Assembly: GCA_013297745.1 (NCBI GenBank)
Contig: JAAFIM010000007.1
Span: 747 to 64,746, forward strand
Length of the DNA stretch: 64,000 nt
DNA from: Chitinophagales bacterium
GTDB taxonomy: Bacteria; Bacteroidota; Bacteroidia; Chitinophagales; Saprospiraceae
Direction of reading: 5' to 3'
Shown here: piece by piece, positions 1 to 64,000 of the stretch
Layout of the letters: the number at the start of each line of letters is the position of its first letter
Position numbering within the stretch: the stretch's first letter is position 1
Program-made: the position numbers and the translations under genes
Notes under the pieces: generated by a model
Database searches by the model: none
Told to the model about the DNA's origin: nothing
Seen by the model: only the letters and a program-made list of their open reading frames with translations

Positions 1-318
1 CACTAATACCGCCCGCAATGTATCTCTCCGCCCCCAGCTTCCCAACACACTCAAGCGCGCTTGCCCCTCCCACGTGGATTGATTAGCGCCGATAGAGTAA
101 AAATTTTTATAAAATGCTACTTGTCCGTTCATTTGTACAAAATTATAACCCGCAAACCCTTTTATTATCAACCCCAAACGGTTTTGGTGCGTGCCAAAAG
201 TAAAAGAAACTCCAGCTTGCCCGCCTACAAAAAAGCGGTTTTCTGTATGAATAAGCAATTGCGCGGATAAAGTTTGTATAAATCCAACAACCAACAGCAG
301 CGAATAGATAATTTTCAT
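1..318 (-). CDS. Secreted/outer-membrane protein, paralog of 630..1580 (N-terminal 106 codons only; C-terminus lies before window start)
   Basis: ATG at 318..316 (minus). Translation MKIIYSLLLVVGFIQTLSAQ...FFVGGQAGVSFTFGTHQNRLGLI... aligns colinearly with the N-terminus of the 630..1580 product. The frame is open to position 1. The DNA is about 80 percent identical to 1320..1580. Confidence 0.55.
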   Translation of the reverse strand, partial: MKIIYSLLLVVGFIQTLSAQLLIHTENRFFVGGQAGVSFTFGTHQNRLGLIIKGFAGYNFVQMNGQVAFYKNFYSIGANQSTWEGQARLSVLGSWGRRDTLRAVLV

Positions 319-361
319 AATTAAATTTTTATAGTAAAACACACTAATAACTAACAACTAA

Positions 362-578
362 GTAAGTAGACAAAAATAAAGTAAAAAATCGCGCGGAGCG
401 CGTAACTACACCAATCCGTTGAGTTTCTATACTGTCTGAAGTGAGACGAAGCGCAGCGGAGCGAACAAGTTTATAGAAACAAGGCGTTTTTGGTACTTTT
501 TGCGCCTGCAAAAAGTACGAAGAAAAAGAAATTTTCAGGCGTAAGCCGTTAAGAAAATTTCCAAAACCCAAGTTTTTG
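362..578. repeat. Structured intergenic repeat family 1, copy A (~220 bp; other copies 22029..22252, 26870..27070, 55771..55997)
   Basis: Near-identical sequence recurs 4 times in both orientations. It contains the perfect hairpin GTACTTTTTGC-nnnn-GCAAAAAGTAC and a GCGCG-loop-CGCGC hairpin whose loop differs between copies. Track ORFs 344..571 and 26802..27005 are just translations of this repeat. Confidence 0.8.
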
Positions 579-629
579 CTAAAGCGTAAAAATTACTTTT
601 ATATTGTCTAATTACTTAATAACTAACAA

Positions 630-1580
630 CTAATAAAACCAACTTCCGTTCAAACTCAACAGGCTAAAAAATTTAGGACGGCGTATTTTCTGCTTTTTGT
701 CGTGCAAATAACTTTTATTATCGCGGTCTAACATCGGAATATGGGGATTTTTCCCCTCTGGGTCGTCGCCCCAATTGGCAGGAATGAGCATATTATCGTG
801 AATAAACTTATTCTGCATCGCATTGCGCACCTGTTCCGCGTCTATACCTATATCAAAATTAGCTTGTTGGAAATAGGGCAGGGCTTGTTCTACCCCCAAA
901 GTAACCGAACCCATAGATTTATCCCCCAAATGCACATTATTCATATCCATATACCCAAAGCGCGCGGGGAAATTGCTATCGCGCACCCAATTACTGCCCT
1001 CTCCGTAAGGATTGCCCGTGTAAGAAACGTGTTTGAGCAGTAGCCTTGTTTGTGGGGTTATATAATAAGACAAAGCCACCGCACCCGTTCTGTATCGGTC
1101 TTGAGCTATAAAACATAAAAAATCGTTCTCCAGCATAAATTGGAACTTGTTAGCCTGAAAAGACAACGAGCCCGCCCTTTGCTTTGTACCTTGATTGTCC
1201 CAATACCAGATATACCCATAACCAGCCGAATAGCGTTTGGTGGTTTGGTTGCTCATCTCGTTCACAAAAATTTGCCTTGCAGTATCCCGCGCGCCCCAAC
1301 TCACTACAGCTCCGATGCGCGTTTGCACCTCCCAAGCGGATTGATTAGCACCGATAGAGTAGAAATTTTTATAAATAGCCACTTGTGGGTTGAGTTGTGC
1401 AAAATCGTAACCCATAAACCCCTTCAGGATTAGCCCCAAGCGGTTTTGGTGCGTGCCAAATGTGAAAGAAACTCCAGCTTGTCCTCCCACAAAAAAACGG
1501 TTTTGATTATAAAAGGTTAATTGTGCGCACAAAAAAGGGGCGGATAAGCCCCAAAAAATTATCAATAAAAGAATTTTCAT
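630..1580 (-). CDS. Hypothetical secreted/outer-membrane protein with signal peptide (possible beta-barrel)
   Basis: 316-aa ORF. The N-terminus MKILLLIIFWGLSAPFLCAQ looks like a signal peptide. Composition is aromatic/Gly-rich, like OM beta-barrel proteins. No confident family assignment. Confidence 0.55.
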   Translation of the reverse strand: MKILLLIIFWGLSAPFLCAQLTFYNQNRFFVGGQAGVSFTFGTHQNRLGLILKGFMGYDFAQLNPQVAIYKNFYSIGANQSAWEVQTRIGAVVSWGARDTARQIFVNEMSNQTTKRYSAGYGYIWYWDNQGTKQRAGSLSFQANKFQFMLENDFLCFIAQDRYRTGAVALSYYITPQTRLLLKHVSYTGNPYGEGSNWVRDSNFPARFGYMDMNNVHLGDKSMGSVTLGVEQALPYFQQANFDIGIDAEQVRNAMQNKFIHDNMLIPANWGDDPEGKNPHIPMLDRDNKSYLHDKKQKIRRPKFFSLLSLNGSWFY

Positions 1581-1612
1581 AAAAAATATAAAATGATATA
1601 GCCAAAAAAATG

Positions 1613-1922
1613 AAGCTGTTTAGTAAGAAATTTTTTACATTTATTTTCAATTAAGAAAAACAACAGTTTACGTCTTTTAAGCAACAGACTAAAGTCTGTT
1701 GTAATCGTTTTTTGTTCTTCAACGGGTTAAAACCCGTTGGTATTGATTGATAAAACTATAAAACGCGCGGGGCTTTAGCCCCAAAAGCGCGAAAAAATCC
1801 TAAATCTCAATTGTGCTGGGACTTTCGCTTACGCGCAGCTTGATGCAGCTTTGCTGCCTCTTCGGTTTTTCCCGCACAATACAGAGAAATTAAAAGATAA
1901 AAAAATCATACTAAACAACTTC
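1613..1922 (+). mobile_element. MITE-like repeat family 2, copy a (13-bp TIR AAGYTGTTTAGTA; serial hairpins)
   Basis: The 5' end is aagctgtttagta and the 3' end is catactaaacaacttc (its inverse). Internal palindromes are aacagactaaagtctgtt, aacgggttaaaacccgtt and ggggctttagcccc. Near-identical copies lie at 4610..4874 and, inverted, at 10233..10496. This copy carries an extra ~55 bp internal segment. Confidence 0.75.
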
Positions 1923-1927
1923 AAATG

Positions 1928-3037
1928 TTAATCTCGGCGCAAAGTGGGCTTATTTCTCCTTTGCAACAAACCTTTTACCCTTATCTGGGTGCTGTAGTTT
2001 TGCAAATCGGCTATAGTATCGGGAACTTTCAGCAGTTTGTGCTGCACTTCATCTACAGTAAGTTTGTGAAAATAGTTAGAATCTAACATAATCGTATCTT
2101 TTGCCGCTTGGCAGTTGTCAAATAATTCTATAGGACAACTTTCAAACTCGTAAAAATCATTATTTTGAACAATAAATTTGCAGCGTTTGGCAAACTCACA
2201 GGACAGGGCAAGGTGGGTTTTATTATTCTTAAATATGTTATTTTTCAACACAATCGTGTTTCGTTTGGTGGTTTTATAAAGGGTAAAAGCGGCATTATTA
2301 GCATTGATAAAAGTATTGTTTTCAATCGTAGCCACACCACCGCCCGTCATCCATATCATCAACCCAGAGTGAGAGCCGCGCGAAAGTGCGTTTTTTACGA
2401 TATTGTGGTTGAAAATTATAGAACCACCAATCAATAACAGGGTATAATCGCTAATTTGAGAATGGCTAAATGTAAGTTGGGAGGTGATGCGCACGTGCAG
2501 AGGGCGATAACATTGGCGAATGTGTATGTTTTTGGCTATTACTCGCGCTTGTTTTTCGGTTTGGATGGCGGTTTGGCAGTCTATAATTTCACAATGCTGC
2601 AATTTTATGTTTCTGTTTTCAGCTTGTATCAAATGGATAGGATTCCATTTTTTGCCCCTAAATACGGTGTGTTCAAATATATTCATAGCTGTATCCGTAA
2701 AAATTGGGTTGTCGTGGGCTACCACAGCGCGGCGAAAAAATAAACCTTGCCATTGATGCCCGTTGAAACCCTCAAAAATTATCTTTTTCTTCGCAGTACC
2801 TTTGGCGATAATCTGCCCTTCTATTTGCATTTTTACCTCACTTGAGAATAACACCCGCACACCAGCTTCTATATTCAATACGGTATTGGGGGCTATAAAT
2901 AAATCGTTGGCTATAATATAAGGACTTTTTTGCCGCGTCCAAGTTTGGTTGTCGCTTATAGGCTCGCTAATGTAGGTTTGTGCGTGTATTAAACTAAATG
3001 TGGTCAAAAATAAGCAAGTAAGTAATTGTATATTCAT
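1928..3037 (-). CDS. Secreted right-handed beta-helix (pectin-lyase-fold-like) repeat protein, hypothetical
   Basis: Signal peptide MNIQLLTCLFLTTFSLIHAQ. Periodic N/G/I-rich repeats (NNTFINANNAAF, NNIFKNN) are typical of parallel beta-helix proteins. Confidence 0.5.
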   Translation of the reverse strand: MNIQLLTCLFLTTFSLIHAQTYISEPISDNQTWTRQKSPYIIANDLFIAPNTVLNIEAGVRVLFSSEVKMQIEGQIIAKGTAKKKIIFEGFNGHQWQGLFFRRAVVAHDNPIFTDTAMNIFEHTVFRGKKWNPIHLIQAENRNIKLQHCEIIDCQTAIQTEKQARVIAKNIHIRQCYRPLHVRITSQLTFSHSQISDYTLLLIGGSIIFNHNIVKNALSRGSHSGLMIWMTGGGVATIENNTFINANNAAFTLYKTTKRNTIVLKNNIFKNNKTHLALSCEFAKRCKFIVQNNDFYEFESCPIELFDNCQAAKDTIMLDSNYFHKLTVDEVQHKLLKVPDTIADLQNYSTQIRVKGLLQRRNKPTLRRD

Positions 3038-3176
3038 AAAGTGAGATATTATAAAAAGGATTTAAGCGCAAAGTTAGCCTTTTTTTACAAATAATAAACT
3101 ATTTTACCCGAAATTGGTTAGCAATGGGCAAAAAAATAGCCCGTGCGATGCACAAGCTGTTGAATAATAAGCGGTT

Positions 3177-3701
3177 TTATTTACCTTTCAGCAATTTATT
3201 CAGATATTTTAGCGTACTTTTTTGGCTGGGCGGGGTAGCATCTCTATTCAGAATTTTACCCGCTTTATCCAACACCAAATAATGGGGGATAGAATAGATA
3301 AATAATTGCGCCAACAAAGGTTGGGCTGCTCCCAAACCGCGCCGATAATGCCGCGCACTGATTGGAAAGGGTTGTTTTTGAACCGCTTTTTGCCACGCTT
3401 CGCTGCTTTCGTCCATTGATAAGTATAAAAACACCACAGGGCGACCAGCCAATTTCTCCGCCAACTCTGCCGAATAGGGCAACTCCTCCAAACAAGGCTT
3501 GCACCAACTCGCCCAAAAATCCACATACACCAAACTATCTTTATACTGCCCAAAAATAGTCGCCAAACTGCTGCTGTCGCTCTTCTCGTTGTAAAAATAA
3601 TGCTCGCTTAGGGTTTGGTTGATGCCTTTGCGCTGCGCTTGTAGAGTATTAACAAACGCTAAAGATAAAATTAGTAAGATAATGAAACTGTATTTGTGCA
3701 T
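3177..3701 (-). CDS. TlpA-like thiol-disulfide oxidoreductase (thioredoxin fold)
   Basis: Signal peptide followed by the WCKPC active-site motif in a thioredoxin-like context (DFWASWCKPCLEELP). Confidence 0.75.
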   Translation of the reverse strand: MHKYSFIILLILSLAFVNTLQAQRKGINQTLSEHYFYNEKSDSSSLATIFGQYKDSLVYVDFWASWCKPCLEELPYSAELAEKLAGRPVVFLYLSMDESSEAWQKAVQKQPFPISARHYRRGLGAAQPLLAQLFIYSIPHYLVLDKAGKILNRDATPPSQKSTLKYLNKLLKGK

Positions 3702-3779
3702 AGATTAAAAGTTGGTTTTGTACAAATGTGTGAAAAGAATTACTTGTGGTTAAAAAATTTACTTTTATTCGCTTGTTGT

Positions 3780-3884
3780 CCCCGCGTTGTAACGCGGGGC
3801 TATTTCTGTTAAACCCTGTTGGGGGTTTTATTTTGCCAACCCCGAAGGGGTTGAACGGCAATTGCCCCGTGTGAAACACGGGGT
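3780..3884. repeat. Cluster of GC-rich stem-loops in AT-rich intergenic DNA
   Basis: ccccgcg-ttgtaa-cgcgggg, ggggtt-N10-aacccc, ccccgaagggg and ccccgtg-tgaaa-cacgggg lie within 105 bp between divergent genes. Confidence 0.6.
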
Positions 3885-3992
3885 TTATAAGAAAAAAATA
3901 AAAGTATCGTTGTAAAGATGCACGTTTTTAATCACAAATAAATTGTTCTTTTTGCACAAATGTTGTAAATTTCTAAAAATTAAAATAACAAT

Positions 3993-4607
3993 ATGGTACG
4001 ATTTGTATATTTTGCGCTGCTTTTGTTTGTATCTGCTTGCGCTGCGGATAATCCTAACGCTCAATTTATCGCATCAACCCCCAAAGTAACGGGGCGGGTG
4101 ATAGAAGTGGCTTTGTTTGAGTATGATAGCACGGAAATAATCATACACAAAAGCGATATTTTAAATTATTACTTTGTATTAGAAACGTTTAATCAAACGC
4201 CCGAACCTATAACACTCTGTAATCCTAATCTATTGAAAGAAGGGCAACATCCTTATCCCAACGATTTTTTTCTAAAACGTTGTCGTGTGGGTGTTGAAGA
4301 CGCTTGTATAGATTATATAGTAGGCAATACTATAATTATTCCCCCTTTTAGGAAGCGTTTAGATACCGTGCTTGTGGGTGGATATGTTACGCCTGCTCCT
4401 GGTATGGCTGATTATTATGCTGATATTGAATGGCAAATGGAACATATTAATGAGTATAAAAAAGGCGATTTGATTTGGATATATTCGCCCCGTCCTACGC
4501 CATATTATCAAGATACCATTTTTTACCCTTTTGCCAAAGAGGTAAAATATAGCAAACATTGGAACGGTTTGGACTATTGGCCAGCGGGTTGGCAACGTTC
4601 TATATAA
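3993..4607 (+). CDS. Hypothetical lipoprotein
   Basis: N-terminus MVRFVYFALLLFVSAC is lipobox-like. No recognisable catalytic motif. Confidence 0.5.
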   Translation: MVRFVYFALLLFVSACAADNPNAQFIASTPKVTGRVIEVALFEYDSTEIIIHKSDILNYYFVLETFNQTPEPITLCNPNLLKEGQHPYPNDFFLKRCRVGVEDACIDYIVGNTIIIPPFRKRLDTVLVGGYVTPAPGMADYYADIEWQMEHINEYKKGDLIWIYSPRPTPYYQDTIFYPFAKEVKYSKHWNGLDYWPAGWQRSI

Positions 4608-4609
4608 AG

Positions 4610-4874
4610 AAGTTGTTTAGTAAGAATTTTTCTACATTTTCAATTTAAAAAAATAACCATTTGTGTATTTTAAGCAACAGACTAAAGTCTGTTGTAATCG
4701 TTTTTTTGTCTCTCAACGGGTTAAAACCCGTTGGTATTGATTGATAAAACTGTATAACGCGTGGGACTTTAGTCCCAAAAGCGCGAAAAAATCCTAAATC
4801 TCAATTGTGCTGGGACTTTAGTCCCGCACCATACAGAGAAATTAAAAGATAAAAAAAGCATACTAAACAACTTC
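4610..4874 (+). mobile_element. MITE-like repeat family 2, copy b
   Basis: Starts 3 bp after the stop of 3993..4607. It has the same TIRs and hairpins as 1613..1922. Confidence 0.75.
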
Positions 4875-4930
4875 AAAGATAAAATTCAATAAAGACGAAT
4901 TGCAACTGCCGCAATTCGTCTTATTTTTTG

Positions 4931-7435
4931 CTAATACGGGTCTATATCCACCAGCACCCGCAGCCCTTTATAAGTGCTATTATTCTGTATTTGCTCTTGA
5001 AGGCTAACAATAAGTTGCTTGGTCGCTTGCAAAGTCGCGCTATCTTTGGTTAGTTTTAATAAAATATCCATTAGAAAATACTCGCGCACTCTGGAAATAG
5101 CGGGTACGGCAGGGCCTAAAACCCTATCTCCAAGCTGTACTTTCAACGATTGGGCAAAAAACACAGCAGCCGATTGTACAATTTCTTCCCGTTTATGCTT
5201 AAATTGTATGCCTATCAACTTGCTAAAAGGCGGATAACCAAAATTTTGCCGTTCTGCCAACTCGCGCTGCAAAAATTGTTCAAAATCATTCTCTTTCAAC
5301 TCCCACAATACTGGATGTTCTGTGTTGTAGGTTTGTATAAATACTTTACCGTTTTTCTTTTTGCGCCCTGCGCGCCCTGCTACTTGAGTGAGTAGTTGAT
5401 AAGCGCGTTCTGAAGCGCGGAAATCGGGAAACTGTAGCATTTGGTCGGCAGAAATAACCCCCACCAAACCCACATTATCAAAATCCAAACCTTTTGTAAC
5501 CATTTGCGTACCGATTAAAATCTGCACTTCGCGCTTTTCAAACGCTTGGATGATTTTATCCGCGCCCGTTTTGCCCTTGACTGTGTCTAAATCCATCCGC
5601 GCCGTTTGTATATCGGGAAAGTATATTTTAATATCATCTTCTATCTTTTCCGTACCAAAACCTTGAGGATTTAACGAAGCTGAACCGCAAGCTGGGCAAT
5701 GTTTGGGCAAAAATTGGGTTAATCCGCAATAATGGCAGTGCAAATCGCGGCTGTCGTGGTGATAAGTCATTGATACATCGCAACGGGTGCATTTTCCCGC
5801 CCAGCCGCAACTTTTGCATTTGTACGCGGGCGCATATCCGCGCCGATTTTGGAATAAAATAACCTGCTCTTCTTTGGCAAAACAATCTGTAATCGCTTGC
5901 AACAGTTGAGGGCTAAAATGGCTTTTCATCAACTTGCGCTTGGTTTCTTCTTTTATATCCACCAACAAAATATCGGGCAAAGCCAACCCCCCAAAGCGGT
6001 TTTTCATCTCTACCAACCCGTACTTTTTTTGTTGAACGTTGTAATAAGTTTCTACTGAAGGCGTAGCCGTTCCCAGCAAGGTTTTGCATTGGTACAAATG
6101 CGCCATATACACAGCCGTATCGCGCGCATTATAACGCGGATTGGGGTCAGTTTGTTTGTAACTGGGGTCGTGTTCTTCATCTACCAAGATTAAACCCAAA
6201 TTTTGAAAAGGTAAGAATAGAGCCGAGCGCGCGCCCAACACCACAGGGCAACCGTTCAAAACCTTATTCCAAATTTCTACCCGCTCAAAACTGTTAAACT
6301 TGGAATGATAAGTCAATACTTTATCCCCAAAATGCTTTTGCAACCGCCCCACCATCTGTGCCGTAAGCCCTATTTCTGGCAAAAGGTATAAAACTTGTTT
6401 GCCCGCATCTATAGTTTTTTGTATCAATTCCACAAACACTTGCGTTTTTCCACTCCCCGTTACCCCGTGCAATAAAATAGCGTTTTTAGATAAAAATTGA
6501 TTTTCTATATCGGACAAAGCCGCTTTTTGTATATCAGAAAGTGCATAATTGCCCACTCCTTCGTGTTCATAATCTATCAAACGGCTTATTTCTATCTCAA
6601 AAAGGTTAAAAATTCCCTTTTTTGCCATCGCATTCAATACGCTGCTATCTACGTTGGCTTTTTCATAAATCTGTTTTCGGCTCAATTGGCGGGTTTGTTC
6701 TGCTTTGCTCAATTGTATAAACGCCATCAACGCTTCAGTCTGTCGCCCAGAGCGGCTTATTTCCGCGAATACATCAGACAACAAATGGGGCTGGCTTTGG
6801 TAGGGTTCTGCCAATTCCACCATAGACAACATTTTAGGCTTATATTTTTCTTTCAATTCGTCCAATATCGTAATCAATTTTTTTTCCAACATCTTTTTCA
6901 ACAGCGGCCGCACTTGATAATTGGGGCAAAGTTTTTGGATTTCATCTATAGTCAATTCGCTATTTTTCATCAAACTTTCCATTATAAAATTCTCGCGCGG
7001 GTTGAGATTTGCCAAAAACTCTTGTTGGTCTTCGTATTGTTCGTGCAATATAATTTTAGTTTCTGATTCCAACTTAAACCCAGCAGGCAAAGCCGCTTGC
7101 ATCACTTCCCCCATCGTGCAGAGATAATAATTCGCTATCCAATTCCACAACGCAAACTGTTTGTCTGTAACAATAGCTTCTTCATCCAATACGGATAAAA
7201 TAGGTTTGGTTTTATAATCTGTAGGCGCTTGTTCAAACAGTTCATAAATCAACCCCGCGTATAATTTTGTACCTCTAAACGGCACTTCCACCCGCACGCC
7301 CTTTTTCACCAAAGGCGCAAGATGCACAGGCACGCTGTAAGTGTATAATTTAGGCAAAGGCAAGGGCAAAATAACCGTTGCAAATAATAATTCTTTGCTC
7401 TGAATTTCGTTCTCTTCAAATAGTTGAAATAACAT
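4931..7435 (-). CDS. priA: Primosomal protein N' (replication restart helicase PriA)
   Basis: Walker A GVTGSGKT, DEEHD box, C-terminal zinc-binding CxxC...CxxC cluster (CKSCGWAGKCTRC...CHYCG...CPACGS), ~830 aa. Confidence 0.9.
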   Translation of the reverse strand: MLFQLFEENEIQSKELLFATVILPLPLPKLYTYSVPVHLAPLVKKGVRVEVPFRGTKLYAGLIYELFEQAPTDYKTKPILSVLDEEAIVTDKQFALWNWIANYYLCTMGEVMQAALPAGFKLESETKIILHEQYEDQQEFLANLNPRENFIMESLMKNSELTIDEIQKLCPNYQVRPLLKKMLEKKLITILDELKEKYKPKMLSMVELAEPYQSQPHLLSDVFAEISRSGRQTEALMAFIQLSKAEQTRQLSRKQIYEKANVDSSVLNAMAKKGIFNLFEIEISRLIDYEHEGVGNYALSDIQKAALSDIENQFLSKNAILLHGVTGSGKTQVFVELIQKTIDAGKQVLYLLPEIGLTAQMVGRLQKHFGDKVLTYHSKFNSFERVEIWNKVLNGCPVVLGARSALFLPFQNLGLILVDEEHDPSYKQTDPNPRYNARDTAVYMAHLYQCKTLLGTATPSVETYYNVQQKKYGLVEMKNRFGGLALPDILLVDIKEETKRKLMKSHFSPQLLQAITDCFAKEEQVILFQNRRGYAPAYKCKSCGWAGKCTRCDVSMTYHHDSRDLHCHYCGLTQFLPKHCPACGSASLNPQGFGTEKIEDDIKIYFPDIQTARMDLDTVKGKTGADKIIQAFEKREVQILIGTQMVTKGLDFDNVGLVGVISADQMLQFPDFRASERAYQLLTQVAGRAGRKKKNGKVFIQTYNTEHPVLWELKENDFEQFLQRELAERQNFGYPPFSKLIGIQFKHKREEIVQSAAVFFAQSLKVQLGDRVLGPAVPAISRVREYFLMDILLKLTKDSATLQATKQLIVSLQEQIQNNSTYKGLRVLVDIDPY

Positions 7436-7693
7436 TTATTAGTGTATAGTTATTAGTGATTAGTTATTAGTTATCAATGGTTAGTGATAGAAAATAAAGT
7501 TCGTAAGTTTTTTTAAATACTTTTGCAAACTGCGCAAAGCTATAGTAAATGTTTGCAAAGCCAAAAATTTTCCCGCAAGTCCGCCTCCCAATTAAGAAAC
7601 GAAGTTGCGCGTAAGCGAAAGGGACGGGGAGGGCTAACACACTCCAACAAGCAAACCACGCAAAGCTTTTACCGCTACAATTTCCAAACTCCC

Positions 7694-10153
7694 TTATTCA
7701 AAAATAAGTCTCAACGTAAACGCATTCCAATCCGCCGCCGATTCTCCTTTTTGTCGTTGGCTGCGCAGTTGATTATCAACAGGCTTTTCCATATCTGCCA
7801 AAGGCAAACCATTTTGCAACCATTCGCTAATATCAAACCTGCCCCAACTAATTAGCACTTTTACATACGAAAATTGCGTTTTAGGGTTGCACTCCAACCC
7901 AAATACTTCGCTGCGAGCTTGAGTAAAAGCTATATTTTGATTAGTTGCCAAAGTTGTAGGTTCTATAATCGGCGTAATGCTGTAGTCGCGGCTCATATAC
8001 AGCAGCGCAACCTGCAAACTTTGGGTAGTATCCACTTGATTTTTATAACTCACCGAAGCCGCAAAATTAGCCACCCGCGCACTACCTTTGCTATTGGGTT
8101 GGGTTTGTATCAACAAAGGGCTATATTGGTTAAAATCTTGCTTAATGGGAATTTGATAGGTTTTATTAGCTGCCAAATCCTGTATATGTACGGTCAATTC
8201 TGCCCCCAAAAACGACTGCAAGCGGGCAGGGTGGGGATTGTGCAAAAATAATCTTTGTTTAAACATCGCCATCGTTTTCAACCAACCGCTCACTTCTACC
8301 GCTGACACCAAATCGGCTGGGCTGCTGGCGCGTGTCAAAGGCGTTTGGCGGGGACTGAGTAGTAAAAAACCATCATTTTGGCTGGCTACGTACACATCTA
8401 CGGGCGCATTTTCTGCTATGTTGGTATAAACGGGCAAAAAATTGCATAAAGGGCTGTCTTTAAACTCTGAAAAGTTGGGTTGAGTGCCTGCTTTTATCTT
8501 CAAAAACACCTCTTTGTCTTCAGGCAGTAGATAATCTATCAAACCCGACGTCCAAAATTCCTGATTTTCTACATTTATGGGTATAAATTTTAAAGTTTCT
8601 TCTAGATACTCCTTTGCGATAGCCGCCCAACCGCCCTTTTCTATCTCCCAAGCCTTACCATTTATAGAACGACAGGGGTATTTTTCGCTATCATTTGCCT
8701 TATTCTGCAAAATTCCGAACCGATACAGCAGTCCGCGCGCTGTAGTGGCGTTATTAAAATAGTTTTTGTACAAATAAACCGTGTAATTATCCGCGTACAG
8801 GCTAAATTCTGCATCGTCTTTGCCAATTTCTACCATATCGGGCATATTCTCAGCCAATAAATTGAGGAAAAAGGCGATATTTTCGTTCTCTTTGGTTGGC
8901 AATATGCCCACATTTAGCTTACTCGCGGCAACTACCAACTGTTCTGGGCGAATTTTGACATAAAATAACTCATTCCCGTTTGAATTTTGTACAAAATCGG
9001 GTACATTTTCCAACTCACAGAAGGCAGGGGCAACATAATTCACCCTCGCCACGCCCGTTTTATCCCGCAAGTTGCTAACTTCCACCTCAAAATGTTCGTT
9101 GGATTTCAATATCGGCAGCCCCTGAAGCGCGCCTATGTCTATTTTGTGTTTATATTCTTTGCTAATTCCGTCAAAAACGCTGATTAAATTATAACAAAAC
9201 TGCCTTTTTGCGCTATCTTGGTTCAAAAAACGGCGGAAGCGGGTGGTTTTATCCTCATTTTTGACATAAAGGCTGGGCGTTTGGGGAAACCCTTTTTCTA
9301 TAACCATTCTTAGCCTAATTTCTAACTCGTGGTAGCTGATATTTCCTGCGGTTATTTTCAACAATTTGCATAAATTGGTGGTAAAAATACCGCTTGGGCT
9401 GCCCGTTTCTTTGGTTTCATACGCACATTCGCTGTAGGCGCAAGCGCAGAGGTGTATATGGGGTGCTTCAGGCACCATTTTTTCAAAAGTTTGGGGCGTT
9501 ATTTGGGTAGAATTTTGGGTATTTTGTCGGTTTAAATTGCGGGTTATCTCTTCTGGGAAAGATTCGTACTGATTACTATCTCTTTTCTGCCCAAAGTTGG
9601 GGTGATTTCGGGGCAAAATTTCCCTTTTTTGGTAATTATCCGATTTCAAATCCTCCCCATAAGCGCGGGTGGCGCGTTCAGAATGGCAAGAATCTTGTAT
9701 GAATATAATCTCCACTTCTTTTTTATACATCAAACTGAATAATTGTCTAATCTCTACACTCAAAATATCAAAAATGGGTTTTCCCGCTTCAATAACCCCA
9801 CTATCACAGGGTACTAATGTGGATAAATAGCCCGTAGCCGATTGAAAATAAGGGTCGGCTTTCTCTTGCGAGCCGTGTCCAGCATAAAATAGGCAAAAAA
9901 TATCCCCTTTTTGTAATAAATTGATATGTTGTTGGATAGCCAGCAGTATATTCCTGCGGGTGGGTAAAGCGGTTTCGTTATTTTGGTGAGAACTGTACAA
10001 TTTTACCGTTTTTTGCTGATAAGTGTTTTTATCAATGTACAAATTGGCACAGGACAAAAAGGCTTCTGCATCGTGGATACAGCCGTATAAATTGCTTATT
10101 TTATCGTGTTGATATTTGTTGATAGCTATAGCTAAAGTATAAAATGTGGGCAT
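7694..10153 (-). CDS. Caspase-like (peptidase C14) domain protein with ~500-aa uncharacterised C-terminal region
   Basis: The N-terminal ~300 aa carry a caspase His-Cys dyad in canonical context: FYAGHGS (His) and IQDSCHSE (Cys). The remainder has no recognisable motifs. Confidence 0.7.
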   Translation of the reverse strand: MPTFYTLAIAINKYQHDKISNLYGCIHDAEAFLSCANLYIDKNTYQQKTVKLYSSHQNNETALPTRRNILLAIQQHINLLQKGDIFCLFYAGHGSQEKADPYFQSATGYLSTLVPCDSGVIEAGKPIFDILSVEIRQLFSLMYKKEVEIIFIQDSCHSERATRAYGEDLKSDNYQKREILPRNHPNFGQKRDSNQYESFPEEITRNLNRQNTQNSTQITPQTFEKMVPEAPHIHLCACAYSECAYETKETGSPSGIFTTNLCKLLKITAGNISYHELEIRLRMVIEKGFPQTPSLYVKNEDKTTRFRRFLNQDSAKRQFCYNLISVFDGISKEYKHKIDIGALQGLPILKSNEHFEVEVSNLRDKTGVARVNYVAPAFCELENVPDFVQNSNGNELFYVKIRPEQLVVAASKLNVGILPTKENENIAFFLNLLAENMPDMVEIGKDDAEFSLYADNYTVYLYKNYFNNATTARGLLYRFGILQNKANDSEKYPCRSINGKAWEIEKGGWAAIAKEYLEETLKFIPINVENQEFWTSGLIDYLLPEDKEVFLKIKAGTQPNFSEFKDSPLCNFLPVYTNIAENAPVDVYVASQNDGFLLLSPRQTPLTRASSPADLVSAVEVSGWLKTMAMFKQRLFLHNPHPARLQSFLGAELTVHIQDLAANKTYQIPIKQDFNQYSPLLIQTQPNSKGSARVANFAASVSYKNQVDTTQSLQVALLYMSRDYSITPIIEPTTLATNQNIAFTQARSEVFGLECNPKTQFSYVKVLISWGRFDISEWLQNGLPLADMEKPVDNQLRSQRQKGESAADWNAFTLRLIFE

Positions 10154-10178
10154 AGTTTAGTGGTTAATTATTAATAGT

Positions 10179-10209
10179 TATACAGAATTTAAAAAGTAAG
10201 TGTGTAATA
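10179..10209. repeat. 30-bp motif TAATACAGAATTTAAAAAGNAAGTGTGTAATA (copy 1 of 7; acts as inverted-repeat terminus of composite elements)
   Basis: Other copies lie at 21967..21998 and 26843..26874. Inverted copies lie at 10737..10768, 27102..27132 and 27131..27160. Confidence 0.7.
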
Positions 10210-10232
10210 AGAGCTATTAAGCATTATAATTG

Positions 10233-10496
10233 AAGTTGTTTAGTATGCTTTTTTATCTTTTAATTTCTCTGTATTGTGCGGGACTAAAGTCCCAGCACAA
10301 TTGAGATTTAGGATTTTTTTGCGCTTTTGGGACTAAAGTCCCGCGCGTTATATAGTTTTATCAATCAATACCAACGGGTTTTAACCCGTTGAGAGACAAA
10401 AAAACGATTACAACAGACTTTAGTCTGTTGCTTAAAGTACATAAATGGTTATTTTTTTTAATTAAAAATGTAGAAAAATTCTTACTAAACAACTTT
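10233..10496 (-). mobile_element. MITE-like repeat family 2, copy c (inverted)
   Basis: Reverse complement of copies a/b with the same TIR and the ggactttagtcc, aacgggttttaacccgtt and aacagactttagtctgtt hairpins. Confidence 0.75.
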
Positions 10497-10516
10497 ATTA
10501 TAAAAATAAGCGAGAG

Positions 10517-10672
10517 CGTGGGGTTTTATACCCCACGCGGTAAAGAATCTTATTAGCGTTGGGTTTTACACCCAACGCAAGCAAGAATAAAATTTTATAA
10601 AATTATTTTTGGAGTGTTGGGTGTAAAACCCAACACTTATAAGGTTTATTTTATCTACCGCACGGGGTGTAA
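10517..10672. repeat. Array of four related GC-rich stem-loops (8-bp stems, 7-nt loops)
   Basis: gcgtgggg-ttttata-ccccacgc, gcgttggg-ttttaca-cccaacgc, gtgttggg-tgtaaaa-cccaacac, gcacgggg-tgtaaaa-ccccgtgc. Stems differ but keep pairing, and loops are conserved or inverted. Confidence 0.7.
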
Positions 10673-10851
10673 AACCCCGTGCTATTGTAAAAATCTACAC
10701 TCTTGTAACTCCAATATTTTAAATAATTTATGATGCTATTACACACTCACTTTTTAAATTCAGTATTAGTTGTTGATAATGAATTGATTATAAGTAAAAA
10801 AAGCGAAACTCCTAAAGGTTGGGAATTTCGCTTTTTGTGTGTATGCTATTG

Positions 10852-11235
10852 TTATTCTCGGCTCATCATATTCACTTTTCCGTTGAGTAATGCGCCATTT
10901 TCTACCTGTAGAAATTTAGTTTCTATGTCTCCCTGAACTTGTGCCGAGCGAAAGAGCGCACAGCCGTTGCGGGCTAATATATTGCCGATAATTTTGCCCT
11001 CGCAGACCAATTCCAAACAATCAATATTGCCGTGAATTTGTGCTTGTGGGGATAAAATTAGCCGTCCAGCACAGAAAACATTCCCATTGATTTGCCCATC
11101 AAGGCGCATATTGGCTTCTGTAACTTTAACGCTGCCGTCAATGATTGTACCTGTAGCAATTTGACAAACAGCTTGCACAGGGCTTTGCTCTTGCACCCAG
11201 TCGGTGGGGGCTTCTTTGGTTTTTTTACCGAACAT
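10852..11235 (-). CDS. Bactofilin-family cytoskeletal protein (DUF583)
   Basis: Beta-helical G-x-I/V-x-G periodicity (TGTIIDGSVKV...GQINGNVF...GNIDCLELVCEGKIIGNI). Confidence 0.7.
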   Translation of the reverse strand: MFGKKTKEAPTDWVQEQSPVQAVCQIATGTIIDGSVKVTEANMRLDGQINGNVFCAGRLILSPQAQIHGNIDCLELVCEGKIIGNILARNGCALFRSAQVQGDIETKFLQVENGALLNGKVNMMSRE

Positions 11236-11241
11236 AACTTT

Positions 11242-12153
11242 TTATCCGTTGAAAATTTTAATATAATAACCTTTTGAGTTGTAAGCGCGCAAAAATTTGG
11301 ATTTGCCGCAAGCAGTAGAACAAACCCCTTGTAGTTCGCCCCCGCAGTTTTCGCACTGCACAAAATGCTCGTTGCAGTGGGGATTGGCGCAATTGACCAT
11401 ACGGGTAGAATGTGTGCCGCAGGTTTTGCAGCGGGTGATAACTGTAGGATTTACCGTATTGATAGGCACTTGCACGCGATTGTCAAACACATAACAGTTG
11501 CCCTCAAAATCCTTGCCGCCTACCATTTTACCGTAGTTAATAATCCCCCCGTGTAGTTGATAAACTTCCCCAAAACCCTGTTCGCGCAGATAAGCGGATG
11601 CTTTTTCGCACTTGATACCGCCCGTGCAATAGGTGAGGATTTTTTTTCCTTTGTACTGTTCCAATTCGTCCAAATGCTCAGGCAAGTTGCGAAAATTATC
11701 AATATCCAAAGTTACGGCGTTTTTGAACTTTCCCAATTGGTGTTCATAATTAGAACGCACATCCAAAACCACCACATCTTCTTGGTCTTTCATAGCCAAA
11801 AATTCTGCTGGGCTTAAATGATTATCTACATCACTATCGGCAGGATTTACCGCCAAAGGCAGGTCAGAATGCACAATTTCAGTTTTATAGCGGACGTGCA
11901 TTTTAACAAAAGACGGCTCATTGACTTCATCAATTTTATAATGAATATCTGCAAAGCGTTCATCTTGAGCCAGCGTCTGCATATAAGTTTGGCATTGGGC
12001 TGCTGTGCCTGAAACGGTGCCGTTGATGCCTTCATCAGCTATCAATACGCGCCCTAAAAGCCCTAATTGTTTGCAAAATTGGAGATGCTGTTCGGCAAGC
12101 TCGGCTGCGTTTGCAATACGCACGTACTTGTAGTACAACAGGGTTTGGTACAT
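11242..12153 (-). CDS. trhO: tRNA uridine(34) hydroxylase, rhodanese-domain protein (YceA/UPF0176)
   Basis: LLYYKYV N-terminus, rhodanese active site YCTGGIKCEKASAYL, C-terminal Cys-rich tail. Colinear with E. coli YceA from memory. Confidence 0.85.
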   Translation of the reverse strand: MYQTLLYYKYVRIANAAELAEQHLQFCKQLGLLGRVLIADEGINGTVSGTAAQCQTYMQTLAQDERFADIHYKIDEVNEPSFVKMHVRYKTEIVHSDLPLAVNPADSDVDNHLSPAEFLAMKDQEDVVVLDVRSNYEHQLGKFKNAVTLDIDNFRNLPEHLDELEQYKGKKILTYCTGGIKCEKASAYLREQGFGEVYQLHGGIINYGKMVGGKDFEGNCYVFDNRVQVPINTVNPTVITRCKTCGTHSTRMVNCANPHCNEHFVQCENCGGELQGVCSTACGKSKFLRAYNSKGYYIKIFNG

Positions 12154-12163
12154 AGAATTTTTT

Positions 12164-13084
12164 TTATGGTTTGAATTTTTTGTCTATAAATGCGCGCTCT
12201 TCATCAGTTAATTGTTCGCGGGTCATACTCTCTTTTCCGCCATTTTCATTTGGTTTTTTGTTTTTTCCTCCTGTGATATGAAACCCGTGGAAAGTAAAAG
12301 AATTGACATCATTTAGCTCTTTACTGTTGTACTTAAAAATAAGATAACAGCCTTTTTCTTCGTCCCAAACTGCTAGAGTGGAATCCTTTATTTGTATAGC
12401 TTTTTGTAGTAGGTTATTAGTAATTTTTTCTTTTTCTTCGCTTTCATTATATAAAAGTGGGCTAATCCATTGGCCTTTCTCTTGCCTTGCAAATTCAGCA
12501 CGATGGTGTTTATCACAATACTCAAAAACTCTAGGCTGGCGATTCTTTTTTAACCAATTTCGTAAATCACTTTCGTTACCAACTATATCAATTTTAACTA
12601 AAATAGGAAGATAAATAGATTCACGTAAAAAAGCTTCTTCATCTATTATAATAAGTTTACGAGCAAGTTTAGTATTATGTTCCCAAAATAAAAATTTATA
12701 AAAATTCGGTATGTTAGGCAGATAATATTCTATAAAATTAATGACTGCACTAGACCCAGAAAATTCAACGCAATACGCATTTTTATTTTGTTGTTCGTAC
12801 TCAAAATAAGTATGATTTTTTGAAATAGGAGTATCTATCCGTTCCATTTTTTGGAAAAAACTACTCACGCTGCTTGATAGCAGTTTAATATTTTTTGCTT
12901 TTAAATCTGCCATAATTTTTTCAACTACGTGATTTAAAATAATAATTTTACAATTTTTTTCAAAAAAAAGCCAGCGAAAAGTATCAAAAATTAGTTCTCT
13001 TGTTGACGTGTCCGTAAAAAGGTATGTATCATTTTTATCAAAGCCAGCGAAAACGATTAATTTTGTTTGTTCCATAATGAGCAT
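12164..13084 (-). CDS. Hypothetical protein, third gene of DUF262/ATPase cassette
   Basis: 306-aa ORF starting 6 nt after the ATPase stop. No recognisable motif. AT-rich. Confidence 0.5.
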   Translation of the reverse strand: MLIMEQTKLIVFAGFDKNDTYLFTDTSTRELIFDTFRWLFFEKNCKIIILNHVVEKIMADLKAKNIKLLSSSVSSFFQKMERIDTPISKNHTYFEYEQQNKNAYCVEFSGSSAVINFIEYYLPNIPNFYKFLFWEHNTKLARKLIIIDEEAFLRESIYLPILVKIDIVGNESDLRNWLKKNRQPRVFEYCDKHHRAEFARQEKGQWISPLLYNESEEKEKITNNLLQKAIQIKDSTLAVWDEEKGCYLIFKYNSKELNDVNSFTFHGFHITGGKNKKPNENGGKESMTREQLTDEERAFIDKKFKP

Positions 13085-13090
13085 ACTTTT

Positions 13091-14248
13091 TTAAAATCCC
13101 ACTAAAAATTCCCTATCAATATCCATTTGGTCAAAAAAACCACTTGGTGCATCTTTTATCCAATATCCTTCCACTATCGGCACGTGAATAGTTCTTGCTT
13201 CTTGGCTATTTTCATCGCGGTCTATGTAATAAATGGCCACATTATCGGGGCTTATGCCTTTTTTATCTTCAGCAAATTTTTTGCAAGCAACCAAAATACC
13301 ATTGATGAGGTGGTCGCTGTGGGTTTCTACCACCACTTGTACGCCCGCCTGTGCAGCGAGAGCTATTAATTCGGCAAGTTTAGCTTGTCCGCTGGGGTGG
13401 ATATGCGCCTCAGGATTTTCTAATAAAACCAAACCATCTTTGGGCGTAGCCAATAGAGCTAATACCACAGGCAAAGCATAAGAAATACCAAAGCCCACGT
13501 TTTGGGGTTTGTATTCAAGCGATGTAATAAGCCCTGCGGTTCTAAATCTAAAATTAAGTTTCAAAAAATCTTTATTATCAATAATGACCGCTTCAACACC
13601 TTCACTTATTTCTCCAAGCCAAGCGTTTACGTTTGAGGATAAATGTAAGTCATCTGCTTTTTCGTGTTTTAGTTGTATGTTAGCAAGTTCTTTGTTACCG
13701 TTAATACTTAAAACGTGTATTGCGTATTCTGCTTTTCCTTGTTTGTGAGAAATTTGACCTTTCTTTTCAGCAATTCGCCAACTTCTTGAATGGGTTTCTT
13801 TTGGTCCAATATGTTCAGTGGCAATATATTGAAATGCTAGACTTTCACTAAATAAAGCCGCTTTGATAGGAGCAAGAATTTTAGAATCTACACTTAATTC
13901 TAAATTATCTACGCTTTTGTCTACTTCATTATTGGGCAGCACAGGGAATACAAATTTGACATAATGATTTATATTGCTATCAAATTGTAAATCAAAAGCG
14001 ATAAAATTATCTTCAGCATATTCGCACAAAGCATCTTTAGCGTTGCCGACATTTACCAAGTCTTCGTTAAGCACCAAACCTTCTTGGAAAGAAGAACTTT
14101 TTAAATAAGATTGCCGCAATAATAATAAACTTTGTATAATGGAAGATTTACCTGCTCCATTTTTGCCTGTAACAACAGTCAAAGGTTTGCAAGTTAGTTC
14201 TGTATTGAGGTGTGATTTGTAATTTTGAATTTTTAGTTTTGTTATCAT
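13091..14248 (-). CDS. ABC-type/AAA_21-family ATPase (DUF3696-like C-terminus)
   Basis: Walker A VTGKNGAGKSS, Walker B/D-loop VLLENPEAHIHP, H-loop VETHSDHL. Its ATG overlaps the upstream stop in an ATGA quartet. Confidence 0.75.
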   Translation of the reverse strand: MITKLKIQNYKSHLNTELTCKPLTVVTGKNGAGKSSIIQSLLLLRQSYLKSSSFQEGLVLNEDLVNVGNAKDALCEYAEDNFIAFDLQFDSNINHYVKFVFPVLPNNEVDKSVDNLELSVDSKILAPIKAALFSESLAFQYIATEHIGPKETHSRSWRIAEKKGQISHKQGKAEYAIHVLSINGNKELANIQLKHEKADDLHLSSNVNAWLGEISEGVEAVIIDNKDFLKLNFRFRTAGLITSLEYKPQNVGFGISYALPVVLALLATPKDGLVLLENPEAHIHPSGQAKLAELIALAAQAGVQVVVETHSDHLINGILVACKKFAEDKKGISPDNVAIYYIDRDENSQEARTIHVPIVEGYWIKDAPSGFFDQMDIDREFLVGF

Positions 14249-15624
14249 AGTGCAAGTGTTTTGTCAATAATTTCTTTAATTTTTTCGTATCTTATTAGCA
14301 CATTTTGCTTGTGTCCTGTGCCTGTAGTGATGCTGTACGTAAAGTTTTTAGAACCTTGATTATCATTAAATAACTTTACAAACAAAAGATTAAAGTCTTG
14401 TTTGTATTGAACAATTTTTTGCTGTTCTTCTTTACTCAAACGCGCAAAAGAAACAGTTAGTACTTCAAATAAAGCCTTATTGATTGGATTGCGTTTTTTC
14501 TCTGAAATATCAAATCTTTTTCTAAAAGCATAATCCCCAAAAATTTTGCTAAGCGTGTTTATTGTTTCTTCAAACTTTTTTTCGATTTCCAATAAAGTAT
14601 TTTTGTCTGTATTAGTAATTTTTTTCATAACCTTATTTAAAAAACCGTCCATATCTGCTTGGTATTCGCTGTGTGGCAACAAATAAAAAGCTAGAAAACG
14701 AGTTATAAAATCGCAGTCTTCCATACGTTCGGAAGCAATAGCGTTATTGGTAATATCCAAAAAATGCGCGGAACTTGCTAATTTATTTATAAAAGTTGAT
14801 GCTTCTCTTGAATTAAGCGCGTGGCGAATTTCTTGGTCAGTGAGTAATAACCCACTAGTATTAATTCGTTTAAAAAGGTTAAATTTAACGACATCAGGCG
14901 AACTTGCGCTAACAATATAAGCAGTAATTGAAAACTCCTCTATCCTTGCGCGAAGGCTAGGACTTAGTTCCTTAAATGTTTTGTTTTTTAATCCTTGTGC
15001 ATTAAGATACTCTAAACCTTGCAATTTTAAAAAATCTTTATTTTTTCCATCTCCTTTTCCTAAAATAAAATGACTTATGGCGCTTATTCGCTGAAGCCCA
15101 TCTACCACTTGATAAACCCCATTTTCAATTTCCACAAAATAAAAAGCTGGTAATGGAAATGATAATAAAATTGATTCAATAAGTTGACTTTTTTGAGAAA
15201 AATTCCAAAGATGTGCTTTGCGTTGATAGGGCGGATTTAAGTCTATCAGTTTACTTTTTATTCTTGATATAATGTTAGAGATTACCATAGGTTTAACATC
15301 TATTCTAACATCTTTAGGATTTAGAAAAACATTTCCTACATTATCACTTTCATAGTTTTCTAGAAATTCTATTTCTTTTTCTACTTTTTGGCTTTTGAAA
15401 GAATAACAATTTGACTTACCTATTTTAATACAATCTATACTTTCGTCATATACTCTCATTTCTGGATTGGTTAAAGTGCTCAATGCAGAAGACACAGAGG
15501 CTTGCGGAGTTTTAGTTTCAAATATAAAATAATTCTTTTCCACAATGTAATCGTGGATTTCTTTAGCAGTAGCTGGTCTGCCTATTTCCTCCATTGCTAT
15601 TTTGCACGCTTCAATAAGTGTCAT
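14245..15624 (-). CDS. DUF262 (ParB/Srx-like, DGxQR) domain protein with N-terminal HTH (HARE-HTH-like)
   Basis: VVDGLQRISAI is a DGQQR-type motif. The N-terminal ~70 aa are a winged-helix-like module. 459 aa. Confidence 0.7.
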   Translation of the reverse strand: MTLIEACKIAMEEIGRPATAKEIHDYIVEKNYFIFETKTPQASVSSALSTLTNPEMRVYDESIDCIKIGKSNCYSFKSQKVEKEIEFLENYESDNVGNVFLNPKDVRIDVKPMVISNIISRIKSKLIDLNPPYQRKAHLWNFSQKSQLIESILLSFPLPAFYFVEIENGVYQVVDGLQRISAISHFILGKGDGKNKDFLKLQGLEYLNAQGLKNKTFKELSPSLRARIEEFSITAYIVSASSPDVVKFNLFKRINTSGLLLTDQEIRHALNSREASTFINKLASSAHFLDITNNAIASERMEDCDFITRFLAFYLLPHSEYQADMDGFLNKVMKKITNTDKNTLLEIEKKFEETINTLSKIFGDYAFRKRFDISEKKRNPINKALFEVLTVSFARLSKEEQQKIVQYKQDFNLLFVKLFNDNQGSKNFTYSITTGTGHKQNVLIRYEKIKEIIDKTLAL

Positions 15625-15640
15625 TTTATTATAATTTTAG

Positions 15641-15676
15641 TTTTTTAAAAAAAGCCCTCACTAAAGCGAGGGCTTT
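15641..15676 (-). terminator. Intrinsic terminator downstream of glnS
   Basis: The stem aagccctc/gagggctt is flanked by a T-run on the minus strand. Confidence 0.6.
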
Positions 15677-15699
15677 ATATTTTTGCTAATGTTTTGGTT

Positions 15700-17388
15700 T
15701 TACGATTGTTTTTTCAACTCCTTAGCCCAGCTATCTTTTAGCTCTACGGTAAGGTTGAAAATGGGCGCGGCGGCTGCACTTTCCGTATCTACACAGAAAT
15801 AACCTTTGCGCATAAATTGGAAATGTTCGCCCGCTTTGGCATCGGCTAGGGATTTTTCCCCCCAAGCGGTGATGGTTTTGAGCGAGTTGGGGTTGATATA
15901 ATCGGTAAATTCTTCATCTTCGGGAATATCAGCCGCATTTTCTATAGTCAAAAGTCTGTCGTACCAGTTGATTTGTACGGGGTGGTAGTTGTTGGCATCT
16001 ACCCAATGGATAACGCCTTTTACTTTTAGCCCGCTGGTATCGCTGCCCGACTTGGAATTTTCTACATAAGAGGCGCGAATTTCTACCAAATTGCCGTTTT
16101 CATCCTTAATCAATTCCTCGCATTTGATAATATACGCGTGTTTTAGCCGCACATAACCGTTGGGGGTTAGCTTGAAATAGCCTTTGGGGGGATTTTCGTT
16201 GAAATCTTCTCTCTCTATAAAGATAGTGTTGGAAAAACTCAACTCGCGGTGTCCTGCGTTGCTGTCTTCTGGGTTGTTTTCGGCTGGCAATAGCTCGGTT
16301 TTGCCCGTTTCGTAGTTGGAAATGACCACTTTTATCGGGTCTATAACCGCCATTACGCGTTTAGAAATTTTATTCAAATCTTCTCGGATAAAATGTTCCA
16401 ATAAAGACACATCCAGCATAGATTCGCGCTTAGAAATACCCACTGCTACAGCAAAATCGCGTATAGCTTTGGCGGTATAACCTCTCCTGCGCATACCCGA
16501 AATGGTTGGCATTCGCGGGTCGTCCCAGCTATTAACTAATTGTTTTTCAACGAGTTTGAGCATCTTGCGCTTAGACATCACCGTATAGGTAAGGTTGAGG
16601 CGGGCAAATTCTATTTGTTGGGAGTTGTACAAGCCCAATTCTGCCAATAACCATTCGTAAAAAGGTCTGTGCGGCTCAAATTCCAGCGTGCAAATGGAAT
16701 GGGTAATGCCTTCCAAAGCGTCGGAAATCGGGTGCGCGAAGTCGTACATCGGATAAATACACCAGTTGTCGCCCGTGCGGTGGTGGTGCGCGCGTTTAAT
16801 CCTATAAATTACGGGGTCGCGGAGCAGCATATTGGGCGATGCCATATCAATTTTGGCGCGTAAAACACATTCGCCGTCCTTAAACTCGCCCTTGCGCATC
16901 TTTTCAAACAGGCTTAGGTTCTCTTCTGCGCTGGTTTCGCGGTAAGCATTGCCCGTTCCCGCTTGGGTGGGCGTGCCTTTTTGCTTGGCTATATCGTCAG
17001 GGCTGGAAAAATCCACATAAGCTAAGCCTTTTTTAATCAAGGTTTGTGCGCAAGTGTATAAATTTTCAAAATAATCGGAAGCATATTTCACCTCGCCGTC
17101 CCATTCAAAGCCCAACCAACGCACATCGTTTTGTATGGAATTGACATAATCCACTTTTTCTGTGGTGGGGTTGGTGTCGTCAAAGCGCAAATTGGTCGCG
17201 CCGCTGTATTTTTTGCCTAAACCAAAGTTCAAACAGATAGATTTGGCGTGTCCGATATGCAAAAAACCGTTTGGCTCTGGTGGAAAACGGGTCAAAACGC
17301 GCTTGTTGTGTTTGCCTGTTTCGTTGTCGTGTTCTATAATCTCCTCGATAAAATTGAGTGATTTGACTTCGTTGTTTTCTATATTCAT
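15700..17388 (-). CDS. glnS: Glutaminyl-tRNA synthetase
   Basis: HIGH motif (PEPNGFLHIGHAKS) and KMSKS variant (VMSKR). Class I GlnRS-like length and order. Confidence 0.9.
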   Translation of the reverse strand: MNIENNEVKSLNFIEEIIEHDNETGKHNKRVLTRFPPEPNGFLHIGHAKSICLNFGLGKKYSGATNLRFDDTNPTTEKVDYVNSIQNDVRWLGFEWDGEVKYASDYFENLYTCAQTLIKKGLAYVDFSSPDDIAKQKGTPTQAGTGNAYRETSAEENLSLFEKMRKGEFKDGECVLRAKIDMASPNMLLRDPVIYRIKRAHHHRTGDNWCIYPMYDFAHPISDALEGITHSICTLEFEPHRPFYEWLLAELGLYNSQQIEFARLNLTYTVMSKRKMLKLVEKQLVNSWDDPRMPTISGMRRRGYTAKAIRDFAVAVGISKRESMLDVSLLEHFIREDLNKISKRVMAVIDPIKVVISNYETGKTELLPAENNPEDSNAGHRELSFSNTIFIEREDFNENPPKGYFKLTPNGYVRLKHAYIIKCEELIKDENGNLVEIRASYVENSKSGSDTSGLKVKGVIHWVDANNYHPVQINWYDRLLTIENAADIPEDEEFTDYINPNSLKTITAWGEKSLADAKAGEHFQFMRKGYFCVDTESAAAAPIFNLTVELKDSWAKELKKQS

Positions 17389-17484
17389 AAAATAAAATTG
17401 TGTTTTGTGGTGGATAGAATTTTTTTTGCTGTATTTTGCAAAGTCGTTGAAAGGCTAAAAAGTTCCGTAAGAGGGAAGAGTTAT

Positions 17485-18186
17485 TTAACCCTCCACATTG
17501 CAGCGTTTAGCTATAAATTGATGTTTTAGGGCGTCAGCTATTTGTGTGCCTTCACATTGCAATTCTGTAAGTTGGCTTCTAGAAGGGTCTTTAGAAGGGT
17601 GTTGTAAAAAAGGGGCTAAAATAGCAAATAAGTCATTATCGCTTATACGCCCGCAATTCGTTAGGTTCAAAGTTGTTAAACTTGTGCAGCCTGATAAATC
17701 CAAGGTTGTTAAATTTGTGCAACGCGATAAATCTAAAGTTGTTAAGGCTTTACATCCCGACAAGTCTAATTGAGTTAATCCAACAAGACCACTAAAATTT
17801 ACTACGTTTAAATGCTCTAGTGAAGTTATTTGCATAGTGGGTAGTTGTTGGCAATTTATAACTCTTAGCTCTTTCAAATTAACTAATCCGATTTTTGCAT
17901 TTATCACCAAGTTTTCTAACACTGGGCACTCTGTAATTATTAATGTTTCTAGTTTTCGTAGAAGTTTGATAGGTTCTATGCTAGTGATATTAACTCTCAA
18001 AAGATTTAATTCCTGCAATTCTCTAATTGCTTTAAAGAAGTCAGAACGCTCAGTTTGGATATTATGGGGAATAACTTGAGTAAAAATAGTTCGCCAATCA
18101 ATACCAATAACATTATTCCACCAATCCGTTCTCGCTTCTTCATTGTCTAAAAAATACGGAGTTTTGCACTCATTGTATCTGGCCAT
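17485..18186 (-). CDS. Leucine-rich-repeat protein
   Basis: LTTLDLSGC/LTTLDLSRC/LTTLNLTNC repeats. Paralog of 18224..18862 with a shared N-terminal W-W motif. Confidence 0.65.
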   Translation of the reverse strand: MARYNECKTPYFLDNEEARTDWWNNVIGIDWRTIFTQVIPHNIQTERSDFFKAIRELQELNLLRVNITSIEPIKLLRKLETLIITECPVLENLVINAKIGLVNLKELRVINCQQLPTMQITSLEHLNVVNFSGLVGLTQLDLSGCKALTTLDLSRCTNLTTLDLSGCTSLTTLNLTNCGRISDNDLFAILAPFLQHPSKDPSRSQLTELQCEGTQIADALKHQFIAKRCNVEG

Positions 18187-18223
18187 AATAATTAATTTTT
18201 AAGGGTTAGAAAAGAGCATTTTT

Positions 18224-18862
18224 TTAATCAAAAACGACACAACCTTTATCTCTAAACTTATTTTTCATAGTCAAGCTAATGGCGCGCGTGCCTTTGCAAT
18301 GCAATTCTTTGAGTGGCAGGGCATTATTCAAAACAGGTTGTAAGTCTTTGGAAATAAAGTGTTTAGAGTGGCTACAATTCAGCGTTTGCAAGTCCAACAT
18401 ATTTTGTAAGAAAGAAAATTTTTCCAAATTTTTGCAGTTGGAGAAATTCAAGAAGGTTAGACTTGGCAATTTGGACAAATTGGATAAATTATCGCAATTG
18501 GAGCAATTAAGCAGCGTTAGGCTGGGCAATTTGGTTACGCTGATGAGTTGGGGGCAGTTGTTGCAAACCAAAGCGGTCAGGTAGGGCAGATTGGCGGCGT
18601 TGGTGAGTAGTGGGCAATTATAACAAACTATAGAGTTGATGTTGTTGAGATTGGCTATAGCATTGAAGTTTAAAATGTTTGTATTCGGACATTTTAATTT
18701 GGTGATAGCAGCAATTTTTTCAAAATTCGGTTTTTCAACGGTACAATCGGCGTGTTGGGTTAAGATAGTTTTCCATTCGGGTTCTACATTTTCCCACCAT
18801 TCGCTGGCAGCTTCTGTATCTTGGAGAAAGGTTACATCGTTGAAATCGGCGTATTTGGCCAT
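18224..18862 (-). CDS. Leucine-rich-repeat protein
   Basis: NCPLL/NCPQL/NCDNL/NCKNL LRR-like repeats. N-terminus similar to 17485..18186. Confidence 0.65.
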   Translation of the reverse strand: MAKYADFNDVTFLQDTEAASEWWENVEPEWKTILTQHADCTVEKPNFEKIAAITKLKCPNTNILNFNAIANLNNINSIVCYNCPLLTNAANLPYLTALVCNNCPQLISVTKLPSLTLLNCSNCDNLSNLSKLPSLTFLNFSNCKNLEKFSFLQNMLDLQTLNCSHSKHFISKDLQPVLNNALPLKELHCKGTRAISLTMKNKFRDKGCVVFD

Positions 18863-18896
18863 AATGATAAAATATAAAGGTTAGAGAAAATAAAAA

Positions 18897-19610
18897 TTAT
18901 CTGTGTACAGAAGTGGGAAAGTATGGGCTAAAATCGTCGTTCCAACTTGGTTTTGATTTTACATACCAAATTTTAAACGCTAAAAATTGGCTTTCAGGTT
19001 GCAATTCTGCTTTTATTCTGTCTGCGTAGATTGCTTGTTCAGGCTTATTTTCGTTGTCGTAAAAATCATCTTTAAGTTGGGTCAAATCTGCCATTGCTTC
19101 TACAAGCAGTTTCCGCAAAGCGGCCGCTTTCATCCTGCTAGCGGCTGGAGGTTTATAAGTTGAGTCTATTTTACAATCTGCATTATAAATCCGAGAAAGT
19201 AATTTTACTGTGTTTAAAGTAGTTGGGTCAGTTTCTGTGGTAGAAATATCTACTTTTTCCTTTGGATTTTTAAAGGCTGTTAGGAGAAAAGAAATTTTTT
19301 CGGCTATCAAAATTTGTGAGTTTGTACAATCTAAAATATCGCTAAACGATTCACCGCTTTTCCGCGAGTTGCAATAACTACAAGCGTACATTAGATTATT
19401 CCAATTAAATTTTTTATGAGGGTTAGTATAACCGTTTGTTGTGTGATTTTGATAATGTTCAACTATAAAATCTGTATCAATTTTTTTCTCGCATAAGTAG
19501 CATTTATGATGAAAATCTGCTTGCAATCGATTCAAAACATCTTCATCGTCATACTTTTTTTGCGCTGCTAAAGAAGTGGGCGCAGGTTGGGATTTATGAA
19601 AGTTTATCAT
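18897..19610 (-). CDS. HNH endonuclease (PtuB-like)
   Basis: HHKCYLCEKK...EHY...NLMYACSYCNSRK is an HNH/His-Me finger signature. It overlaps the upstream ATPase gene by 17 nt. Confidence 0.65.
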   Translation of the reverse strand: MINFHKSQPAPTSLAAQKKYDDEDVLNRLQADFHHKCYLCEKKIDTDFIVEHYQNHTTNGYTNPHKKFNWNNLMYACSYCNSRKSGESFSDILDCTNSQILIAEKISFLLTAFKNPKEKVDISTTETDPTTLNTVKLLSRIYNADCKIDSTYKPPAASRMKAAALRKLLVEAMADLTQLKDDFYDNENKPEQAIYADRIKAELQPESQFLAFKIWYVKSKPSWNDDFSPYFPTSVHR

Positions 19611-21087
19611 AACTGCTAATTTTTGCTTGATACAATTCCTTAGTTTCGGCTAATAAAATTTTAATCTCAGCAGCGCGAAATTTTGGCATTTCTTGGAGTT
19701 GATTGCGCAATTTTTGCAGCATTTGTATATCTTTTTTCGTGGGTTGTTCTAAGCTCAACAAATTTTCATAGTCTGCTTTTATTTGGTTCAGAAAGTTAGA
19801 AAATTTATCCACTTCAAAATGCGTTTCCACTATCGCTTCAGCAGGAAATCCAACTAATGGCTCATTTATAAGGTTATGATTTTCCAAATCATAAACTACT
19901 GCGTTATCTATAGAGGATAACACATAAGGCGAATGGCTGCTTACAATAAACTGTATATTTGGGAAAAAACTGGTTAAAAATGGTAAAATTTGCTTTTGCA
20001 GTGCAATGTGTAGATGAGTTTCTATTTCATCGATTATTACTATTCCCTGTATATTCTCAGGTTCAGCATACCACATTATTTTTTTAAATAAGTTATCTAT
20101 ACCTTCGCTATGAGAAGATACGGGAATAGACCGTCTTCTATTTTGGTGTGTAGATATTGTTGTTTTTATTTTTTCAATTCTAAGCAAAATTTCTGATAGA
20201 ATATAAACAATGGACTTAAACCCGTCTGACAACTGTTGTAAGCCTACAGGCTCGCGGCCTGGTAACTTTACATCAAAATAGTAATTGCGAGAATCGAATG
20301 TAAATTTAAATTCATTTCTTTCAATTTCTGAAATTTCAAAAATACTGCACAAGTAACTTTCAAAGATGTTGAACCAATTTTCTACTTCCGCTACTTCATC
20401 TTCATTTTTATTTAGTGAAGAGAAGGCTTGCTGTATGCGTTTTTGCATCAAATAGTGGATAAATTGAGAGTTTGCTTGTTCTCTAATACCTTGCTCTTCA
20501 AATTTGAATGCCTGAGTTGATTTTTCTGTTTGAGGTTTTAGAAAATCAAAATCACGTTGTGCTGGAATATAAGCAGTTACAAAAGGAACTTCGTAATAAT
20601 CAATAAATCCGTAAACTAATTGGTCAGTTGCGGAAAAATTGATTTTTCTTAGCCAATTTTCACTATTTTTACCTAACAAACTGACACTACCAAGTCGCTG
20701 TCGAGCCCCAAACCGAGCCCCAAAATCAATGGCTTGTTGTTCAAACTCATTATCAGAAATATGATTTTCTAATAGATTGATGTCGTCTAAAGAAAGATTA
20801 GAGTTTTCTTTAGCTTTTAGTAAGCTTTGGTGACTTATTTTTAGCTGGGCTTTAAGAGAAGATGTGTGAATTTGGAAAGTGGCACTTGAATATTCATTAG
20901 TTAAGTCTTGCAATTTATCGCGTATTTCTTCCAACACGGAACTCTTACCACTCCCATTTTTTCCTGTGAGGATTAGGTGGCGGCGAATATCTTTACCAAT
21001 TTCTATATGAATACGGCGTAGGTGGCGGCATTTTAGTATAAAAATATCAGTTAGAAAGTACTGCTCATAAAGTCCGTCCTTTTCCAT
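19594..21087 (-). CDS. AAA_21/ABC-type ATPase (PtuA-like)
   Basis: Walker A LTGKNGSGKSS. Walker B/H-loop VIIDEIETHLH...SSHSP. 497 aa. Visibly AT-richer than the adjacent Fe-S gene. Confidence 0.7.
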   Translation of the reverse strand: MEKDGLYEQYFLTDIFILKCRHLRRIHIEIGKDIRRHLILTGKNGSGKSSVLEEIRDKLQDLTNEYSSATFQIHTSSLKAQLKISHQSLLKAKENSNLSLDDINLLENHISDNEFEQQAIDFGARFGARQRLGSVSLLGKNSENWLRKINFSATDQLVYGFIDYYEVPFVTAYIPAQRDFDFLKPQTEKSTQAFKFEEQGIREQANSQFIHYLMQKRIQQAFSSLNKNEDEVAEVENWFNIFESYLCSIFEISEIERNEFKFTFDSRNYYFDVKLPGREPVGLQQLSDGFKSIVYILSEILLRIEKIKTTISTHQNRRRSIPVSSHSEGIDNLFKKIMWYAEPENIQGIVIIDEIETHLHIALQKQILPFLTSFFPNIQFIVSSHSPYVLSSIDNAVVYDLENHNLINEPLVGFPAEAIVETHFEVDKFSNFLNQIKADYENLLSLEQPTKKDIQMLQKLRNQLQEMPKFRAAEIKILLAETKELYQAKISSYDKLS

Positions 21088-21089
21088 AG

Positions 21090-21881
21090 TTAAAGTCCAT
21101 TGCTTTTGACTATCAATTCGGACAAATCCAACACCATAATACTATCTTGGCGTTCTTTTTCCTTGATGCCGTCTTGCAACATTGTGATACAGAAAGGGCA
21201 GTTGGCGGCTACTATAGTGGCGTTGGTTTCCAACAATTCTTCGGTGCGGGCTGTATTGATGCGCTTATTCCCTTTTTCGTCCTCTTTGAACATCTGCGCG
21301 CCGCCTGCTCCACAGCATAAACCGTTGGCGCGGCTGCGTTTCATTTCCACCAAATCCGCGTCCAATTGAGCCAATAATTCGCGGGGGGCTTCGTACACTT
21401 CGTTGGCGCGGCCGAGATAGCAAGAATCGTGATAGGTGATTTTTTTCCCTTTAAATTCGCCCCCTTGCACTTTCAACTTGCCTTCATTGACCAAAGATTG
21501 TAAAAATTGGCTGTGGTGCAGCACTTCATAAGAACCGCCCAAGGCTGGATATTCATTTTTGAGGATATTGAAACAGTGGGGGCAAGCGGTTACGATTTTT
21601 TTGACCTCGTACATATTCAACAGCATTATATTCTGTTGCGCTTGAGTTTGGAATACAAATTCGTTGCCTGCGCGGCGGGCTGGGTCGCCCGTGCAGTTTT
21701 CTTCTTTACCCAAAACGGCAAATTTTATCCCAACTTCGTTCAAAATTTTGCACATTGCTACAGTGATGCGTTGGGCGCGTTGGTCAAAACTACCAGCACA
21801 GCCCACCCAAAATAAAATTTCTGGTTTGTCGCCTGCTGCGTACATTTCTGCCATTGTGGGAATAACTAAAGGCTTGTTCAT
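21090..21881 (-). CDS. (Fe-S)-binding protein with two cysteine-rich CCG domains (LutA/GlcF/HdrD-like)
   Basis: VGCAGSF...TACPHCFN and GLCCGAGG...ANCPFC motifs. Confidence 0.75.
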   Translation of the reverse strand: MNKPLVIPTMAEMYAAGDKPEILFWVGCAGSFDQRAQRITVAMCKILNEVGIKFAVLGKEENCTGDPARRAGNEFVFQTQAQQNIMLLNMYEVKKIVTACPHCFNILKNEYPALGGSYEVLHHSQFLQSLVNEGKLKVQGGEFKGKKITYHDSCYLGRANEVYEAPRELLAQLDADLVEMKRSRANGLCCGAGGAQMFKEDEKGNKRINTARTEELLETNATIVAANCPFCITMLQDGIKEKERQDSIMVLDLSELIVKSNGL

Positions 21882-22028
21882 AATTATTAGTTGTTAGTGG
21901 TTAGTTGTTGATTAGCAATAATTTGTATGATTTTTGAATAAAGAGTAAATTTTTGTTCTGCGGAAATAATACAGAATTTTAAAAATAAGTGTGTAATAGT
22001 GGTATAAATTATTAAAGACATCAATTAT

Positions 22029-22252
22029 AAAAACTTGTGTTTTGAAATTTTTTTAACGGCTTACGCCTAAAAATTTTTTTTCTTCGTACTTTTTGCAGGC
22101 GCAAAAAGTACCAAAAACGCCCTGTTTCTATAAACTTGTTCGCTCCGCTTGCTAAAGCTGCGCTCCGTCTCACTTCAGACAGTATAGAAACTCAACGGAT
22201 TGGTGTAGTTACGCGCTTCGCGCGATTTTTTACTTTATTTTTGTCTACTTAC
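22029..22252. repeat. Structured repeat family 1, copy B (inverted relative to copy A)
   Basis: Reverse complement of copy A. The terminal gtctacTTAc supplies the stop codon of CDS 22249..22470. Confidence 0.8.
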
Positions 22253-22470
22253 ATATAGTCTTTTAAATCGTCCAAAGGTTCGTTAAAATCATCAGGAATA
22301 CTAAATCCCTTGCCTGCTAAACTGCCAAGTTTTACCCCTTTAGGAGGTTTTGTGTCTTGCTTGGCATCAGGTTTGGCTTCTTGATATTTGACTTTCAAAC
22401 GCTGCAATAGATTGACTATCAGTTGATAATCTTCATCATTATTAAATTCTAAAATTAAATTTTTTTGCAT
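22249..22470 (-). CDS. DUF2281-like small protein (putative antitoxin-type family)
   Basis: The C-terminal FSIPDDFNEPLDDLKDYM motif is characteristic of DUF2281, recalled from memory. Confidence 0.45.
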   Translation of the reverse strand: MQKNLILEFNNDEDYQLIVNLLQRLKVKYQEAKPDAKQDTKPPKGVKLGSLAGKGFSIPDDFNEPLDDLKDYM

Positions 22471-22494
22471 AATTTTTATATTTTATAGGTTATA

Positions 22495-22540
22495 TTTTTT
22501 AAAAAAAGCCCACCCTTGCTATTTGGGGCGGGCTTTTTGA
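22495..22540 (-). terminator. Intrinsic terminator after sucA (bidirectional-looking)
   Basis: gcccaccc/ggggcgggc stem with T/A runs on both sides. Confidence 0.6.
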
Positions 22541-22546
22541 GTATCA

Positions 22547-25321
22547 TTATTTTTCTATTGGAGCAAAAGCGCGGTCTATGATAGACAGTTGCTGTTGGTC
22601 GTGTACTTTTTTATAACCTGTGGCTGGCGATGCGCTGGATTTGCGAGAGATGAGTTCCAAATCGTATTTGCGGTAGAATGCCAACAGATATTGCCACGCG
22701 CCCATATTGGAGGGTTCTTCTTGCACCCAATAAAATTTGGCGTTTTTGTACTTGCTGATAAGGGCTTTGACCTGTTTGCGGGGGAAAGGGTATAACTGCT
22801 CCAAGCGAACAATGGCTATATCGGTGCGGTTATCGGCTTGTTGGCGGCGCAATAAATCGTAATAAATTTTACCCGAACAACACAATACTTTAGTAGCTGT
22901 AACCCCACTTTCTTCTGTAGCGAATAATTTGTCATCAATTACCTCTTGGAAGCGACCTGTAGCCAATTCATCGAGTTGGGAAACTGCACTAAATTGTAAA
23001 TCTTTGGTCGTATCGGCTTTCAACAAACTTTTGGGGGACATTACCACTAACGGCTTGCGGAATGGGCGGTGTAGTTGTCTTCTTATTAAGTGGAAGAAAT
23101 TGGCTGGAGTGGTAACATTAGCTACAGTCATATTATACTCTGCACAAAGTTGTAGAAAACGCTCCAAACGCGCCGAAGAGTGTTCAGGCCCTTGCCCTTC
23201 GTACCCGTGGGGCAATAACATCACCAAACCGCTCATACGCTGCCACTTGCTTTCGCCCGCGCTGATAAACTGGTCTATAGTGGTTTGTGCGCCATTGCAG
23301 AAGTCGCCAAATTGTGCTTCCCAAATCACCAAATTATCTGGAGTAGCCAAAGAATAGCCATATTCAAACCCCAAAACCGCAAATTCAGACAACAAAGAGT
23401 TATAAATTCTAAATTGTCCCTGTTTTTCTGCTAATTTATTGAAACGGTTATAAGATTGGTTGGTTTCTGAATCTACCAAAACCGCGTTTCTGTGCGAGAA
23501 AGTTCCCCTGCGCACATCCTGGCCAGACATACGCACATCGCTACCTTCCAACAATAGCGTAGCATAAGCTAAATGTTCGCCCATAGACCAATCCACTTTC
23601 TGCTGGTCAATAAACCATTGGGCATTTTCTAAGATACGGTTTAGTTTTTTGAGCGGGGTAAAATCGGCGGGCAAAGTTTGCATTTTTTTCAAAATGTCCA
23701 ACAAAACCGCTTTATCAACGCCCGTTTCGGGAGAAGCTAGATAATCTTCTTCTGTGGTTTTGAACTGCATTTTTTTCCAAGCCAATTCCGTTTCTTGCGG
23801 CTTGTAGGGGAGTGGGTTTTGGCGCACACTATCCAAACGCTGTTGTAAAAACTCATCAAACTCTTTGCTGATTTGTTTGGCCATTTGTGCCTCAATCTCG
23901 CCGTGTGCTATCAAATTATTGACATAAATCGTGCGTGGGTCTTGGTGTTTGGCTATCAATTTGTACAACTGTGGCTGGGTGAATTGTGGGTCGTCGCCCT
24001 CGTTATGCCCGTTTCTGCGGTAACAAACCATATCCAAAAATACGTCCGTGTTGAAATGCTGTCTGTATTCCATAGCCAACTCTGCTACAAATAAAACCGC
24101 TTCTGGGTCGTCGCCATTTACGTGGAAAACGGGTGCTTGTACTACAGCCGCCAAAGCCGTGCAGTAAGTAGAAGAACGCGCATCTTCAAAATCTGTGGTA
24201 AAACCTACCTGATTGTTGATAACAAAATGGATAGTTCCGCCCGTGTAATAGCCCTCCAATTGGCTCATTTGTATCAATTCAAACCCTATCCCTTGCCCCG
24301 CTACAGCAGCATCGCCGTGGATTAATATGGGTAGAATGGAGTCGTAATCGCTTTGGTATAAAATATCCGCCTTAGCGCGTGCAAAACCTTGTACTACAGG
24401 ATTGACGGCTTCCAAGTGGCTGGGATTGGGTACTAATTTTAGATAAACGTTTTTATCCCCTGTGGTTTTCACCTCTGACGAAAAACCCATGTGGTATTTG
24501 ACATCGCCATCGCCAAAGGATAAATCGGGCATTACGTGTCCTTCAAACTCGTTGAATATATAATCGTAAGTTTTGCCCATAATGTTGGCCAAGACGTTCA
24601 AACGCCCTCTGTGCGCCATCCCAACGACCACCTCGCGCACGCCCAAATCTGCGCCTTTGTTGATAATACCGTCCAAAGCTGGTATCATCGCTTCGCCGCC
24701 TTCCAAACCAAAACGCTTTTGTGCTACGTATTTTTTCGCCAAAAACTGCTCAAATCCTACCGCACCGCTTAATTTTTGCAAAATGCGGGTTTTTTTCTCT
24801 ATAGAAAATCCATAATCTTTAGCCCAACGCGCTTCTACCTTCTCGCGCAACCATTGGCGTTTTTCTTTATTCTCTATAAAAGAATACTCAAAGCCGATAT
24901 TGCCCGTGTACAAGAACTTGAGGCGTTCCAAAATCTCTTTTAGGCTGCCATTGGGCAAACCAATTTCTGCACCTACAGTAAATCGCTGGTCTAAATCGGA
25001 TTCAGATAAGCCAAAATTGCCCAAATCCAAGTGCGGAAGTCTGTTTTTGCGCGGACGGATGGGGTTGGTAGTGGATAATAAATGCCCTCTTTGGCGATAA
25101 GCGTGGATAACATCCAACACAGCAAACTCTTTGGTGGAAACGGTTTGGGCGGGATTGCTTATTACCACCTCGCCGCCTTCTAAAGCGTTTTGTTGGGCAA
25201 AATCAAAACCTTGGAAAAACTCTCTCCAGCCTGCTGGTACGGACTCTGCCGATTGTTGATATTTTTGGTATAAATCTTCTATGTATGCGGGGTGCGCATT
25301 GGATAAATACGAATAACTCAT
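22547..25321 (-). CDS. sucA: 2-oxoglutarate dehydrogenase E1 component
   Basis: 924 aa with a conserved ThDP-dependent E1o layout (GMAHRGRLNVL, GDAAVAGQG). Confidence 0.9.
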   Translation of the reverse strand: MSYSYLSNAHPAYIEDLYQKYQQSAESVPAGWREFFQGFDFAQQNALEGGEVVISNPAQTVSTKEFAVLDVIHAYRQRGHLLSTTNPIRPRKNRLPHLDLGNFGLSESDLDQRFTVGAEIGLPNGSLKEILERLKFLYTGNIGFEYSFIENKEKRQWLREKVEARWAKDYGFSIEKKTRILQKLSGAVGFEQFLAKKYVAQKRFGLEGGEAMIPALDGIINKGADLGVREVVVGMAHRGRLNVLANIMGKTYDYIFNEFEGHVMPDLSFGDGDVKYHMGFSSEVKTTGDKNVYLKLVPNPSHLEAVNPVVQGFARAKADILYQSDYDSILPILIHGDAAVAGQGIGFELIQMSQLEGYYTGGTIHFVINNQVGFTTDFEDARSSTYCTALAAVVQAPVFHVNGDDPEAVLFVAELAMEYRQHFNTDVFLDMVCYRRNGHNEGDDPQFTQPQLYKLIAKHQDPRTIYVNNLIAHGEIEAQMAKQISKEFDEFLQQRLDSVRQNPLPYKPQETELAWKKMQFKTTEEDYLASPETGVDKAVLLDILKKMQTLPADFTPLKKLNRILENAQWFIDQQKVDWSMGEHLAYATLLLEGSDVRMSGQDVRRGTFSHRNAVLVDSETNQSYNRFNKLAEKQGQFRIYNSLLSEFAVLGFEYGYSLATPDNLVIWEAQFGDFCNGAQTTIDQFISAGESKWQRMSGLVMLLPHGYEGQGPEHSSARLERFLQLCAEYNMTVANVTTPANFFHLIRRQLHRPFRKPLVVMSPKSLLKADTTKDLQFSAVSQLDELATGRFQEVIDDKLFATEESGVTATKVLCCSGKIYYDLLRRQQADNRTDIAIVRLEQLYPFPRKQVKALISKYKNAKFYWVQEEPSNMGAWQYLLAFYRKYDLELISRKSSASPATGYKKVHDQQQLSIIDRAFAPIEK

Positions 25322-25465
25322 ATTTTTTGGCTCGTTAATGAAAAAATGGCGATTAAATGTGGGCGCAAAGTTAGGTAAAATTTACAGAATTAAAACAGTA
25401 AAAGTACAAAAAAGGTTGAAAAATTAACTTTTTGGGAAAAAAAATGTAAAAAAATGTAAAAAAAT

Positions 25466-25495
25466 TTGCGCTTATAAAAAAACTGCTTACCTTTG
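25466..25495 (+). promoter_or_regulatory. Bacteroidetes-type promoter for rpsT (-33 TTG, 19-bp spacer, -7 TACCTTTG)
   Basis: TTG at 25466..25468 and TACCTTTG at 25488..25495. It lies ~75 nt upstream of the rpsT ATG. Confidence 0.5.
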
Positions 25496-25569
25496 CCCTC
25501 CGATTTTCAAATCAAAAACTATTAAACGTTTAATTTTTATAACATAACATTTTTTTTGTACAAAAAAAC

Positions 25570-35553: not shown

Positions 35554-35699
35554 GCGAAAAATAACGCTAAAAAATAAATCCCCTACTGATACCGCTTCAG
35601 TAAGGGATTTTTCTATTTTAAAAAAAATTGATAAAAAATAACTCTTTATACAAAAAAAGCTAACTTTGCCCCAAAATTTTTACAACTGCAAACAACAAT

Positions 35700-36698
35700 A
35701 TGCAACAATCTGCTGATATTCAACTACTTAACGAAAAAGTTTATAGCGAAAGCGCGATTATAGCCCGCTTGATGCAAGAGTGTGGAAAAGTCATCGTAGG
35801 GCAACAATATATGCTCGAAAGGCTGCTCATTGGCTTATTGGCGCAAGGGCATATTCTTTTGGAAGGCTTACCAGGATTAGCCAAAACGTTAGCTATCAAC
35901 ACTTTATCAAAAGCCATAGAAGCTAAATTCCAACGCATACAATTTACCCCCGATTTATTGCCTGCCGACGTGGTGGGAACTATGATTTTCAACCCAACCA
36001 AAAACGATTTCACGGTGCGTAAAGGGCCAATTTTTGCCAATTTTGTGCTGGCGGACGAAATCAACCGCGCACCCGCCAAAGTGCAATCTGCGCTTTTGGA
36101 GGCGATGCAAGAGCGGCAGGTAACGATAGGGAACGAAAGTTACAAACTGCAAGAGCCTTTTTTGGTTCTCGCGACCCAAAACCCCATAGAACAGGAGGGA
36201 ACTTATCCCTTGCCCGAAGCCCAAAGCGACCGTTTTATGCTCAAAGCTAAAATTTCTTACCCTACCAAAGCGGATGAGTTGGAGATTATGCGGTTAAATT
36301 TTGGGAATGTGGGCGCAATTCCTATCCAGCCTGTAGCAAAAATTGAAGATATAGTCAAAGCGCGCCAAACTGTGCGCGAGGTGCATTTGTCCGAAAAGAT
36401 AGAAAAATACATTTTGGAAATCGTATTCGCTACCCGCGAGCCAGCTGCGCATAATTTGCCCAAACTTGCCCCACTTATCGCTTATGGTGGTTCGCCCCGC
36501 GCTAGTATCAGCTTGGCTTTGGCTTCTAAAGCTTACGCTTACCTGCAACGTCGCGGTTATGTGCTGCCTGAAGATGTGCGCGCTATTTGCAAGGATGTGA
36601 TGCGCCACCGTATCGGATTGACCTATGAAGCGCAAGCCGAAAATATCAGCCAAGAGGAAATTATAGAAAAAATCCTGAATACGGTGCAAGTGCCTTAG
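35700..36698 (+). CDS. MoxR-family AAA+ ATPase
   Basis: GHILLEGLPGLAKT Walker A, DEINRA Walker B region, ~330 aa. Confidence 0.85.
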   Translation: MQQSADIQLLNEKVYSESAIIARLMQECGKVIVGQQYMLERLLIGLLAQGHILLEGLPGLAKTLAINTLSKAIEAKFQRIQFTPDLLPADVVGTMIFNPTKNDFTVRKGPIFANFVLADEINRAPAKVQSALLEAMQERQVTIGNESYKLQEPFLVLATQNPIEQEGTYPLPEAQSDRFMLKAKISYPTKADELEIMRLNFGNVGAIPIQPVAKIEDIVKARQTVREVHLSEKIEKYILEIVFATREPAAHNLPKLAPLIAYGGSPRASISLALASKAYAYLQRRGYVLPEDVRAICKDVMRHRIGLTYEAQAENISQEEIIEKILNTVQVP

Positions 36699-36710
36699 TT
36701 TTAGCTAAAG

Positions 36711-37346
36711 TTAATAACTTACAAAAGGCATTTGATAATCAAATTTATCATTTTCTACCAATTCTAGGATAAAATCGGCTAAGTCTGCGCGGCTTATTTT
36801 GGTACTGCCATTTACCCCCACCCAACCCACGCGATATTTACCCAATTTTGCGCCGTTGGTGAGCATAGGACCGCGCACTATAGACCAAGCCAAACCGCTG
36901 TTTTCCAATACTTTATGGTGTTCGATAGCATCGTTGAGTATCTTTTTGGCGAAAATGCGCATCATCAAGCGGATAAATTTATCCATTAGCTTGGGGCGGT
37001 CTTGGCTCGGAAAGGGCAACCCCCCACCAGAAAGGGAAATGATGCGGGAAAGATTATATTTTTTCATAGCCGCAACGATATTTTTTGTGCCGTTGGTCTG
37101 TAACCATTCGGGAGAACCCTTGACGTGTCCGAATAAGCTAACCACTATATTAGCTCTTTCAACGGTTTTTTCCACGTCAGCCCCGTTTAAAACGTCCCCT
37201 TTTATGAGCTCCAAAAGAGGCGATTGCTGTTTGATAGATTGGGGGTTGCGCACCAAAGCGATAATTTTATACCCTTTGGATAAGGCTTGCTCAAGAAACT
37301 GCTGCCCTGTTTGTCCCGATGCGCCGAATAATGCTATAGTTTTCAT
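36711..37346 (-). CDS. NAD(P)H-binding NmrA/atypical-SDR oxidoreductase
   Basis: The start was chosen at MKTIALFGASGQTGQ (Rossmann GxxGxxG). Further upstream in-frame sequence is not needed. Confidence 0.65.
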   Translation of the reverse strand: MKTIALFGASGQTGQQFLEQALSKGYKIIALVRNPQSIKQQSPLLELIKGDVLNGADVEKTVERANIVVSLFGHVKGSPEWLQTNGTKNIVAAMKKYNLSRIISLSGGGLPFPSQDRPKLMDKFIRLMMRIFAKKILNDAIEHHKVLENSGLAWSIVRGPMLTNGAKLGKYRVGWVGVNGSTKISRADLADFILELVENDKFDYQMPFVSY

Positions 37347-37448
37347 TGTAGATAAATTTTTTAAAATTAGAAAAAATCTGCCCGCAAAATTATACCAAAA
37401 AACGCTTGAACGCGCTATTTTAACCACTAACAATTTGGTAAGTTCGCT

Positions 37449-37805
37449 ATGGAAACTGATTTAATCCCCTCTGCAAGCCAACGCCGCTGCCCCATTCGCA
37501 CCACCTTACAACTGATAGGGGGCAAGTGGAAACTGTTGCTAATTTATCAATTGAGTAACGAACCGCTGCGATTTGCCGAGCTCAAAAAACGCATAGTTGA
37601 TATTTCCGAAAAAATGTTGGCGCAAGAACTCAAGCAATTGCAACAAGATTTGCTTGTTTTGAAAAATGAACAAGAACAAACTTATCAAATCAGCCCACAG
37701 GGGCGTTTGGCCTTGCCATTATTGGCTAGTATGCGAGACTTTGCCCAACAATATCTAGAATTTTCCCAAACTCCACTCAAAGATGACAACCCAAGAGATT
37801 TTTAA
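37449..37805 (+). CDS. HxlR-type winged-helix transcriptional regulator
   Basis: The CPIRTTLQLIGGKWKLLLIYQL core is typical of HxlR/MarR-like DUF24. It is divergent from the oxidoreductase gene. Confidence 0.8.
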   Translation: METDLIPSASQRRCPIRTTLQLIGGKWKLLLIYQLSNEPLRFAELKKRIVDISEKMLAQELKQLQQDLLVLKNEQEQTYQISPQGRLALPLLASMRDFAQQYLEFSQTPLKDDNPRDF

Positions 37806-38646
37806 AAAAATCCGCAAAATAGAGATAAAAACCAAAGGCTTGACCAGCCAAGTGTTTTCGGGAGGGTACAAAACCACCTTCAAGGGGCGGGGTATGTTGT
37901 TTAGTGAAGTGCGCCCTTACCAATACGGCGACGATGTGCGGAATATAGATTGGAACGTAACCGCTCGCACCCGCGAACCTTATATTAAAGTGTTTGAAGA
38001 GGAGCGCGAGTTGGTGATAATGTTGCTGATAGATGTGAGCGCGTCCGCTTATTTTGGCGCAGATGAACAAACCAAGAACGAATACGCTGCTGAAATTGCC
38101 GCAACTTTGGCTTTTTCGGCTATTAATAATAACGACACAGTGGGCGCGATTTTTTTCTCCGACACGGTAGAAAAGTTTTTCCCACCCAAAAAGGGTAGGT
38201 CGCATATACTACAAATTATCAAACAGATGCTAAGTTTTGAACCGCAGGGTGTGGCTACAGATTTGGGTTTAGCTTTGCAGTATTTGGTTAGTGTGGTGCC
38301 GCGCCGCTGTACGGCTTTTGTGCTGTCTGATTTTATCACTCAAGGCTATGAAAGTGCCATACGCGTAGCAGCCAACCGCCACGACTTAATCGGATTGCAT
38401 ATTTTCGCCCCGCACGAAGCCGAACTGCCTCAAGTGGGTTTGTTGCCAGCTATAGATTCTGAAACAGGCCAACAGGTTTGGATTGATACCGATTCGCCAA
38501 TAGTTCAGCAACAACACCGCGATTTTTACCAACAAAATTTAGCTTATTTTAAACAAACTTTTAGACAAAATAATGCCGATACGCTCTCTATTTCCACCCA
38601 AGAGGGTTATATTAAACCACTTATGGAATTTTTTAAAAGCAGGTAA
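37783..38646 (+). CDS. DUF58 (vWA-like) protein, MoxR-associated
   Basis: N-terminus and length are typical of DUF58 found after moxR in Bacteroidetes bat operons. Confidence 0.7.
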   Translation: MTTQEIFKKIRKIEIKTKGLTSQVFSGGYKTTFKGRGMLFSEVRPYQYGDDVRNIDWNVTARTREPYIKVFEEERELVIMLLIDVSASAYFGADEQTKNEYAAEIAATLAFSAINNNDTVGAIFFSDTVEKFFPPKKGRSHILQIIKQMLSFEPQGVATDLGLALQYLVSVVPRRCTAFVLSDFITQGYESAIRVAANRHDLIGLHIFAPHEAELPQVGLLPAIDSETGQQVWIDTDSPIVQQQHRDFYQQNLAYFKQTFRQNNADTLSISTQEGYIKPLMEFFKSR

Positions 38647-39601
38647 TTGTTTCTTAGTTGCTGTTTTTTCGCTAATAATCAACATTTTATACGCGCAAAC
38701 TCCCCAAATTACCACCGCAGCCGACCGCAACAGCATACAAATAGGCGACCATTTGCAACTCAAGTTAAGTTTGCAAGCTCCTCAAGGTTTAGAAATCAAT
38801 TTTCCCCAATATCAAACCGATTTGGATAGTTCGGGTTGGGAATTATTGCGCACAGACGAGCTAAAAGTGAGCGCACAGGGCGGGGACAATATCTATCAAC
38901 AGACTATAGTCCTTACCGCTTGGGAAAGTGGGCAAAAAACAATCCCCGCCCTCAATTTTAGCTTTATCAACGCGGGCGTGGTTCAACCCTTGCGCTCGCA
39001 GCCGCTAACCATTCAGGTGGATAATCCGCCGTTGGTAGATTCTAATTATATTGCGGGGATAAAACCTATTCTTATAGAGGAAAAGTATTGGTCGGATTAT
39101 TTGATTTATGTTTATTTGACCTTTGCTGCTTTGTTTGCTTTCGCTGCTTTGTATGTGGTTTGGTCTGTATTGAAAAATAAAAAATCGCCCCCACTTACGG
39201 CAGAAGAGTTGGCTTTGGAAAGTTTGCGGGTTTTATCCCAACAAAATTATCTACAAGAGAAAAATTTTATCGCTTATCACAGCGAAATTTCGCTGATTTT
39301 GCGCCGTTATTTACAAAATAGGTTTAAGTATAAATCCTTGAGTATGACCAGCAGCCAAATTAGTTTGGAAATAGCAGCCAAACCGCTTACGGCTAACTTC
39401 CGCGCGCAAGTGAGTGAATTACTTTCTACCGCCGATTTGATAAAGTTTGCTAAAGCCAGCCCTTTAGATAGTTCAAATAACTTTGCCAAAGAAACCGTAG
39501 AAAAATTGGTTTTGCACGTCCAAAAAGAGCTGCTTGCGCAGAAAAATGCAACCAAAATAGTGGTCAAACTTGACAAACAGCAGATAAAAAAGGATAAATA
39601 A
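38573..39601 (+). CDS. Hypothetical membrane protein of the bat operon (BatD/DUF4381-like)
   Basis: Putative signal, extracellular domain, a single TM (YLIYVYLTFAALFAFAALYVVW) and a cytoplasmic tail. The start is uncertain because the ORF overlaps the upstream gene by 74 bp and has no internal Met. Confidence 0.4.
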   Translation: MPIRSLFPPKRVILNHLWNFLKAGNCFLVAVFSLIINILYAQTPQITTAADRNSIQIGDHLQLKLSLQAPQGLEINFPQYQTDLDSSGWELLRTDELKVSAQGGDNIYQQTIVLTAWESGQKTIPALNFSFINAGVVQPLRSQPLTIQVDNPPLVDSNYIAGIKPILIEEKYWSDYLIYVYLTFAALFAFAALYVVWSVLKNKKSPPLTAEELALESLRVLSQQNYLQEKNFIAYHSEISLILRRYLQNRFKYKSLSMTSSQISLEIAAKPLTANFRAQVSELLSTADLIKFAKASPLDSSNNFAKETVEKLVLHVQKELLAQKNATKIVVKLDKQQIKKDK

Positions 39602-39604
39602 ATT

Positions 39605-40312
39605 ATGTTGAAACCATTTCCATTGTTAGCAATAGCTTTTATCATTGCGGCTTGCCAACCTCTGCCCACAATCGACGCTTTGCCCGAGATGGTAAAGGTG
39701 AAAGTTTATACAGAATTTTGCCCGAAAGGGAAAAATAACTATGTGGAAATCAGCAATTTAGCTGGGGTAGAAAATCAACCTCTATTGGCAAAGATAAAAA
39801 CGGCTGTAGATAATTCTTATTTTGAAGGGGCAAAACCCAACGATATAAACGCTTATTTTCGCCAAGTGTGTGCGGGAAAAATAGCCGATAAAAAGATTAA
39901 AGAGGCGAATATCTACCACAACAAAAACGGTTTATTGAGCATACAAACGGATATTCACGCGGAAATTTTTTTAGAAGAATGGGCTACTTATGACCTGTAC
40001 AAGGGAGAATTGATAATGTTAAACTCGCAAATAAACCCAGAAAAATTGGCTTCGCTGGATAATTTTATCCTCCAAAACATCCCAAATATAAAGGAAATTC
40101 AAAACGTACAACCCAATTTCAACCCCAAATTGTCGGGTAGATTTTATCTTCGCAACGAAACGGAGTTGGTGCTGGAGTGGATAACCGATAAAACCCAATT
40201 TGGGGAAAATTTCTGCGCCGATTACAAATGCGGGGGAGAAGTCGCCATTCCAAAGGTTGTGTTGAAAGATTTTATTATAGAAACTAGCCCTTTGCGGCGT
40301 TTTATTGAATAG
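39605..40312 (+). CDS. Hypothetical lipoprotein
   Basis: MLKPFPLLAIAFIIAAC lipobox. Confidence 0.45.
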   Translation: MLKPFPLLAIAFIIAACQPLPTIDALPEMVKVKVYTEFCPKGKNNYVEISNLAGVENQPLLAKIKTAVDNSYFEGAKPNDINAYFRQVCAGKIADKKIKEANIYHNKNGLLSIQTDIHAEIFLEEWATYDLYKGELIMLNSQINPEKLASLDNFILQNIPNIKEIQNVQPNFNPKLSGRFYLRNETELVLEWITDKTQFGENFCADYKCGGEVAIPKVVLKDFIIETSPLRRFIE

Positions 40313-40338
40313 ACAGTTTTTAATCATTTTAAAACCCT

Positions 40339-41343
40339 ATGTTTAAAACAGAATTTGCCCAACCTTATTTTTTGCTGTTGTTGTTGCTGTTGCCAATATG
40401 GGCTTATTTATGGTTTAGGCAGCGCAAAACTTACTTTGCCAACTTTCGCTTTTCTACCACTCAAGGCTTATCGGCAGCCCCGCGCACGTTCAAAACCCAT
40501 TTTAGATGGCTGCCGCAATTGTTGCGTTTGCTCTGTTTGGCTTGTGTGATAGTGGCTTTGGCGCGCCCCCAATTGCCTATGCAAGCGGCTGATATTACCG
40601 CTGAAGGGATTGATATTGTGCTGTCGTTGGATGAATCGGGGAGTATGATGGCGCGCGATTTCAAACCGGATAGATTTGAGGCTTCCAAAAAAGTAGCTGC
40701 CGAATTTATCGCGATGCGTGCAGATGATAGGATAGGTTTGGTCTCTTTTGCGGGTGAAAGTTATACCCGTTGCCCGCTGACGACCGACCACGTGGTTTTG
40801 ACCGATTTGTTGGCGGAAACGCAAATGGGAATGCTCGCAGGTGGTACAGCTATAGGTATGGGTTTGGCCAATGCAGCCCGTTGTCTCAAAAATAGCAAGG
40901 CTAAATCCCGCGTGATTATTTTGCTAACGGACGGGGTCAATGATGGCGGTTATATCCAACCTTCCCAAGCGGTGGAAATGGTCAAAAAAATGGGACTTTG
41001 TGTTTATACTATAGGTGTGGGTACAAAAGGCTTAGCCGAAGTGCCTACTGATGCTATAGATGCGCGCGGCGAGCGAATTTTTACGATGGGACGCACAGAA
41101 ATAGATGAACAGTTGCTAAAATATATAGCCGAACAATGCAATGGAAAGTACTTTCGCGCTATAGATGAAGCCGCTTTGAAAGATATTTATGCCGAAATTG
41201 ATAAGTTGGAACGTTCCAAAATACAATCTACTTCTATCAAACGGTACGAAGAGCATTTTGCCCCTTGGCTGTTTTCGGCTTTATTTTTATTGTTTTGTGA
41301 GCTTGTGTTGCAAGTTTGGGTGTTTCGCTCGGTGTTGGATTAG
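40339..41343 (+). CDS. von Willebrand factor A domain membrane protein (BatA-like)
   Basis: N-terminal TM, MIDAS DIVLSLDESGSM, C-terminal TM. Confidence 0.8.
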   Translation: MFKTEFAQPYFLLLLLLLPIWAYLWFRQRKTYFANFRFSTTQGLSAAPRTFKTHFRWLPQLLRLLCLACVIVALARPQLPMQAADITAEGIDIVLSLDESGSMMARDFKPDRFEASKKVAAEFIAMRADDRIGLVSFAGESYTRCPLTTDHVVLTDLLAETQMGMLAGGTAIGMGLANAARCLKNSKAKSRVIILLTDGVNDGGYIQPSQAVEMVKKMGLCVYTIGVGTKGLAEVPTDAIDARGERIFTMGRTEIDEQLLKYIAEQCNGKYFRAIDEAALKDIYAEIDKLERSKIQSTSIKRYEEHFAPWLFSALFLLFCELVLQVWVFRSVLD

Positions 41344-41384
41344 AAACTATCTTTTTTTGTATTTAAAATATCCCCATTTTTATA

Positions 41385-42479
41385 ATGTTTCATTTTGGTA
41401 GCCCTATCAACTTTGTTTTTTTGGTGCTAATTTTGGCTGCTGTGGGCTTATTTTGGGCAAATAGCATCGGTTTGGCTGCTTTGAGGCAAAAATTAGCTAA
41501 TCCTGCTTTGTTTGCACGCCTTGCGCCCGCTTACAACCCACATAGACGTAAATTAAAATTTATTTTGATGACGGTAGCGGCGGCTTGTCTGATATTTTCG
41601 CTGGCTAATCCTCAAGGTGGTATTCGCAATCAAAAAATTAAGCGTCAAAGCGTGGATTTGTATCTTGCTTTGGATATTTCCAAAAGTATGTACGCGCAAG
41701 ATATTAGCCCCAATAGACTAGAAAAAGCGCGCCAATTTGGGTTGAAATTATTATCTTCTTTGCGCGGCGAACGGATTGGTTTGATTACTTTCGCTGGCGA
41801 TGCGACTGTAGAAGTTCCCCTCACGGTGGATTATCAAGCGGTAGAAATGCAGTTGCAAATCGCCTCGCCCGATGATATGCCCACTCAAGGCACAGCCATA
41901 GAAGCAGCTATAGAGTTGGCAATGCGTAGCCAAGCCAAAGAGAAAAAAGCTAAACAAAAAGCTATTTTATTCGTTACAGATGGCGAAAATCACGAAGAAG
42001 CAGCTATAGAAAAGGCTAAAAGTGCGGCAGAAAAAGGTATTTTTACCTTTATCGTGGGCGTAGGTACTACAGAAGGGGCGAAAATTCCCATCAATAAGGA
42101 CACTTACGCGGGTTTTCAACTGGATAAAAGCGGCGCGGTTGTCGTTAGTAAAATGAACGAGGGGTTAATGCAGAAAATAGCCGCAGCTGGTCAGGGACAG
42201 TTTTGGGATTTGAACAAACTTTCTTCTACCGCCGTGATTAGCGATTTGGCTGGGTTTTTGGCTGGGATAGAAAAAAATGAGTTCGAGCAACGCTCTTTTG
42301 ACGATTACGACACTTATTTTTATTGGACGGCAGCCATAGCTTTGTTGCTGTTGTTGGTAGAAATGTTGATACCCAACGCCAACAAAATTAAACCCGTAAT
42401 TTCGCCCGCAAAAAATCCCCCTACACTCAAAGGGGAAAATATACAAAGTAGAAAAGCGCAATTATTAGATTTAGAATAA
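41385..42479 (+). CDS. von Willebrand factor A domain membrane protein (BatB-like)
   Basis: MIDAS DLYLALDISKSM. TM helices at both ends. Confidence 0.8.
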   Translation: MFHFGSPINFVFLVLILAAVGLFWANSIGLAALRQKLANPALFARLAPAYNPHRRKLKFILMTVAAACLIFSLANPQGGIRNQKIKRQSVDLYLALDISKSMYAQDISPNRLEKARQFGLKLLSSLRGERIGLITFAGDATVEVPLTVDYQAVEMQLQIASPDDMPTQGTAIEAAIELAMRSQAKEKKAKQKAILFVTDGENHEEAAIEKAKSAAEKGIFTFIVGVGTTEGAKIPINKDTYAGFQLDKSGAVVVSKMNEGLMQKIAAAGQGQFWDLNKLSSTAVISDLAGFLAGIEKNEFEQRSFDDYDTYFYWTAAIALLLLLVEMLIPNANKIKPVISPAKNPPTLKGENIQSRKAQLLDLE

Positions 42480-42538
42480 AATTTTTTCTCAACAAAGTCC
42501 CTTGCTCGTGCTTGTGGGCTTTTATTTTTTATAAAAAA

Positions 42539-43132
42539 ATGAACCCTGCTTATATATTTCCTAATCAATATATTGATAAAGCCCAAAAATTGGCTAAACT
42601 TAATCAAAAAAATACGGTGGTTTGGTTGACTGGTTTATCTGGTTCGGGCAAATCTACCATCGCTAAATCGTTAGAACAACAACTTTTTGCGGATAATTTT
42701 CTATCTGCTGTGTTGGACGGGGATAATTTACGCACTGGATTGTGCAATAATCTTTCTTTTAGCGAAACTGACCGCGCAGAAAATGTGCGTAGAACTGCCG
42801 AAGCGGCTAAAATTTTGTTGGAAAATGGTTTTATCGTAGTTGTGGCACTTATCAGCCCTTTGGCGCATATGCGCCAACAAGCTAAAGATATTATCGGCGC
42901 AGAAAATTTTTTAGAAATTTTTATAGATACACCTTTAAATGTTTGTATAGAACGGGACGTAAAAGGTTTGTATAAAAAAGCCCAAAATAATCAAATCGCC
43001 AATTTTACCGCAATTTCCCAACATTATGAAGCCCCCACAGCCCCATTTTTAACCATTCACACGCAAAATCAAACCCCACAAGAAACGGCTTATTTTTTAT
43101 ACCAAAAAATTTTACCTTTCGTAAAAATATAA
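42539..43132 (+). CDS. cysC: Adenylyl-sulfate (APS) kinase
   Basis: P-loop LTGLSGSGKST and overall APS-kinase layout. Start placed at MNPAY. The alternative upstream ATG at 42512 is possible. Confidence 0.8.
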   Translation: MNPAYIFPNQYIDKAQKLAKLNQKNTVVWLTGLSGSGKSTIAKSLEQQLFADNFLSAVLDGDNLRTGLCNNLSFSETDRAENVRRTAEAAKILLENGFIVVVALISPLAHMRQQAKDIIGAENFLEIFIDTPLNVCIERDVKGLYKKAQNNQIANFTAISQHYEAPTAPFLTIHTQNQTPQETAYFLYQKILPFVKI

Positions 43133-43397
43133 ACGTTTTATAAATACAAAATTACCTTTTCAAACCGAGAAGCTTGTTTGTAAATTATAAAAACAACTTT
43201 TCGTTAAGCGAACTTAAATTTTTAATCGTAAAACTAACCTTGCAATCCGAAAATGCAATTTTTGCATAAAAAAACCGTCTTCGCGCTCCGCTAAGTTAGT
43301 TTTATAACTTTATTTTCATATTATCGGCAAAAATGGGGTATTTTTTATCCATTTGGCACGGTTTTTGTTGGCACAATTTAATTTTTTATATAAAAAA

Positions 43398-44291
43398 ATG
43401 CAAGCATATTTAAAAGAGTTAGAATCTGAATCTATTTTTATTTTGCGAGAAATTGCAGCTCAATTTTCCAACGCAGTTTTATTGTTTTCAGGGGGCAAAG
43501 ATTCTATTTTGGTTTCATATTTAGCCCGAAAAGCTTTTTACCCAGCCCCTATACCGTTTAAGATTATGCACGTAGATACGGGACATAATTTTGAAGAAAC
43601 GCTAACTTTTCGCGACGAATGGGTTGATTATTTAAAATTAGATATTATTATCGCTTCTGTACAAACTGCTATAGATGCAGGGCAAGTTACGGAAGAAAAG
43701 GGGTATAATGCCAGCAGAAATTTATTGCAAACGGCGGTTTTATTGGATTATATAGAAAAGTATAAATTTGATGCCGCTATCGGGGGAGCACGTCGCGATG
43801 AGGAAAAAGCCCGCGCGAAAGAAAGATTTTTTTCCCACAGAGATGAATTTGGGCAATGGAATCCCAAGAACCAACGCGCAGAATTATGGAATATATTTAA
43901 CGGGAAAAAGGCTTTTGGCGAACATTTTAGAATATTTCCCATTTCTAACTGGACTGAATTGGATGTGTGGGAATATCTGCAAGCGGAGAATGTACCTTTG
44001 CCAAGTTTATATTTTAGCCACGAGCGGGAGATGTTTTATCGGGGTGAAAATTTATTGACTAAATCCCCTTTTATACTTATGCGCCCTACAGAAACTGCCC
44101 AACTGATGACTGTTCGTTTTCGCACAATCGGGGATATTAGCTGCACGGGTGGGGTGGTTTCTAACGCTAAAAATATAGCTGAAGTGATAGCCGAGCTTAA
44201 AATTAGCAAAACTACAGAACGGGGCACACGCGCTGACGACCAACGCTCAGAAACGGCAATGGAAGACCGAAAAAAAGAGGGTTATTTTTAA
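43398..44291 (+). CDS. cysD: Sulfate adenylyltransferase subunit 2 (PAPS-reductase fold)
   Basis: SGGKDS PP-loop motif, ~300 aa. Start at MQAYLKELE, internal to the track ORF. Confidence 0.8.
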   Translation: MQAYLKELESESIFILREIAAQFSNAVLLFSGGKDSILVSYLARKAFYPAPIPFKIMHVDTGHNFEETLTFRDEWVDYLKLDIIIASVQTAIDAGQVTEEKGYNASRNLLQTAVLLDYIEKYKFDAAIGGARRDEEKARAKERFFSHRDEFGQWNPKNQRAELWNIFNGKKAFGEHFRIFPISNWTELDVWEYLQAENVPLPSLYFSHEREMFYRGENLLTKSPFILMRPTETAQLMTVRFRTIGDISCTGGVVSNAKNIAEVIAELKISKTTERGTRADDQRSETAMEDRKKEGYF

Positions 44292-44322
44292 TCCATACAA
44301 AAGCTTTTAATTTATACCAATA

Positions 44323-44371
44323 AAAAACCCCAACTAACTTATTTTATTAAGTCGGTTGGGGGTTTTTTTTT
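44323..44371. terminator. Bidirectional intrinsic terminator between convergent cysD and ompA-family gene
   Basis: aaccccaac/gttgggggtt stem flanked by A-run and T-run. Confidence 0.6.
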
Positions 44372-44384
44372 ATACAAAAACGGT

Positions 44385-47129
44385 TTAAATACTTTCAAAC
44401 AAGCTAACCAAATCGCTAATTTTAGATTTTACAAACACAGGGCGTTGTTGGTTGATATTTTTTGCCATATCCTCAAAAACGAAGGTTTGCATCTCTCCTT
44501 TATTGGCGCGCATACCAATAACTTTTACTTTTGCGTTGGCGGGAACGCCCTGATAAGCGGCTGGGGTAATAAATTTATTGTTGGCAACTTCCATCGGCAC
44601 GATAACGTTCAATTCGGTAAAAACAAGATAACATTTATCCTCTGGGTTAGCTTCCACCATTATATTGGTATGGATTAAATCCTTTTCGTTATAAAAACGG
44701 TCGCAATTTACCCAGCCCAAGTTGGAGATAGTGGTTAAATTCTGCGCTACTGTGTTGAGTGCGTTCGCATCTACATTTTTCAAATTATTCAAATTATTTC
44801 TAGCGGAGGCAATTTTTGCTCTTTCACAAACTTGGTAATATCTGCGGTTGATGGATTGAAAACGGTTGTAAAACTCGCTTTGAAACGGAAACAAATAACT
44901 AAATTGGTAACAACTGCTTATCTCACGGCTTAAGATTTTAACATCAAAAGTAGTATCGCTTTCCGCTATTTGGAGGTTATTTTCTATGTTTAAAAAACTG
45001 CTATTAGCGAAAGCACCCAATAAAGCGTTGGTTTTTTGGTCAAATTGCGCCTGCATAGAAGAATAACGCGTTTGCAAAGCATCATTTTTTAAGTTGGCAT
45101 ATTTTATAGTAGATAAATTTCTGGAAAAATTAGTCCAAAGGCCTATATTTTGTCTGTTAATGCTGGTCATTTGCGCCATAACAGTTTCCATACGGTCTAA
45201 CCAAGCGTTGGCTTTGACGATGTATTTTTCGGTTAGCGCATTGTTAATTTTATTTATCAAATCCTTTTGTTTGTTGTAAGCGGTAGAGTCTATGCCCATT
45301 TTTTGCAATTTTTCAATCTTGCTGTTGAAAGCGGTCAAAGTTTGACAATTTTCGGCAGTGGATTTGCTCATTACATTCTTTTGGAACGATTGTATAGCGT
45401 ATAAAACCTCGTTTTCTCGTTGAGTTAAATCAAAACCAACATTCCAAAGGCTATCTCTATTGACGTTAACAAATACAGTATAATAAAAGTTGGTATTTAC
45501 GTTCTTATTGGAATTATTTCTATCGTAATTAAACGACACGCGCGATTCATCAAAACCAGCCTGTTTGCTGATAGTAAATAATTCGCCAGCAGCTTTTTTG
45601 TGTGCAGAACTCCAAGCATCGCTTGTAGTGCCCACATTCAGCAACTCTTTTTTAAGTTTTTGAGCCTCTTTTTTCAAATCTGTGAGTTGATTGATTTGGC
45701 ACAAGTATATAAAATAATCTAATTGGCGGATATCATCCACGGGCGATTTTATCCGTTTCGCTAAATTTACGCGCGCTTCTTGTACGTCTTTATGCTGTTG
45801 ATAAAATTTATAGAAGGTAGAATTTTTTCCCCCTTGGCAGATTGCAGTGAAATAATCAAAAGCGGCTTGGCGCGAATTTTTGTACAAAACCATCTGTTGG
45901 TTGTATTTAACCACATCGGCTTCATATTTTTGGGTAGCGGTTTCAAACTCACGCTGGCGTTGTTGGCGTTCAGCTAATTTTTTATTATAATTTTTAACCT
46001 GACTATCGTATTGTTTTTTAACCCGTGCTTCGTACTCGGTTAGTTTTTCTTTTTTGCCCCGTGGGAATTGGGTTTGAATACTCTCCATAGTCGGTTCTAT
46101 AGCTTTTACTGTAGCCAATTGGGGTTTTTGGGGCATAGCGGGCTGTTCAAAATACAACGTGTCTGGGTATTTGGCTTCGGCGTACAAAGGCGTGTAAAGT
46201 TCTACATTTAATTTGCTTAAGTTAGGCGTTTCCCGTTTATTGGTTTGATAATAATATTGCATATCAAACTGGGTGAAAGCCTGCTCTTGTGGTTTCCAAT
46301 TAGTAGAACTGTTATTATCGCTGCCGCTGCGATTAGCCGTAAATAATTGCATTCCTTCGGGTAATTTGCCGTTGGCGGGCATTCCCACCTGAATTTCTTT
46401 ACCCGCAGCAAGTTTCAACTCCGTGCCGTTGGCATCTTTTGCCCCGATATAAACCATTCCCCCCGTTTGGATGAGTTTGCCGTCGGAAACAGTGCTTACG
46501 TTATTCGCCAACATATCCCCGAAACTGTAAGCTTCTCTCAACTCCACCGTAACGGGATATTGGATTTTAACGTTGCCATCGGCTGCGCTGAATGCATCGG
46601 CTGGAATGGATAACATTGTTCCCTTTTGCCCGATAAGTACGGTGTCTTTGGAAGAATTACATTTGAAATCGGTTTTGTTCCGCTCTTGGAAATAGTTGAA
46701 AACGTCCCCTATATTTTGAGGGGCGAAGGTGCTGATGCTAACATCTACGCGGCGATTTTGGCGGCGGGCTTCTTCAATGTTTTTGTTTTTTCCCAACGCG
46801 ATTTCACCTACAGGCAAAACCACTTGGCGGCTGGGTAAAGGTAAGTTTCTACGCTGCAAAAAGCCGATAACGGATTCGGAACGGCGCGCTGCTAAGGCTT
46901 GGTTGTCTTCTTCGCTGCCTCTGTCGTCCGTGTAAGCGGAGATATTGAGTTCGTAATCGGGGGTATTTTTCAACTTTTGGGCTAATTCTTCTAAAGCTGC
47001 GCTATCTTTTTGCCCAATAAAGTGCTGTCCTGTTTCAAAATAAACTGCGCTATTGAATTGGTTGCTTTGCGCCAACGCTTGCAAGGTTAGGCAAAGCGCG
47101 GGTACTAATAAAATTTTTTTATTGGTCAT
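44385..47129 (-). CDS. Large OmpA-family protein (N-terminal OmpA_C-like peptidoglycan-binding domain)
   Basis: Start chosen at the MTNKKILLVPALCLTLQALAQ signal peptide. The OmpA_C-like segment is NISAYTDDRGSEEDNQALAARRSESV...RRVDVSI. The long C-terminal region is unknown. Confidence 0.65.
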   Translation of the reverse strand: MTNKKILLVPALCLTLQALAQSNQFNSAVYFETGQHFIGQKDSAALEELAQKLKNTPDYELNISAYTDDRGSEEDNQALAARRSESVIGFLQRRNLPLPSRQVVLPVGEIALGKNKNIEEARRQNRRVDVSISTFAPQNIGDVFNYFQERNKTDFKCNSSKDTVLIGQKGTMLSIPADAFSAADGNVKIQYPVTVELREAYSFGDMLANNVSTVSDGKLIQTGGMVYIGAKDANGTELKLAAGKEIQVGMPANGKLPEGMQLFTANRSGSDNNSSTNWKPQEQAFTQFDMQYYYQTNKRETPNLSKLNVELYTPLYAEAKYPDTLYFEQPAMPQKPQLATVKAIEPTMESIQTQFPRGKKEKLTEYEARVKKQYDSQVKNYNKKLAERQQRQREFETATQKYEADVVKYNQQMVLYKNSRQAAFDYFTAICQGGKNSTFYKFYQQHKDVQEARVNLAKRIKSPVDDIRQLDYFIYLCQINQLTDLKKEAQKLKKELLNVGTTSDAWSSAHKKAAGELFTISKQAGFDESRVSFNYDRNNSNKNVNTNFYYTVFVNVNRDSLWNVGFDLTQRENEVLYAIQSFQKNVMSKSTAENCQTLTAFNSKIEKLQKMGIDSTAYNKQKDLINKINNALTEKYIVKANAWLDRMETVMAQMTSINRQNIGLWTNFSRNLSTIKYANLKNDALQTRYSSMQAQFDQKTNALLGAFANSSFLNIENNLQIAESDTTFDVKILSREISSCYQFSYLFPFQSEFYNRFQSINRRYYQVCERAKIASARNNLNNLKNVDANALNTVAQNLTTISNLGWVNCDRFYNEKDLIHTNIMVEANPEDKCYLVFTELNVIVPMEVANNKFITPAAYQGVPANAKVKVIGMRANKGEMQTFVFEDMAKNINQQRPVFVKSKISDLVSLFESI

Positions 47130-47275
47130 AAGTCGGATTAAATTTTTGAGCTTATCGCTGTGGGTTATTTTATTGTGTGATGCTTTTATAATACGAACTT
47201 GAGAAAAGGTTACAAAATTTTGAAAAAAATGATAAAAAAAAGCAACAAGATTTAACACCTCGTTGCTTTTTACCG

Positions 47276-48619
47276 TTATCGGTTATTTTTGCGCTTATCC
47301 CAAGCTTCTTTTGGGGTTGGATTCCAATGTCCGACACCACCCCCGCGCTGGTCGTTGAATGTGGTGGGGGCTTTATCTTTGGCTGCATAATCTGCCCAAG
47401 TTTCGGCTGGGGCGGTGATGTCATCGCGGCGTTCCATAGTGATACAGTTATCAACGGGGCAAACCAAAGAGCAAAGATTGCAACCAACACAATTATCTTC
47501 TATAATTTGCGGCACGCGGACACCTTTATCCACAGAAACGCTAATAGCTTGGTGTGCGCCATCTTCGCAGGCGGTATAACAGAGTTGGCAACCTATACAT
47601 TTGCTGGAGTCTATAGTAGCCACAACTTTATGATTGAGGTTTAAATCCTCCCAATGTTTGACCTTGGGCAGCGATAAGCCGATAAAATCATTAAGCGTTT
47701 CAAAATTTTTCTGGCGCATAAAATCCTCCAACCCCGCTATCATCTCCCGCACGATGCCAAACCCGTAGTGCATAGCAGCCGTACAAACTTGCACATTGCT
47801 CGCGCCCAATAGTAAATGTTCTACAGCATCGCGCCAAGTTTCTATCCCCCCAATGCCAGAAATGGGCAAGCGCACGTTTTCATCCAAAGCGCAGTTTTTA
47901 ACCATATTCAACGCTATTGGTTTAACCGCAGGGCCACAATAGCCGCCGTTGGTGCTTTGGTTGCCTACCACAGGGTAAGGAACGAGGTTATCCAAATCTA
48001 TGCCCACTATACTTTGTATGGTGTTTATCAACGAGATAGCATCCGCACCAGCGCGGCGGGCAGCTTTGGCGGGTTCGGTAATATCGGTTATGTTGGGGGT
48101 TAGTTTGACAATGACGGGAACTTTGGCCACTTCCATAACCCAGCGGGTGATAGTTTCCAACGCTATAGGATTTTGCCCTACGGCTGAACCCATACCGCGC
48201 TCGCACATCCCGTGAGGGCAGCCAAAGTTGAGTTCCAACCCGTCCGCGCCCGCATTTTGTGCATCTTTTACGATTTGATGCCATTCTTCGCGGGTATTAA
48301 CCATCAGCGAGGCGATAACGGCGTGGTCGGGGAAGTATTTTTTAACCTCTTCTATCTCGCGCAAATTATCGGCGAGGGGGCGGTCGGTGATAAGTTCTAT
48401 ATTGTTGAAACCTATCATTTTATTCCCTTTATAATTGAGCGCGCCATAGCGGCTGGATACGTTGATAACGGGCACTCCTAACGTTTTCCACACAGCACCG
48501 CCCCAGCCCGCGTCAAAAGCTTTCATAATCTGATAACCTGAATTGGTGGGGGGGGCAGAAGCTAACCAAAAGGGGTTGGGGGATTTAATCCCCGCTAAAT
48601 TTGCGGATATATTTGGCAT
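47276..48619 (-). CDS. preA: NAD-dependent dihydropyrimidine dehydrogenase subunit PreA (DHOD-like TIM barrel plus 2x 4Fe-4S ferredoxin)
   Basis: The FMN-binding barrel has the dihydroorotate dehydrogenase-like fold. The C-terminus has two CxxCxxCxxxCP clusters. Confidence 0.8.
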   Translation of the reverse strand: MPNISANLAGIKSPNPFWLASAPPTNSGYQIMKAFDAGWGGAVWKTLGVPVINVSSRYGALNYKGNKMIGFNNIELITDRPLADNLREIEEVKKYFPDHAVIASLMVNTREEWHQIVKDAQNAGADGLELNFGCPHGMCERGMGSAVGQNPIALETITRWVMEVAKVPVIVKLTPNITDITEPAKAARRAGADAISLINTIQSIVGIDLDNLVPYPVVGNQSTNGGYCGPAVKPIALNMVKNCALDENVRLPISGIGGIETWRDAVEHLLLGASNVQVCTAAMHYGFGIVREMIAGLEDFMRQKNFETLNDFIGLSLPKVKHWEDLNLNHKVVATIDSSKCIGCQLCYTACEDGAHQAISVSVDKGVRVPQIIEDNCVGCNLCSLVCPVDNCITMERRDDITAPAETWADYAAKDKAPTTFNDQRGGGVGHWNPTPKEAWDKRKNNR

Positions 48620-48666
48620 AGATTGAGTTCTATTTGGTAAAAAAAGGGTTTGAAAAGGGATAAAAA

Positions 48667-49962
48667 TTAGCTAAAAAGGGTTTTTATCATCGCTTGGGCT
48701 GCTTTTTTCGCTTCAGCGCAGGCATTGACAACTTCAGCACCGCCATTAACAGCATCGCCGCCAGCAAAATAGCGCGGGTTGGTTGTTTGGAATTGCTCAT
48801 TGACCACGATTTTGCCCTGTTTGTTGAGGGTTAAACCGTCTATTTGGGATAAAAACTGGGTTTGTTTCTGCTGTCCTGTGGCTAAAACGACCATATCGCA
48901 GCCAATTTCTACCGTTTCGCCCTTTTCGTTGGTAAAACTTACCCCTTTTAGGCTGTTGTCGCCCAAGAGTTGGGCTGGTGCTAACCCAAAAATGCCCTGA
49001 ACGCCCACTTGTTTGGCTAAATCGTACTCAAATTCGTAAGCGGACATCTCTTCTTTGGATTTTCTATACACCAATTTCACCGAAGCTGCGCCCATTCTGG
49101 CTGTTTCTGATGCTGCGTCCATAGCTGTGTTGCCACCACCCACAATGACCACGTTTTTACCAATTACTACTTTTTGGAAATCGGTTTTCAACTGTTCTAT
49201 AAACTCGGTCGCGCCCCATACATTCGCCCAATTTTGAGTATTCGCCAAAACGGGGTTGGTCGCGCCCAAGCCTATACCCAAAAATATCCCATCAAAATCA
49301 GCTTCCAATTTAGCCAACTGTTCTTTGCTGCTAATGGGCTGGTTGTAATGGATAGAAAACCCAAACTGCGCTTGCAAATAAGCCACCTCTTCCAATATCT
49401 CTTGATTGGTGATTTTATACGGTGCGACCCCATAAAGTGCCAACCCTGAAGGAGAAGATTTAGATTCAAAAATATGCACTTCTACTCCAGCTTTGCTCAA
49501 CTCGCAAGCGGCGGCAATACCCGCTGGGCCTGCGCCGATAACGGCAACTTTTCCTTTATTTTTTTCTTTGGGAACTGCGTACAAGGCTATATTTTCGCTT
49601 ATGGCGTGTTGGGAAGCGTAACTTTGCAAGCGGCCAATTTCTATAGGTTTATTTTGGCTATGATTGTGTACGCAAGCCCCTTCGCAAAGTACTTCTGTGG
49701 GGCAAACTTTGCCGCAGATATTCGCAAAATAGTTGGAGTTGTAAATCGTGCGGGCTGAACCCTGCAGATTGTCTGTGTGGATTTGTTTGATGAATAAAGC
49801 GATGTCAATTCCTGTGGGGCAGGCTTGCTGGCAGGGCGCATCGTAGCAAAACAAACAGCGCGCGCTCTCGTTGTAGGCCATTGTAGCGCTCATATCGGGC
49901 TTGATTTGGGCAAAATTTTGCTCGTACTCGGCTACAGTTAGCGGTCTTTGATATTCTGGCAT
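48667..49962 (-). CDS. preT: Dihydropyrimidine dehydrogenase subunit PreT (GltD-like FAD/NAD oxidoreductase)
   Basis: N-terminal Cys clusters and the dinucleotide-binding motif VAVIGAGPAG, as in glutamate synthase small subunit. Confidence 0.8.
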   Translation of the reverse strand: MPEYQRPLTVAEYEQNFAQIKPDMSATMAYNESARCLFCYDAPCQQACPTGIDIALFIKQIHTDNLQGSARTIYNSNYFANICGKVCPTEVLCEGACVHNHSQNKPIEIGRLQSYASQHAISENIALYAVPKEKNKGKVAVIGAGPAGIAAACELSKAGVEVHIFESKSSPSGLALYGVAPYKITNQEILEEVAYLQAQFGFSIHYNQPISSKEQLAKLEADFDGIFLGIGLGATNPVLANTQNWANVWGATEFIEQLKTDFQKVVIGKNVVIVGGGNTAMDAASETARMGAASVKLVYRKSKEEMSAYEFEYDLAKQVGVQGIFGLAPAQLLGDNSLKGVSFTNEKGETVEIGCDMVVLATGQQKQTQFLSQIDGLTLNKQGKIVVNEQFQTTNPRYFAGGDAVNGGAEVVNACAEAKKAAQAMIKTLFS

Positions 49963-50141
49963 AAAAACTAACTTTGATTTTTTGAATTGTTTGAAAAACA
50001 GGGTTGCAAATGTATAAATTTAGTTTTGCGATTACAACCTTTTCCCGCTAAAAATTTGTTATTTGTAATTAGTCTAAAAATAAAGATTGGGTTTTTTATA
50101 TTAAAAAAGCCCTTTTTCTTCACGAAAAAGAGCTTTTTATT

Positions 50142-50999
50142 CTATAATTTTATAATTTTTTCTCTGTATTTAGATTTACCATTCCGCACCTCCACCACAT
50201 ACACACCAGCCGCCAAATGGCTAATGTCTAACTGCTGCCAATCGTTTTCTTTGCGCTGCAATAGTTGCCCGTTTAGGTTATAAATCAAAATTTCTGGACT
50301 TTCGGGCGCGTCTATGCTCACATTTACGAAACTTTGGGCAAGAGTGGGGTATATTTTAACCCCCGCATCTTGAGTTTTATTCACGTCGATAGTCAGACTA
50401 TCATTCGCAAAGGTCATAAATACAAAAAACAAAGTATCTGTAGCTCCGCTTTGCATCGTTTGGTTGGGATAGATAGTGGCAGGATAGCTATAATTAGCCG
50501 CTATAGCTGTATCTAAAGTTACGGTCATAAACCCTTGTGAGGACATAGTAATGTGCAAAGCATCATCAAAATGTGGATGCACCAATTGCATATTATTAGT
50601 AGTGATAACGCTATTATCGCGGCAATTATCTTGAAATAAAGACGCATCCCAACTTAATTCTACAGGCGGGTACATACAACTAAAGGCTATACCCATACCA
50701 AATGTTTGTTGGTCTGGCGCGCAATCCCAATAATCATAACCTTTTTTCCAACTTCTTGAAGGATTATCCCAGCCAGTAAATCGCAATTCCAAAGTATCTT
50801 TAAAAGGCATACCCGTATATTCTGTTCCGTAATCGGAAAAAGATATATTGGTGTTATCAGCATAACCAACCAAAACACTATCCCTATTTCCCACAGCATC
50901 AGTAATATACAAATAAAATTCAAAGTCAGGCACAAATTGCGCCTTTACATTCTGAACAAAAGCAGCAAAAAGCGCGAAAACAACGATTATATTTTTCAT
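50142..50999 (-). CDS. Secreted protein with T9SS C-terminal sorting domain
   Basis: Signal peptide. The C-terminus AAGVYVVEVRNGKSKYREKIIKL is a type-A T9SS CTD. Confidence 0.6.
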   Translation of the reverse strand: MKNIIVVFALFAAFVQNVKAQFVPDFEFYLYITDAVGNRDSVLVGYADNTNISFSDYGTEYTGMPFKDTLELRFTGWDNPSRSWKKGYDYWDCAPDQQTFGMGIAFSCMYPPVELSWDASLFQDNCRDNSVITTNNMQLVHPHFDDALHITMSSQGFMTVTLDTAIAANYSYPATIYPNQTMQSGATDTLFFVFMTFANDSLTIDVNKTQDAGVKIYPTLAQSFVNVSIDAPESPEILIYNLNGQLLQRKENDWQQLDISHLAAGVYVVEVRNGKSKYREKIIKL

Positions 51000-51018
51000 T
51001 TTATGTTGATTTTATGGG

Positions 51019-52635
51019 TTAAGGGATAAAAAAGCGTTGTGTTTCTATACTTTCAGCCGTTTGTACAGCTAAAATATAAAAGTTGTTGGGCAATAAAGTT
51101 TCCAAATTGTTTAAATCTAAAATGTTATCGCCCGCTTGTAAAGTCGTTTTGGGCTGTTGATATAACACTCTACCCATAAAATCATAGATATAAACTTGAG
51201 CTTGTTGTTCTGTTTCGGAGTATAAAATGTAACTTTTGGGTTGACGCGGTAAAATTGTTATACTTTTCTTTATTGGCACTGTAGGAACTGGTGTGCTGGT
51301 TTCTGGAGTACAAGGCACTACAGCAATCCACTGTGTTTGTTCACTCGTTGGCAAACAACCCGTTTTAGAAGTCATAACCCTAATTCTATAGTTTTTACCC
51401 ACTTGAAAGTTATAATTGCAAAAAGTACGCAAGTTAATCTGTCCCAACTGACCGCTATATTGCTGCATAAAATGATTGCCTAAAATAATATTAGAACCAC
51501 CCGTGCTAACCTCAAAAATTTCTATCAAATAACTATCTTCATTGAAACTACCGCGTCCGTCAAGCGGCACATCTACAGGAAAATATCCACCGCCTACTTT
51601 AGCACGAGCGCAAAATTGCGGGTTAATAGTATAAAAAGTATTAGCAGGCAAACAACCAGCGCAACTGTGTACATAATTTCGCATATAACCGTTGCTAAGT
51701 TTGTTGTGTATGGTATCTATTTGGCAAGGGCTTAAAGCAGCAGGGTGTTCAGAATAAGACATCATATTATTACTTTGAACACTCCAATTATTCAAACAAA
51801 TTACAGGGTCGGAGTCATATATTGACCAACAATTCGGGTGGTCTGGTGTGTCTTCACAATAGTCGCCCCAATATGGCGCTACATTTGTATTTTCATAATC
51901 GTGATAAGTAAGTCCACACAAATGCCCAATTTCGTGGTTCAATAAATCAGCTGCATAAGCAGAACCCCAGCTTGGATATTGCCCATATTTAAACCAGCAA
52001 TCCATCATTTTTGTAGCAGCACCATTCTGAAAACCTGCCATACCGCCAGAACGCGGTTGATTAAGAATATAGATGTTTATTGTATTCAGTGTGTTTACGC
52101 CGTAGAGGACATTTAGTGAAAAACTTCCATTGTCGTTAGTATTCCAGTAAGTACTTTTATGCCAATATACGCCATTAAGTAACAAACGCACCCGCATTGG
52201 GATAAATTTATTTGCTGTGCCGTTATATTGCCATACGCCATAATCGCCAGCATCTTGATGTCCCCAAATCACATTAGCTTTTTCTACCATTTCTTCGGCG
52301 AAAGTGTAGCCCGTGTAATTTGAATTGCCGTAGCCGTCCTCGTGTGGTAAAAAATTATTGCCGCCAGCATCATCCAGCATAAAATGCACATTTACGCGTA
52401 CATTTTTGGTGGCTGTGGGCGAATTGCAGGGCGGAAATCGCAACCTATACTCTTCCAACTCTGCCGCTGTAGGTTGGGGAATTTCGGCACGCTGGCTTTC
52501 CTCAAACAAACAATGATGTTGTCGCGTTTGTGCTTGAGTTATCTGCATAAAACAGCAGCAAATCAACGTTAAATAATACGGTAAAAATAGGCTTTGCCTA
52601 TTCTTTTGTTTGTGTAAATGCTTTATTTGTAGCAT
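51019..52635 (-). CDS. M43 (pappalysin/cytophagalysin-like) zinc metalloprotease with T9SS C-terminal domain
   Basis: HEIGHLCGLTYH zinc-binding motif. The C-terminus NFYILAVQTAESIETQRFFIP is CTD-like. Signal peptide present. Confidence 0.7.
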   Translation of the reverse strand: MLQIKHLHKQKNRQSLFLPYYLTLICCCFMQITQAQTRQHHCLFEESQRAEIPQPTAAELEEYRLRFPPCNSPTATKNVRVNVHFMLDDAGGNNFLPHEDGYGNSNYTGYTFAEEMVEKANVIWGHQDAGDYGVWQYNGTANKFIPMRVRLLLNGVYWHKSTYWNTNDNGSFSLNVLYGVNTLNTINIYILNQPRSGGMAGFQNGAATKMMDCWFKYGQYPSWGSAYAADLLNHEIGHLCGLTYHDYENTNVAPYWGDYCEDTPDHPNCWSIYDSDPVICLNNWSVQSNNMMSYSEHPAALSPCQIDTIHNKLSNGYMRNYVHSCAGCLPANTFYTINPQFCARAKVGGGYFPVDVPLDGRGSFNEDSYLIEIFEVSTGGSNIILGNHFMQQYSGQLGQINLRTFCNYNFQVGKNYRIRVMTSKTGCLPTSEQTQWIAVVPCTPETSTPVPTVPIKKSITILPRQPKSYILYSETEQQAQVYIYDFMGRVLYQQPKTTLQAGDNILDLNNLETLLPNNFYILAVQTAESIETQRFFIP

Positions 52636-52765
52636 AATACAAAATTTAAAAGGTTATAAAAAAGTTATATTGTCGTTAAGACCGTACAAATGTATACTTT
52701 TTTTATTTATATACAAGCACTTTTATTTTAAAAAATCGTTTATAATTTTAAAAATAAATAAGATT

Positions 52766-53776
52766 ATGTCCATTAAAAATATACTGTTTAAAACCTTATC
52801 TTGGCTGCAAATTCCCGCTTGGATAAGAAATAATAAGCCCAAACAGCAAATTATTACCGTTTTGTCCCTACACAGGATTAATGCCGAAAAAGACCCCGTT
52901 TGGCAATCGGTTAGCCCCCAAAATTTTAAAAATTTGTTGCGGTATGTGAGCCAACATTATCAAGTTTGCCATTTTCGCGATATTGCGGGTTTAATTAATG
53001 ATAAAAATAATAAGCGTCCTTTGCTGGTGTTGAGTTTTGACGATGGCTACGCCGATTTTATGGAATTTGCCCTGCCTTTATTGCAAAAATATCAGCTTAA
53101 AGCCAACCATAATTTAGTTTATAACTGTTTGGAGTATCAACAAACGATTTGGACGCAGCATTTCAACCAGATTTTCAACCATTTATACCAGCAAAAAACT
53201 CAAACTACTGTAGAATGGAACGGCAAAAATTATCTGTTGGCGGATGATAAAAATTGGTATGGAATTTATCAGCAAGTTTTTGCCGCGGCTATGCAAACTG
53301 CTGCTAATCAGCGCAATGAGCAGATTGATTTGTTGTTAAAACGGTTTAATTTAGCCCCTTTGCGGGAAAAAATGATGACTTGGCAAGACGCTAAAGACTG
53401 TTTGCACACAGGTTTGGTAGAAATTGGTTCGCACACGATAAGCCACGATATTTTGCCCTCAATTAGCAACCAAGAGCAGCTGGAAACGGAAATTTATCAA
53501 TCCAAACAACTCATCGAGGAAAAATTGGGGGAAGAAATTAGCGTTTTCGCCCTGCCGAATGGACAAAATAGTCCACAAATAACCCAAATGGCAGAAGCGG
53601 CTGCTTACCAATTTTTGTTAGAAACTGGCGACCGCAACGAAAAATGGGAAAATATAGCCAATCAGCAGCTCAAAATTTTGCCGCGTATCAATGTAGAAAA
53701 TGAAGCTGAAAGCCAAATTCCGCTTCGGGTAGAAAATGTTCGGGGCAAAATTCGCTCATTTTTTGATAAAAAATAA
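52766..53776 (+). CDS. Polysaccharide deacetylase (NodB-homology, CE4) family protein
   Basis: LVLSFDDGYADF (motif 1) and HTISH. Start moved to MSIKNIL to avoid the AT-rich overlap with the upstream gene. Confidence 0.7.
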   Translation: MSIKNILFKTLSWLQIPAWIRNNKPKQQIITVLSLHRINAEKDPVWQSVSPQNFKNLLRYVSQHYQVCHFRDIAGLINDKNNKRPLLVLSFDDGYADFMEFALPLLQKYQLKANHNLVYNCLEYQQTIWTQHFNQIFNHLYQQKTQTTVEWNGKNYLLADDKNWYGIYQQVFAAAMQTAANQRNEQIDLLLKRFNLAPLREKMMTWQDAKDCLHTGLVEIGSHTISHDILPSISNQEQLETEIYQSKQLIEEKLGEEISVFALPNGQNSPQITQMAEAAAYQFLLETGDRNEKWENIANQQLKILPRINVENEAESQIPLRVENVRGKIRSFFDKK

Positions 53777-53891
53777 AAATATCTTAAAATGCTAATTTGC
53801 TAAAAATCAACGTTTTAAATATATAAATATAAAAAATATGAAAAAAAGTTGAAAAAAAGTGCATTTTTTTAGCATTTTTTTGCGAAAAAAT

Positions 53892-53922
53892 TTGGTGGAA
53901 CTAAAAACTCGTCTTACCTTTG
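53892..53922 (+). promoter_or_regulatory. Bacteroidetes-type promoter for tRNA-Val tandem (-33 TTG, 20-bp spacer, -7 TACCTTTG)
   Basis: TTG at 53892..53894 and TACCTTTG at 53915..53922. It ends 18 nt upstream of the tRNA 5' end. Confidence 0.5.
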
Positions 53923-53939
53923 CACCGCAATAAATGAAA

Positions 53940-54014
53940 GGGCGGTTAGCTCAGCTGGTCTAGAGCATCTGCCTTACAAGCAGAGGGTCACAGGTTCGAA
54001 CCCTGTACTGCCCA
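53940..54014 (+). tRNA. tRNA-Val (anticodon UAC); no encoded CCA
   Basis: A cloverleaf can be folded by hand: acceptor GGGCGGT/ACTGCCC, D-arm GCTC...GAGC, anticodon loop CTTACAA, T-arm ACAGG-TTCGAAC-CCTGT. Confidence 0.9.
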
Positions 54015-54078
54015 CAAACAATTATCAACTTTCATTTATTTTCAATCGAAAATAAAGTTTTCCAACTTTTTCTTCTTC

Positions 54079-54153
54079 GGGCGGTTAGCTCAGCTGGTCT
54101 AGAGCATCTGCCTTACAAGCAGAGGGTCACAGGTTCGAACCCTGTACTGCCCA
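54079..54153 (+). tRNA. tRNA-Val (anticodon UAC), identical duplicate; CCA encoded
   Basis: Identical 75-nt sequence to the first copy, followed by CCA. Confidence 0.9.
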
Positions 54154-54349
54154 CCAAAAGCTGTTTATACGAAAGTATAAGCAGTTTTTTTTTGCCAAAA
54201 AATAAAAAAATAGACTTTTGGCACGATTTTTGCTATAGATTGTGAATAAAATAGCTAATTTTTGCCCCAACGGTAACGTTTTTAGTTATAACCACATTAA
54301 AAGCGAAATATACAAACATTCAATCTCACCATAAACAAATTTCTTCCCA

Positions 54350-54889
54350 ATGAGAAACTTACTTCAATATGTTGCAATCGCTGGTTTTGCAGTTTTGTCC
54401 GCTTGCAACAATCCTCAATCAGCCGAACAAATTGCAGGGGCAGCAGCCAACACAAATGCAGATGCCAATCGCGCTATAGTAGCCAACAAAAAAGCTATAG
54501 CTTCCGCTTATTACTACAAAACCTTGGCTTCCTTCAAAGGGGGAAAAGCAACTACCGATTTGGGCACTATGACTGAATTGTCCAACGCAAAGGTTAGTTT
54601 GGTGGTTATGTTTGAAAGTGGTGCAACTTGGGCTGTACCTTTCGCTTCTGGTGATTTTAGCAAAACAGGCGATGACAAATTTAACGGCTTGATGGAATCT
54701 CACGGCTTGGCTATAGCCAAACATTTCGAAATAGACGACCTCAATGAAGGCTTAGTTTTAGAAGCTAGTCAGGGGGTTGTGGATAATCCAATAGAAGCAG
54801 CCCGCGAAATTTCTATGATAGAGGCTGTATTGATGGTTGAGGTAAAAGAAACCCCAATCGATGTCAATAGCTCAACTGTTAGCAAATAA
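54350..54889 (+). CDS. Hypothetical lipoprotein
   Basis: AVLSAC lipobox. Terminator hairpin after the stop. Confidence 0.5.
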   Translation: MRNLLQYVAIAGFAVLSACNNPQSAEQIAGAAANTNADANRAIVANKKAIASAYYYKTLASFKGGKATTDLGTMTELSNAKVSLVVMFESGATWAVPFASGDFSKTGDDKFNGLMESHGLAIAKHFEIDDLNEGLVLEASQGVVDNPIEAAREISMIEAVLMVEVKETPIDVNSSTVSK

Positions 54890-54992
54890 TTTAAGCCTGT
54901 TTTAAACAAGTTATCAAAAAAAATGTTATAAAAAAGTCCTAACGTGTGTTGGGACTTTTTTTTTATCTATAAACTTTTACGATTCTTTATTT

Positions 54993-64000: not shown

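Follow-up and report, generated by a model that had tools for sequence, protein, structure and literature searches.

A structured, non-coding element that recurs within the 64 kb of DNA analysed here (the window) raises the question of whether it is a mobile element, a host-maintained palindromic repeat or a small RNA. The four copies listed by a sequence-only reading of the window are present in the orientations first stated, and they are 93–99% identical across their core, which extends from CGCGCG to the GTAC hairpin. Chance is ruled out by three pattern searches of the window: TACTTTTTG-N6-CAAAAAGTA, with at most two mismatches, gives 5 sites against 0.02 expected, the five being copies A–D and a variant at 26551–26574; AGGCGTAAGCCGTT likewise occurs at 5 sites (0.02 expected), and a 25-nt end motif at 6 (0.00 expected). 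The copy limits given earlier were too narrow, and the wider limits in Table 1 were set with the help of the terminal repeats, the TAA or TTA beside them and an empty site.

Sixteen additional copies of this family (family 1) were found on contigs from the JGI metagenome samples Ga0075154 and Ga0209812; none of the contigs bearing them showed synteny with the window, which was sought for further empty sites. The units of family 1 measure 255–311 bp and are non-coding: no ORF of at least 80 aa lies inside any copy, and a short ATG-started frame in copy B is not kept in the others. A coding reading of the hairpin region was considered and rejected, as the frames differ between families through 1–2-nt indels and loops of 3–6 nt. 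The genes adjoining the copies are housekeeping genes (sucA, priA, and those for S20, bactofilin and a dinB-like protein), which places the family on the chromosome. A blastn search with the element against plasmid and phage collections gave no match, and literature string searches with the hairpin and linker sequences returned unrelated primers or nothing.

Among the options raised by the sequence-only reading, a MITE-like element is the one borne out: direct support comes from the terminal inverted repeats, the duplicated TAA/TTA triplet, exact empty sites in closely related strains and the lack of any coding capacity. It is very probable that family 1 consists of MITEs, a type of non-autonomous DNA transposon, the host genome being that of a Saprospiraceae-like member of the Bacteroidota. 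Repeat family 1 is an ordinary kind of element.

Table 1 Copies, related elements and core features in the window (core features are given for copy A)
Feature	Position	Strand	Description
Copy A	362..616	+	255 bp, short-end form; ends GTAAGTAGACAAAAATAAAGTAA ... TTACTTTTATATTGTCTAATTACT
TAA target-site duplication of A	359..361 (left), 617-619 (right)	+	
Copy B	26846..27128	+	283 bp, long-end form; ends TACAGAATTTAAAAAGAAAGTGTGTAAT ... ATTGCACACTTACTTTTTAAATTCTGTA
Solo extra right terminal repeat	27132..27158	+	followed by TAA (27159-61)
Copy C	21970..22252	-	chimera: short-form left end, long-form right end
Copy D	55734..55997	-	264 bp, short-end form
Variant	26492..26600	-	3' part of a different repeat; nhmmer E 3.9e-6
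Sister element	10181..10765	+	585 bp; long terminal repeats as in family 1
P1	390..402	+	CGCGC-GGA-GCGCG, 5-bp GC stem, triloop; -7.3 kcal/mol
P2 domain	417..486	+	CGUU-GA-GUUUCUAU (417-430) pairs with AUAGAAAC-AA-GGCG (473-486)
P3	433-437/444-448	+	UGUCU/AGACG, enclosed by P2 with variable GGAGCG-repeat segment
hp2	493..518	+	GTACTTTTTGC-GCCT-GCAAAAAGTAC; -15.6 kcal/mol, z -4.8
M3 module	528..561	+	A/T-flanked mini-hairpin GGC-GUAA-GCC inside AAATTTTCAGGCGTAAGCCGTTAAGAAAATTT; -10.4 kcal/mol, z -4.1
Two end types of the family			TACAGAATTTAAAAAGTAAGTGTG / GTAAGTAGACAAAAA

Terminal repeats, target sites and empty sites

Each unit is bounded by imperfect terminal inverted repeats, which occur in two nested forms. 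The short form is GTAAGTAGACAAAAATAAAG, and the long form carries TACAGAATTTAAAA in addition on its outside. The 30-bp motif that had been noted at some ends is the long-form terminal inverted repeat, whose two ends match at 28/32 positions in copy B and in the sister element at 10181–10765. For the short form, 20–22 of 32 positions match between the ends of copies A and D, with 22/32 in inverted orientation for A. In eight full-length copies the terminal-repeat pairs are spaced 281–311 bp apart. The cargo of the sister element is a mosaic of other hairpins.

The insertion target is TAA/TTA, which is duplicated on insertion and flanks copy A, copy D (TTA at 55731–33 and 55998–56000, plus strand) and the sister element (TTA at 10178–80 and 10766–68, a 3-bp duplication). 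The CAACTAA-type heptads, earlier assigned to some ends of the copies, lie outside the element and constitute the target, and excision of copy A together with one TAA gives a perfect CTAATAA/CTAACAA array. A TA duplication of the IS630/mariner type was considered for the long form and rejected, since the empty site shows TAA, with ends starting TACAGAAT. Two copies depart from a perfect duplication and count against the transposon assignment: copy B is flanked by TAA (26843–45) on the left and TTA (27129–31) on the right, an imperfect duplication, and copy C has none.

Empty sites are provided by related metagenome contigs. Contig L083 (JGI 3300083026) is ~98% identical to the window over 3.1 kb and lacks exactly 267 bp, i.e., the 264 bp of copy D plus one TTA; identity runs to 55733 and resumes at 56001. 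Four further related contigs (L091–L094; L091 from JGI 3300005989) lack exactly the 585-bp sister element plus one TAA. Copies are present or absent between strains that are 98–99% identical. The TACCTTTG box upstream of copy D, previously noted as a -7 box just in front of the element, is not a promoter of the element: copy D was inserted between the box and the dinB-like gene (56056–56586), and L083 has the original arrangement.

Insertion sites are found in AT-rich intergenic DNA, often in CTAACAA/CTAATAA arrays just upstream of start codons. Such heptad arrays act as landing pads because they supply TAA. Copies A and D and the sister mosaic lie 25–55 nt upstream of start codons, copy A being within a heptad array that precedes the minus-strand gene <1-318, with ~40 nt between the copy and the start codon. 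Other insertions adjoin gene 3′ ends, which make up 23 of the 32 flanks scored.

Copy C begins within the stop codon, or directly after it, of an antitoxin ORF of the DUF2281 type (22249–22470), and at its left end there is a junction left by deletion or recombination. Contigs L086–L088 carry the antitoxin, an intact PIN toxin and a CCG gene, with the toxin in the position that copy C occupies in the window; the junctions common to the window and these contigs are ...GACTATATGTAA and TTATTTCCGCAG..., and contig L090 has neither the toxin pair nor the element. Copies probably recombine with one another after insertion, and copy C may have arisen when a short-end copy recombined with a long-end one, or by an adjacent deletion, with removal of the vapC-like toxin gene. 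Hairpin sub-modules would likewise have been inserted, inverted or slipped.

The mosaic gain, loss and inversion of hairpin modules and the preference for gene 3′ ends are features that would also suit the REP/BIME-like element suggested by the sequence-only reading. Such palindromic units would be recognized, and spread, not by a DDE enzyme but by a RAYT (a domesticated tyrosine transposase) or by proteins of the host, for instance gyrase or IHF. The foot of hp2, GTAC, is one base from GTAG, which is given as the REP tag in PMC3733652. REPs, however, have neither terminal repeats nor a target duplication, whereas family 1 displays 24–32-bp terminal inverted repeats, a 3-bp duplication and clean empty sites. 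Furthermore, the units span 255–585 bp as opposed to the 20–40 bp of REP palindromes, they contain no GTAG/CGTC-tagged palindrome of that size, and no Y1/RAYT gene is present among the window ORFs checked. We therefore consider a REP/BIME origin very improbable.

For the MITE reading, the terminal repeats would be bound by a DDE transposase whose gene lies at another place in the genome, and this enzyme would mobilize the unit in trans. A TWA duplication of 3 bp, found at copies A and D and at the sister element, points to an IS5-subgroup or PIF/Harbinger-like enzyme as a candidate, although such a duplication does not by itself establish the family. IS5 subgroups likewise give a 3-bp TWA duplication. 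Among the 20 window ORFs examined there is no transposase domain and no transposase with matching ends.

A large share of the repeats between genes in this Saprospiraceae-like genome is accounted for by these units together with the 30-bp motif at their ends, which is of value for annotation. Breaks between contigs in the metagenome assemblies are explained in the same way, as are strain differences such as the replaced toxin gene and the copies placed between promoters and start codons.

The conserved core and its predicted folds

The core is arranged in the order P1, P2/P3, U-run, hp2, M3, and its mean pairwise identity is 0.95–1.0, compared with 0.65–0.82 for the ends and tails. Better conservation of the core than of the transposon ends favors some selected function. 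Ends that are less conserved than the core are also unusual for a still-mobile family. Relative to shuffled sequences the whole element folds with z -3.8 on the element strand and z -2.6 on the opposite strand.

The perfect 11-bp hairpin GTACTTTTTGC-N4-GCAAAAAGTAC noted earlier was recovered in all four window copies. The accompanying argument, that conserved stems with variable loops indicate a structural element, proved weak, as the loop of the GC stem differs by one transition and the 11-bp stem of hp2 is invariant within the family, an invariance that is partly forced by the retrieval of the metagenome copies with a 20-mer overlapping hp2. The GC stem (P1) reads CGCGC-NNN-GCGCG, and its loop exists in just two states in the window, GGA in copies A and D and GAA in B and C; the four loops reported previously arose because the two loops were read on either strand with an offset. 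Metagenome copies add the loops AAA and GUA, and the P1 stem is invariant in 20 copies. On the minus strand P1 is followed by ATTTTTTACTTTATTTTT in a terminator-like arrangement, and a consensus terminator scan found P1 plus ATTTTTT in copies A and B. The inner 15 nt of M3 are inverted in copy D.

The P2 domain is followed by U5 (487–491), and the element-strand sequence after P2 is GCGUUUUUGG. Two of the P2 pairs show compensatory changes, C-G to U-A in three copies and U-A to C-G in two, and in P3 a C-to-U change retains a G.U pair in four copies. Taken by itself the P2 domain is not unusually stable (z -1.4), and the single-sequence fold of copy A favors a competing helix. A pseudoknot, CCGUUG:CAGCGG, suggested by single-sequence folding was rejected, since in L066 and L075 a G is replaced by A, which disrupts the pseudoknot and fits the nested helix. 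A hairpin GCUU-UAGC-AAGC in a 10-nt indel is broken in L049, L051 and L073 and was treated as unconstrained.

These features raise the possibility that the selected product is a small RNA with a defined structure, read from the element strand as an sRNA or acting in cis, and that the transposon ends merely spread it. The conservation of the core beyond that of the ends and the better fold of the element strand are in agreement with this, as are the invariant G.U pairs and the P3 changes, which are compatible with the element strand only. In P2, six cells are changed on both sides, a number reached by 0 of 500 shuffles. Covariation is nevertheless slight, with double changes in 3 of 44 pairs, which 8 of 500 shuffles equal, in a test of low power since most pairs are invariant; insertions of 18–20 nt are moreover tolerated within the P2 stem. 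The orientation of copies relative to genes is mixed and without bias (11 sense-downstream, 12 antisense-downstream), and inspection by eye, as distinct from a tool-based test, revealed no Bacteroidota-type promoter at a fixed position. Rfam does not lend support for the small RNA family proposed earlier, as no family matches the element at either gathering or permissive thresholds. With Rfam 15 the window gave only two tRNA-Val genes at the gathering threshold, a search with copy A that allowed E values up to 10 returned nothing beyond a chance HgcG match in the flank, and 37 related loci gave nothing at the module described below. A small RNA gene is in our view rather unlikely.

Alternatively, within the MITE reading, the core may be kept by selection as a two-way transcription stop or insulator, a tentative proposal drawn from sequence patterns that we place somewhat short of an even chance. 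P2 followed by GCGUUUUUGG on the element strand, and P1 followed by AUUUUUU on the opposite strand, would constitute stops facing both ways. With such a stop, insertions close to genes would be tolerated, and the 3′ ends of mRNAs could be defined by it. In favor of a function of the core are its conservation, the compensatory changes in P2 and the G.U-preserving ones in P3, and the high share of gene 3′ ends among the scored flanks. The terminator scan did not call the plus-strand combination of P2 and GCGTTTTTGG, owing to the large loop. As a counterpoint, a strong terminator in copies A and D and in the mosaic, at their distance from start codons, would silence the gene. The core may have a function, be it as portable terminator or as RNA.

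A core of ~130–200 nt with several hairpins and terminator-like hairpins at its end also calls to mind a guide-RNA-like scaffold (TnpB/IscB omega RNA, tracrRNA-like or IS110 bridge RNA) on a non-autonomous element of the IS200/IS605 type. The CCGUUGAG sequence before the terminal hairpins resembles the 'nexus' of Cas9 tracrRNA, GUCCGUUAUCA. IS200/IS605 elements and their derivatives (PATE), however, insert 3′ of a fixed tetra- or pentanucleotide and lack both terminal inverted repeats and a target duplication, whereas family 1 has these two features. The Rfam models HEARO and IS605-orfB did not match, and no nuclease or recombinase gene recurs beside the copies or the related modules. We consider such a scaffold very improbable.

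A related hairpin module in other phyla

The variant at 26492–26600 carries an hp2 that covaries, TTACTTTTTTG-CCAC-CAAAAAAGTAA at 26551–26574, and an M3 module (26522–26535), whereas its upstream core differs from that of family 1. The same variant is present in contigs L059 and L049.

A module composed of a hairpin, GCG-U5-GG and a GUACUUUUUGC hairpin, which in family 1 is built from the GCGTTTTTGG linker and hp2, also occurs elsewhere; the scan for the hairpin covered the genomes of 185,579 species. The module is found in unrelated intergenic repeats of Bacteroidota, of at least eight Oscillospiraceae MAGs, of other Firmicutes-like contigs and of two Elusimicrobia, and also on a virus- or plasmid-like contig. 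The linker and the second stem ((G)UACUUUUUG...CAAAAAGUA(C)) differ little in sequence from one occurrence to another, with covariation in the stem from family to family. Comparison of the Oscillospiraceae module with annotated collections gave only chance-level hits, and when 43 + 11 loci were searched for a protein gene recurring beside the module, the only clusters consisted of spurious GC-rich ORFs.

The 3′ half of the core could be a module that is functional on its own, as a portable terminator or insulator or as a binding site for a conserved host factor, which we regard as unlikely. If so, it would be a widespread, undescribed motif that mobile repeats acquire or are built around. A functional cross-phylum module would also represent a compact, portable element reused by very different bacteria and their mobile DNA. 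In AT-rich Firmicutes-like contigs the related module is preceded by a TATAAT-like box and has a terminator at its end, as in an sRNA or leader, an arrangement that favors the small RNA interpretation of the core.

Relation to known mobile repeats

As a MITE family, family 1 can be compared with several described systems. With Tourist-type MITEs, PIF/Harbinger elements and IS5-subgroup transposons it shares the 3-bp duplication of a TWA target, which makes an enzyme of this kind a candidate here; for PIF/Harbinger, a 3-bp duplication is reported in PMC2213677. Correia/NEMIS elements of Neisseria are 104–157 bp long, with a TA duplication and an IHF site. They resemble family 1 in being short, non-coding and intergenic, in either orientation, with terminal inverted repeats and a duplicated A/T-rich target, as well as in their presence or absence between strains and in promoter or terminator activity that is known or suspected (PMC3184786). 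In contrast, family 1 units are 255–311 bp long, use TAA/TTA, possess two nested sets of ends and an unrelated core, and have no sequence similarity to them.

BrickBuilt and other IS5-related MITEs of Porphyromonas gingivalis are likewise from Bacteroidota and have a modular, variable interior with predicted long stem-loops (PMC4596501). There, too, several MITE types have common terminal repeats and differing cargo (PMC4596501). The BrickBuilt ends, GAGACCTTTGCA, match known ISPg elements, with a 23-nt minisatellite as the interior, whereas the ends of family 1 are unrelated and its interior consists of distinct hairpins.

The best precedent for a mobile repeat with a structured-RNA-like interior is bcr1 of the Bacillus cereus group, the distribution of which varies between strains. 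It is mobile, is flanked by short direct repeats and is transcribed, and compensatory changes keep a cruciform-like RNA (PMC3184786). Unlike family 1, bcr1 is ~155 bp long with a 5-bp duplication, belongs to Firmicutes and has been shown to be transcribed, and there is no sequence similarity between the two. SPRITE is a dispersed mobile repeat that mimics an intrinsic terminator, and BOX elements contain modules in variable number (PMC3184786). Family 1 shares with these a predicted terminator-like structure and the modular build, and differs from them in organism and sequence, in motifs that face both ways and in its proven transposon ends.

Ends, empty sites and classification of family 1

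Direct reading, a repeat finder and a four-way alignment agree with the sequence-only reading that the window carries four copies of one unit, on the plus strand near 362 and 26870 and on the minus strand near 22250 and 56000. These copies are 93–99% identical over the core (CGCGCG through the GTAC hairpin), and each of three diagnostic sub-motifs occurs 5–6 times in the window versus 0.00–0.02 times in shuffles. Each of the four has the perfect 11-bp hairpin GTACTTTTTGC-N4-GCAAAAAGTAC reported earlier. The GC stem is retained, as claimed, in the form CGCGC-NNN-GCGCG, but the four differing loops ascribed to it are really one transition, GGA (A, D) versus GAA (B, C). The variant noticed in the same reading is a fifth, partial relative; its hairpin covaries (TTACTTTTTTG/CAAAAAAGTAA), and it has the AGGCGTAAGCCGTT module preceded by an upstream part unlike that of the family-1 copies.

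Long-form ends, seen in the full-length metagenome copies and in window copy B, consist of a 28–32-bp terminal inverted repeat, TACAGAATTTAAAAAGTAAGTGTG... versus ...CACACTTACTTTTTAAATTCTGTA, with the pair spaced 281–311 bp apart, and the "30-bp motif" previously noted at some ends is this repeat. Copies A and D end 13–17 nt further inward, at GTAAGTAGACAAAAATAAAG... and ...TTGTCTAATTACT; these short-form ends are homologous to the inner portion of the long repeat, and the two ends of a copy, compared as inverted repeats, still agree at 20–22 of 32 positions.

Contig L083, fetched for comparison, encodes a DinB-family protein identical to that of the window and has ~98% DNA identity with it over 3.1 kb. 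The match is exact to 55733 and resumes at 56001, and the extra 267 bp in the window are accounted for by copy D (264 bp) and a second TTA. Copy A has a TAA on either side, and deleting it with one TAA restores an unbroken CTAATAA/CTAACAA heptad array. The 585-bp sister element, ~25 nt upstream of the start of a caspase-domain gene, has the long terminal repeats of family 1 and a very different interior, a string of about eight other hairpins (including GGGACTAAAGTCCC, CAACGGGTTTTAACCCGTTG and CGTGGGGTTTTATACCCCACG); in four related contigs without it (L091–L094), CAA(C/T)AACTAA is joined directly to CTATTAAT with a single TAA, versus TAA-element-TAA in the window.

A metagenome scan with GCGTTTTTGGTACTTTTTGC as query gave 36 loci, 17 of which were recognised by nhmmer as further family-1 members, mostly from JGI samples Ga0075154 and Ga0209812; since none of them is syntenic with the window, they represent different insertion sites. 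The genes around copies are ordinary chromosomal ones, i.e., sucA, priA, a DinB-family gene and those for ribosomal protein S20 and bactofilin. The host is a Saprospiraceae-like member of the Bacteroidota, because the closest named homologues of one window protein come from Saprospiraceae MAGs, Aureispira and Phaeodactylibacter.

Family 1 adds a new member to a well-known class of elements: it is a MITE family by virtue of its terminal inverted repeats, the 3-bp TAA/TTA duplication, the clean empty sites, the small units without a conserved ORF, and the many dispersed, strain-variable copies. The MITE option of the sequence-only reading was therefore right, and its REP/BIME alternative wrong. 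The repeat is real and explained in these terms, and the part deserving further attention is a hairpin module shared across phyla.

The units insert at TAA/TTA with duplication, have defined ends and have moved recently; a transposase encoded elsewhere would bind the terminal repeats and move the unit. No transposase domain was found in the 20 window ORFs examined. Some IS5 subgroups likewise give a 3-bp TWA duplication. Such duplications are typical of PIF/Harbinger elements (PMC2213677), and Porphyromonas gingivalis has Bacteroidota MITEs with common IS5-type ends and differing cargo (PMC4596501). The heptad arrays are a source of TAA targets for mobile elements, where copy A and the sister element both landed, and are comparable to the TAACTGA arrays of Beggiatoaceae, Cyanobacteria and a few Bacteroidetes (PMC4679880).

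Features of family 1, its surroundings and the shared module (window coordinates unless a locus is named)
Feature	Location	Description
Copy A	362-616 (+)	
Copy B	26846-27128 (+)	
Copy C	21970-22252 (-)	
Copy D	55734-55997 (-)	
Variant	26492-26600 (-)	
Solo right end	27132-27158	Extra, after copy B
Sister element	10181-10765; TTA at 10178-80 and 10766-68	Terminal inverted repeats and TAA/TTA duplication as in long-form family 1
P1		CGCGC/GCGCG; RNAalifold helix
P2		CGUU-GA-GUUUCUAU paired with AUAGAAAC-AR-GGCG; RNAalifold helix
P3		UGUCU/AGACG; RNAalifold helix
hp2		GUACUUUUUGC/GCAAAAAGUAC; RNAalifold helix
Mini-hairpin		GGC-GUAA-GCC; RNAalifold helix
Heptad arrays	340-361 with 617-640; 21885-21915; 57590-57631	7-nt repeats (CTAATAA/CTAACAA, CAACTAA) immediately upstream of start codons
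Degraded toxin-antitoxin pair	21882-22470	73-aa DUF2281-type antitoxin ORF and last ~25 codons of PIN toxin gene
Intact pair	L086:87-744	84-aa antitoxin and 133-aa PIN toxin; strain with neighbouring protein 99% identical
Three-copy repeat family	1609-1925; 4603-4891; 10215-10502	81-96% identical
21-nt tandem array	57468-57593; L083:1652-1751	TTGCAAGACAACGCGCCAACT
18-nt tandem units	61935-62096	Seven units (CAAAATACAACCAACGGG) within 890-aa ORF 61092-63764
Module loci	L003-L043 (Oscillospiraceae and others), L052/L053/L068/L069/L076, L050/L077, L060, L008/L032, L080-L082	Shared hairpin module

Structure and possible function of the core

RNAalifold gives five helices on a 20-copy alignment, which took in 16 of the 17 nhmmer-recognised metagenome copies. 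Compensatory changes in P2 convert C-G to U-A in three copies and U-A to C-G in two others, an additional weak pair has changes on both sides, and a C-to-U change in P3 keeps a G·U pair in four copies. Double changes are seen in three pairs, a number matched by 8 of 500 shuffles, and in six cells, matched by 0 of 500. This covariation evidence is suggestive but thin, because most pairs are invariant and variation in hp2 was precluded by the overlapping search pattern. The G·U pairs are compatible with the element strand only, and folding relative to shuffles gives z −3.8 for the element strand and −2.6 for the opposite strand; the P2 domain on its own is unexceptional (z −1.4), and the single-sequence fold of copy A favours a competing helix. 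The better argument for function is conservation of the core relative to the ends, as mean pairwise identity in the same copies is 0.95–1.0 in P1, P2, hp2 and the mini-hairpin versus 0.65–0.82 in the terminal repeats and tails. A small ncRNA, as suggested earlier, would be a possible but unsupported reading of this core.

A T-run comes after P1 on the minus strand, a combination scored terminator-like in both of the two copies scanned, and GCGTTTTTGG comes after P2 on the plus strand. Gene 3′ ends make up 23 of the 32 scored flanks, and no preferred orientation relative to genes was found (11 copies sense-downstream, 12 antisense-downstream). The core might act as a two-way transcription stop or insulator, making the element tolerable near genes, which is the best guess from sequence patterns but a rather doubtful one; SPRITE is comparable to such a core, and so is bcr1, a mobile repeat that has structure at the RNA level (PMC3184786). 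A strong stop would, however, silence the genes whose start codons lie just 25–55 nt downstream of copies A and D and the sister element.

A TACCTTTG box (55703–55710) is separated from the start codon of the dinB-like gene by copy D, in the interval 55734–56055. The insertion extends the putative 5′ leader of this gene from ~95 to ~360 nt and puts the terminator-like P1 and U-run ~45 nt before the ATG; expression may differ between the window strain and the L083 strain.

Mosaic copies and neighbouring repeats

Family 1 is a mosaic. Besides the solo right end that follows copy B, copy D differs from the other copies in that the inner 15 nt of the mini-hairpin module, AGGCGTAAGCCGTTA, are inverted in place (55798–55812) with short inverted A/T runs on either side, which looks like template switching or recombination in a quasi-palindrome. 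A 10-nt insert, AGCTTTAGCA, is present in C and D within a GGAGCG-repeat segment that varies in other copies too. Six metagenome copies (L049, L051, L057, L065, L067 and L079) carry a 16–17-nt insert, AGGGAGGGCTT(A)CGCCG, with TTC on either side, at two distinct positions in the element and in both orientations (alignment columns 39–58 and 174–190). A related sequence is seen in the variant, at ~26600–26620.

Contigs L086–L088 encode a CCG-domain protein 99% identical to that of the window and, between sucA and the CCG-domain gene, an antitoxin of the DUF2281 type and, after it, a PIN toxin. The window retains the antitoxin, its stop codon abutting copy C, and the end of the toxin gene, with copy C in between in place of ~340 bp; the more distant relative L090 has neither toxin pair nor element. 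Copy C joins a short-form left end to a long-form right end and, on the simplest reading, we infer recombination of two copies or an adjacent deletion.

The window has other repeats as well. One copy of the three-copy family is within the sister element, and another family, at 26600–26840, adjoins copy B (..CTGGTTTTTGGCGTCGCACGGCG..) and also stands beside family-1 copies in the metagenome loci L059 and L049. The 21-nt tandem array differs in copy number between the ~98%-identical strains, and a Pfam search with the 890-aa ORF that holds the 18-nt units gave no match.

A hairpin module in distant phyla

Module loci were collected in two large scans, each demanding an exact hairpin arm, which makes the survey a biased one; the hairpin scan of one genome per species yielded 43 loci versus <0.1 expected by chance (our arithmetic), mostly in Oscillospiraceae MAGs, with a Ruminococcus, other Clostridia and two Elusimicrobia. 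The likeness exceeds the hairpin, as the Oscillospiraceae linker is GCGTGTTTTTGG and that of family 1 GCGTTTTTGG, and some other hairpin always precedes it. The module reads as any hairpin, GCG-U5-GG and (G)UACUUUUUG..CAAAAAGUA(C), and occurs in unrelated repeats of distant phyla. Its second hairpin covaries between families in the fetched loci (GUGAC/GUCAC, GUAAC/GUUAC, GUUC/GAAC, GUCC/GGAC).

A conserved ~350-nt mosaic of Oscillospiraceae has the module as its 3′ part, and the Elusimicrobia carry it immediately after the stop codon of a glutamate dehydrogenase gene. It is also present in AT-rich Firmicutes-like contigs, two further contig families and one IMG/VR (virus-like) contig family. 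No Rfam family and no publication on the module were found, nor any recurring neighbour gene among the fetched loci.

The Firmicutes-like contigs (L052:1380–1520, L076:380–530, L069 and L053) share a conserved stretch of ~150 nt, with AAAGTAGTYCGSTTCCGGTTA.., GTAGAA.GCT.CA and CTCCGCAGGAGCCGTTTGYAGGGG, which gave no match in Rfam. It terminates in the shared terminator-plus-hairpin module, lies in L052 behind a TATAAT-like box, and from these features resembles a small RNA or leader that has not been described.

Follow-up and report, generated by a model that had tools for sequence, protein, structure and literature searches.

The DNA analysed here is a 64-kb stretch (hereafter the window) that carries three copies (a, b and c) of a hairpin-rich repeat, referred to as family 2. 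The copies were delimited by reading of the region and by end-to-end alignment. The genes around them code for Ntox23-domain, beta-helix, thioredoxin-like, PriA, caspase-domain and bactofilin proteins, and T9SS sorting domains are found elsewhere in the window. The homologues of PriA point to an uncultured, Saprospiraceae-like member of the Bacteroidota, with the named relatives Aureispira and Saprospira only 56-59% identical.

Copy a lies between the stop of the beta-helix gene (1928-3037, minus strand) and the start of the Ntox23 gene (630-1580, minus strand). Copy b lies between a gene of 204 aa (3993-4607, plus strand) and the convergent priA (4931-7435, minus strand), and copy c is located upstream of the start of the caspase-like gene. 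The first-pass annotation had described three copies at these places, all of them in intergenic DNA. All three are present and align end to end, copies a and b indeed occupy gene spacers and copy c precedes the caspase-like gene. The same annotation had let copy b begin 3 bp after a stop codon, which has to be corrected: the measured distance is 1-2 nt after the TAA at 4605-4607. Both insertions with a genic context, a and b, are situated 0-1 nt from a TAA stop codon. The coordinates of the features are collected in table 1.

Table 1. Positions of the family-2 copies, their target-site duplications and hairpins, and the associated elements in the window.
Feature	Position	Strand	Description
Copy a	1612..1922	+	311 bp; most diverged copy, ~92% to b and c
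Copy b	4609..4874	+	266 bp; perfect 14-bp inverted repeats at 4609-4622 and 4861-4874
Copy c	10232..10496	-	265 bp; inverted; 96.6% identical to copy b
Left target-site duplication, copy a	1608..1611	.	AAAT; AAATG if G at 1612 is counted as target
Right target-site duplication, copy a	1923..1926	.	AAAT, then G at 1927; 1 nt from stop 1928-1930
Target-site duplication, copy b	left 4606..4608, right 4875-4877	.	AAA; AAAG with G at 4609
H1	copy b 4674..4695; copy a 1681-1702; copy c 10410-10431	+ in b	9-bp stem, loop TAAA
H2	copy b 4713..4734; copy a 1719-1740; copy c 10371-10392	+ in b	9-bp stem, loop TAAA
H3	copy b 4758..4785; copy a 1764-1791; copy c 10320-10347	+ in b	inner GGGAC/GTCCC, outer CGCG/CGCG, loop TTTA
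H4	copy b 4805..4831; copy a 1811-1879 (with insert); copy c 10274-10300	+ in b	TTGTGC.GGGAC-TTTA-GTCCCGCACCA
G+C-rich insert, copy a only	1826..1869	+	44 nt replacing 2 apical H4 loop bases
Outer inverted-repeat element hosting copy c	10181..10765	.	585 bp; ~30-bp inverted repeats TACWGAATTTAAAAAGTRAGTGTGTAATA

Copies, ends and the insert of copy a

The ungapped identity is 91.7% between copies a and b, 92.0% between a and c and 96.6% between b and c; the alignment also places a 4-nt indel near the left end of copy a. Each copy is bounded by a terminal inverted repeat (TIR) of 14 bp, GAAGTTGTTTAGTA, the ends being also written GAAGYTGTTTAGTA. The TIR is perfect in copy b and contains one mismatch in each of the other copies: the left TIR of copy a is GAAGCTGTTTAGTA, and that of copy c has A instead of G as its first base. 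Inverted repeats of 13 bp had been reported earlier. The repeats themselves are confirmed, but their length is 14 bp (GAAG...), because in copies a and b the conserved terminal C on the right is matched by a G on the left.

The 13-mer AAGTTGTTTAGTA, when 0-1 mismatch is allowed, is restricted in the 64-kb window to the copy ends, six in all, and all its other matches in the window have 2 mismatches. Such two-mismatch matches at 30708, 33608, 37894 and 38610 were dismissed, as they lie in or beside ordinary genes. A low-stringency BLAST against the window revealed no partial or degenerate extra copies of the element. The G+C content of the element is 31-36%, compared with 39.6% for the window, so that it is A/T-rich. 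The flanks of the three copies are unrelated to one another. All three are confined to 9 kb of the 64-kb window, a clustering that may be due to local hopping or to a high genome-wide density of the element.

Copy a differs from the others by an additional internal segment within H4, the stem of which is intact despite the insertion. This segment is GC-rich, as had been noticed before, but instead of the proposed ~55 bp it measures 44 nt, for a net gain of 42. The 20-mer that spans the left edge of the insert (1822-1841), CTTTCGCTTACGCGCAGCTT (20-mer CTTTCGCTTACGCGCARCTT), recurs with one change at 7602-7621 on the minus strand, in an unrelated spacer; these are 2 matches against 0.04 expected. 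Its place in a loop and the recurrence of its edge hint that the insert of copy a may be another mobile sequence, tiny in size, with hairpin loops as its target.

Empty sites in related genomes

A 20-kb JGI metagenome contig (L003) was found through its PriA, which is 95% identical. It has the same gene order as positions 1-18.7 kb of the window, with a nucleotide identity of ~87-95%, and therefore belongs to a sister species of the window organism. The empty sites described below were observed in sister species (~87-95% nucleotide identity) rather than among conspecific strains.

Site a is empty in L003, where tagccAAAAAAATG runs directly into TTAATCgcgg (in short form, AAAAAAATG into TTAATC). 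The window has the element, AAGCTG...CAACTTCAAATG, between AAAAAAATG and TTAATC, and its surplus over L003 is 315 bases, that is, the element and one extra AAATG. In L003, the BLAST matches on the two flanks have 5 nt in common (16027-16031), and the part of the window covered by neither is exactly 1613-1922. Another relative (L054), with a beta-helix protein that is 87% identical, lacks the insertion at site a as well and reads gcAAAAAATGaTTAATCtcgg at this place. As site a is empty in both relatives, the insertion is derived in the lineage of the window. Site b is likewise empty in L003, with tctatatAAAG joined to ATAAAATTCaataaagacgaattg (short form, TATAAAG joined to ATAAAATTC). In the window, TATAAAG is followed by the element, AAGTTG...CAACTTCAAAG, and then by ATAAAATTC, a surplus of 269 bases over L003. 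Site polymorphism had been put forward in the first-pass annotation as a test of mobility, and the empty sites a and b in L003 and a in L054 provide it.

The bases duplicated in the window, AAAT(G) for copy a and AAA(G) for copy b, are present once in the empty sites. Copy c is flanked by the direct repeat ATT at 10229-10231 and 10497-10499 (plus strand), which is AAT in the orientation of the element. Since the flanking repeats differ from site to site and are equal to the local target, they are target-site duplications and not element sequence. The terminal G was given to the element because every copy ends with ...CAACTTC and G is the first base in both a and b. Under either assignment of this G, the duplication is one base longer at site a than at site b, the range being 3-5 bases overall. 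The left duplication of copy b shares bases with the TAA stop at 4605-4607.

Copy c is a nested insertion in an element unrelated to family 2. This outer element is absent from L003, in which its flanks overlap by 3 bp (TTA), and the window surplus over L003 between the caspase-like and bactofilin genes is 588 bp. The outer element contains four further hairpins at 10516-10682 (NNNNGGGT-loop-ACCCNNNN), in a 2+2 opposed arrangement, and its inverted repeat also bounds a different interior at 26846-27158. Neither the inverted repeats of family 2 nor those of the outer element are present in L003 (18.5 kb) or in L054. The target-site duplications and the nesting of copy c are both absent from the first-pass account of the repeats.

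A Logan contig (L053, from SRR9948925) is 99.94% identical to positions 10701-14095 of the window and carries an exact match to the window bactofilin. It is thus an independent confirmation of this part of the window, and SRR9948925 contains the organism. Repeats of this kind break short-read assemblies: L053, which comes from the window organism, stops within the outer element, the nested repeat neighbouring this part of the window.

Internal hairpins and coding capacity

The interior of the element consists of four hairpins, H1-H4, in a fixed order, and the four internal palindromes are as the first-pass annotation had described them. H1 is GCAACAGAC-TAAA-GTCTGTTGT and H2 is TCAACGGGT-TAAA-ACCCGTTGG; both have the common frame CAAC-NNNN-TAAA-NNNN-GTTG. 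H3 (CGCGYGGGAC-TTTA-GTCCC..GCGCG) and H4 (TTGTGC.GGGAC-TTTA-GTCCCGCACAA) have in common the core GGGAC-TTTA-GTCCC, placed within differing outer stems. Read on the top strand, the loop is TAAA in H1 and H2; in H3 and H4 it is the bottom strand that reads TAAA, which makes a 2+2 opposed layout. With such a layout, an excised strand or any transcript of the element would fold tightly.

The window has 33 perfect hairpins with a stem of at least 8 bp, compared with 5.4 for mononucleotide shuffles, and most of the 33 fall in family 2 and neighbouring repeats. Sites of the GGGACTTTAGTCCC type are represented by 9 matches in the window, every one inside the copies, against 0.18 expected. The sequences of H1-H4 were not found alone outside the copies anywhere in the window. 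As single-stranded DNA, copy b has a predicted folding energy of -48.9 kcal/mol (z = -7.3 relative to shuffled sequences) and copy a of -54.7 kcal/mol (z = -5.5). Comparison of the left and right halves of the element gave no convincing homology beyond the TIR.

The longest open reading frame (ORF) that touches a copy is 55 aa long and extends beyond it into flanking DNA. A search of 5.8 billion proteins with all stop-free peptides from the six frames of the element gave no homologue. A Pfam scan that covered 48 of the 49 window ORFs of at least 100 aa (all but 59810-60163) detected no transposase domain.

Further matches to the inverted repeats were found neither in the window nor in 54 fetched loci. 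In GTDB species genomes, the internal 20-mer GGGTTAAAACCCGTTGGTAT was hit twice, each time by chance: the match covers part of a single hairpin, and there is no similarity beyond it. A scan of JGI metagenome contigs with the 18-mer CCGTTGGTATTGATTGAT gave 48 loci, all of which proved spurious when compared with the element by BLAST. The absence from metagenomes is weak evidence, because short-read assemblies tend to break inside repeats. A distant BLAST search of plasmids returned one A/T-rich chance hit in Clostridium, and the only literature match to the end sequence was an unrelated paper with a chicken primer. Family 2 is so far known only from the three copies of this window.

Origin of the repeat and comparison with known elements

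Prokaryotic MITEs are defined as elements of <500 bp that have inverted repeats of 4-30 bp, are A/T-rich and intergenic and form stable stem-loops (PMC10969869). Their young copies are flanked by direct repeats, and they are mobilised in trans by insertion sequences (PMC10969869). By its small size, its TIRs, its target duplications and the lack of an ORF, family 2 falls within this published definition. We consider it very probable that family 2 is a non-autonomous DNA transposon (MITE) of ~265 bp, presumably moved in trans by a DDE-type transposase. The MITE reading had originally been made from the shape of the repeat; TIRs, target duplications, empty sites and the absence of coding capacity now support it.

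In the mechanism that we propose, a DDE-type transposase, supplied by an insertion sequence at another place in the genome, would recognise the inverted repeats and would join the element into a staggered cut of 3-5 bp in A-rich DNA. Repair of the gaps left by the staggered cut would then make the target duplication. Once inserted, the element is predicted to confront transcription from either side with terminator-like modules, each a hairpin plus a T-run. The four internal hairpins are most simply regarded as passenger structure.

The insertion sequences of the IS5 family have ends starting with GA or GG and make 3-4-bp duplications in A/T-rich sites. We take an IS5-family insertion sequence to be a candidate parent of family 2, as a lead only; IS3, IS1380 and IS982, with duplications of 3-5 bp, may be candidates as well. 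No transposase or full-length insertion sequence with family-2 ends was found. The observations counted against the MITE reading are this failure to find a cognate insertion sequence or transposase, the restriction of the three known copies to 9 kb, the chance hits that were all the word scans of GTDB and JGI sequences yielded, the one-base difference between duplications and the origin of the empty sites in sister species instead of conspecific strains.

The sister species lack the insertions at the corresponding positions, which dates these events to the time after that split. Family 2 has thus been active recently, and copies b and c, being 96.6% identical, are its youngest members. Recent transposon activity is thereby documented in a little-known lineage of the Bacteroidota, and the family-2 repeats can be used to tell strains apart. 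Copies b and c are inverted relative to each other and flank priA and the caspase-like gene. The pair is a possible substrate for inversion.

An alternative, which we judge unlikely, is that the MITE is kept or targeted as a SPRITE-like cassette, acting as a two-way terminator or insulator just past gene ends. In a simple consensus scan, H1 and H2 of all copies qualified as terminator-like modules of the top strand; for the bottom strand, the scan flagged the H3 of copy a. In copy b, H1 is followed by AATCGTTTTTTTG and is terminator-like on the top strand. The placing of the TAAA loops on opposed strands (H1/H2 versus H3/H4) also fits a two-way function, as do the positions of the two genic-context insertions 0-1 nt from a stop codon, and terminator-like MITEs have a precedent in SPRITE (PMC10969869). 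However, only two sites are behind this reading, and a preference for A-rich targets beside TAA stops explains their positions without any function. The T-runs are offset or weak (a 5-nt gap for H1, weak tails for H2 and H4), and most stems are not directly abutted by one. The beta-helix and Ntox23 genes have the same direction and are separated by only 32 bp in L003, so that a terminator in the spacer of copy a would be harmful rather than useful; copy c, for its part, sits inside another repeat and upstream of a gene start. It is improbable that family 2 is a mobile terminator working in both directions, brought to gene ends by a target choice that puts it one or two bases from a stop, and that it rewires operon boundaries in this way. 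If the hairpins do terminate transcription, copy a would illustrate how a repeat can naturally split an operon (beta-helix/Ntox23); otherwise, the element is an ordinary selfish repeat.

The copies might also be a family of structured small-RNA genes that only look like a repeat, with selection acting on RNA structure; this is very unlikely. The inner stem of H3 shows a paired change in copy a, GGGGC/GCCCC against GGGAC/GTCCC, so that the double change keeps H3 paired. Stems also vary less than the remainder of the element: in a hand count over the three copies, 4 of ~76 stem positions carry substitutions, against 22 of ~189 non-stem positions. For only three sequences, the lower divergence of the stems and the paired change in H3 are no more than suggestive. 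Templated repair within palindromes could be the source of the same pattern, and by a rough estimate one paired change in 22 substitutions has a ~5-10% probability of arising by chance. In Rfam 15, no family reaches its gathering score over the copies, and only tRNAs pass in the window. The best sub-threshold scores over the copies are 17-23 bits, compared with thresholds of 61-80, the top one being NsiR8 (23 against 61). The Bacteroidota -7 motif TAnnTTTG is absent from both strands of every copy, and the copies occur in both orientations relative to the neighbouring genes. An RNA-gene family would also leave the TIRs, the target duplications and the empty sites unexplained.

It is more improbable still that family 2 is a REP-like cluster of palindromes or a palindrome-associated element that travels as single-stranded DNA with the help of a Y1 (HUH) enzyme, either RAYT or IS200/IS605-like. 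The interior is certainly a string of palindromes of 20-28 nt, and the strong single-stranded fold (z = -7.3) would suit such movement. However, elements of this kind are without TIRs and target duplications, and family 2 has both. Its duplicated bases vary with the site (AAAT, AAA and AAT), whereas IS200/IS605-type elements insert 3' of a fixed tetra- or pentanucleotide. REP palindromes have 20-40 bp and are tagged at one end; the tags are GTAG or CGTC (PMC3733652), and neither stands next to H1-H4 in any copy. There are no solo hairpins in the window, and no Y1 transposase domain was detected in the window ORFs scanned. The inverted repeats, taken together with the site-specific duplications, exclude single-strand movement in the Y1 style.

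An assembly artefact or a local segmental duplication, which the grouping of three copies within 9 kb might suggest, is hardly credible, since the flanks are unrelated, the junctions are base-exact against two outgroups, the copies differ from one another by 3-8%, and the 99.94% identity of L053 (SRR9948925) to positions 10701-14095 extends into the neighbouring nested region.

As a MITE, family 2 can be compared with several groups of known elements. Correia elements duplicate TA, whereas the duplications of family 2 are A-rich and have 3-5 bp. Like the prokaryotic MITEs Correia/NEMIS of Neisseria and QMITE of Coxiella, family 2 is smaller than 500 bp, has no ORF and possesses TIRs and short direct repeats (PMC10969869). 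It also resembles prokaryotic MITEs in being A/T-rich and intergenic, in its very stable folding and in its variable presence between relatives (PMC10969869). Unlike Correia/NEMIS and QMITE, it has a TIR of only 14 bp and four discrete perfect hairpins in the 2+2 arrangement, not one long foldback. No sequence relation to the described MITE families emerged from the plasmid, Rfam or literature matches.

Within the Bacteroidota, the MITE of Porphyromonas gingivalis is the only other one that we found in the literature, and its description (PMC4596501) presents a structured, repetitive interior, as in family 2. According to that description, the interior of the P. gingivalis element is a minisatellite of tandem repeats, whereas that of family 2 is composed of inverted-repeat hairpins. 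The host lineage of the P. gingivalis MITE is unrelated to the Saprospiraceae-like host of family 2.

The REP/BIME sequences mobilised by RAYT (PMC3733652) are similar to the interior of family 2 in being short, G+C-richer intergenic palindromes of alternating orientation. In contrast, the palindromes of family 2 have no tags and no solo representatives in the window; they are enclosed by TIRs and move as one unit that makes target duplications.

The small non-coding repeats SPRITE, RUP and BOX of Streptococcus pneumoniae cluster and insert into each other, and SPRITE carries a hairpin similar to a rho-independent terminator (PMC10969869). Family 2 is comparable in the nesting of copy c within another element and in its hairpins H1 and H2, which are predicted to be terminator-like. 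The pneumococcal repeats belong to a different phylum and have no sequence similarity to family 2. BOX, moreover, is modular (boxA, boxB and boxC), whereas family 2 has four hairpins in a fixed order. Family 2 is a previously undescribed family of a well-known kind of selfish repeat.

Copies b and c and the element around copy c

Copies b and c of the MITE family form an inverted repeat of 254 nt (4603-4856 and 10249-10502; 96%), with priA and the caspase-like gene on the 5.4 kb enclosed between them. This arrangement is a possible substrate for inversion; as the gene order of L003, a metagenome contig from a sister species, shows, the segment has not been inverted. Copy c is nested in a larger element, the outer repeat, whose insertion point lies 27 bp upstream of the ATG of the caspase-like gene, inside a leader rich in ACTAA/TAACTAA. 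L003 lacks this insertion, and its flanks overlap by TTA.

The window contains a second repeat system, to which the outer repeat belongs, with inverted repeats of about 30 bp (TACWGAATTTAAAAAGTRAGTGTGTAATA) around differing interiors. In the element at 26846-27158, the right-end repeat is doubled in tandem (27113-27128 and 27143-27158). Leaders with few G and many ACTAA/TAACTAA motifs are found directly 5' of start codons; before priA, for example, the sequence reads ...TAACTAATAACTAATCACTAATAACTATACACTAATAA-ATG.

Positions of repeats, leaders and other genes in the window
Feature	Position	Strand	Description
Second repeat system	10181-10765; 26846-27158; 21970-22256; 356-576; 55730-56003
Second-system element (outer repeat)	10181-10765		Interior of four GGGT-loop-ACCC hairpins and nested copy c
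Second-system element	26846-27158		G+C-rich interior, common to repeats at 356-576, 22029-22256 and 55730-56003
G-poor ACTAA/TAACTAA leaders	7436-7490 (-); 10154-10180 (-); 340-361; 612-633; 57590-57631
AAA_15/AAA_21 ATPase with DUF3696	13091-14248	-	Defence-like; kept in L003
GmrSD_N protein	14245-15624	-	Defence-like; kept in L003
AAA_21 ATPase	19594-21087	-	Defence-like
829-aa protein	30756-33245	+	Major vault protein shoulder domain (PF11978, E = 1e-29); weak vault repeat
Two near-identical tRNA genes	53940-54014; 54079-54153		70.4 bits each (Rfam)

Spacers on either side of priA

A 21-bp unit (GGCTTTGCAAACATTTGGTAT) forms a tandem array in the spacer that separates priA from the caspase-like gene (7436-7693). 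It measures 258 bp in the window and 469 bp in L003 (9532-10000), where the array is far longer and had even been called as an ORF of 116 aa. Another, similar 21-bp array is located at 57468-57593. The 20-mer CTTTCGCTTACGCGCARCTT, found in copy a at its 44-nt loop insert (1822-1841), occurs a second time in this otherwise unrelated spacer (7602-7621, minus strand), so that the window has two matches where chance would give 0.04; the 20-mer may derive from a further small repeat.

In L003 an additional gene of 311 aa, for which no Pfam match was found, separates the 204-aa gene from priA (interval 12506-13580). The counterpart in the window (4875-4930) contains only a perfect 31-nt hairpin (4892-4922), a putative two-way terminator. 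This gene indel is independent of the insertion of copy b.

Public records and other genes

The Logan contig L053 (3395 bp, run SRR9948925) corresponds to window positions 10701-14095, ending inside the outer repeat; because it is 99.94% identical to the window, that public run must contain the window's organism. The beta-helix protein of the window has a 100%-identical record (P0121) on an NCBI contig of 90 380 bp.

Defence-like genes adjoin the repeat-rich stretch (12164-15624 and 19594-21087, both minus strand). The paired tRNA genes are spaced 139 bp apart, as tandem copies 99% identical across 79 nt. The 829-aa protein is a bacterial protein related to the vault shell protein of eukaryotes.

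Follow-up and report, generated by a model that had tools for sequence, protein, structure and literature searches.

Miniature non-autonomous DNA transposons (MITEs) of prokaryotes are typically shorter than 500 bp and reach up to about 1 kb (PMC10969869, PMC4596501). In type II MITEs, the similarity to an IS is confined to the terminal inverted repeats, or TIRs (PMC10969869). The closest precedent within the same phylum for one set of ends around unrelated interiors is found in P. gingivalis, whose MITE-like families BrickBuilt, MITEPgRS/464, MITE239 and MITE700 have near-identical TIRs and unrelated interiors and are known to nest into other mobile elements (PMC4596501). The TIRs of these families are 11-22 nt long and match IS5-family ISPg elements (GAGACC...), and their target duplications are variable (PMC4596501).

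Here we describe a set of motif-bounded units that resemble type II MITEs in being AT-rich, intergenic and 285-585 bp long, in having 29-bp TIRs, a short target duplication and no transposase gene, and in forming several dispersed copies that are present or absent between close strains. They differ from type II MITEs in that the right end is long (~66 nt conserved) and asymmetric, and in that no parent IS or match appears in the collections searched. Compared with the P. gingivalis families, the TIR is longer (29 bp) and has an unrelated sequence, the target duplication reads T(A/T)A, and no matching IS is known.

The window (the whole 64-kb stretch of DNA that was analysed) can be placed in Saprospiraceae-like Bacteroidota because its TrhO and SucA are 65-68% identical to their Saprospira and Aureispira homologues. 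At three mismatches or fewer, it contains six copies of a 32-nt motif, TAATACAGAATTTAAAAAGNAAGTGTGTAATA; the number of chance copies expected from 100 dinucleotide shuffles is 0. The copies are:

10178-10209, plus strand: motif copy 1
10737-10768, minus strand: motif copy 2
21967-21998, plus strand: motif copy 3
26843-26874, plus strand: motif copy 4
27100-27131, minus strand: motif copy 5
27130-27161, minus strand: motif copy 6

An earlier note on this DNA had counted seven copies while listing six. Six exist, the next best site having 10 mismatches, and the coordinates given there hold to within 1-2 nt.

In each of the six copies the sharp edge of conservation faces outward, at the outer T, and the copy reads TA followed by C(A/T)G. 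The inverted pairs 10178/10737 and 26843/27100 proposed in the earlier note are upheld by this outward boundary. Within each pair the TIR arms agree at 27 of 29 positions, an arm difference of ~7%. On the inner side, similarity runs on for ~36 nt past the motif in copies 2, 3 and 5, so that a right end of 66-68 nt is common to three loci. The 68-nt right end at 27064-27131 is 80% identical to 10703-10768 over 66 nt (E=6e-12) and gives a 90% match to 21967-22034. TAA or TTA adjoins all eight motif ends examined in the window and in L038, a contig from a relative.

Close relatives were found by cluster look-ups, and their contigs are 90-97% identical to the window in nucleotides. Several of them have empty sites, and the insertions can thereby be resolved. 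The first locus lies in the spacer between the bactofilin and caspase genes and is laid out as follows (positions without a strand are unstranded features):

10178..10180: left copy of the target-site duplication TTA; the relative L034 has a single TAA
10181..10209, plus strand: 29-bp left TIR (copy 1), matching the right TIR at 27/29 positions; missing from L034
10232..10496, plus strand: copy c of family 2, a nested MITE that has TIRs of its own (GAAGTTGTTTAGTA) and lies between ATT at 10229-10231 and ATT at 10497-10499
10516..10682: four-hairpin array, a self-complementary palindrome, either native core or a further nested element
10703..10736, minus strand: subterminal right-end segment, common to the right ends of loci 2 and 3
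10737..10765, minus strand: 29-bp right TIR (copy 2), from the motif search; missing from L034
10766..10768: right copy of the target-site duplication TTA, from the L034 comparison

L034 is colinear with positions 1-22557 of the window. Read in gene orientation, its empty site is ...cattatcaataac TAA ctattaataattaaccactaaactATG (ctattaat...ATG) with a single TAA, and the filled site of the window is ...cattatcaacaac TAA TACTGAATTT...585 bp...AAATTCTGTA TAA ctattaataattaaccactaaactATG. The insert begins TACTG and closes CTGTA in this orientation. The BLAST segments on its two sides both include L034 8837-8839; the flanks are 90-94% identical, and nothing in them has changed apart from the insert and the 3-bp duplication. 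The whole segment 10181-10765 is thus inserted DNA, which may have moved as a single piece or have grown in place. It follows from the empty site that the motif is most probably composite, a 3-nt T(A/T)A target duplication joined to a 29-bp terminal inverted repeat, TACAGAATTTAAAAAGTAAGTGTGTAATA. We also considered a 2-bp TA duplication with the boundary after position 2 and rejected it, as the L034 empty site shows 3 bp.

The locus-1 unit is 585 bp long, of which 265 bp are the nested family-2 MITE. The earlier note had stated that this pair encloses family-2 copy c and the four-hairpin array, and both are seen by alignment. Over 168 nt the array is 75% self-complementary, and it occurs nowhere else in the window. 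Rfam gives only generic hairpin-type matches at this locus, far below gathering scores; across the window, Rfam 15 reaches gathering score at two tRNAs only, and the motif has no family there. The target is a TAA within an A/C-rich (CTAAC-type) leader tract before the caspase gene. The ATG of that gene is at 10153 on the minus strand, with the motif 24 nt upstream of it and the insertion 27 nt upstream of the metacaspase start. This nearness is explained by the insertion having hit a TAA in the leader tract. The upstream region of the orthologous caspase gene in L034 lacks the motif wholly.

The third locus, in the spacer between TPR and DUF5606 genes, is more complex:

26485..27172: 688-bp repeat block, missing from the close relatives L039, L040 and L041
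26843..26874, plus strand: copy 4, the TAA triplet and 29-bp left TIR of element C
26875..27063, plus strand: family-1 core of element C without family-1 TIRs, aligned to copies A, B and D
27064..27131, minus strand: 68-nt right end of element C, comprising the subterminal segment, TIR copy 5 (27100-27128) and a TTA triplet
27130..27161, minus strand: copy 6, an extra right-type TIR adjoining copy 5 (30-nt period)

The spacer is 113 nt long in L039, L040 and L041, to which the window adds the 688 bp; in the more distant L030 it is 86 nt. Within the block are element E, which is family-1-like, element C, copy 6 and the 10-nt duplication. An 11-nt direct repeat, ATGAAAAAAAG, borders the block at 26474-26484 and 27173-27183, and the BLAST segments around the locus overlap by the same 11 nt. 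An element that duplicates 3 bp does not account for this repeat, and neither TIRs nor a simple insertion history were found for the 688-bp block.

Element C itself can be delimited through L038. At 202-492 this contig contains a 285-bp copy that ends in the motif on either side and is surrounded by unrelated flanks; its identity to window 26842-27129 is 90.7%, with L038 204-493 aligned to 27129-26842 in reverse. The element C unit (283 bp between triplets in the window) therefore occupies two genomic sites, locus 3 and another locus in L038. Since the L038 unit stops at copy 5, the mobile segment of locus 3 comprises copies 4 and 5 and what lies between them; copy 6 is additional. A pairing of copy 4 with copy 6, which would give TAA/TAA, was rejected because the shared unit stops at copy 5. 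Around the C-type copies the window has TAA/TTA and L038 has TTA/TAA, so that in both cases the two triplets disagree at the middle base. The mismatch could be a feature of the mechanism, or it could be due to mutation, given the difference of ~7% between the arms. With the C-type triplets mismatched, the clean 3-bp duplication is proven at locus 1 only.

Locus 2 has a single motif copy, at one end of a hybrid element:

21967..21969: host TAA triplet adjoining copy 3; the counterpart is TTA at L034 680-682, within the PIN gene
21970..22248, plus strand: hybrid element B, delimited by alignment of the family-1 copies and by comparison with L034

Element B has the motif TIR (copy 3, 21970-21998) and the right-end segment on one side, followed by a family-1 core and then, at the far end, by family-1's own TIR. 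Homology to L034 extends to window position 21970 and includes the triplet. The gene order is DUF2281-PIN-CCG in L034 and DUF2281-B-CCG in the window. L034 342-679, a stretch of 338 bp that makes up most of the PIN/VapC toxin gene, is missing from the window, and element B stands exactly there; its motif end adjoins the host TTA inside PIN, and its family-1 end adjoins the DUF2281 stop codon. The simplest history that we can infer is that two elements inserted in like orientation and that their cores then underwent homologous recombination. Copy 3 lies 85 nt upstream of the ATG at 21881 (gene 21090..21881, minus strand). The earlier note was thus right that the motif is close to two minus-strand ATGs, at 24 nt (10153) and 85 nt (21881). 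The region upstream of CCG in L034 has no motif and contains the 3' end of the PIN gene instead. Two other explanations of this locus were set aside with the closer relative at hand. The 92% relative L027 had suggested that the end of element B supplies the DUF2281 stop codon, but L034 has the same C-terminus and stop. The distant contigs L022, L027, L030 and L031 had suggested a synteny breakpoint, in place of which L034 shows a local 338-bp deletion.

Two further families of short elements are interwoven with the motif-ended units. Family 2 has three copies, at about 1613-1922, 4611-4874 and 10232-10496. In L034 the sites of copies a and b are empty and show a 3-bp duplication, TTT, and family 2 is itself a MITE. 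Copy c shares 96% identity with copy b; having TIRs of its own and ATT on both sides, it is truly nested inside the motif-ended element of locus 1. Family 1 has four copies (A, B, C and D). Copies A and D have the family's own ends (TA followed by AGTAAGTAGACAAAA...) with TA on both flanks. In copy C the core is present and both family-1 ends are replaced by motif ends, and copy B combines a family-1 end with the motif right end at its opposite side. Core identity is 93-99% (97% over 138 nt for C against A), whereas the ends are unrelated, and this combination argues for module exchange rather than gradual divergence. Element C is accordingly better described as a probable chimeric or subfamily element ended by the motif than as a nested family-1 passenger. 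The proposal that the second pair encloses family-1 copy C is thus correct as to the core, but family-1's own termini are missing. The broader idea of nested passengers applies to family-2 copy c, which has its own TIRs and 3-bp repeat, but not to family-1 C, which is without its own TIRs. That the same termini surround different cargo is clear when the hairpin palindrome at locus 1 is set beside the family-1 core of locus 3 and L038.

We conclude that the motif-bounded units very probably represent a MITE family of Saprospiraceae-like Bacteroidota, characterized by a 3-bp T(A/T)A duplication and a 29-bp TIR. The units are insertions that are missing from very close relatives, with a precise 3-bp duplication at locus 1. 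They are spread over three loci in 64 kb and one site in L038, and the orthologous sites are empty in L034 and L039-L041. The units carry no gene; the only ORFs of at least 60 aa that touch the elements encode 67-68 aa (10730-10936 and 26802-27005), and the elements consist of hairpins and further repeats. Pfam annotation finds no transposase or recombinase domain in the 64-kb window, and no autonomous element with motif ends was found in the window or in the collections scanned. Small size, TIRs, a flanking target duplication (at locus 1), the lack of transposase coding and dispersed copies with evidence of mobility are the features by which a MITE is recognized, and all of them are seen here. 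The suggestion in the earlier note that the motif is the terminus of a non-autonomous element is confirmed by the empty sites in close relatives and the 3-bp target duplication. The motif-ended element seems to have jumped in recently. The family would be a new one of a well-known type, with no autonomous partner among the data searched.

By analogy with all characterized MITEs, the units would be mobilized in trans (PMC10969869). A transposase encoded elsewhere in the genome would bind the 29-bp ends, cut out or copy the element, and integrate it at TAA/TTA with duplication of 3 bp. The internal sequence may have been exchanged or captured, giving the hairpin palindrome core at locus 1 and the family-1 core in C. 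Later, a family-2 MITE would have inserted into the locus-1 element. The family may also act as a substrate for homologous recombination: a family-1 copy and a motif-ended copy would have recombined into hybrid B, and this event would have deleted 338 bp of the intervening PIN toxin gene.

The target triplets invite a comparison with two large groups of transposons. IS5-family and PIF-Harbinger elements, together with Tourist-like MITEs, make 3-bp TWA/TNA duplications. At locus 1 the duplication is likewise 3 bp long and of the form T(A/T)A, and T(A/T)A adjoins 8/8 ends, but no DDE transposase partner was found for the motif elements. Membership of the motif family (ends TACAG...) in this group is only a lead. 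Bacterial MITEs derived from IS630/Tc1-mariner elements (Correia, RUP, Nezha) have a TA duplication, and Tc1/mariner ends read TA followed by CAGT. The motif sequence TA followed by C(A/T)G and the TA flanks of family-1 A and D are reminiscent of these. However, locus 1 duplicates 3 bp (TAA), and a 2-bp reading needs asymmetric ends; among the motif-ended copies, a 2-bp TA duplication fits L038 only.

It is tempting to go further and to regard the 29-bp ends as a currently active, cargo-swapping MITE platform. One transposase would then move units whose interiors are swapped among MITE families, and the elements would remodel genes, as where the VapC-type toxin is deleted and the metacaspase is uncoupled from its upstream region. 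The transposase would possibly belong to an undescribed group, since no matching IS occurs in 185,579 representative genomes. We consider this extended reading improbable. In a weaker variant, the paired ends would be used also as inversion sites.

Other explanations were weighed as well. Could a single ancestral repeat have given rise to the copies by segmental duplication or recombination, with no transposase moving them? Recombination and slippage are certainly at work here, as hybrid B, the tandem copies 5 and 6, the 10-nt duplication and the 11-nt repeat all attest. Yet the insertion at locus 1 is a precise one that, apart from a 3-bp duplication, left the flanks unchanged, the element C unit sits in unrelated flanks in L038, and every end has the same sharp boundary. 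This makes an origin by duplication or recombination very unlikely.

Bacteroidota are known for DNA-inversion switches, and the motif pairs might be the inverted repeats of invertons, flipped by one invertase encoded elsewhere and switching, for example, the caspase gene. One inverted-repeat sequence around different interiors at several loci is what such a system would look like, and the first pair ends 24 nt upstream of the caspase ATG. However, relatives lack the whole segment including the repeats, and the 3-bp duplication at locus 1 is a signature of transposition. Of the three paired units, two (pair 2 and the L038 copy) are situated where the 3' ends of neighbouring genes converge and there is nothing to switch. 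Moreover, the arms within a pair mismatch at 2/29 positions, the window encodes no recombinase, neither end has a Bacteroidota promoter consensus nearby, and one copy is solitary, ending a hybrid element. We regard inversion as highly unlikely. The suggestion of a common recombination site likewise finds no support, as the window has no recombinase and both the duplication and the absence from relatives indicate transposition.

There is little reason, too, to see in the motif a regulator binding site or promoter element for the downstream minus-strand genes, with the pairing incidental. Copies 1 and 3, at 24 and 85 nt upstream of ATGs, would be well placed for such a role, and a look-alike of the outer half adjoins an ATG at 52635 and is kept in L038. 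But the upstream regions of caspase and CCG in L034 do without the motif, and half of the copies (4-6, between convergent 3' gene ends) face the 3' ends of genes. Sharing reaches 66 nt at the right ends and extends to whole 285-bp units, and the Bacteroidota -33/-7 promoter consensus (TTTG/TAnnTTTG) is found on neither strand of the motif. A regulatory site is therefore barely credible. The chance is close to negligible that the outer half is one half of a palindromic host target, TACAGAATTTAAATTCTGTA, hit by different MITEs, with only the inner half, AGTAAGTGTGTAATA, as transposon end: the inner half does resemble the family-1 end AGTAAGTAGACAA, and the outer-half look-alike does stand alone at 52635, but no unsplit palindrome occurs in the window at three mismatches or fewer, the two halves are never apart in six copies, and the L034 empty site has neither half, the whole 29 bp having come with the insertion.

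We return to the MITE family and its distribution. The motif does not occur in ~89 kb of loci from the relatives L022-L032 (75-92% protein identity). Its core gives chance-like matches only in 185,579 GTDB representative genomes (one per species), chance-like isolated matches only in JGI metagenome contigs, and one chance match in IMG/VR viral contigs; blastn against a plasmid collection gives no match. The sole extended match of the genome scan is L012, a lead to Thiotrichaceae or a large sulfur bacterium. We rejected this link, as only 22-30 nt are shared, the rest is unlike the window, and the window proteins are Saprospiraceae-like. As far as the collections show, the motif family seems limited to the lineage of the window. 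A literature search on Saprospiraceae MITEs found nothing relevant.

The value of the case lies in empty sites resolved to the base pair, together with a nested insertion, a chimeric subfamily and the deletion of a toxin gene associated with a MITE, all in the little-studied and mostly uncultured Saprospiraceae. It is a small case study of interior exchange in MITEs and of micro-rearrangements; it adds no new kind of system and will not surprise a specialist. It matters mainly for annotation and assembly. The motif repeats plausibly break the metagenome contigs of this lineage, and the contigs of a more distant relative are only 4-9 kb long. Strains that have or lack the metacaspase insertion form a natural pair in which an effect on expression could be looked for.

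Finally, several sites could be mistaken for a seventh motif copy. The next best site of a profile and Hamming scan, at 25380 with its 10 mismatches, lies in conserved intergenic DNA that is alignable with relatives. At 39706 there is only a 14-nt match within a coding region. At 27150-27170 the outer tip of copy 6 is re-duplicated in tandem with a period of 10 nt and could pass as another copy. At 52635-52651 the outer half alone matches at 16/17 positions next to an ATG. The look-alike is present at the orthologous position in L038, so this is not a recent copy; it is either host leader sequence or a very old remnant.

The hybrid MITE (copy B of family 1; 21970-22248) coincides with the loss of a gene. 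The 97% identical relative L034 has an intact PIN (VapC-type) toxin gene; most of this gene (L034 342-679) is missing from the window, and the gap left by the missing sequence is occupied exactly by the hybrid MITE. The upstream gene, which encodes an antitoxin-like DUF2281 protein, is left without a partner in the window.

The entire 688-bp repeat block that includes copy C is bounded by an 11-nt direct repeat, ATGAAAAAAAG (26474-26484 and 27173-27183), and the block enclosed by these repeats is absent from the relatives. No element whose ends match accounts for this 11-nt repeat. Within family 1, a 15-nt hairpin segment that reads AGGCGTAAGCCGTTA in copies A, B and C is flipped to TAACGGCTTACGCCT in copy D (55730-56003), a micro-inversion within a MITE.

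Copy A is located within one of the CTAAC(A/C)A-type repeat tracts that lie directly 5' of start codons in both the window and its relatives, where they occupy the place of a Shine-Dalgarno sequence. It is because of this location that copy A is surrounded by a direct repeat of 14-17 nt.

CTAAC(A/C)A-type tracts in the window and in relatives
10154-10177, window
21882-21915, window
7436-7480, window
3180-3249, L031 (more distant relative)
1310-1344, L022 (more distant relative)

A sequence resembling the outer half of the motif (the target duplication and terminal inverted repeat of the MITE family) (52635-52651; 16/17 identity) adjoins the start codon of a 538 amino acid gene and is retained in the close relative L038 (8356-8375). 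None of 60 sequences simulated with a first-order Markov model contained such a match. This look-alike is either the remnant of an old element or a type of host sequence from which the tip of the element was derived.

In the MAG of a more distant relative, different MITE-like and hairpin repeats occupy the same intergenic positions or ones close by (L027 470-680; L031 5712-6123), and contigs of this MAG terminate in them. Invasion of these spacers by repeats is thus recurrent across the lineage.

Between the CCG gene, which neighbors the hybrid element, and a 212 amino acid gene lies a two-gene module (18866-21098) encoding an AAA_21 ATPase (497 amino acids) and a 237 amino acid protein; it has no counterpart in L034 or L022. 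The neighboring GmrSD/AAA pair (13091-15624) shows 74-81% identity to L034, only where alignable, and its flanks show 90-97%. This resembles a fast-evolving defence island.

Elsewhere in the window, a gene on the plus strand (30756-33245) encodes an 829 amino acid protein in which the shoulder domain of the Major Vault Protein (E = 1.2e-29) is accompanied by a Vault_3 repeat; this bacterial vault-protein homologue is also kept in the close relatives L037 and L039. Two tRNA genes (53940-54014 and 54079-54153) form a pair with 99% identity, 139 nt apart. A 21-nt tandem repeat (five copies, 57468-57593) lies just upstream of a gene with its end at 59215, and an 18-nt tandem repeat (seven copies, 61935-62096) lies within an 890 amino acid open reading frame (61092-63764).

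Follow-up and report, generated by a model that had tools for sequence, protein, structure and literature searches.

The array of four hairpins in the 64-kb window (the whole stretch of DNA that was analysed) probably consists of REP-type elements, arranged as a BIME-like or nested-REPIN cluster and belonging to a REP family of the Bacteroidota. We put the probability of this reading, which comes from sequence comparison, at approximately 70%. The array is most likely an ordinary selfish repeat cluster rather than a gene regulator or a CRISPR array. In other Bacteroidota, the same hairpins flank IS200-like Y1 genes and also disperse away from them. A Y1 gene flanked by hairpins, together with scattered copies of the hairpin, is the layout that defines REP/REPIN elements and their RAYT transposases.

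Reading of the sequence and a hairpin scan of the window revealed perfect stems of 9–10 bp and loops of 5 nt in all four units (Table 1). The first-pass annotation had described four GC-rich hairpins at this position, and these are confirmed: its degenerate pattern gives four matches, compared with none in each of 100 dinucleotide-preserving shuffles. Three of the details had to be revised. The array had been ended at 10672, but the last unit runs to 10682. The loops had been given as 7 nt, but the closing T-A pair is part of the stem, and this leaves a 5-nt loop on a stem of 9–10 bp. The spacing had been given as approximately 40–45 bp, whereas the measured start-to-start distances are 40, 58, and 46 nt. 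The gaps between the hairpins are unequal and AT-rich (17, 34–35, and 22–23 nt). The last two units had also been described as the first two flipped. This holds only when the order is mirrored, unit 3 being approximately reverse-complementary to unit 2 (90% over 31-nt arms, flanks included) and unit 4 to unit 1 (79% over 33-nt arms). The two halves of the array align at 83% with a single 6-nt indel. The array ends (10515/10683) show no visible target-site duplication, and GTAG and CGTC tags are absent beside the four units.

Table 1. Hairpin units of the array, the elements and genes around them in the window, and hairpins that flank Y1 genes at other loci.
Feature	Position	Strand	Description
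Hairpin unit 1	10516..10538	+	GCGTGGGGT-TTTAT-ACCCCACGC; 9-bp stem, 5-nt loop
Hairpin unit 2	10556..10578	+	GCGTTGGGT-TTTAC-ACCCAACGC
Hairpin unit 3	10613..10637	-	AGTGTTGGGT-GTAAA-ACCCAACACT on the plus strand; minus-strand reading AGTGTTGGGT-TTTAC-ACCCAACACT
Hairpin unit 4	10660..10682	-	GCACGGGGT-GTAAA-ACCCCGTGC on the plus strand; minus-strand reading ACAATA-GCACGGGGT-TTTAC-ACCCCGTGC
Whole imperfect palindrome, 169 bp	10515..10683		Unit order + + - - by loop
Inner inverted doublet (units 2 and 3 with flanks)	10546..10646		31-nt arms, 90% complementary; REPIN-like
Caspase-domain (Peptidase_C14) gene	7694..10153	-	Inserted block starts 27 nt upstream of the start codon
Bactofilin gene	10852..11235	-	Upstream neighbour on the minus strand
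Terminator-like hairpin with T-run	10798..10836	-	After the bactofilin gene; kept in relatives; outside the inserted block
Inserted block (outer MITE), 585 bp	10181..10765		Contains the family-2 MITE and the array
Terminal inverted repeats of the outer MITE	10180-10209 and 10737-10766		3-bp junction overlap (TAA)
Family-2 MITE, 267 bp	10231..10497	-	TIR GAAGTTGTTTAGTA; 18 bp left of the array
Flanking hairpin, L117			AGTAGGGTTTTAAACCCTACT
Flanking hairpin, L119 and L024			CAATA-GGATAGGGTTTCAAACCCTATCC
Flanking hairpin arrays, L125			GGGTAGGGT-TTCA-ACCCTACCC
Flanking 24-bp stem, Rhodoflexus caldus (L124)			Around GGTTTGCAAACC
Flanking hairpin, L111 (30%-identical homolog)			CCGGGGGT-TTTAC-ACCCC

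Compensatory stem changes had been claimed as well, and the claim stands. Four stem positions vary among the array units, each of them on both sides, and there are no broken pairs. The compensated swaps are G-C to A-T, T-A to C-G, G-C to T-A, and C-G to T-A. Unit 3 differs from unit 2 by one compensated pair (C-G to T-A), and unit 4 differs from unit 1 by two. In an alignment of 29 distinct units from four genomes (the window and three others), 96.6% of the stem cells are paired. Five of the nine pairs, namely all five outer ones, have changed on both sides (43 cells), and the inner GGGT/ACCC is invariant. None of 500 shuffles matched the 29 units in paired fraction, in the count of cells with two-sided changes or in covariation score, and pairing falls to 23–54% when the register of the alignment is slid. 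Compensatory changes would be expected because the hairpin must stay foldable. The fold of the array as single-stranded DNA has an energy of −53 kcal/mol compared with −19.6 kcal/mol in shuffles (z = −10.6). In the predicted fold, as ssDNA or as RNA, units 1 and 4 form local hairpins, and units 2 and 3 pair as one long hairpin.

A scan of one genome per species, using the degenerate pattern with the loop fixed as TTTAY, returned at least 13 stretches; among the matches listed, eight are in the Cytophagales MAG JAAFIN01. At one locus of this MAG (L002), a 153-aa ORF matches Pfam Y1_Tnp (IS200-like, E=5e-28) and carries HUH (HIH) and Y...Q motifs. Both sides of this Y1 gene bear arrays of GCGTTGGGT-TTTAT-ACCCAACGC and ACGCAGGGT-ATAAA-ACCCTGCGT in alternating orientation. 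Unit 2 of the window is identical to the JAAFIN01 REP, GCGTTGGGTTTTATACCCAACGC, at 22 of 23 nt. The hairpin occurs on at least eight contigs of JAAFIN01, seven of which have no nearby Y1 gene and carry five inverted doublets and two singles. All copies away from L002 are in short gaps between long ORFs. The motif ATCA(A/G)TA precedes every copy in JAAFIN01, and the doublets are tag-inward.

Two further Y1 proteins, P0003 and P0004 (L018/L019 and L023), are 82–85% identical to the L002 protein. Their genes occupy one conserved site between outer-membrane efflux (OEP) and RND-adaptor genes. Inverted doublets lie on both sides and contain ATCAATA-ACGTGGGGT-TT(C/T)AT-ACCCCACG, which is the stem of unit 1; this stem, (A/G)CGTGGGGT, recurs in the Y1-flanking hairpins of both L018 and L023. 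The first-pass annotation had noted a resemblance to REP/BIME clusters, and it is borne out by these matching hairpins at the L002, L018/L019, and L023 genes and by their dispersal in JAAFIN01. Related hairpins were present on both sides of the gene at nine of the nine loci of the Y1 clade that we examined (L002, L018, L023, L024, L117, L119, L111, L124, and L125). The hairpins at the more distant members of the clade are listed in Table 1; the repeats therefore co-vary with the enzyme. We also looked up the Y1 homologs P0005, P0006, P0008, P0024, and P0064. The fingerprints of the window's MITEs were not found at the P0005, P0006, and P0008 loci, in a search that left out L124 and L125.

The unit of the family is an invariant GGGT-TTTAY-ACCC with five variable, paired outer base pairs, and the best-preserved members have ATCA(A/G)TA on the 5′ side. 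In the window, the 5′ flank of unit 4 (ACAATA) agrees with the family tag TCAATA at five of six positions, and the corresponding flanks of units 1–3 (CGAGA, TTATTA, and TTATAA) show no clear ATCA(A/G)TA tag. The stem length, the loop, the inner stem, and two outer-stem variants are common to the array and the Y1-flanking REPs, which supports the REP reading of the window.

Other observations count against it. The + + - - order differs from the alternating arrays and the tag-inward doublets of JAAFIN01; an array at another locus (L033) has the order + + + + - -. The window has neither a Y1 gene nor a further copy of the array. A tblastn search of the 64 kb with the L002 Y1 protein found no Y1_Tnp gene, the 169-bp element did not recur in the 64 kb when the intergenic region was subjected to self-BLAST, and the strict hairpin pattern occurs nowhere in the window outside the array. 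The Y1-bearing genomes have a GC content of 32% compared with 39.6% in the window. They have no other DNA in common with it, so the link to the window rests on a similarity of approximately 23–30 nt. Doublets were also sought in metagenomes, where the 92 stretches returned are mostly GTAG-tagged (for example, GTAGGTCGGGTTTTATACCCGAC...GTCGGGTATAAAACCCGACCTAC) and in unrelated high-GC genomes. A scan of viral contigs for hairpin doublets gave 0 matches. At L036, a canonical RAYT (111.7 bits) is flanked by a GTAG-REP that shares the core GGGTTTTAYACCC. As this 13-nt core is also present in the GTAG-tagged REPs of unrelated genomes, it is not family-specific on its own.

The first-pass annotation had proposed looking for a REP-associated tyrosine transposase. 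A Y1 gene does lie between the hairpins in other genomes, but the enzyme is IS200-like rather than a canonical RAYT. P0001 and P0004 pass the IS200/IS605 model NF033573 with 83–85 bits (cutoff 55). On the REP-associated tyrosine transposase model NF047646, they score 24.3 and 23.4 bits, respectively, below the cutoff of 80. The closest solved structures to the Y1 protein are the TnpA proteins of ISDra2 and IS608 (E ~1e-11), and E. coli TnpA-REP gave no match in this structure comparison. The model scores thus indicate an IS200-like class-1 protein. An alignment of 24 clade members gave the consensus EDHVHLLISL, WQDGY, and VRNYIKNQExHH. The lengths in the clade are mostly 139–170 aa (range 113–192), and the named matches are Bacteroidota.

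These signature motifs, rather than the clustering of Quentin et al., point to subclass 1.2 of TnpA-Y1. Quentin et al. 2018 (PMC6006769) described this subclass by the motifs DH[IV]H, WQ, and YIKNQKEHH and a length of approximately 148 aa, in Cyanobacteria and Bacteroidetes. It was reported as low-copy, without IS200-type ends and with no associated REP. The proteins found here agree with that subclass in signature (DH[IV]H, WQ, YIKNQ.EHH), in length (approximately 145–153 aa), and in their occurrence in Bacteroidota. They differ in that the paper gives no REP or IS ends, whereas here nine of nine loci are flanked by hairpins and one MAG has dispersed copies. The putative subclass 1.2 hairpin family has an inner stem of GGGT/ACCC or GGGTTT...AAACCC and a tag of ATCA(A/G)TA or CAATA. 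Our literature search found no later paper on subclass 1.2. The Bacteroidota subclass 1.2 Y1 proteins may be resident REP- or REPIN-mobilizing enzymes with their own hairpins. The RAYT lifestyle would then have arisen a second time, independently, from a class-1 TnpA. We give this proposal even odds.

The IS200/IS605 elements IS608 and ISDra2, together with PATEs, which are miniature derivatives of such elements, are relevant here because they include the nearest solved structures and have subterminal hairpins that are recognized in ssDNA. An insertion sequence of this type has one imperfect hairpin per end in one orientation, whereas the Bacteroidota gene is accompanied by inverted doublets and arrays, and the free copies of its hairpin are inverted doublets. 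The position of the Y1 gene is also conserved in L018/L019 and L023, and in this respect it resembles a resident RAYT more than it does a hopping IS.

The RAYT (TnpA-REP) systems of E. coli, Pseudomonas, and Stenotrophomonas are the other comparison (Nunvar 2010 and Bertels & Rainey 2011, as cited in PMC3116915, PMC3733652, and PMC6006769). The array family resembles REP, BIME, and REPIN elements in being made of short extragenic stem-loop palindromes that occur as singles, inverted doublets, and clusters, in its compensated stem changes, and in the lack of target duplication. The Bacteroidota family resembles them further in having repeats on both sides of a small single HUH/Y1 gene and others scattered without the gene. 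The tag is different: ATCA(A/G)TA here, compared with the GTAG and CGTC by which Di Nocera et al. (PMC3733652) sorted REPs into two superfamilies. The associated protein differs as well, since it fits the IS200/IS605 model and fails the REP-associated one. BIMEs alternate in orientation, unlike the + + - - of the window. Dispersal and enzyme are seen in the other Bacteroidota, while the window is known from its 64 kb. We infer that a Y1 enzyme of this kind is probably encoded, or was until recently, in the genome from which the window comes and, by analogy, that the enzyme may act on the array units.

A mechanism can be proposed by analogy with IS200/IS605 and RAYT systems, from the biochemistry of the IS608 and ISDra2 TnpA proteins and of E. 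coli TnpA-REP. The hairpin would form where the DNA is single-stranded, as on the lagging-strand template. A small HUH/Y1 transposase would bind the conserved inner stem and the loop, with the 5′ tag guiding cleavage. The enzyme would then cut and rejoin beside the hairpin, so that single units or inverted doublets could be copied or moved without target duplication; the missing duplication at the array ends is expected for Y1 transposition. In the window, the cluster is contained in a nest of MITEs that inserted recently between the bactofilin terminator and the caspase-domain gene. There are two options for the + + - - layout. The 101-bp inner doublet (10546-10646) may have inserted within the spacer that separates the arms of an outer doublet; when the inner part is removed, the outer arms AGCGTGGGG...GCGGTA and TACCGC...CCCCGTGCT are complementary at 23 of 28 positions. 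Alternatively, a direct pair may have undergone inverted duplication.

The array is extragenic; the spacer that holds it extends for 698 bp between 10153 and 10852. Exact-sequence look-ups place the window in an NCBI contig of 90,380 bp, and proteins with more than 90% identity were found on JGI and ENA contigs. To place the array in context, we compared the window with three of these, the contigs L015, L016, and L017 of close relatives, which are 90–97% identical in DNA across the shared region. All three have the matching gene order with a bactofilin-caspase spacer of 110 bp and no 585-bp block. The BLASTN breakpoints against the relatives fall at 10180 and 10766 of the window, with a 3-bp overlap. 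As the block is missing in all three, the array lies outside the conserved control region of either gene. The window has further insertions relative to them at 1613-1922 and 3730-3925, and no such miniature elements were found anywhere in 20 kb of L015. On this comparison, miniature elements spread in a recent burst in the window's lineage, and the array is part of it. In another relative, L122/L123 (88% GlnRS identity), the gene that follows the rhodanese gene is a different one, and this locus therefore gives no intermediate state. A 3.4-kb Logan contig that matches bactofilin ends 18 nt right of the array. The GlnRS is approximately 63% identical to those of named Cytophagales and Chitinophagales, and the organism is among the deep-branching Bacteroidota.

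Three families of TIR-MITEs are present in the window. The family-2 MITE beside the array has further copies at approximately 4610-4877 (96.6% identity) and at 1613-1922, and other copies of the outer MITE are at 26843-27131 and from 21966, both without the array. The family-2 MITE at 10231-10497 has four hairpins of its own. One of them (10372-10391) reads ATCAATAC-CAACGGGT-TTTA-ACCCGTTG, that is, it bears the 5′ tag ATCAATA and GGGT-TTTA-ACCC. The window has seven hairpins of the GGG...CCC type whose outer stems are paired, compared with 0.4 expected, and beyond the array, three hairpins related to its units lie inside family-2 MITEs. Similar hairpins had been suggested inside the family-2 MITEs and at 3780-3884. 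In the former, the likeness extends to CAACGGGT-TTTA-ACCCGTTG but not to the other hairpins. The second group, at 3780-3883, is real, but its hairpins are of another family, with CCCC...GGGG polarity and 3–4-nt loops.

This setting suggests the main alternative to the REP reading, namely that the 169-bp palindrome is an ordinary TIR-MITE, or an internal segment of the outer MITE, which a DDE transposase that recognizes terminal inverted repeats moved in double-stranded form, and that the likeness of its hairpins to Y1-associated REPs is convergent or an accident of inheritance. The array is an imperfect palindrome bounded by inverted termini of 28–33 nt, it lies inside one MITE and beside another in a segment rich in such elements, and it is missing in the relatives, which differ by the whole 585-bp block and not by the array alone. 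The adjoining family-2 MITE holds four hairpins and yet moves as a 267-bp TIR unit, and the core of the array is also found in unrelated REP families. However, a TIR-MITE at 10515/10683 has neither a target-site duplication nor a second copy in the 64 kb to support it, and the other outer-MITE copies do not carry the array as an internal segment. Recognition of TIRs would not require fully compensated stem changes. The repeat unit is, moreover, that of a Y1-associated REP: unit 2 agrees almost completely with a Y1-flanking REP, unit 1 has the stem of another, and stem length, loop, and inner stem are all alike. We therefore regard the TIR-MITE explanation as unlikely, although it deserves more weight than the others below. 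The TIR-MITE and REP readings do not fully exclude each other.

We consider it improbable that the hairpins act in RNA, as tandem terminators, attenuators, a structured 5′ leader, or an mRNA stabilizer for the caspase-domain gene. The array does lie between the end of one gene and the start of the next on the same strand, its RNA fold is very stable (−85 kcal/mol, z = −11.9), and REP elements elsewhere influence mRNA decay and termination (PMC3733652). Against this, no unit is followed by a T-run on either strand (the tails after units 1–4 are ggtaaaga, aagcaaga, tccaaaaa, and ggtagata), and a terminator scan did not pick out any of the four. A separate, conserved terminator is present at 10798-10836, and the three relatives have the matching genes without the block. 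Tandem rho-independent attenuators, which the first-pass annotation had offered as an alternative, were rejected on the missing T-runs and on the absence of the block from relatives carrying those genes. Rfam 15 at gathering thresholds found only two tRNA-Val in the whole window. A permissive search of 10100-10900 found no family at half its threshold; the best match, 45.5 bits against a threshold of 110 for a plant miRNA-precursor model, is a generic long-hairpin similarity.

The array has four 23-nt repeats that resemble one another and are spaced with some regularity, as might be found in a CRISPR-like array that is miniature or degenerate, or in a cluster of operators for a DNA-binding protein. 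We reject this reading as extremely improbable on orientation, spacing, and context: the repeats differ and flip orientation, the AT-rich gaps are unequal, the neighbouring genes that we examined include no cas gene, and the block is missing in close relatives. The first-pass annotation had correctly ruled out CRISPR.

Few partnerships of mobile DNA in bacteria are long-lived and inherited vertically, and REP/REPIN-RAYT systems belong to these few. To our knowledge, work on them has dealt almost wholly with Proteobacteria, class-2 RAYTs, and GTAG-tagged repeats. What is new here is a hairpin family of Bacteroidota with a different tag, which appears to be partnered by an IS200-like class-1 protein. 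If this is true, the orphan subclass 1.2 would gain a substrate and a function, and the REP-mobilizing lifestyle would have arisen more than once. If the subclass 1.2 reading holds, REPs and TIR-MITEs would form nested clusters here, in a burst that the close relatives did not undergo. These genomes, with and without the elements, offer a natural comparison for dating the burst of miniature elements. For annotation, the array would best be treated as selfish repeat DNA, and the 585 bp of the block now separate the caspase-domain gene from its former upstream region.

Each outer MITE copy seen in the window carries a further small element nested within it, and this suggests either that the outer MITE is a preferred target or that composite elements have formed. 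One solo terminus of the family is present besides the copies. The three family-2 MITE copies are 90–97% identical to one another, and the family has four internal hairpins in the orientation − − + +. In the leftmost copy, the loop of one hairpin holds an extra 44 nt (1826–1869); the orthologous site in the close relative L015 is without this MITE. At 4611–4923, a family-2 MITE together with a terminator-like hairpin takes the place of a 311-aa gene of unknown function that lies between PriA and a 204-aa gene in the relatives (L015 14308–15372). A third repeat family is centered on a perfect hairpin, GTACTTTTTGC-GCCT-GCAAAAAGTAC. Two of its four copies lie inside or adjoin outer MITE termini, and the other two lie away from them.

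Coordinates of repeat elements and genes (window positions unless stated)
Feature	Positions	Detail
Family-2 MITE	1613-1922, 4610-4877, 10231-10497	267 bp; TIR GAAGTTGTTTAGTA
Outer MITE family	10180-10766, 26843-27131, 21966-~22035, plus 27130-27161	termini TACWGAATTTAAAAAGTRAGTGTGTAATA
Third repeat family	~385-590, ~22030-22230, ~26880-27066, ~55770-55975	~200 bp
Insertion relative to L015	3730-3925	196 bp
Ntox23 toxin-domain gene	630-1580; L015 17854-19802	
tRNA-Val(TAC) x2	53940-54015, 54079-54156	tandem
Subclass-1.2-like Y1 gene	L018/L019 2035-2496; L023 1549-2010	

The 196-bp insertion contains three GC-rich hairpins (CCCCGCGT-TGTA, CAACCCC-GAA and CCCCGTGT-GAA), which are unlike the array hairpins in polarity and loops. 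It is the site that the first-pass annotation cited, as 3780..3884, for hairpins similar to the array. Elsewhere, the two tRNA-Val genes are separated by 64 nt and have equal Rfam scores. The Ntox23 genes are two tandem paralogs in L015, and a partial second copy lies at the left edge of the window.

The 13-nt core GGGTTTTAYACCC is also found at the center of GTAG-tagged inverted doublets in JGI metagenome contigs (for example Ga0105250, Ga0157379, and Ga0209770, from L025–L116), with many copies in several high-GC genomes. One contig (L033) has an array with a 48-nt period in the order + + + + − −; in L036/L041, GTAG-GGGAGGGT-TTTAT-ACCCTCCC flanks a canonical RAYT. Across the L018/L019 and L023 assemblies, the subclass-1.2-like Y1 gene keeps the same position, flanked by genes for an outer-membrane efflux (OEP) protein and an RND adaptor. 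This shared position points to a resident gene, inherited vertically instead of hopping.

The same organism has also been assembled independently (Logan SRR9948925 contig L001; window 10701–14095, 99.9% identical). That contig breaks off within the outer MITE arm, 18 nt beyond the right end of the array, as would be expected if repeats here interrupt assembly. The 585-bp MITE nest starts 27 nt upstream of the caspase-domain start codon (window 10154–10180 versus L015 8837–8864). The gene is cut off by the nest from any promoter within the ancestral 110-bp spacer, and thus its expression must either begin within the nest or read through it.

Follow-up and report, generated by a model that had tools for sequence, protein, structure and literature searches.

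Gene Content and Organization of the Cassette

Between glnS and trhO, the ORF map of the window (the whole stretch of 64,000 nucleotides that was analysed) shows three tightly packed genes, nsnA, nsnB, and nsnC, all running in one direction on the minus strand. The genes, the domains predicted within their products, and the terminator that divides the cassette from glnS are as follows:

15651..15676, minus strand: glnS intrinsic terminator, hairpin AAAGCCCTCGCTTTAGTGAGGGC then T7, dividing glnS from the cassette
14245..15624, minus strand: nsnA (459 aa), putative Menshen sensor subunit
15466..15624, minus strand: NsnA HARE-HTH / winged helix, residues 1–53 (Pfam PF05066, E 1.1e-5), the "Type II" feature
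14815..15282, minus strand: NsnA DUF262 (ParB/Srx-like NTPase), residues 115–270 (Pfam GmrSD_N; motifs YQRKAHLW, DGLQR, FKRIN)
13091..14248, minus strand: nsnB (385 aa), ABC-type ATPase with C-terminal DUF3696
13115..13255, minus strand: NsnB DUF3696, residues 332–378 (Pfam PF12476)
12164..13084, minus strand: nsnC (306 aa; 303 aa if read from its second ATG), putative Menshen effector subunit
12635..13084, minus strand: NsnC PIN-like alpha/beta domain (called "inPIN" in Menshen), residues ~1–150, where the cassette varies most
12269..12619, minus strand: NsnC BECR-fold RNase-like effector domain, residues ~156–272

The stop codon of nsnA overlaps the start codon of nsnB (ATGA, 14248..14245), and nsnB and nsnC are separated by a gap of 6 nt (13085..13090), an arrangement that indicates translational coupling of all three genes. 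A second in-frame ATG three codons into nsnC is the start of an identical database protein (P0001, 303 aa); were nsnC to begin there, the gap would be 15 nt. Only 10 nt separate the nsnC stop codon from the trhO start, and no terminator was found in this interval. On the other side, the glnS terminator, read on the minus strand, pairs AAAGCCCTC with GAGGGCTTT in its stem, after which comes TTTTTTT. A sigma-70 promoter scan returned 18 sites compared with 17.4 in shuffled sequence, and this consensus is probably inapplicable to the Bacteroidota host. The G+C content of nsnA (0.31), nsnB (0.36), and nsnC (0.30) is well below that of glnS (0.45), trhO (0.44), and the window as a whole (0.40). An initial annotation of this DNA had described a three-gene cassette that starts after the glnS terminator and ends 10 nt before trhO, with the same overlap and gap and a higher AT content than either neighbor; all of this holds, and the ORF map adds the minus-strand orientation.

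NsnA: Putative Sensor Subunit

The product of nsnA matches the PADLOC NsnA model over residues 79–457 (E 4.9e-117; profile positions 22–383 of 385) and Pfam GmrSD_N/DUF262 over residues 115–270 (E 4.8e-22). Motifs YQRKAHLW, DGLQR (read as VVDGLQRISAI in the translation), and FKRIN are invariant in four alleles, in keeping with the DGxQR and FxxxN motifs of the Menshen DUF262 domain, although motif I is QR-x4-W, one residue longer between QR and W than the Menshen QRxxxW. Because the match spans the NsnA profile, the C-terminal helical (ParBDB) domain that follows DUF262 in Menshen is taken to be present as well. The N-terminal HARE-HTH match, at 26.1 bits, lies just at the Pfam gathering threshold (25.9), and the same domain is found in three other NsnA alleles (E 3.7e-7, 2.2e-6, and 4.6e-5). 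The predicted order of domains in NsnA is thus a winged helix of the HARE type, the ParB-like DUF262, and, at the C-terminus, the helical ParBDB. An extra N-terminal winged-helix domain on NsnA defines "Type II" Menshen (PMC12065111), and here too an extra domain precedes DUF262, with the PADLOC NsnA profile beginning only at residue 79. The assignment of the domain differs, however: Pfam calls it HARE-HTH, whereas the text of PMC12065111 gives Mrr_N and eight new "PS-wHTH" families, without HARE. Homologs of NsnA are numerous (at least 3715 at E ≤ 1e-10 among 8000 scored candidates).

Neither DUF1524 nor HNH was matched in NsnA at E ≤ 0.1 (Pfam, NCBIfam), and DUF1524, HNH, PD-(D/E)xK, and Toprim were undetectable in NsnA, NsnB, and NsnC (Pfam, PADLOC, NCBIfam). 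The profile searches agree with the initial annotation, which had read an N-terminal HTH and a DGxQR/DUF262 signature in this protein and had remarked on the missing HNH/DUF1524 partner.

NsnB: ATPase

NsnB matches its PADLOC model over the full length (E 1.4e-94) and, in Pfam, AAA_15 (E 4.6e-26), AAA_21 (E 2.4e-22), and DUF3696 (E 5.9e-8). It has a Walker A motif GKNGAGKS, a Walker B motif LLEN in which EN replaces DE, a GFG signature, and an H-loop THSDH; LVLLEN, GFG, and THSDH are invariant in four alleles. The EN Walker B and the GxG that stands where SGG is usual are traits specific to NsnB, and DUF3696 is the docking site predicted for the N-terminal domain of NsnC, based on AlphaFold 3 models (PMC12065111). 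NsnB therefore shares both substitutions, DUF3696, and the AAA_15-type ABC ATPase domain with the Menshen subunit. The earlier reading of an AAA_21/ABC-type ATPase, based on VTGKNGAGKSS, LLENPEAHIHP, and VETHSDHL, is borne out: all three strings occur in the translation.

NsnC: Putative Effector

NsnC has no Pfam match, and a PDB sequence search was empty. The match to the PADLOC NsnC model PDLC03909 is distant (E 2.3e-11). An exhaustive profile search nonetheless recovered 82 relatives, most having only the C-terminal domain in common, compared with only two from a word-indexed search, and all 62 relatives that were aligned match the PADLOC NsnC model (best E 3.5e-89). An AlphaFold2 model (pLDDT 86, pTM 0.83) confidently places a PIN-like domain at the N-terminus and a BECR-fold RNase-like domain at the C-terminus, which is the usual layout of NsnC. 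In the BECR part, H193, D241, and H266 are invariant, and W177, R185, and H269 are nearly invariant; in Menshen, PB-BECR1, with its H-R-H triad, is the commonest C-terminal domain of NsnC (PMC12065111), and the modelled PIN-like plus BECR fold with conserved His/Arg/His is alike here. By contrast with published Menshen, the NsnC of this cassette is far from the PADLOC model and its PIN-like domain is almost without relatives. The PIN-like domain of Menshen NsnC is described as inactive, without the catalytic D-E-D-D tetrad. In the 62-sequence alignment, the acidic residues of the poorly aligned N-terminal half are nowhere invariant or nearly so; close alleles share some. The description of this protein as devoid of recognizable motifs stands for Pfam and NCBIfam, where a search for nuclease folds also gave nothing, and gives way to the PADLOC match and the modelled PIN-like and RNase-like folds.

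Assignment to Menshen and Comparison With Other Systems

The name Menshen goes back to Millman et al. (2022), cited in PMC12065111, in which Li et al. (2025) dissected the system. The founding example, from Solibacillus silvestris StLB046, is cited there as protecting against T2, T4, T6, and Fado; a biochemical mechanism has been demonstrated for no Menshen system (PMC12065111). The three genes described here share the gene trio, A-B-C order, and orientation of Menshen, and the same order is found in four other lineages. With HMM E-values reaching 1e-117, the likeness is far beyond chance. Judged from its sequence, the cassette is a copy of a system already named and is not new; we consider it very probable that an uncultured Bacteroidota lineage here carries a Type II Menshen, nsnA-nsnB-nsnC, as a resident immune locus, hypervariable in sequence, between glnS and trhO. 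Apart from the differences in NsnA and NsnC given above, the cassette departs from known Menshen in its host and in having a fixed locus position with a mosaic structure between strains. NCBIfam has no family that reaches its cut-off for NsnA, NsnB, or NsnC, and PHROGs yielded only NsnA- and NsnB-like families of unknown function, which are uninformative.

Several other defense systems share individual components with the cassette. As in the DUF262-DUF1524 Type IV restriction systems GmrSD, SspE, and BrxU, NsnA combines a ParB-like DUF262 NTPase sensor with a following helical DNA-binding domain; a GmrSD-type Type IV enzyme was rejected because NsnA has no fused DUF1524/HNH, the effector being a separate protein (NsnC) reached via a separate ABC ATPase (NsnB). 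In Septu (PtuAB), PARIS (AriAB), and Gabija (GajAB), as is predicted for Menshen, an oligomeric OLD/AAA_15-type ABC ATPase holds or regulates a nuclease effector, and the NsnB4-NsnC2 assembly predicted in PMC12065111 resembles these ATPase-nuclease complexes. These three systems were rejected as well: NsnB matches AriA (E 6.3e-28), GajA (E 5e-15), and also HEC-03B weakly compared with its own model, the cassette has a third, DUF262-containing sensor subunit, and the effector is predicted to be PIN-like plus BECR rather than HNH or Toprim. PD-T4-2 likewise contains DUF262, but NsnA matches PD-T4-2_A (E 5.3e-30) some 87 orders of magnitude more weakly than it matches the NsnA model, and the partner genes match NsnB and NsnC rather than PD-T4-2 components. 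A match of NsnA to the PADLOC model "REase_II" (E 6.3e-10) is weaker still.

Site Occupancy and Allelic Variation

The cassette occupies exactly the glnS/trhO site in all five contig sets available for the clade; among the available relatives, the searches turned up no empty glnS|trhO junction. A metagenome scan with TrhO gave nothing between 98 and 76% identity, and within 7 kb of the loci at or below 76%, glnS and Nsn genes were both absent. Around glnS of the closest outgroup (GlnS 66%), the gene neighborhood differs. In reference genomes (GTDB representatives, which leave out the source species), none of 80 glnS loci (≤64% identity) was near trhO or Nsn genes; the one DUF262 gene nearby, in L002, is unrelated. 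The repeats that flank the cassette are all short, AT-rich, and attributable to chance, with no integrase signs of a mobile island; there is no tRNA within 38 kb, and Rfam returned nothing in the region. The proposal that the cassette is an island inserted into a housekeeping locus thus retains the dip in G+C, which amounts to 10–14 points below the flanks in all lineages compared, but the universal occupancy and the lack of an empty site, bounding repeats, or a tRNA leave it supported only in part.

The position is fixed and the sequence is highly variable. Between contigs whose flanks are 95–100% identical in amino acids, NsnA is only 50–51%, NsnB 61%, and NsnC 39% identical; three contig sets of this kind carry three alleles of NsnA plus the NsnB N-terminal part and two alleles of NsnC at the same site. 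At four-fold sites, identity is 44–46% for NsnA, 43% for NsnC, and 55–64% for NsnB as a whole, compared with 82–93% for the flanking genes. The variation falls into segments:

13510..15450, minus strand: variable block 1 (NsnA ~60–459 and NsnB ~1–245), 38–73% DNA identity, with flanks at 96–100%
13200..13510, minus strand: conserved core (NsnB ~245–350: Walker B, D-loop, H-loop, start of DUF3696), 90–97% DNA identity
12165..13100, minus strand: variable block 2 (the whole nsnC gene), 38–59% DNA identity in the PIN-like part and 59–69% in the BECR part

The N-terminus of NsnA is 90–97% identical in amino acids between alleles over residues 1–30 and 70–87% over residues 31–60. In 100-nt sliding comparisons the breakpoints are sharp, and identity returns to at least 90% at the start of trhO. 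The blocks also vary separately: L085 and L148 have NsnC proteins that are 99% identical, whereas their NsnA and NsnB are 69 and 79% identical, and in the L082 lineage the C-terminal effector domain of NsnC has been replaced outright. The sharp breakpoints and saturated synonymous sites argue for divergent alleles that are exchanged block by block. We read this replacement, of the NsnA core with the N-terminal half of NsnB and, separately, of NsnC, as recombination of old divergent alleles under phage-driven diversifying selection, with the conserved NsnB core at 13200..13510 likely serving as a recombination joint. A bolder and more tentative idea, which we put at somewhat less than an even chance, is that the glnS/trhO Menshen is a fixed MHC-like locus, at which old, highly divergent alleles are kept in one population and reshuffled at the HARE-HTH end beside glnS and the NsnB core to give two exchangeable specificity modules; one module would join the NsnA core to the N-terminal half of NsnB, and the other would be NsnC.

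A Septu system lies beyond glnS, 3 kb away, as a separate unit in the same window, and is found only in this strain.

Alternative Interpretations

The initial annotation had proposed a defense cassette, and in this it fares well: defense models match all three proteins, and the distinct composition, the hypervariability, and the strain-specific Septu nearby point the same way. Its proposal that the system is undescribed, with a DUF262 sensor, an ATPase, and an effector of unknown kind that bear no relation to named systems, draws on the silence of Pfam and NCBIfam on NsnC, their lack of a system-level name for NsnA and NsnB, and the paucity of NsnC relatives in the word-indexed search. It is, however, extremely improbable given that PADLOC, run on the locus, called Menshen for all three proteins (E 4.9e-117, 1.4e-94, and 2.3e-11), two of them at E < 1e-90 over the full length, that every aligned NsnC relative matches NsnC models, that the modelled fold of NsnC has the published NsnC architecture, and that NsnB displays the idiosyncrasies of its family. 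Comparison with relatives, in turn, speaks against a conserved, non-variable core locus unconnected with defense islands. A core operon peculiar to the clade, serving some housekeeping function (such as ParB/SMC-like DNA handling or control of a co-transcribed trhO) and held in place by vertical inheritance because that function is essential, would account for the occupied site in every contig set, for the absence of mobile-element hallmarks, and for the short interval between nsnC and trhO (10–34 nt), where trhO may depend on read-through transcription since no terminator was found. Such an operon is nevertheless very improbable: a divergence of 50–60% within near-identical flanks, with saturated synonymous sites and sharp breakpoints, is unlike that of core genes, and the outright replacement of an effector domain, the low G+C content in every lineage, the toxin-type folds modelled for the effector, and the anti-phage activity of homologs in experiments cited in PMC12065111 all argue against it.

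Menshen could also be read here as akin to Type IV restriction: NsnA would recognize modified phage DNA through its DUF262 domain, the final target would be DNA rather than RNA, and NsnC would act as a DNase or a mere adaptor. DUF262 senses modified DNA in GmrSD and SspE (PMC12065111), the T-even phages against which the tested Menshen is cited as protective have glucosyl-hmC DNA, and the weak "REase_II" match of NsnA is of the same tenor. We nonetheless regard this reading as very improbable, in view of the lack of any detectable DUF1524, HNH, PD-(D/E)xK, or Toprim domain in the three proteins. The sensing half of this reading is compatible with the Menshen explanation; the target alone differs.

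Proposed Mechanism and Significance

For the Type II Menshen favored here, we infer that NsnA would bind invading phage DNA via its winged-helix, ParB-like DUF262, and helical domains, with NTP binding or hydrolysis at the DGxQR center serving as a switch. DNA-bound NsnA would then stimulate the ABC ATPase of NsnB, which, as a predicted tetramer, would hold NsnC with the PIN-like domain clamped between two DUF3696 tails. ATP binding or hydrolysis would activate or release NsnC, whose BECR-type domain, with R185, H193, D241, H266, and H269 as candidate catalytic residues, would cleave RNA and thereby halt translation, either the phage's or that of the infected cell. AlphaFold 3 predicted no contact between NsnA and NsnB (PMC12065111), and signaling from NsnA to NsnB is therefore the weakest link of this scheme.

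As a system, the cassette adds little, given that Menshen is already named, its phage protection known, and its domain polymorphism cataloged. The locus is useful as a natural experiment, in which modules are seen to shuffle, as Li et al. (2025) proposed, within what is apparently one species, and in which comparison of alleles separates co-varying from constant segments. These segments suggest chimeras for mapping the specificity of the sensor, the NsnA–NsnB interface, and the docking of NsnB with NsnC. If the co-inheritance of the NsnA core with the N-terminal half of NsnB reflects co-adaptation rather than adjacency, it would mark an NsnA–NsnB contact surface that structure prediction has missed.

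Gene Layout and Family Assignment of the Cassette

The cassette comprises three reverse-strand genes between glnS and trhO:

17388..15700 (−): glnS, upstream flank of the cassette
15624..14245 (−): nsnA (protein 1, 459 aa), from the ORF map
14248..13091 (−): nsnB (protein 2, 385 aa), from the ORF map
13084..12164 (−): nsnC (protein 3, 306 aa), from the ORF map
12153..11242 (−): trhO/UPF0176, downstream flank of the cassette

The nsnA and nsnB genes share an ATGA overlap, nsnB and nsnC are 6 nt apart, and glnS is separated from nsnA by a G+C-rich hairpin and its T-run. G+C content is low (nsnA 0.31, nsnB 0.36, nsnC 0.30, versus glnS 0.45 and trhO 0.44). These details of the initial annotation, including the ORFs and the 10 nt before trhO, were borne out, and every motif quoted there was found in the translations. 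An alternative nsnC start is the second ATG, three codons in, where P0001, an identical protein of 303 aa in the database, begins. The interval from the nsnC stop to the trhO start is 10 nt both in the window (12154..12163) and in the clade contig L085 (7442..7451), and 34 nt in the clade contig L082 (7898..7931); no terminator was found between nsnC and trhO in any allele. Given so short a gap with no terminator seen in it, housekeeping trhO–bactofilin transcription may run through, or start within, the defense cassette.

Pfam searches identified in NsnA a HARE-HTH winged helix (residues 1–53; E 1.1e-5, right at the gathering threshold) and GmrSD_N/DUF262 (residues 115–270; E 4.8e-22), and in NsnB AAA_15 and AAA_21 with a C-terminal DUF3696; NsnC matched no Pfam family, and none of the three proteins had a qualifying NCBIfam family. 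PADLOC matched protein 1 to NsnA (4.9e-117, spanning the profile from end to end), protein 2 to NsnB (1.4e-94, full length), and protein 3 to NsnC (2.3e-11), the gene naming scheme being that of Menshen (PMC12065111); because of these matches, the question of identity is settled in favor of Menshen. Li et al. (2025; PMC12065111) credit the discovery of Menshen to Millman et al. (2022) and state that the Solibacillus silvestris system confers protection against T2, T4, T6, and Fado. The published description matches the window locus point for point. NsnA is described as a DUF262 protein that bears DGxQR and FxxxN motifs and continues into a helical DNA-binding domain, which fits NsnA here, and NsnB as an ABC ATPase in which Walker B DE has become EN and the SGG signature GxG, followed by DUF3696; the window NsnB shares these traits, reading LVLLEN and GFG. 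An additional N-terminal domain, most often a winged helix, is present in around 23% of NsnA proteins, which are termed Type II (PMC12065111). We assign the cassette to Type II Menshen; its NsnA bears a HARE-type winged helix, and its NsnC is unusually divergent. The initial annotation of a candidate undescribed defense system was thus correct as to defense, but the PADLOC matches place the cassette in a system already described.

The glnS–trhO Site in Related Genomes

The host species is absent from the GTDB species representatives, among which the best GlnS match was 64% (in Chitinophagaceae and Saprospiraceae; Bacteroidota). In a 15-billion-protein collection, only two 90% GlnS clusters fell within the clade, the next relatives being 66–68% identical. 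The cassette occupied the same site in every clade contig fetched: L085–L088 and L148 (flanks 95–100% aa identical to the window), L082–L084 (GlnS 88% identical), and L149 (TrhO 86% identical). The shared gene order is CCG-domain gene, LRR gene, glnS, nsnA, nsnB, nsnC, trhO, bactofilin, caspase-domain gene, priA. Neither the glnS–trhO adjacency nor the cassette was seen in the loci examined outside the clade. The cassette had been proposed to be an island inserted into a housekeeping locus; its G+C remains low in every lineage compared, but no empty glnS–trhO site was found in the loci examined, and a search for bounding repeats or a tRNA at the cassette found none, so nothing directly supports a recent insertion. 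In this lineage the cassette is a resident. In L002, a distant Bacteroidota MAG, a DUF262 gene (1538..2335; 28% identical to NsnA) lies ~1 kb upstream of glnS, probably by coincidence.

Same-Site Allelic Mosaicism

With the window as reference, alleles were compared against L085 and L148.

Table. Identity of window proteins to L085/L148 (aa identity; four-fold-site identity)
GlnS, TrhO, bactofilin: 98–100%; 82–93%
CCG, LRR, caspase genes, PriA: 95–99% (aa)
NsnA: 50–51%; 44–46%
NsnB: 61%; 55–64%
NsnC: 39%; 43%

Given A+T-rich codon usage, four-fold-site identity of 43–46% is close to saturation. Identity along the DNA was profiled in 100-nt sliding windows against both contigs, with breakpoints located by BLAST.

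Table. DNA identity along the locus (window positions)
Down to ~15600: at least 96%; glnS 3′ end and intergenic
15600–15500: 88–91%; NsnA HARE-HTH
15500–15400: 67–70%; transition out of HARE-HTH
15400–13500: 38–73%; NsnA residues ~60–459, NsnB residues ~1–245
13500–13200: 90–97%; NsnB Walker B, H-loop, DUF3696 start
13200–13100: 76%; NsnB 3′ end
13100–12600: 38–59%; NsnC PIN-like domain
12600–12200: 59–69%; NsnC BECR domain
Below 12200: at least 90%; from trhO start

Between L085 and L148, NsnC is 99% identical (four-fold sites 100%), but NsnA only 69% and NsnB 79%; therefore, the two variable blocks reassort. The identity pattern rules out point mutation in place as the source, and the mosaic requires that old, divergent alleles were exchanged by recombination within the conserved flanks and the conserved NsnB core. 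Joint inheritance of the NsnA core with the N-terminal half of NsnB may reflect either co-adaptation or mere adjacency. The mosaic alleles, which did not feature in the initial annotation, represent a within-lineage instance of the “multifaceted polymorphism” and domain shuffling inferred across bacteria by Li et al. (PMC12065111); together with an adjoining strain-specific Septu system, they are the chief value of this locus.

NsnC Relatives and Domain Replacement

A word-indexed homology search with NsnC recovered one relative besides itself, and an exhaustive profile search recovered 82 proteins among 1.84 billion representatives, mostly 280–310 aa and aligned over the C-terminal ~120 residues only. 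All 62 aligned relatives matched the PADLOC NsnC model (best 3.5e-89). In this alignment H193, D241, and H266 are invariant and W177, R185, and H269 nearly so, within the pattern NRxPRxF...KHGE...SPLL...AIGD...YHGYH. The L082 NsnC (7139..7897, 252 aa, P0007), from a lineage with GlnS 88% identical, is weakly similar to the window protein in the PIN-like N-terminal region, and its C-terminal ~70 residues are unrelated, with no significant match in a Pfam search; we read this as an effector-domain swap.

Proposed Mechanism and Alternatives

The evidence here concerns homology, architecture, and population pattern, and the working model is taken from PMC12065111. NsnA would detect phage DNA via its winged-helix, DUF262, and helical domains, upon which the NsnB ABC ATPase would be stimulated. 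A predicted NsnB tetramer would clamp the PIN-like domain of NsnC between its DUF3696 tails, in the manner of PtuA and AriA with their nucleases; the BECR domain of NsnC would then be activated or released, and phage or host RNA cut. The least secure step is the one from NsnA to NsnB, since NsnA appeared in none of the complexes that AlphaFold 3 predicted (PMC12065111).

The PADLOC matches of all three proteins, together with the 62/62 NsnC relatives, exclude an undescribed defense system. A housekeeping core operon would be compatible with the fixed location and with the 10-nt distance to trhO, but allelic divergence, domain replacement, low G+C, and predicted toxin folds all argue against one. 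A DNA-targeting Type IV-like system would have its sensing logic in common with this cassette, but no DNase domain is detectable.

Other Loci in the Window

PADLOC identified a Septu system on the other side of glnS:

18897..21087 (−): Septu system
21087..19594 (−): PtuA, ABC ATPase, 497 aa (PADLOC 2.7e-83)
19610..18897 (−): PtuB/HNH, 237 aa, overlapping the PtuA gene (PADLOC 3.6e-50)

This is a clean presence/absence polymorphism: window positions 21098..18866 correspond to ~45 bp in L085, which is otherwise ~97% identical. With Septu on one side and Menshen on the other, glnS is thus flanked on both sides by defense systems in this strain.

The interval between Septu and glnS (17485..18862, −) encodes a pair of small leucine-rich-repeat proteins of 212 and 233 aa. 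Relatives keep the 212-aa gene at 99% and 75% aa identity. The 233-aa gene (~18219..17573) is missing in both L085 and L082, and the BLAST segments overlap by ~95 bp at that point, suggesting a local duplication. Just downstream of trhO and the bactofilin gene lies a gene for an 819-aa protein (7694..10153, −; 96% conserved in L085). A caspase (Peptidase_C14) domain occupies its N terminus (Pfam 4.7e-17; PADLOC “caspase” 1.4e-12), the long C-terminal portion is uncharacterized, and the gene may be another one with an immune or effector role. A tandem tRNA-Val(TAC) pair, 64 nt apart (53940..54156), is unrelated to the cassette.

What the first reader, a model, noticed from the sequence alone, without database searches (positions are those of the whole stretch)
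17485..18862. Two tandem paralogous leucine-rich-repeat proteins directly downstream of the Septu-like pair
Both proteins start with a similar ~50-aa W-rich N-terminal module (EAxxxWWxNV...W.TI.TQ) followed by 6-8 LRRs with Cys in the repeat (L..L.LS.C..L). They share strand, tight spacing and AT-richness with the ATPase/HNH pair, so they probably belong to the same inserted island.

LRR proteins are uncommon in free-living bacteria. Here they could be auxiliary sensors or effectors of the defence locus, or secreted host-interaction factors, though neither has a signal peptide.
Basis: partly seen in the sequence, partly recalled or inferred. Interest (0 to 1): 0.5.

Follow-up and report, generated by a model that had tools for sequence, protein, structure and literature searches.

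The report
Core LRR gene plus swappable paralogue
The two small leucine-rich-repeat genes are real paralogues, but one is a conserved resident gene of this bacterial lineage and the other a strain-variable add-on, and relatives carry them without the neighbouring Septu defence pair, so they are not a fixed part of it.

Summary
ORFs 18224-18862 (LRR-A, 212 aa) and 17485-18186 (LRR-B, 233 aa) are paralogues (31% identity, E=3e-19). Each has a Trp-rich helical N-cap, about 7 Cys-type LRRs, a shared C-cap and no signal peptide. They lie directly downstream of a genuine PtuA/PtuB pair.

The "one inserted island" reading mostly fails. A near-identical strain (flanks about 99% identical) has CCG–LRR-A–glnS and lacks both Septu and LRR-B, as two separate precise indels. 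Across 8 haplotypes, LRR-A is always present and always 212 aa. Its dN/dS is 0.05-0.19, its GC3 is native-like (0.47), and it tracks the housekeeping flanks. Septu is present in only 2 haplotypes. The LRR-B slot is empty in 3 and holds a different paralogue in each of the other 5, all with low GC3 (0.23-0.28); one of these haplotypes clearly lacks Septu.

The "W-rich module" is the N-cap of a complete cap–LRR–cap unit. The same unit occurs three times in ~830-aa secreted proteins, one from a Cyclobacteriaceae genome. AlphaFold models (pLDDT 92 and 88) resemble internalin B and SDS22.

Best reading: both are cytoplasmic protein-binding solenoids. LRR-A binds a conserved partner. LRR-B is an exchangeable accessory binder at a defence-rich hot spot. 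A facultative link to Septu is not excluded, because the same four-gene order recurs in one divergent relative.

The parts
18224..18862 (-). LRR-A: 212-aa capped LRR protein and conserved resident gene. Helical Trp-rich N-cap (about residues 10-51), 7 LRRs of 20-26 residues with Cys in the ladder position, and C-cap 'LKELHCKGTRAIS..KNKFRDKGCVVFD'.
   Evidence: ORF. Orthologues at 61-99% identity are all exactly 212 aa. It lies upstream of glnS, with or without an intervening LRR-B, in every haplotype whose contig reaches that far. dN/dS is 0.05-0.19 and GC3 is 0.47. AlphaFold pLDDT is 92.3. Foldseek best matches are the InlB LRR domain (TM 0.70) and SDS22. The concave face is more conserved than the rest.
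17485..18186 (-). LRR-B: 233-aa paralogue of LRR-A with the same N-cap, LRR and C-cap architecture. It is a strain-variable accessory gene.
   Evidence: 31% identity to LRR-A, E=3e-19. Its only close match among 5.8 billion proteins is itself; all other hits are LRR proteins at 49% identity or less over partial alignments. It is absent from the near-identical strain L008 as a precise indel running from the LRR-A stop to the LRR-B stop. GC3 is 0.28. Pfam LRR_4 scores 42.9 bits, above cut-off. AlphaFold pLDDT is 87.8.
17668..17745 (-). 33-nt tandem repeat (2.4 copies, 84% matches) inside LRR-B. It encodes the 11-residue half-LRR units LT(T/Q)LDLS(G/R)Cxx.
   Evidence: Tandem Repeats Finder; motif positions 137/148/159/170.
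18187..18223 (-). 37-nt AT-rich LRR-A|LRR-B spacer. It loosely shares a '(C)TTTTCTAAC..TAAA..ATTATG' leader with the spacers before other LRR-B variants and with the PtuB|LRR-A spacer of this window.
   Evidence: Spacer comparison by eye across loci. This is a weak, AT-rich similarity that was not tested statistically.
18897..19610 (-). PtuB, the HNH nuclease of Septu. It is a neighbour and not part of the LRR unit.
   Evidence: PADLOC PtuB 3.6e-50. Absent from L008, L013, L001 and L011. 72% identical to the PtuB of L006.
19594..21087 (-). PtuA, the ABC-type ATPase of Septu. It is a neighbour. The insertion replaces the last two codons of the CCG gene and the whole CCG|LRR-A spacer.
   Evidence: PADLOC PtuA 2.7e-83 and Pfam AAA_21. 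Boundary alignment. GC3 0.27.
21090..21881 (-). CCG-domain iron-sulfur protein gene: the conserved upstream flank of the locus.
   Evidence: NCBIfam and Pfam CCG-type hits. 99.2% identical in L008 and 96.2% in L001.
15700..17388 (-). glnS (glutaminyl-tRNA synthetase): the conserved downstream flank of the locus.
   Evidence: Pfam tRNA-synt_1c in orthologous loci. 98.9% identical in L008 and 87.5% in L001.

Best explanation
The two genes are single-unit, doubly capped LRR solenoids: soluble cytoplasmic protein-binding modules with no catalytic domain. They have different evolutionary status, and neither is a fixed component of the adjacent Septu system.

LRR-A is a lineage-specific resident gene of this (probably Bacteroidota) clade. 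It is wedged between the CCG gene and glnS, inherited vertically with them, and kept under purifying selection. Its concave face is conserved, so it most likely binds a conserved cellular partner (inferred).

LRR-B occupies an exchangeable slot between LRR-A and glnS. Related strains leave the slot empty or fill it with quite different paralogues of foreign-like codon composition. Turnover probably occurs by recombination through the conserved flanks, with intragenic repeat changes adding variation.

Septu (PtuA/PtuB) is an independent presence/absence cassette in a second slot, between CCG and LRR-A. The whole neighbourhood is a recombining, defence-rich hot spot.

Most likely role of LRR-B (inference, low confidence): a binder of a variable non-self protein, such as a phage, mobile-element or toxin protein, acting as sensor, decoy or inhibitor.

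Shown here: paralogy, architecture, synteny, the indels, selection and composition. Inferred: the binding partners and any defence role.
For: Paralogy and architecture:
- 31% identity between the two proteins, E=3e-19.
- High-confidence models showing a helical N-cap, LRR strands, and a C-cap helix and strand.
- Foldseek matches to the InlB LRR domain (TM 0.70, rmsd 2.9 Å) and to SDS22. A PDB profile search matches RPP1 and internalins at E=1e-12 to 1e-15.
- No hydrophobic N-terminus and no transmembrane segment.

LRR-A is resident:
- It is present in all 8 haplotypes found and is always 212 aa.
- Its identity tracks the flanks: window versus L008 is CCG 99.2, LRR-A 98.6, glnS 98.9%; window versus L001 is 96.2, 74.5, 87.5%.
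- dN/dS is 0.05-0.19, including between Septu-plus and Septu-minus strains.
- GC3 is 0.40-0.48 in the window, L008, L013, L009 and L001, near their flanks (0.43-0.54). It is 0.28-0.31 in L011 and L006.
- Concave positions vary at 43% of sites, against 61% for other LRR positions.

LRR-B is exchangeable:
- It is missing from L008/L014-16, L001-3 and L011-12.
- Five different genes fill the slot: 233, 301, 213, >124 and >129 aa. L009 and L010 differ there although their LRR-A proteins are identical.
- GC3 is 0.23-0.28 in all variants.
- LRR-B contains a 33-nt internal tandem repeat.

Septu is independent:
- The two indels are separate and precise.
- L013 carries an LRR-B variant without Septu.

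Hot spot:
- NsnA/B/C are only 48/57/38% identical between strains whose flanks are about 99% identical.
- A PIN toxin gene is present in L008 but reduced to a 21-codon remnant in the window.
Against: - The order PtuA-PtuB-LRR-A-second LRR recurs in L006, with PtuA 69%, PtuB 72% and LRR-A 61% identical. That could reflect a conserved functional block rather than a shared hot spot.
- Both Septu-positive haplotypes also carry an LRR-B. With so few haplotypes this is not statistically meaningful.
- No terminator-like site and no Bacteroidota-type -7 box (TAnnTTTG) lies in the spacers between CCG and glnS, so all genes could share one transcript.
- No binding partner is known for either protein, so the functional part is inference only.
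- Most related contigs are short metagenomic fragments, and the upstream neighbour in L009/L010 is unknown.
Confidence: 0.6

Rival explanations
1. Four-gene Septu variant. LRR-A and/or LRR-B are accessory sensor or regulator subunits of PtuAB, as a retron RT-ncRNA module is in type I-A retrons. They recognise a phage protein and release or activate the ATPase-nuclease complex.
For: All four genes share the strand, with 34- and 37-nt spacers and no terminator-like sites between them. The same gene order occurs in the divergent relative L006, with comparable divergence of PtuA, PtuB and LRR-A. LRR-B shares the low GC3 of PtuA and PtuB. There is precedent for PtuAB being co-opted by an added sensing module (PMC12819146).
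Against: LRR-A is intact and under purifying selection in 4 haplotypes where CCG directly abuts it and Septu is absent, and an LRR-B variant occurs without Septu in L013. Septu and LRR-B are separate indels relative to the near-identical strain. No PADLOC model, including the Septu models, hits either LRR protein. A literature search found no LRR-Septu link.
Confidence: 0.12
2. Immunity-type inhibitors. The LRR proteins are cytoplasmic stoichiometric inhibitors of incoming toxins from interbacterial competition, working as ribonuclease inhibitor does. The LRR-B slot would then be an orphan-immunity cassette site whose content tracks the toxins present in the community.
For: The proteins are cytoplasmic, non-catalytic LRR solenoids. 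They form a tandem paralogue pair with strain-to-strain cassette replacement and foreign-like composition.
Against: No toxin, Rhs, T6SS or other delivery gene lies next to the pair in any of the 8 haplotypes. No family-level match to known immunity proteins was found in Pfam or NCBIfam. LRR-A's conserved face and strict vertical inheritance fit a housekeeping partner better.
Confidence: 0.13
3. Exported effectors. The proteins leave the cell by a Sec-independent route, such as a contractile injection system or T6SS, and bind proteins of a eukaryotic host or prey. This would be analogous to internalins or to the LRR effectors of amoeba symbionts.
For: The fold is internalin-like. The Cys-type LRR resembles repeats in giant-virus-like LRR arrays (L005, L017). 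The first ~10 residues are conserved but modelled with low confidence, so they could be a targeting signal. LRR-B is hypervariable.
Against: There is no signal peptide and no T9SS C-terminal domain, although two other window proteins do carry that domain. XopL and XopAE models score 18-34 bits against cut-offs of 500-600. No injection-system genes were seen among the window genes that were scanned, or in the related loci. LRR-A's concave face is conserved rather than diversifying.
Confidence: 0.08

Closest known systems
Multi-unit secreted LRR proteins of Bacteroidota (uncharacterised, ~800-900 aa, e.g. P0151 and P0153; shorter relatives P0119 and P0121, the last from a Cyclobacteriaceae MAG)
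   Same: They contain the same complete unit. It starts with a Trp-rich N-cap ('..EAL..WW..L..EW+.IF'), continues with an LRR block, and ends with a C-cap ('L..IYCDNT.IS......F....P.C.V.Y'). The N-cap profile matches each protein in 3 separate stretches. The full-length LRR-A/B profile covers positions 13-210 of single units.
   Different: Those proteins have a signal peptide, a ~190-aa N-terminal domain and three units, or fewer in the shorter relatives P0119 (one) and P0121. LRR-A and LRR-B are one bare unit with no signal peptide. Their LRRs are the Cys-ladder type of 20-22 residues, not the internalin-like 22-residue 'L..L.L..T.I.D(L/I)..L' type.
Internalin B LRR domain (Listeria monocytogenes, PDB 1oto, 1d0b, 2wqu) and other class 1 internalins
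   Same: Overall fold: a helical N-cap followed by a short right-handed LRR solenoid. Foldseek gives TM 0.70 and rmsd 2.9 Å over 204 columns. The profile E-value against InlA is about 1e-13.
   Different: Sequence identity is only 15-20%. There is no signal peptide, no inter-repeat (Ig-like) domain and no LPXTG or GW anchoring module. The organism is Gram-negative. NCBIfam internalin models are not reached.
SDS22 (PPP1R7), the LRR regulatory subunit of protein phosphatase 1 (PDB 6mky, 6obn)
   Same: A small cytoplasmic all-LRR protein that works purely by binding a conserved partner on its concave face. It is the top Foldseek hit by E-value (6e-6).
   Different: It is eukaryotic and shares only fold-level similarity (17% identity, TM 0.50). 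No phosphatase partner is evident here.
Septu (PtuA ATPase + PtuB HNH nuclease)
   Same: The LRR genes are its immediate neighbours in the window and in L006.
   Different: Septu is defined and functions as a two-gene system (PMC12819146). The LRR genes match no Septu model. Relatives carry them without Septu.
Plant TNL/CNL-type LRRs (RPP1, ADR1, Roq1) and giant-virus LRR paralogue arrays
   Same: The repeat flavour 'L..L.L..C..L..L' with Cys in the ladder position. RPP1 is the best PDB profile hit at 3.5e-15. Giant-virus-like loci L005 and L017 carry tandem arrays of similar small Cys-type LRR proteins.
   Different: Those proteins lack the Trp-rich N-cap and the shared C-cap. There is no NB-ARC or TIR domain here. 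The similarity is confined to the repeats and may be convergent.

Membership tests
Leucine-rich repeat superfamily (capped LRR solenoid) | Tandem LxxLxLxx(N/C)xL repeats detectable by LRR profiles | tested here: met
   LRR-B scores above cut-off on Pfam LRR_4 (42.9 bits, cut-off 27), LRR_8 and LRR_EndoS. LRR-A falls below Pfam cut-offs (21-23 bits), but its family profile hits PDB LRR proteins at E=1e-12 to 1e-15. There are 7 motif matches in each protein.
Leucine-rich repeat superfamily (capped LRR solenoid) | Curved solenoid fold with a parallel beta-sheet on the concave face and terminal caps | tested here: met
   AlphaFold models have pLDDT 92.3 and 87.8 and show regularly spaced strands, a helical N-cap, and a C-cap helix and strand. 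Foldseek gives InlB at TM 0.70. These are predictions, not experimental structures.
Septu defence system (as an additional component) | Consistent co-occurrence with PtuA/PtuB across relatives | tested here: not met
   LRR-A occurs without PtuAB in haplotypes L008/L014-16, L013, L001-3 and L011-12. An LRR-B variant occurs without PtuAB in L013. PtuAB is present only in the window and L006.
Septu defence system (as an additional component) | Match to a Septu or other defence-system protein model | tested here: not met
   PADLOC gives 0 families for both LRR proteins, while PtuA and PtuB score 2.7e-83 and 3.6e-50.
Septu defence system (as an additional component) | Requirement of the LRR genes for PtuAB-mediated phage defence, or physical interaction with PtuAB | not testable with these tools
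   This needs genetics, biochemistry or multimer structure prediction.
Bacteroidota multi-unit secreted WW-capped LRR proteins | Trp-rich N-cap plus C-cap bracketing the LRR block | tested here: met
   The N-cap profile finds about 35 such proteins with E<=1e-3. The full-unit profile aligns positions 13-210.
Bacteroidota multi-unit secreted WW-capped LRR proteins | Signal peptide, ~190-aa N-terminal domain and three consecutive units | tested here: not met
   LRR-A and LRR-B are single units of 212 and 233 aa that begin directly with the cap and lack a hydrophobic N-terminus.
Class 1 internalins | Signal peptide, inter-repeat Ig-like domain and cell-wall anchoring module | tested here: not met
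   None of these is present. NCBIfam internalin models are not reached by LRR-A or LRR-B.
T9SS cargo proteins | Sec signal peptide plus C-terminal sorting domain (TIGR04183-type) | tested here: not met
   Neither LRR protein hits TIGR04183, whereas two other window proteins do at 26.7 and 39.8 bits. Neither LRR protein has a signal peptide.
T3SS LRR effectors (XopL, XopAE, YopM/IpaH type) | Family-level profile match and effector domain (e.g. an E3 ligase) | tested here: not met
   XopL scores 29.2 bits against a cut-off of 500 and XopAE 18 against 600. The matches are confined to the repeats, and there is no additional domain.
Polymorphic-toxin immunity proteins | Adjacency to a cognate toxin gene or to a toxin-delivery locus | tested here: not met
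   No toxin or delivery gene flanks the pair in any of the 8 haplotypes. Orphan immunity genes would escape this test.

The most novel reading that the evidence does not exclude
LRR-A and the swappable LRR-B together form a previously undescribed LRR-based recognition layer of bacterial immunity. LRR-A would be an invariant scaffold. The strain-variable LRR-B cassette would be the specificity subunit, with conserved caps and a variable LRR core, loosely like variable lymphocyte receptors or NLR sensor domains. The pair would detect phage proteins and could plug into neighbouring effectors such as PtuAB. That would explain why the four-gene order recurs in a divergent relative.
Probability: 0.1. 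Interest if true: 0.75.

Novelty: new member of a known kind. Interest (0 to 1): 0.3.

Why it matters
The result corrects a tempting guilt-by-association call. Tight spacing and a shared strand with a defence pair do not make a gene part of that system, and comparing strains separates resident genes from cargo here.

It also identifies two things worth knowing. First, a complete cap–LRR–cap unit with a Trp-rich N-cap that Pfam does not model; it occurs in about 35 clusters of large secreted proteins, one from a Cyclobacteriaceae genome. Second, a small locus in which a conserved cytoplasmic LRR gene sits beside a slot holding a different LRR paralogue in almost every strain sampled.

If the variable paralogue proves to recognise phage or toxin proteins, it would be a rare bacterial case of stand-alone LRR modules serving as exchangeable specificity determinants. 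If not, the locus is simply an ordinary hot spot flanked by a lineage-specific gene.

Tried and rejected
- A genome-contig scan with the LRR-A family alignment found only an unrelated Mollicutes LRR fragment.
- The metagenome-contig scan yielded one locus, which turned out to be the key one, L008.
- The third homology search, using a mixed LRR-A/LRR-B alignment, was saturated by generic LRR proteins. It added only P0119 and P0121 as carriers of the N-cap.
- Exact look-ups of the window's own LRR-A, PtuB and GlnRS found nothing on record, so the source genome's other strains could not be traced that way.
- The afdb50 fold library was unavailable.
- tblastn of LRR-A against phages and of LRR-B against plasmids found nothing.
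- The viral-contig hit was a giant-virus-like LRR array without the caps.
- P0006 and P0007, the weakest LRR-A hits, lack the N-cap and were rejected as family members.
- P0150 and P0185, hits to the N-cap profile, are low-complexity repeat proteins and were rejected.
- Literature searches for an LRR-Septu link returned nothing relevant.
- A deletion by recombination between the LRR-A and LRR-B 3' ends was considered as the origin of the LRR-B-less state. L008's 3' end is LRR-A-like right up to the stop codon, so the breakpoint sits at the stop codons and leaves no chimera.
- Whether Septu reached the same position twice or was inherited and then lost could not be resolved.
Full report
**Observation**

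The minus strand of window 15700-21881 carries six genes in this order:
- a CCG-domain iron-sulfur protein gene (21090-21881)
- PtuA (19594-21087)
- PtuB (18897-19610)
- a 212-aa ORF, called LRR-A here (18224-18862)
- a 233-aa ORF, called LRR-B here (17485-18186)
- glnS (15700-17388)

PADLOC models confirm a genuine Septu pair: PtuA 2.7e-83 and PtuB 3.6e-50. Neither LRR protein hits any defence model. The two LRR proteins align over their full length at 31% identity, E=3e-19. LRR-B passes the Pfam LRR_4, LRR_8 and LRR_EndoS cut-offs. LRR-A stays just below Pfam cut-offs, but its family profile hits solved LRR proteins (RPP1, internalins) at E=1e-12 to 1e-15. A motif count gives seven LRRs in each, with Cys where most LRRs have Asn. 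Neither protein has a hydrophobic N-terminus or a transmembrane stretch.

**What the proteins are**

AlphaFold models are confident: LRR-A has pLDDT 92.3 and LRR-B 87.8. Both show a helical N-terminal cap (helices at about residues 16-25, 28-38 and 47-55), a run of regularly spaced strands, and a C-terminal helix plus strand. Foldseek places LRR-A closest to the internalin B LRR domain (TM 0.70, rmsd 2.9 Å over 204 columns) and to SDS22.

The "W-rich module" is therefore the N-cap of the solenoid, not a separate domain. A 54-residue profile of this cap was searched against 1.84 billion representative proteins. It found no other small proteins. It did find about 35 proteins of ~800-900 aa, each matched in three separate stretches. 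These proteins have signal peptides. In those inspected, each cap heads an LRR block ending in '..IYCDNT.IS......F....P.C.V.Y'. This is the same C-cap as 'LKELHCKGTRAIS..KNKFRDKGCVVFD' in LRR-A. The full-length LRR-A/B profile aligns positions 13-210 to single units of these proteins. One shorter relative comes from a Cyclobacteriaceae MAG. Two window proteins carry T9SS sorting domains, so the host is probably a member of Bacteroidota. LRR-A and LRR-B are thus bare, signal-less single units of a cap–LRR–cap module that also builds these large secreted proteins.

**Comparison with related strains**

LRR-A has only a handful of relatives among 5.8 billion proteins, all exactly 212 aa, at 99, 86, 75, 66 and 61% identity. 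Their contigs give eight haplotypes:

| Haplotype | Loci | Gene order |
|---|---|---|
| i | window | CCG–PtuA–PtuB–LRR-A–LRR-B(233 aa)–glnS |
| ii | L008/L014, L015, L016 (three samples, LRR-A 99%) | PIN–CCG–LRR-A–glnS |
| iii | L013 (same 90%-identity cluster as the window's LRR-A; dN 0.008) | CCG–LRR-A–LRR-B variant (301 aa)–glnS |
| iv | L009 (86%) | LRR-A–variant (213 aa)–glnS |
| v | L010 (LRR-A protein identical to L009) | LRR-A–a different variant (partial, >124 aa) |
| vi | L001-3 (75%) | CCG–LRR-A–glnS |
| vii | L011-12 (66%) | CCG–LRR-A–glnS |
| viii | L006 (61%) | PtuA–PtuB–LRR-A–another N-capped LRR (partial, >129 aa) |

In L009 and L010 the 58 nt upstream of LRR-A match neither the CCG end nor the PtuB end.

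Nucleotide alignment of the window to L008 shows 97-98% identity over CCG and LRR-A and 94.8% over glnS plus its upstream spacer. There are two separate gaps. Window 18866-21098 (Septu) and window 17573-18219 (LRR-B) are both absent from L008. The Septu indel replaces the last two CCG codons and the whole CCG|LRR-A spacer. The LRR-B indel runs from the LRR-A stop codon to the LRR-B stop codon and leaves no chimera.

**Status of each gene**

LRR-A behaves as a resident gene:
- Its protein identity follows the flanks. Window versus L008 gives CCG 99.2, LRR-A 98.6 and glnS 98.9%. Window versus L001 gives 96.2, 74.5 and 87.5%.
- Pairwise dN/dS is 0.05-0.19, including Septu-plus versus Septu-minus pairs.
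- GC3 is 0.47, close to CCG and glnS at 0.52. LRR-A GC3 also lies near the flank values in L008, L013, L009 and L001 (0.40-0.48 against 0.43-0.54). It is lower in L011 and L006 (0.28-0.31).
- Predicted concave-face positions vary at 43% of sites, against 61% for other LRR positions. This argues for a conserved ligand rather than an arms race.

LRR-B behaves as cargo:
- Its only close match in the database is itself; all other hits are LRR proteins at 49% identity or less over partial alignments.
- Its slot is empty in three haplotypes and holds a different gene in each of the other five.
- Every variant has GC3 of 0.23-0.28, like PtuA/PtuB (0.27/0.29) and NsnABC (0.23-0.27).
- It contains a 33-nt tandem repeat encoding 11-residue half-LRRs.
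- The variants are mosaic. The window LRR-B has an N-cap closer to LRR-A (38%) than to the other variants (16-23%). An 88-nt stretch of its LRR core is 85% identical to the L009 variant.

**Relation to Septu**

Septu is present in two of the six haplotypes whose upstream side is known. It is absent from the closest strain. L013 carries an LRR-B variant without it. [quoted passage not shown] The idea of an accessory sensor is therefore not absurd, but the evidence here does not support an obligate link.

Three points remain in its favour. The same four-gene order occurs in L006, with PtuA 69%, PtuB 72% and LRR-A 61% identical. Both Septu-positive haplotypes also carry an LRR-B. No terminator-like site or Bacteroidota-type -7 box lies in the spacers. 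With so few haplotypes the co-occurrence has no statistical weight. I could not decide whether Septu was inherited and repeatedly lost or was imported into a recurrent slot.

The neighbourhood as a whole is a recombining, defence-rich hot spot. NsnA/B/C differ by 43-62% between strains whose flanks are about 99% identical. A PIN toxin gene upstream of CCG is present in L008 but reduced to a 21-codon remnant in the window.

**Mechanism**

- Shown: both proteins are predicted soluble, doubly capped LRR solenoids without catalytic or export signals.
- Inferred: LRR-A binds a conserved cellular partner on its conserved concave face.
- Inferred, low confidence: LRR-B is an exchangeable binder for a variable non-self protein from a phage, mobile element or toxin.

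Rivals are a four-gene Septu variant, immunity-type toxin inhibitors, and Sec-independent exported effectors. None is excluded. Each lacks its defining context: consistent co-occurrence with PtuAB, an adjacent toxin or delivery gene, or a secretion signal.

**Verdict**

The proteins are new members of a known kind, capped LRR binders, with a modestly interesting hypervariable paralogue slot.

Noticed in passing
window 12164-15624 (minus strand): A three-gene NsnA/NsnB/NsnC-type defence system (PADLOC 4.9e-117, 1.4e-94, 2.3e-11) lies between glnS and a rhodanese gene. In the near-identical strain L008 the same slot holds alleles only 48/57/38% identical, although the flanks are about 99% identical. 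This indicates allele replacement at a fixed site.
   Followed up: partly
window 21908-22470 (minus strand): A 73-aa antitoxin-like ORF (22249-22470) is 55% identical to the 84-aa gene that precedes a PIN toxin gene in L008 and L014-16. In the window the PIN gene is reduced to a 21-codon remnant (21908-21970, 81% identity), leaving an orphan antitoxin.
   Followed up: partly
window 7694-10153 (minus strand): An 819-aa protein has an N-terminal caspase (Peptidase_C14) domain (Pfam 4.7e-17; PADLOC 'caspase' 1.4e-12) and a long uncharacterised C-terminal region. An 820-aa caspase-domain ORF occupies the same position in L008.
   Followed up: no
L009 59-1378 and L010 59-1108: Two contigs from different sequencing runs encode identical LRR-A proteins (dS 0.016) but carry different downstream LRR-B variants. 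The two variants share only their first ~72 nt (89% identity). This points to very recent cassette replacement, with a breakpoint inside the 5' end of the variable gene.
   Followed up: partly
window 18863-18896 and 18187-18223: The PtuB|LRR-A spacer resembles the LRR-A|LRR-B spacer ('TTTTCT(C)TAACC..T.A.ATT.AT.ATTATGGCCA'). It does not resemble the CCG|LRR-A spacer of Septu-less strains. The LRR-A leader was therefore replaced along with the Septu insertion. The sequences are AT-rich and the similarity was not tested statistically.
   Followed up: no
L005 3224-7177 and L017 6329-8888: Giant-virus-like contigs carry tandem arrays of small Cys-type LRR proteins that begin 'MCI(I/V)C..'. Their repeats ('LP.L..L.C..C..L..IP') resemble those of LRR-A, but they lack its caps. 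This could be convergence or distant exchange of repeat units.
   Followed up: no
window 53940-54014 and 54079-54153 (plus strand): Two tRNA genes lie 65 nt apart and have identical Rfam scores (70.4 bits each), so they are probably a tandem duplicate.
   Followed up: no
window 15651-15676: A 9-bp GC-rich palindromic hairpin lies just downstream of the glnS stop codon. It is the only strong terminator-like structure between the CCG gene and NsnA, and the scan called it on the plus strand.
   Followed up: no
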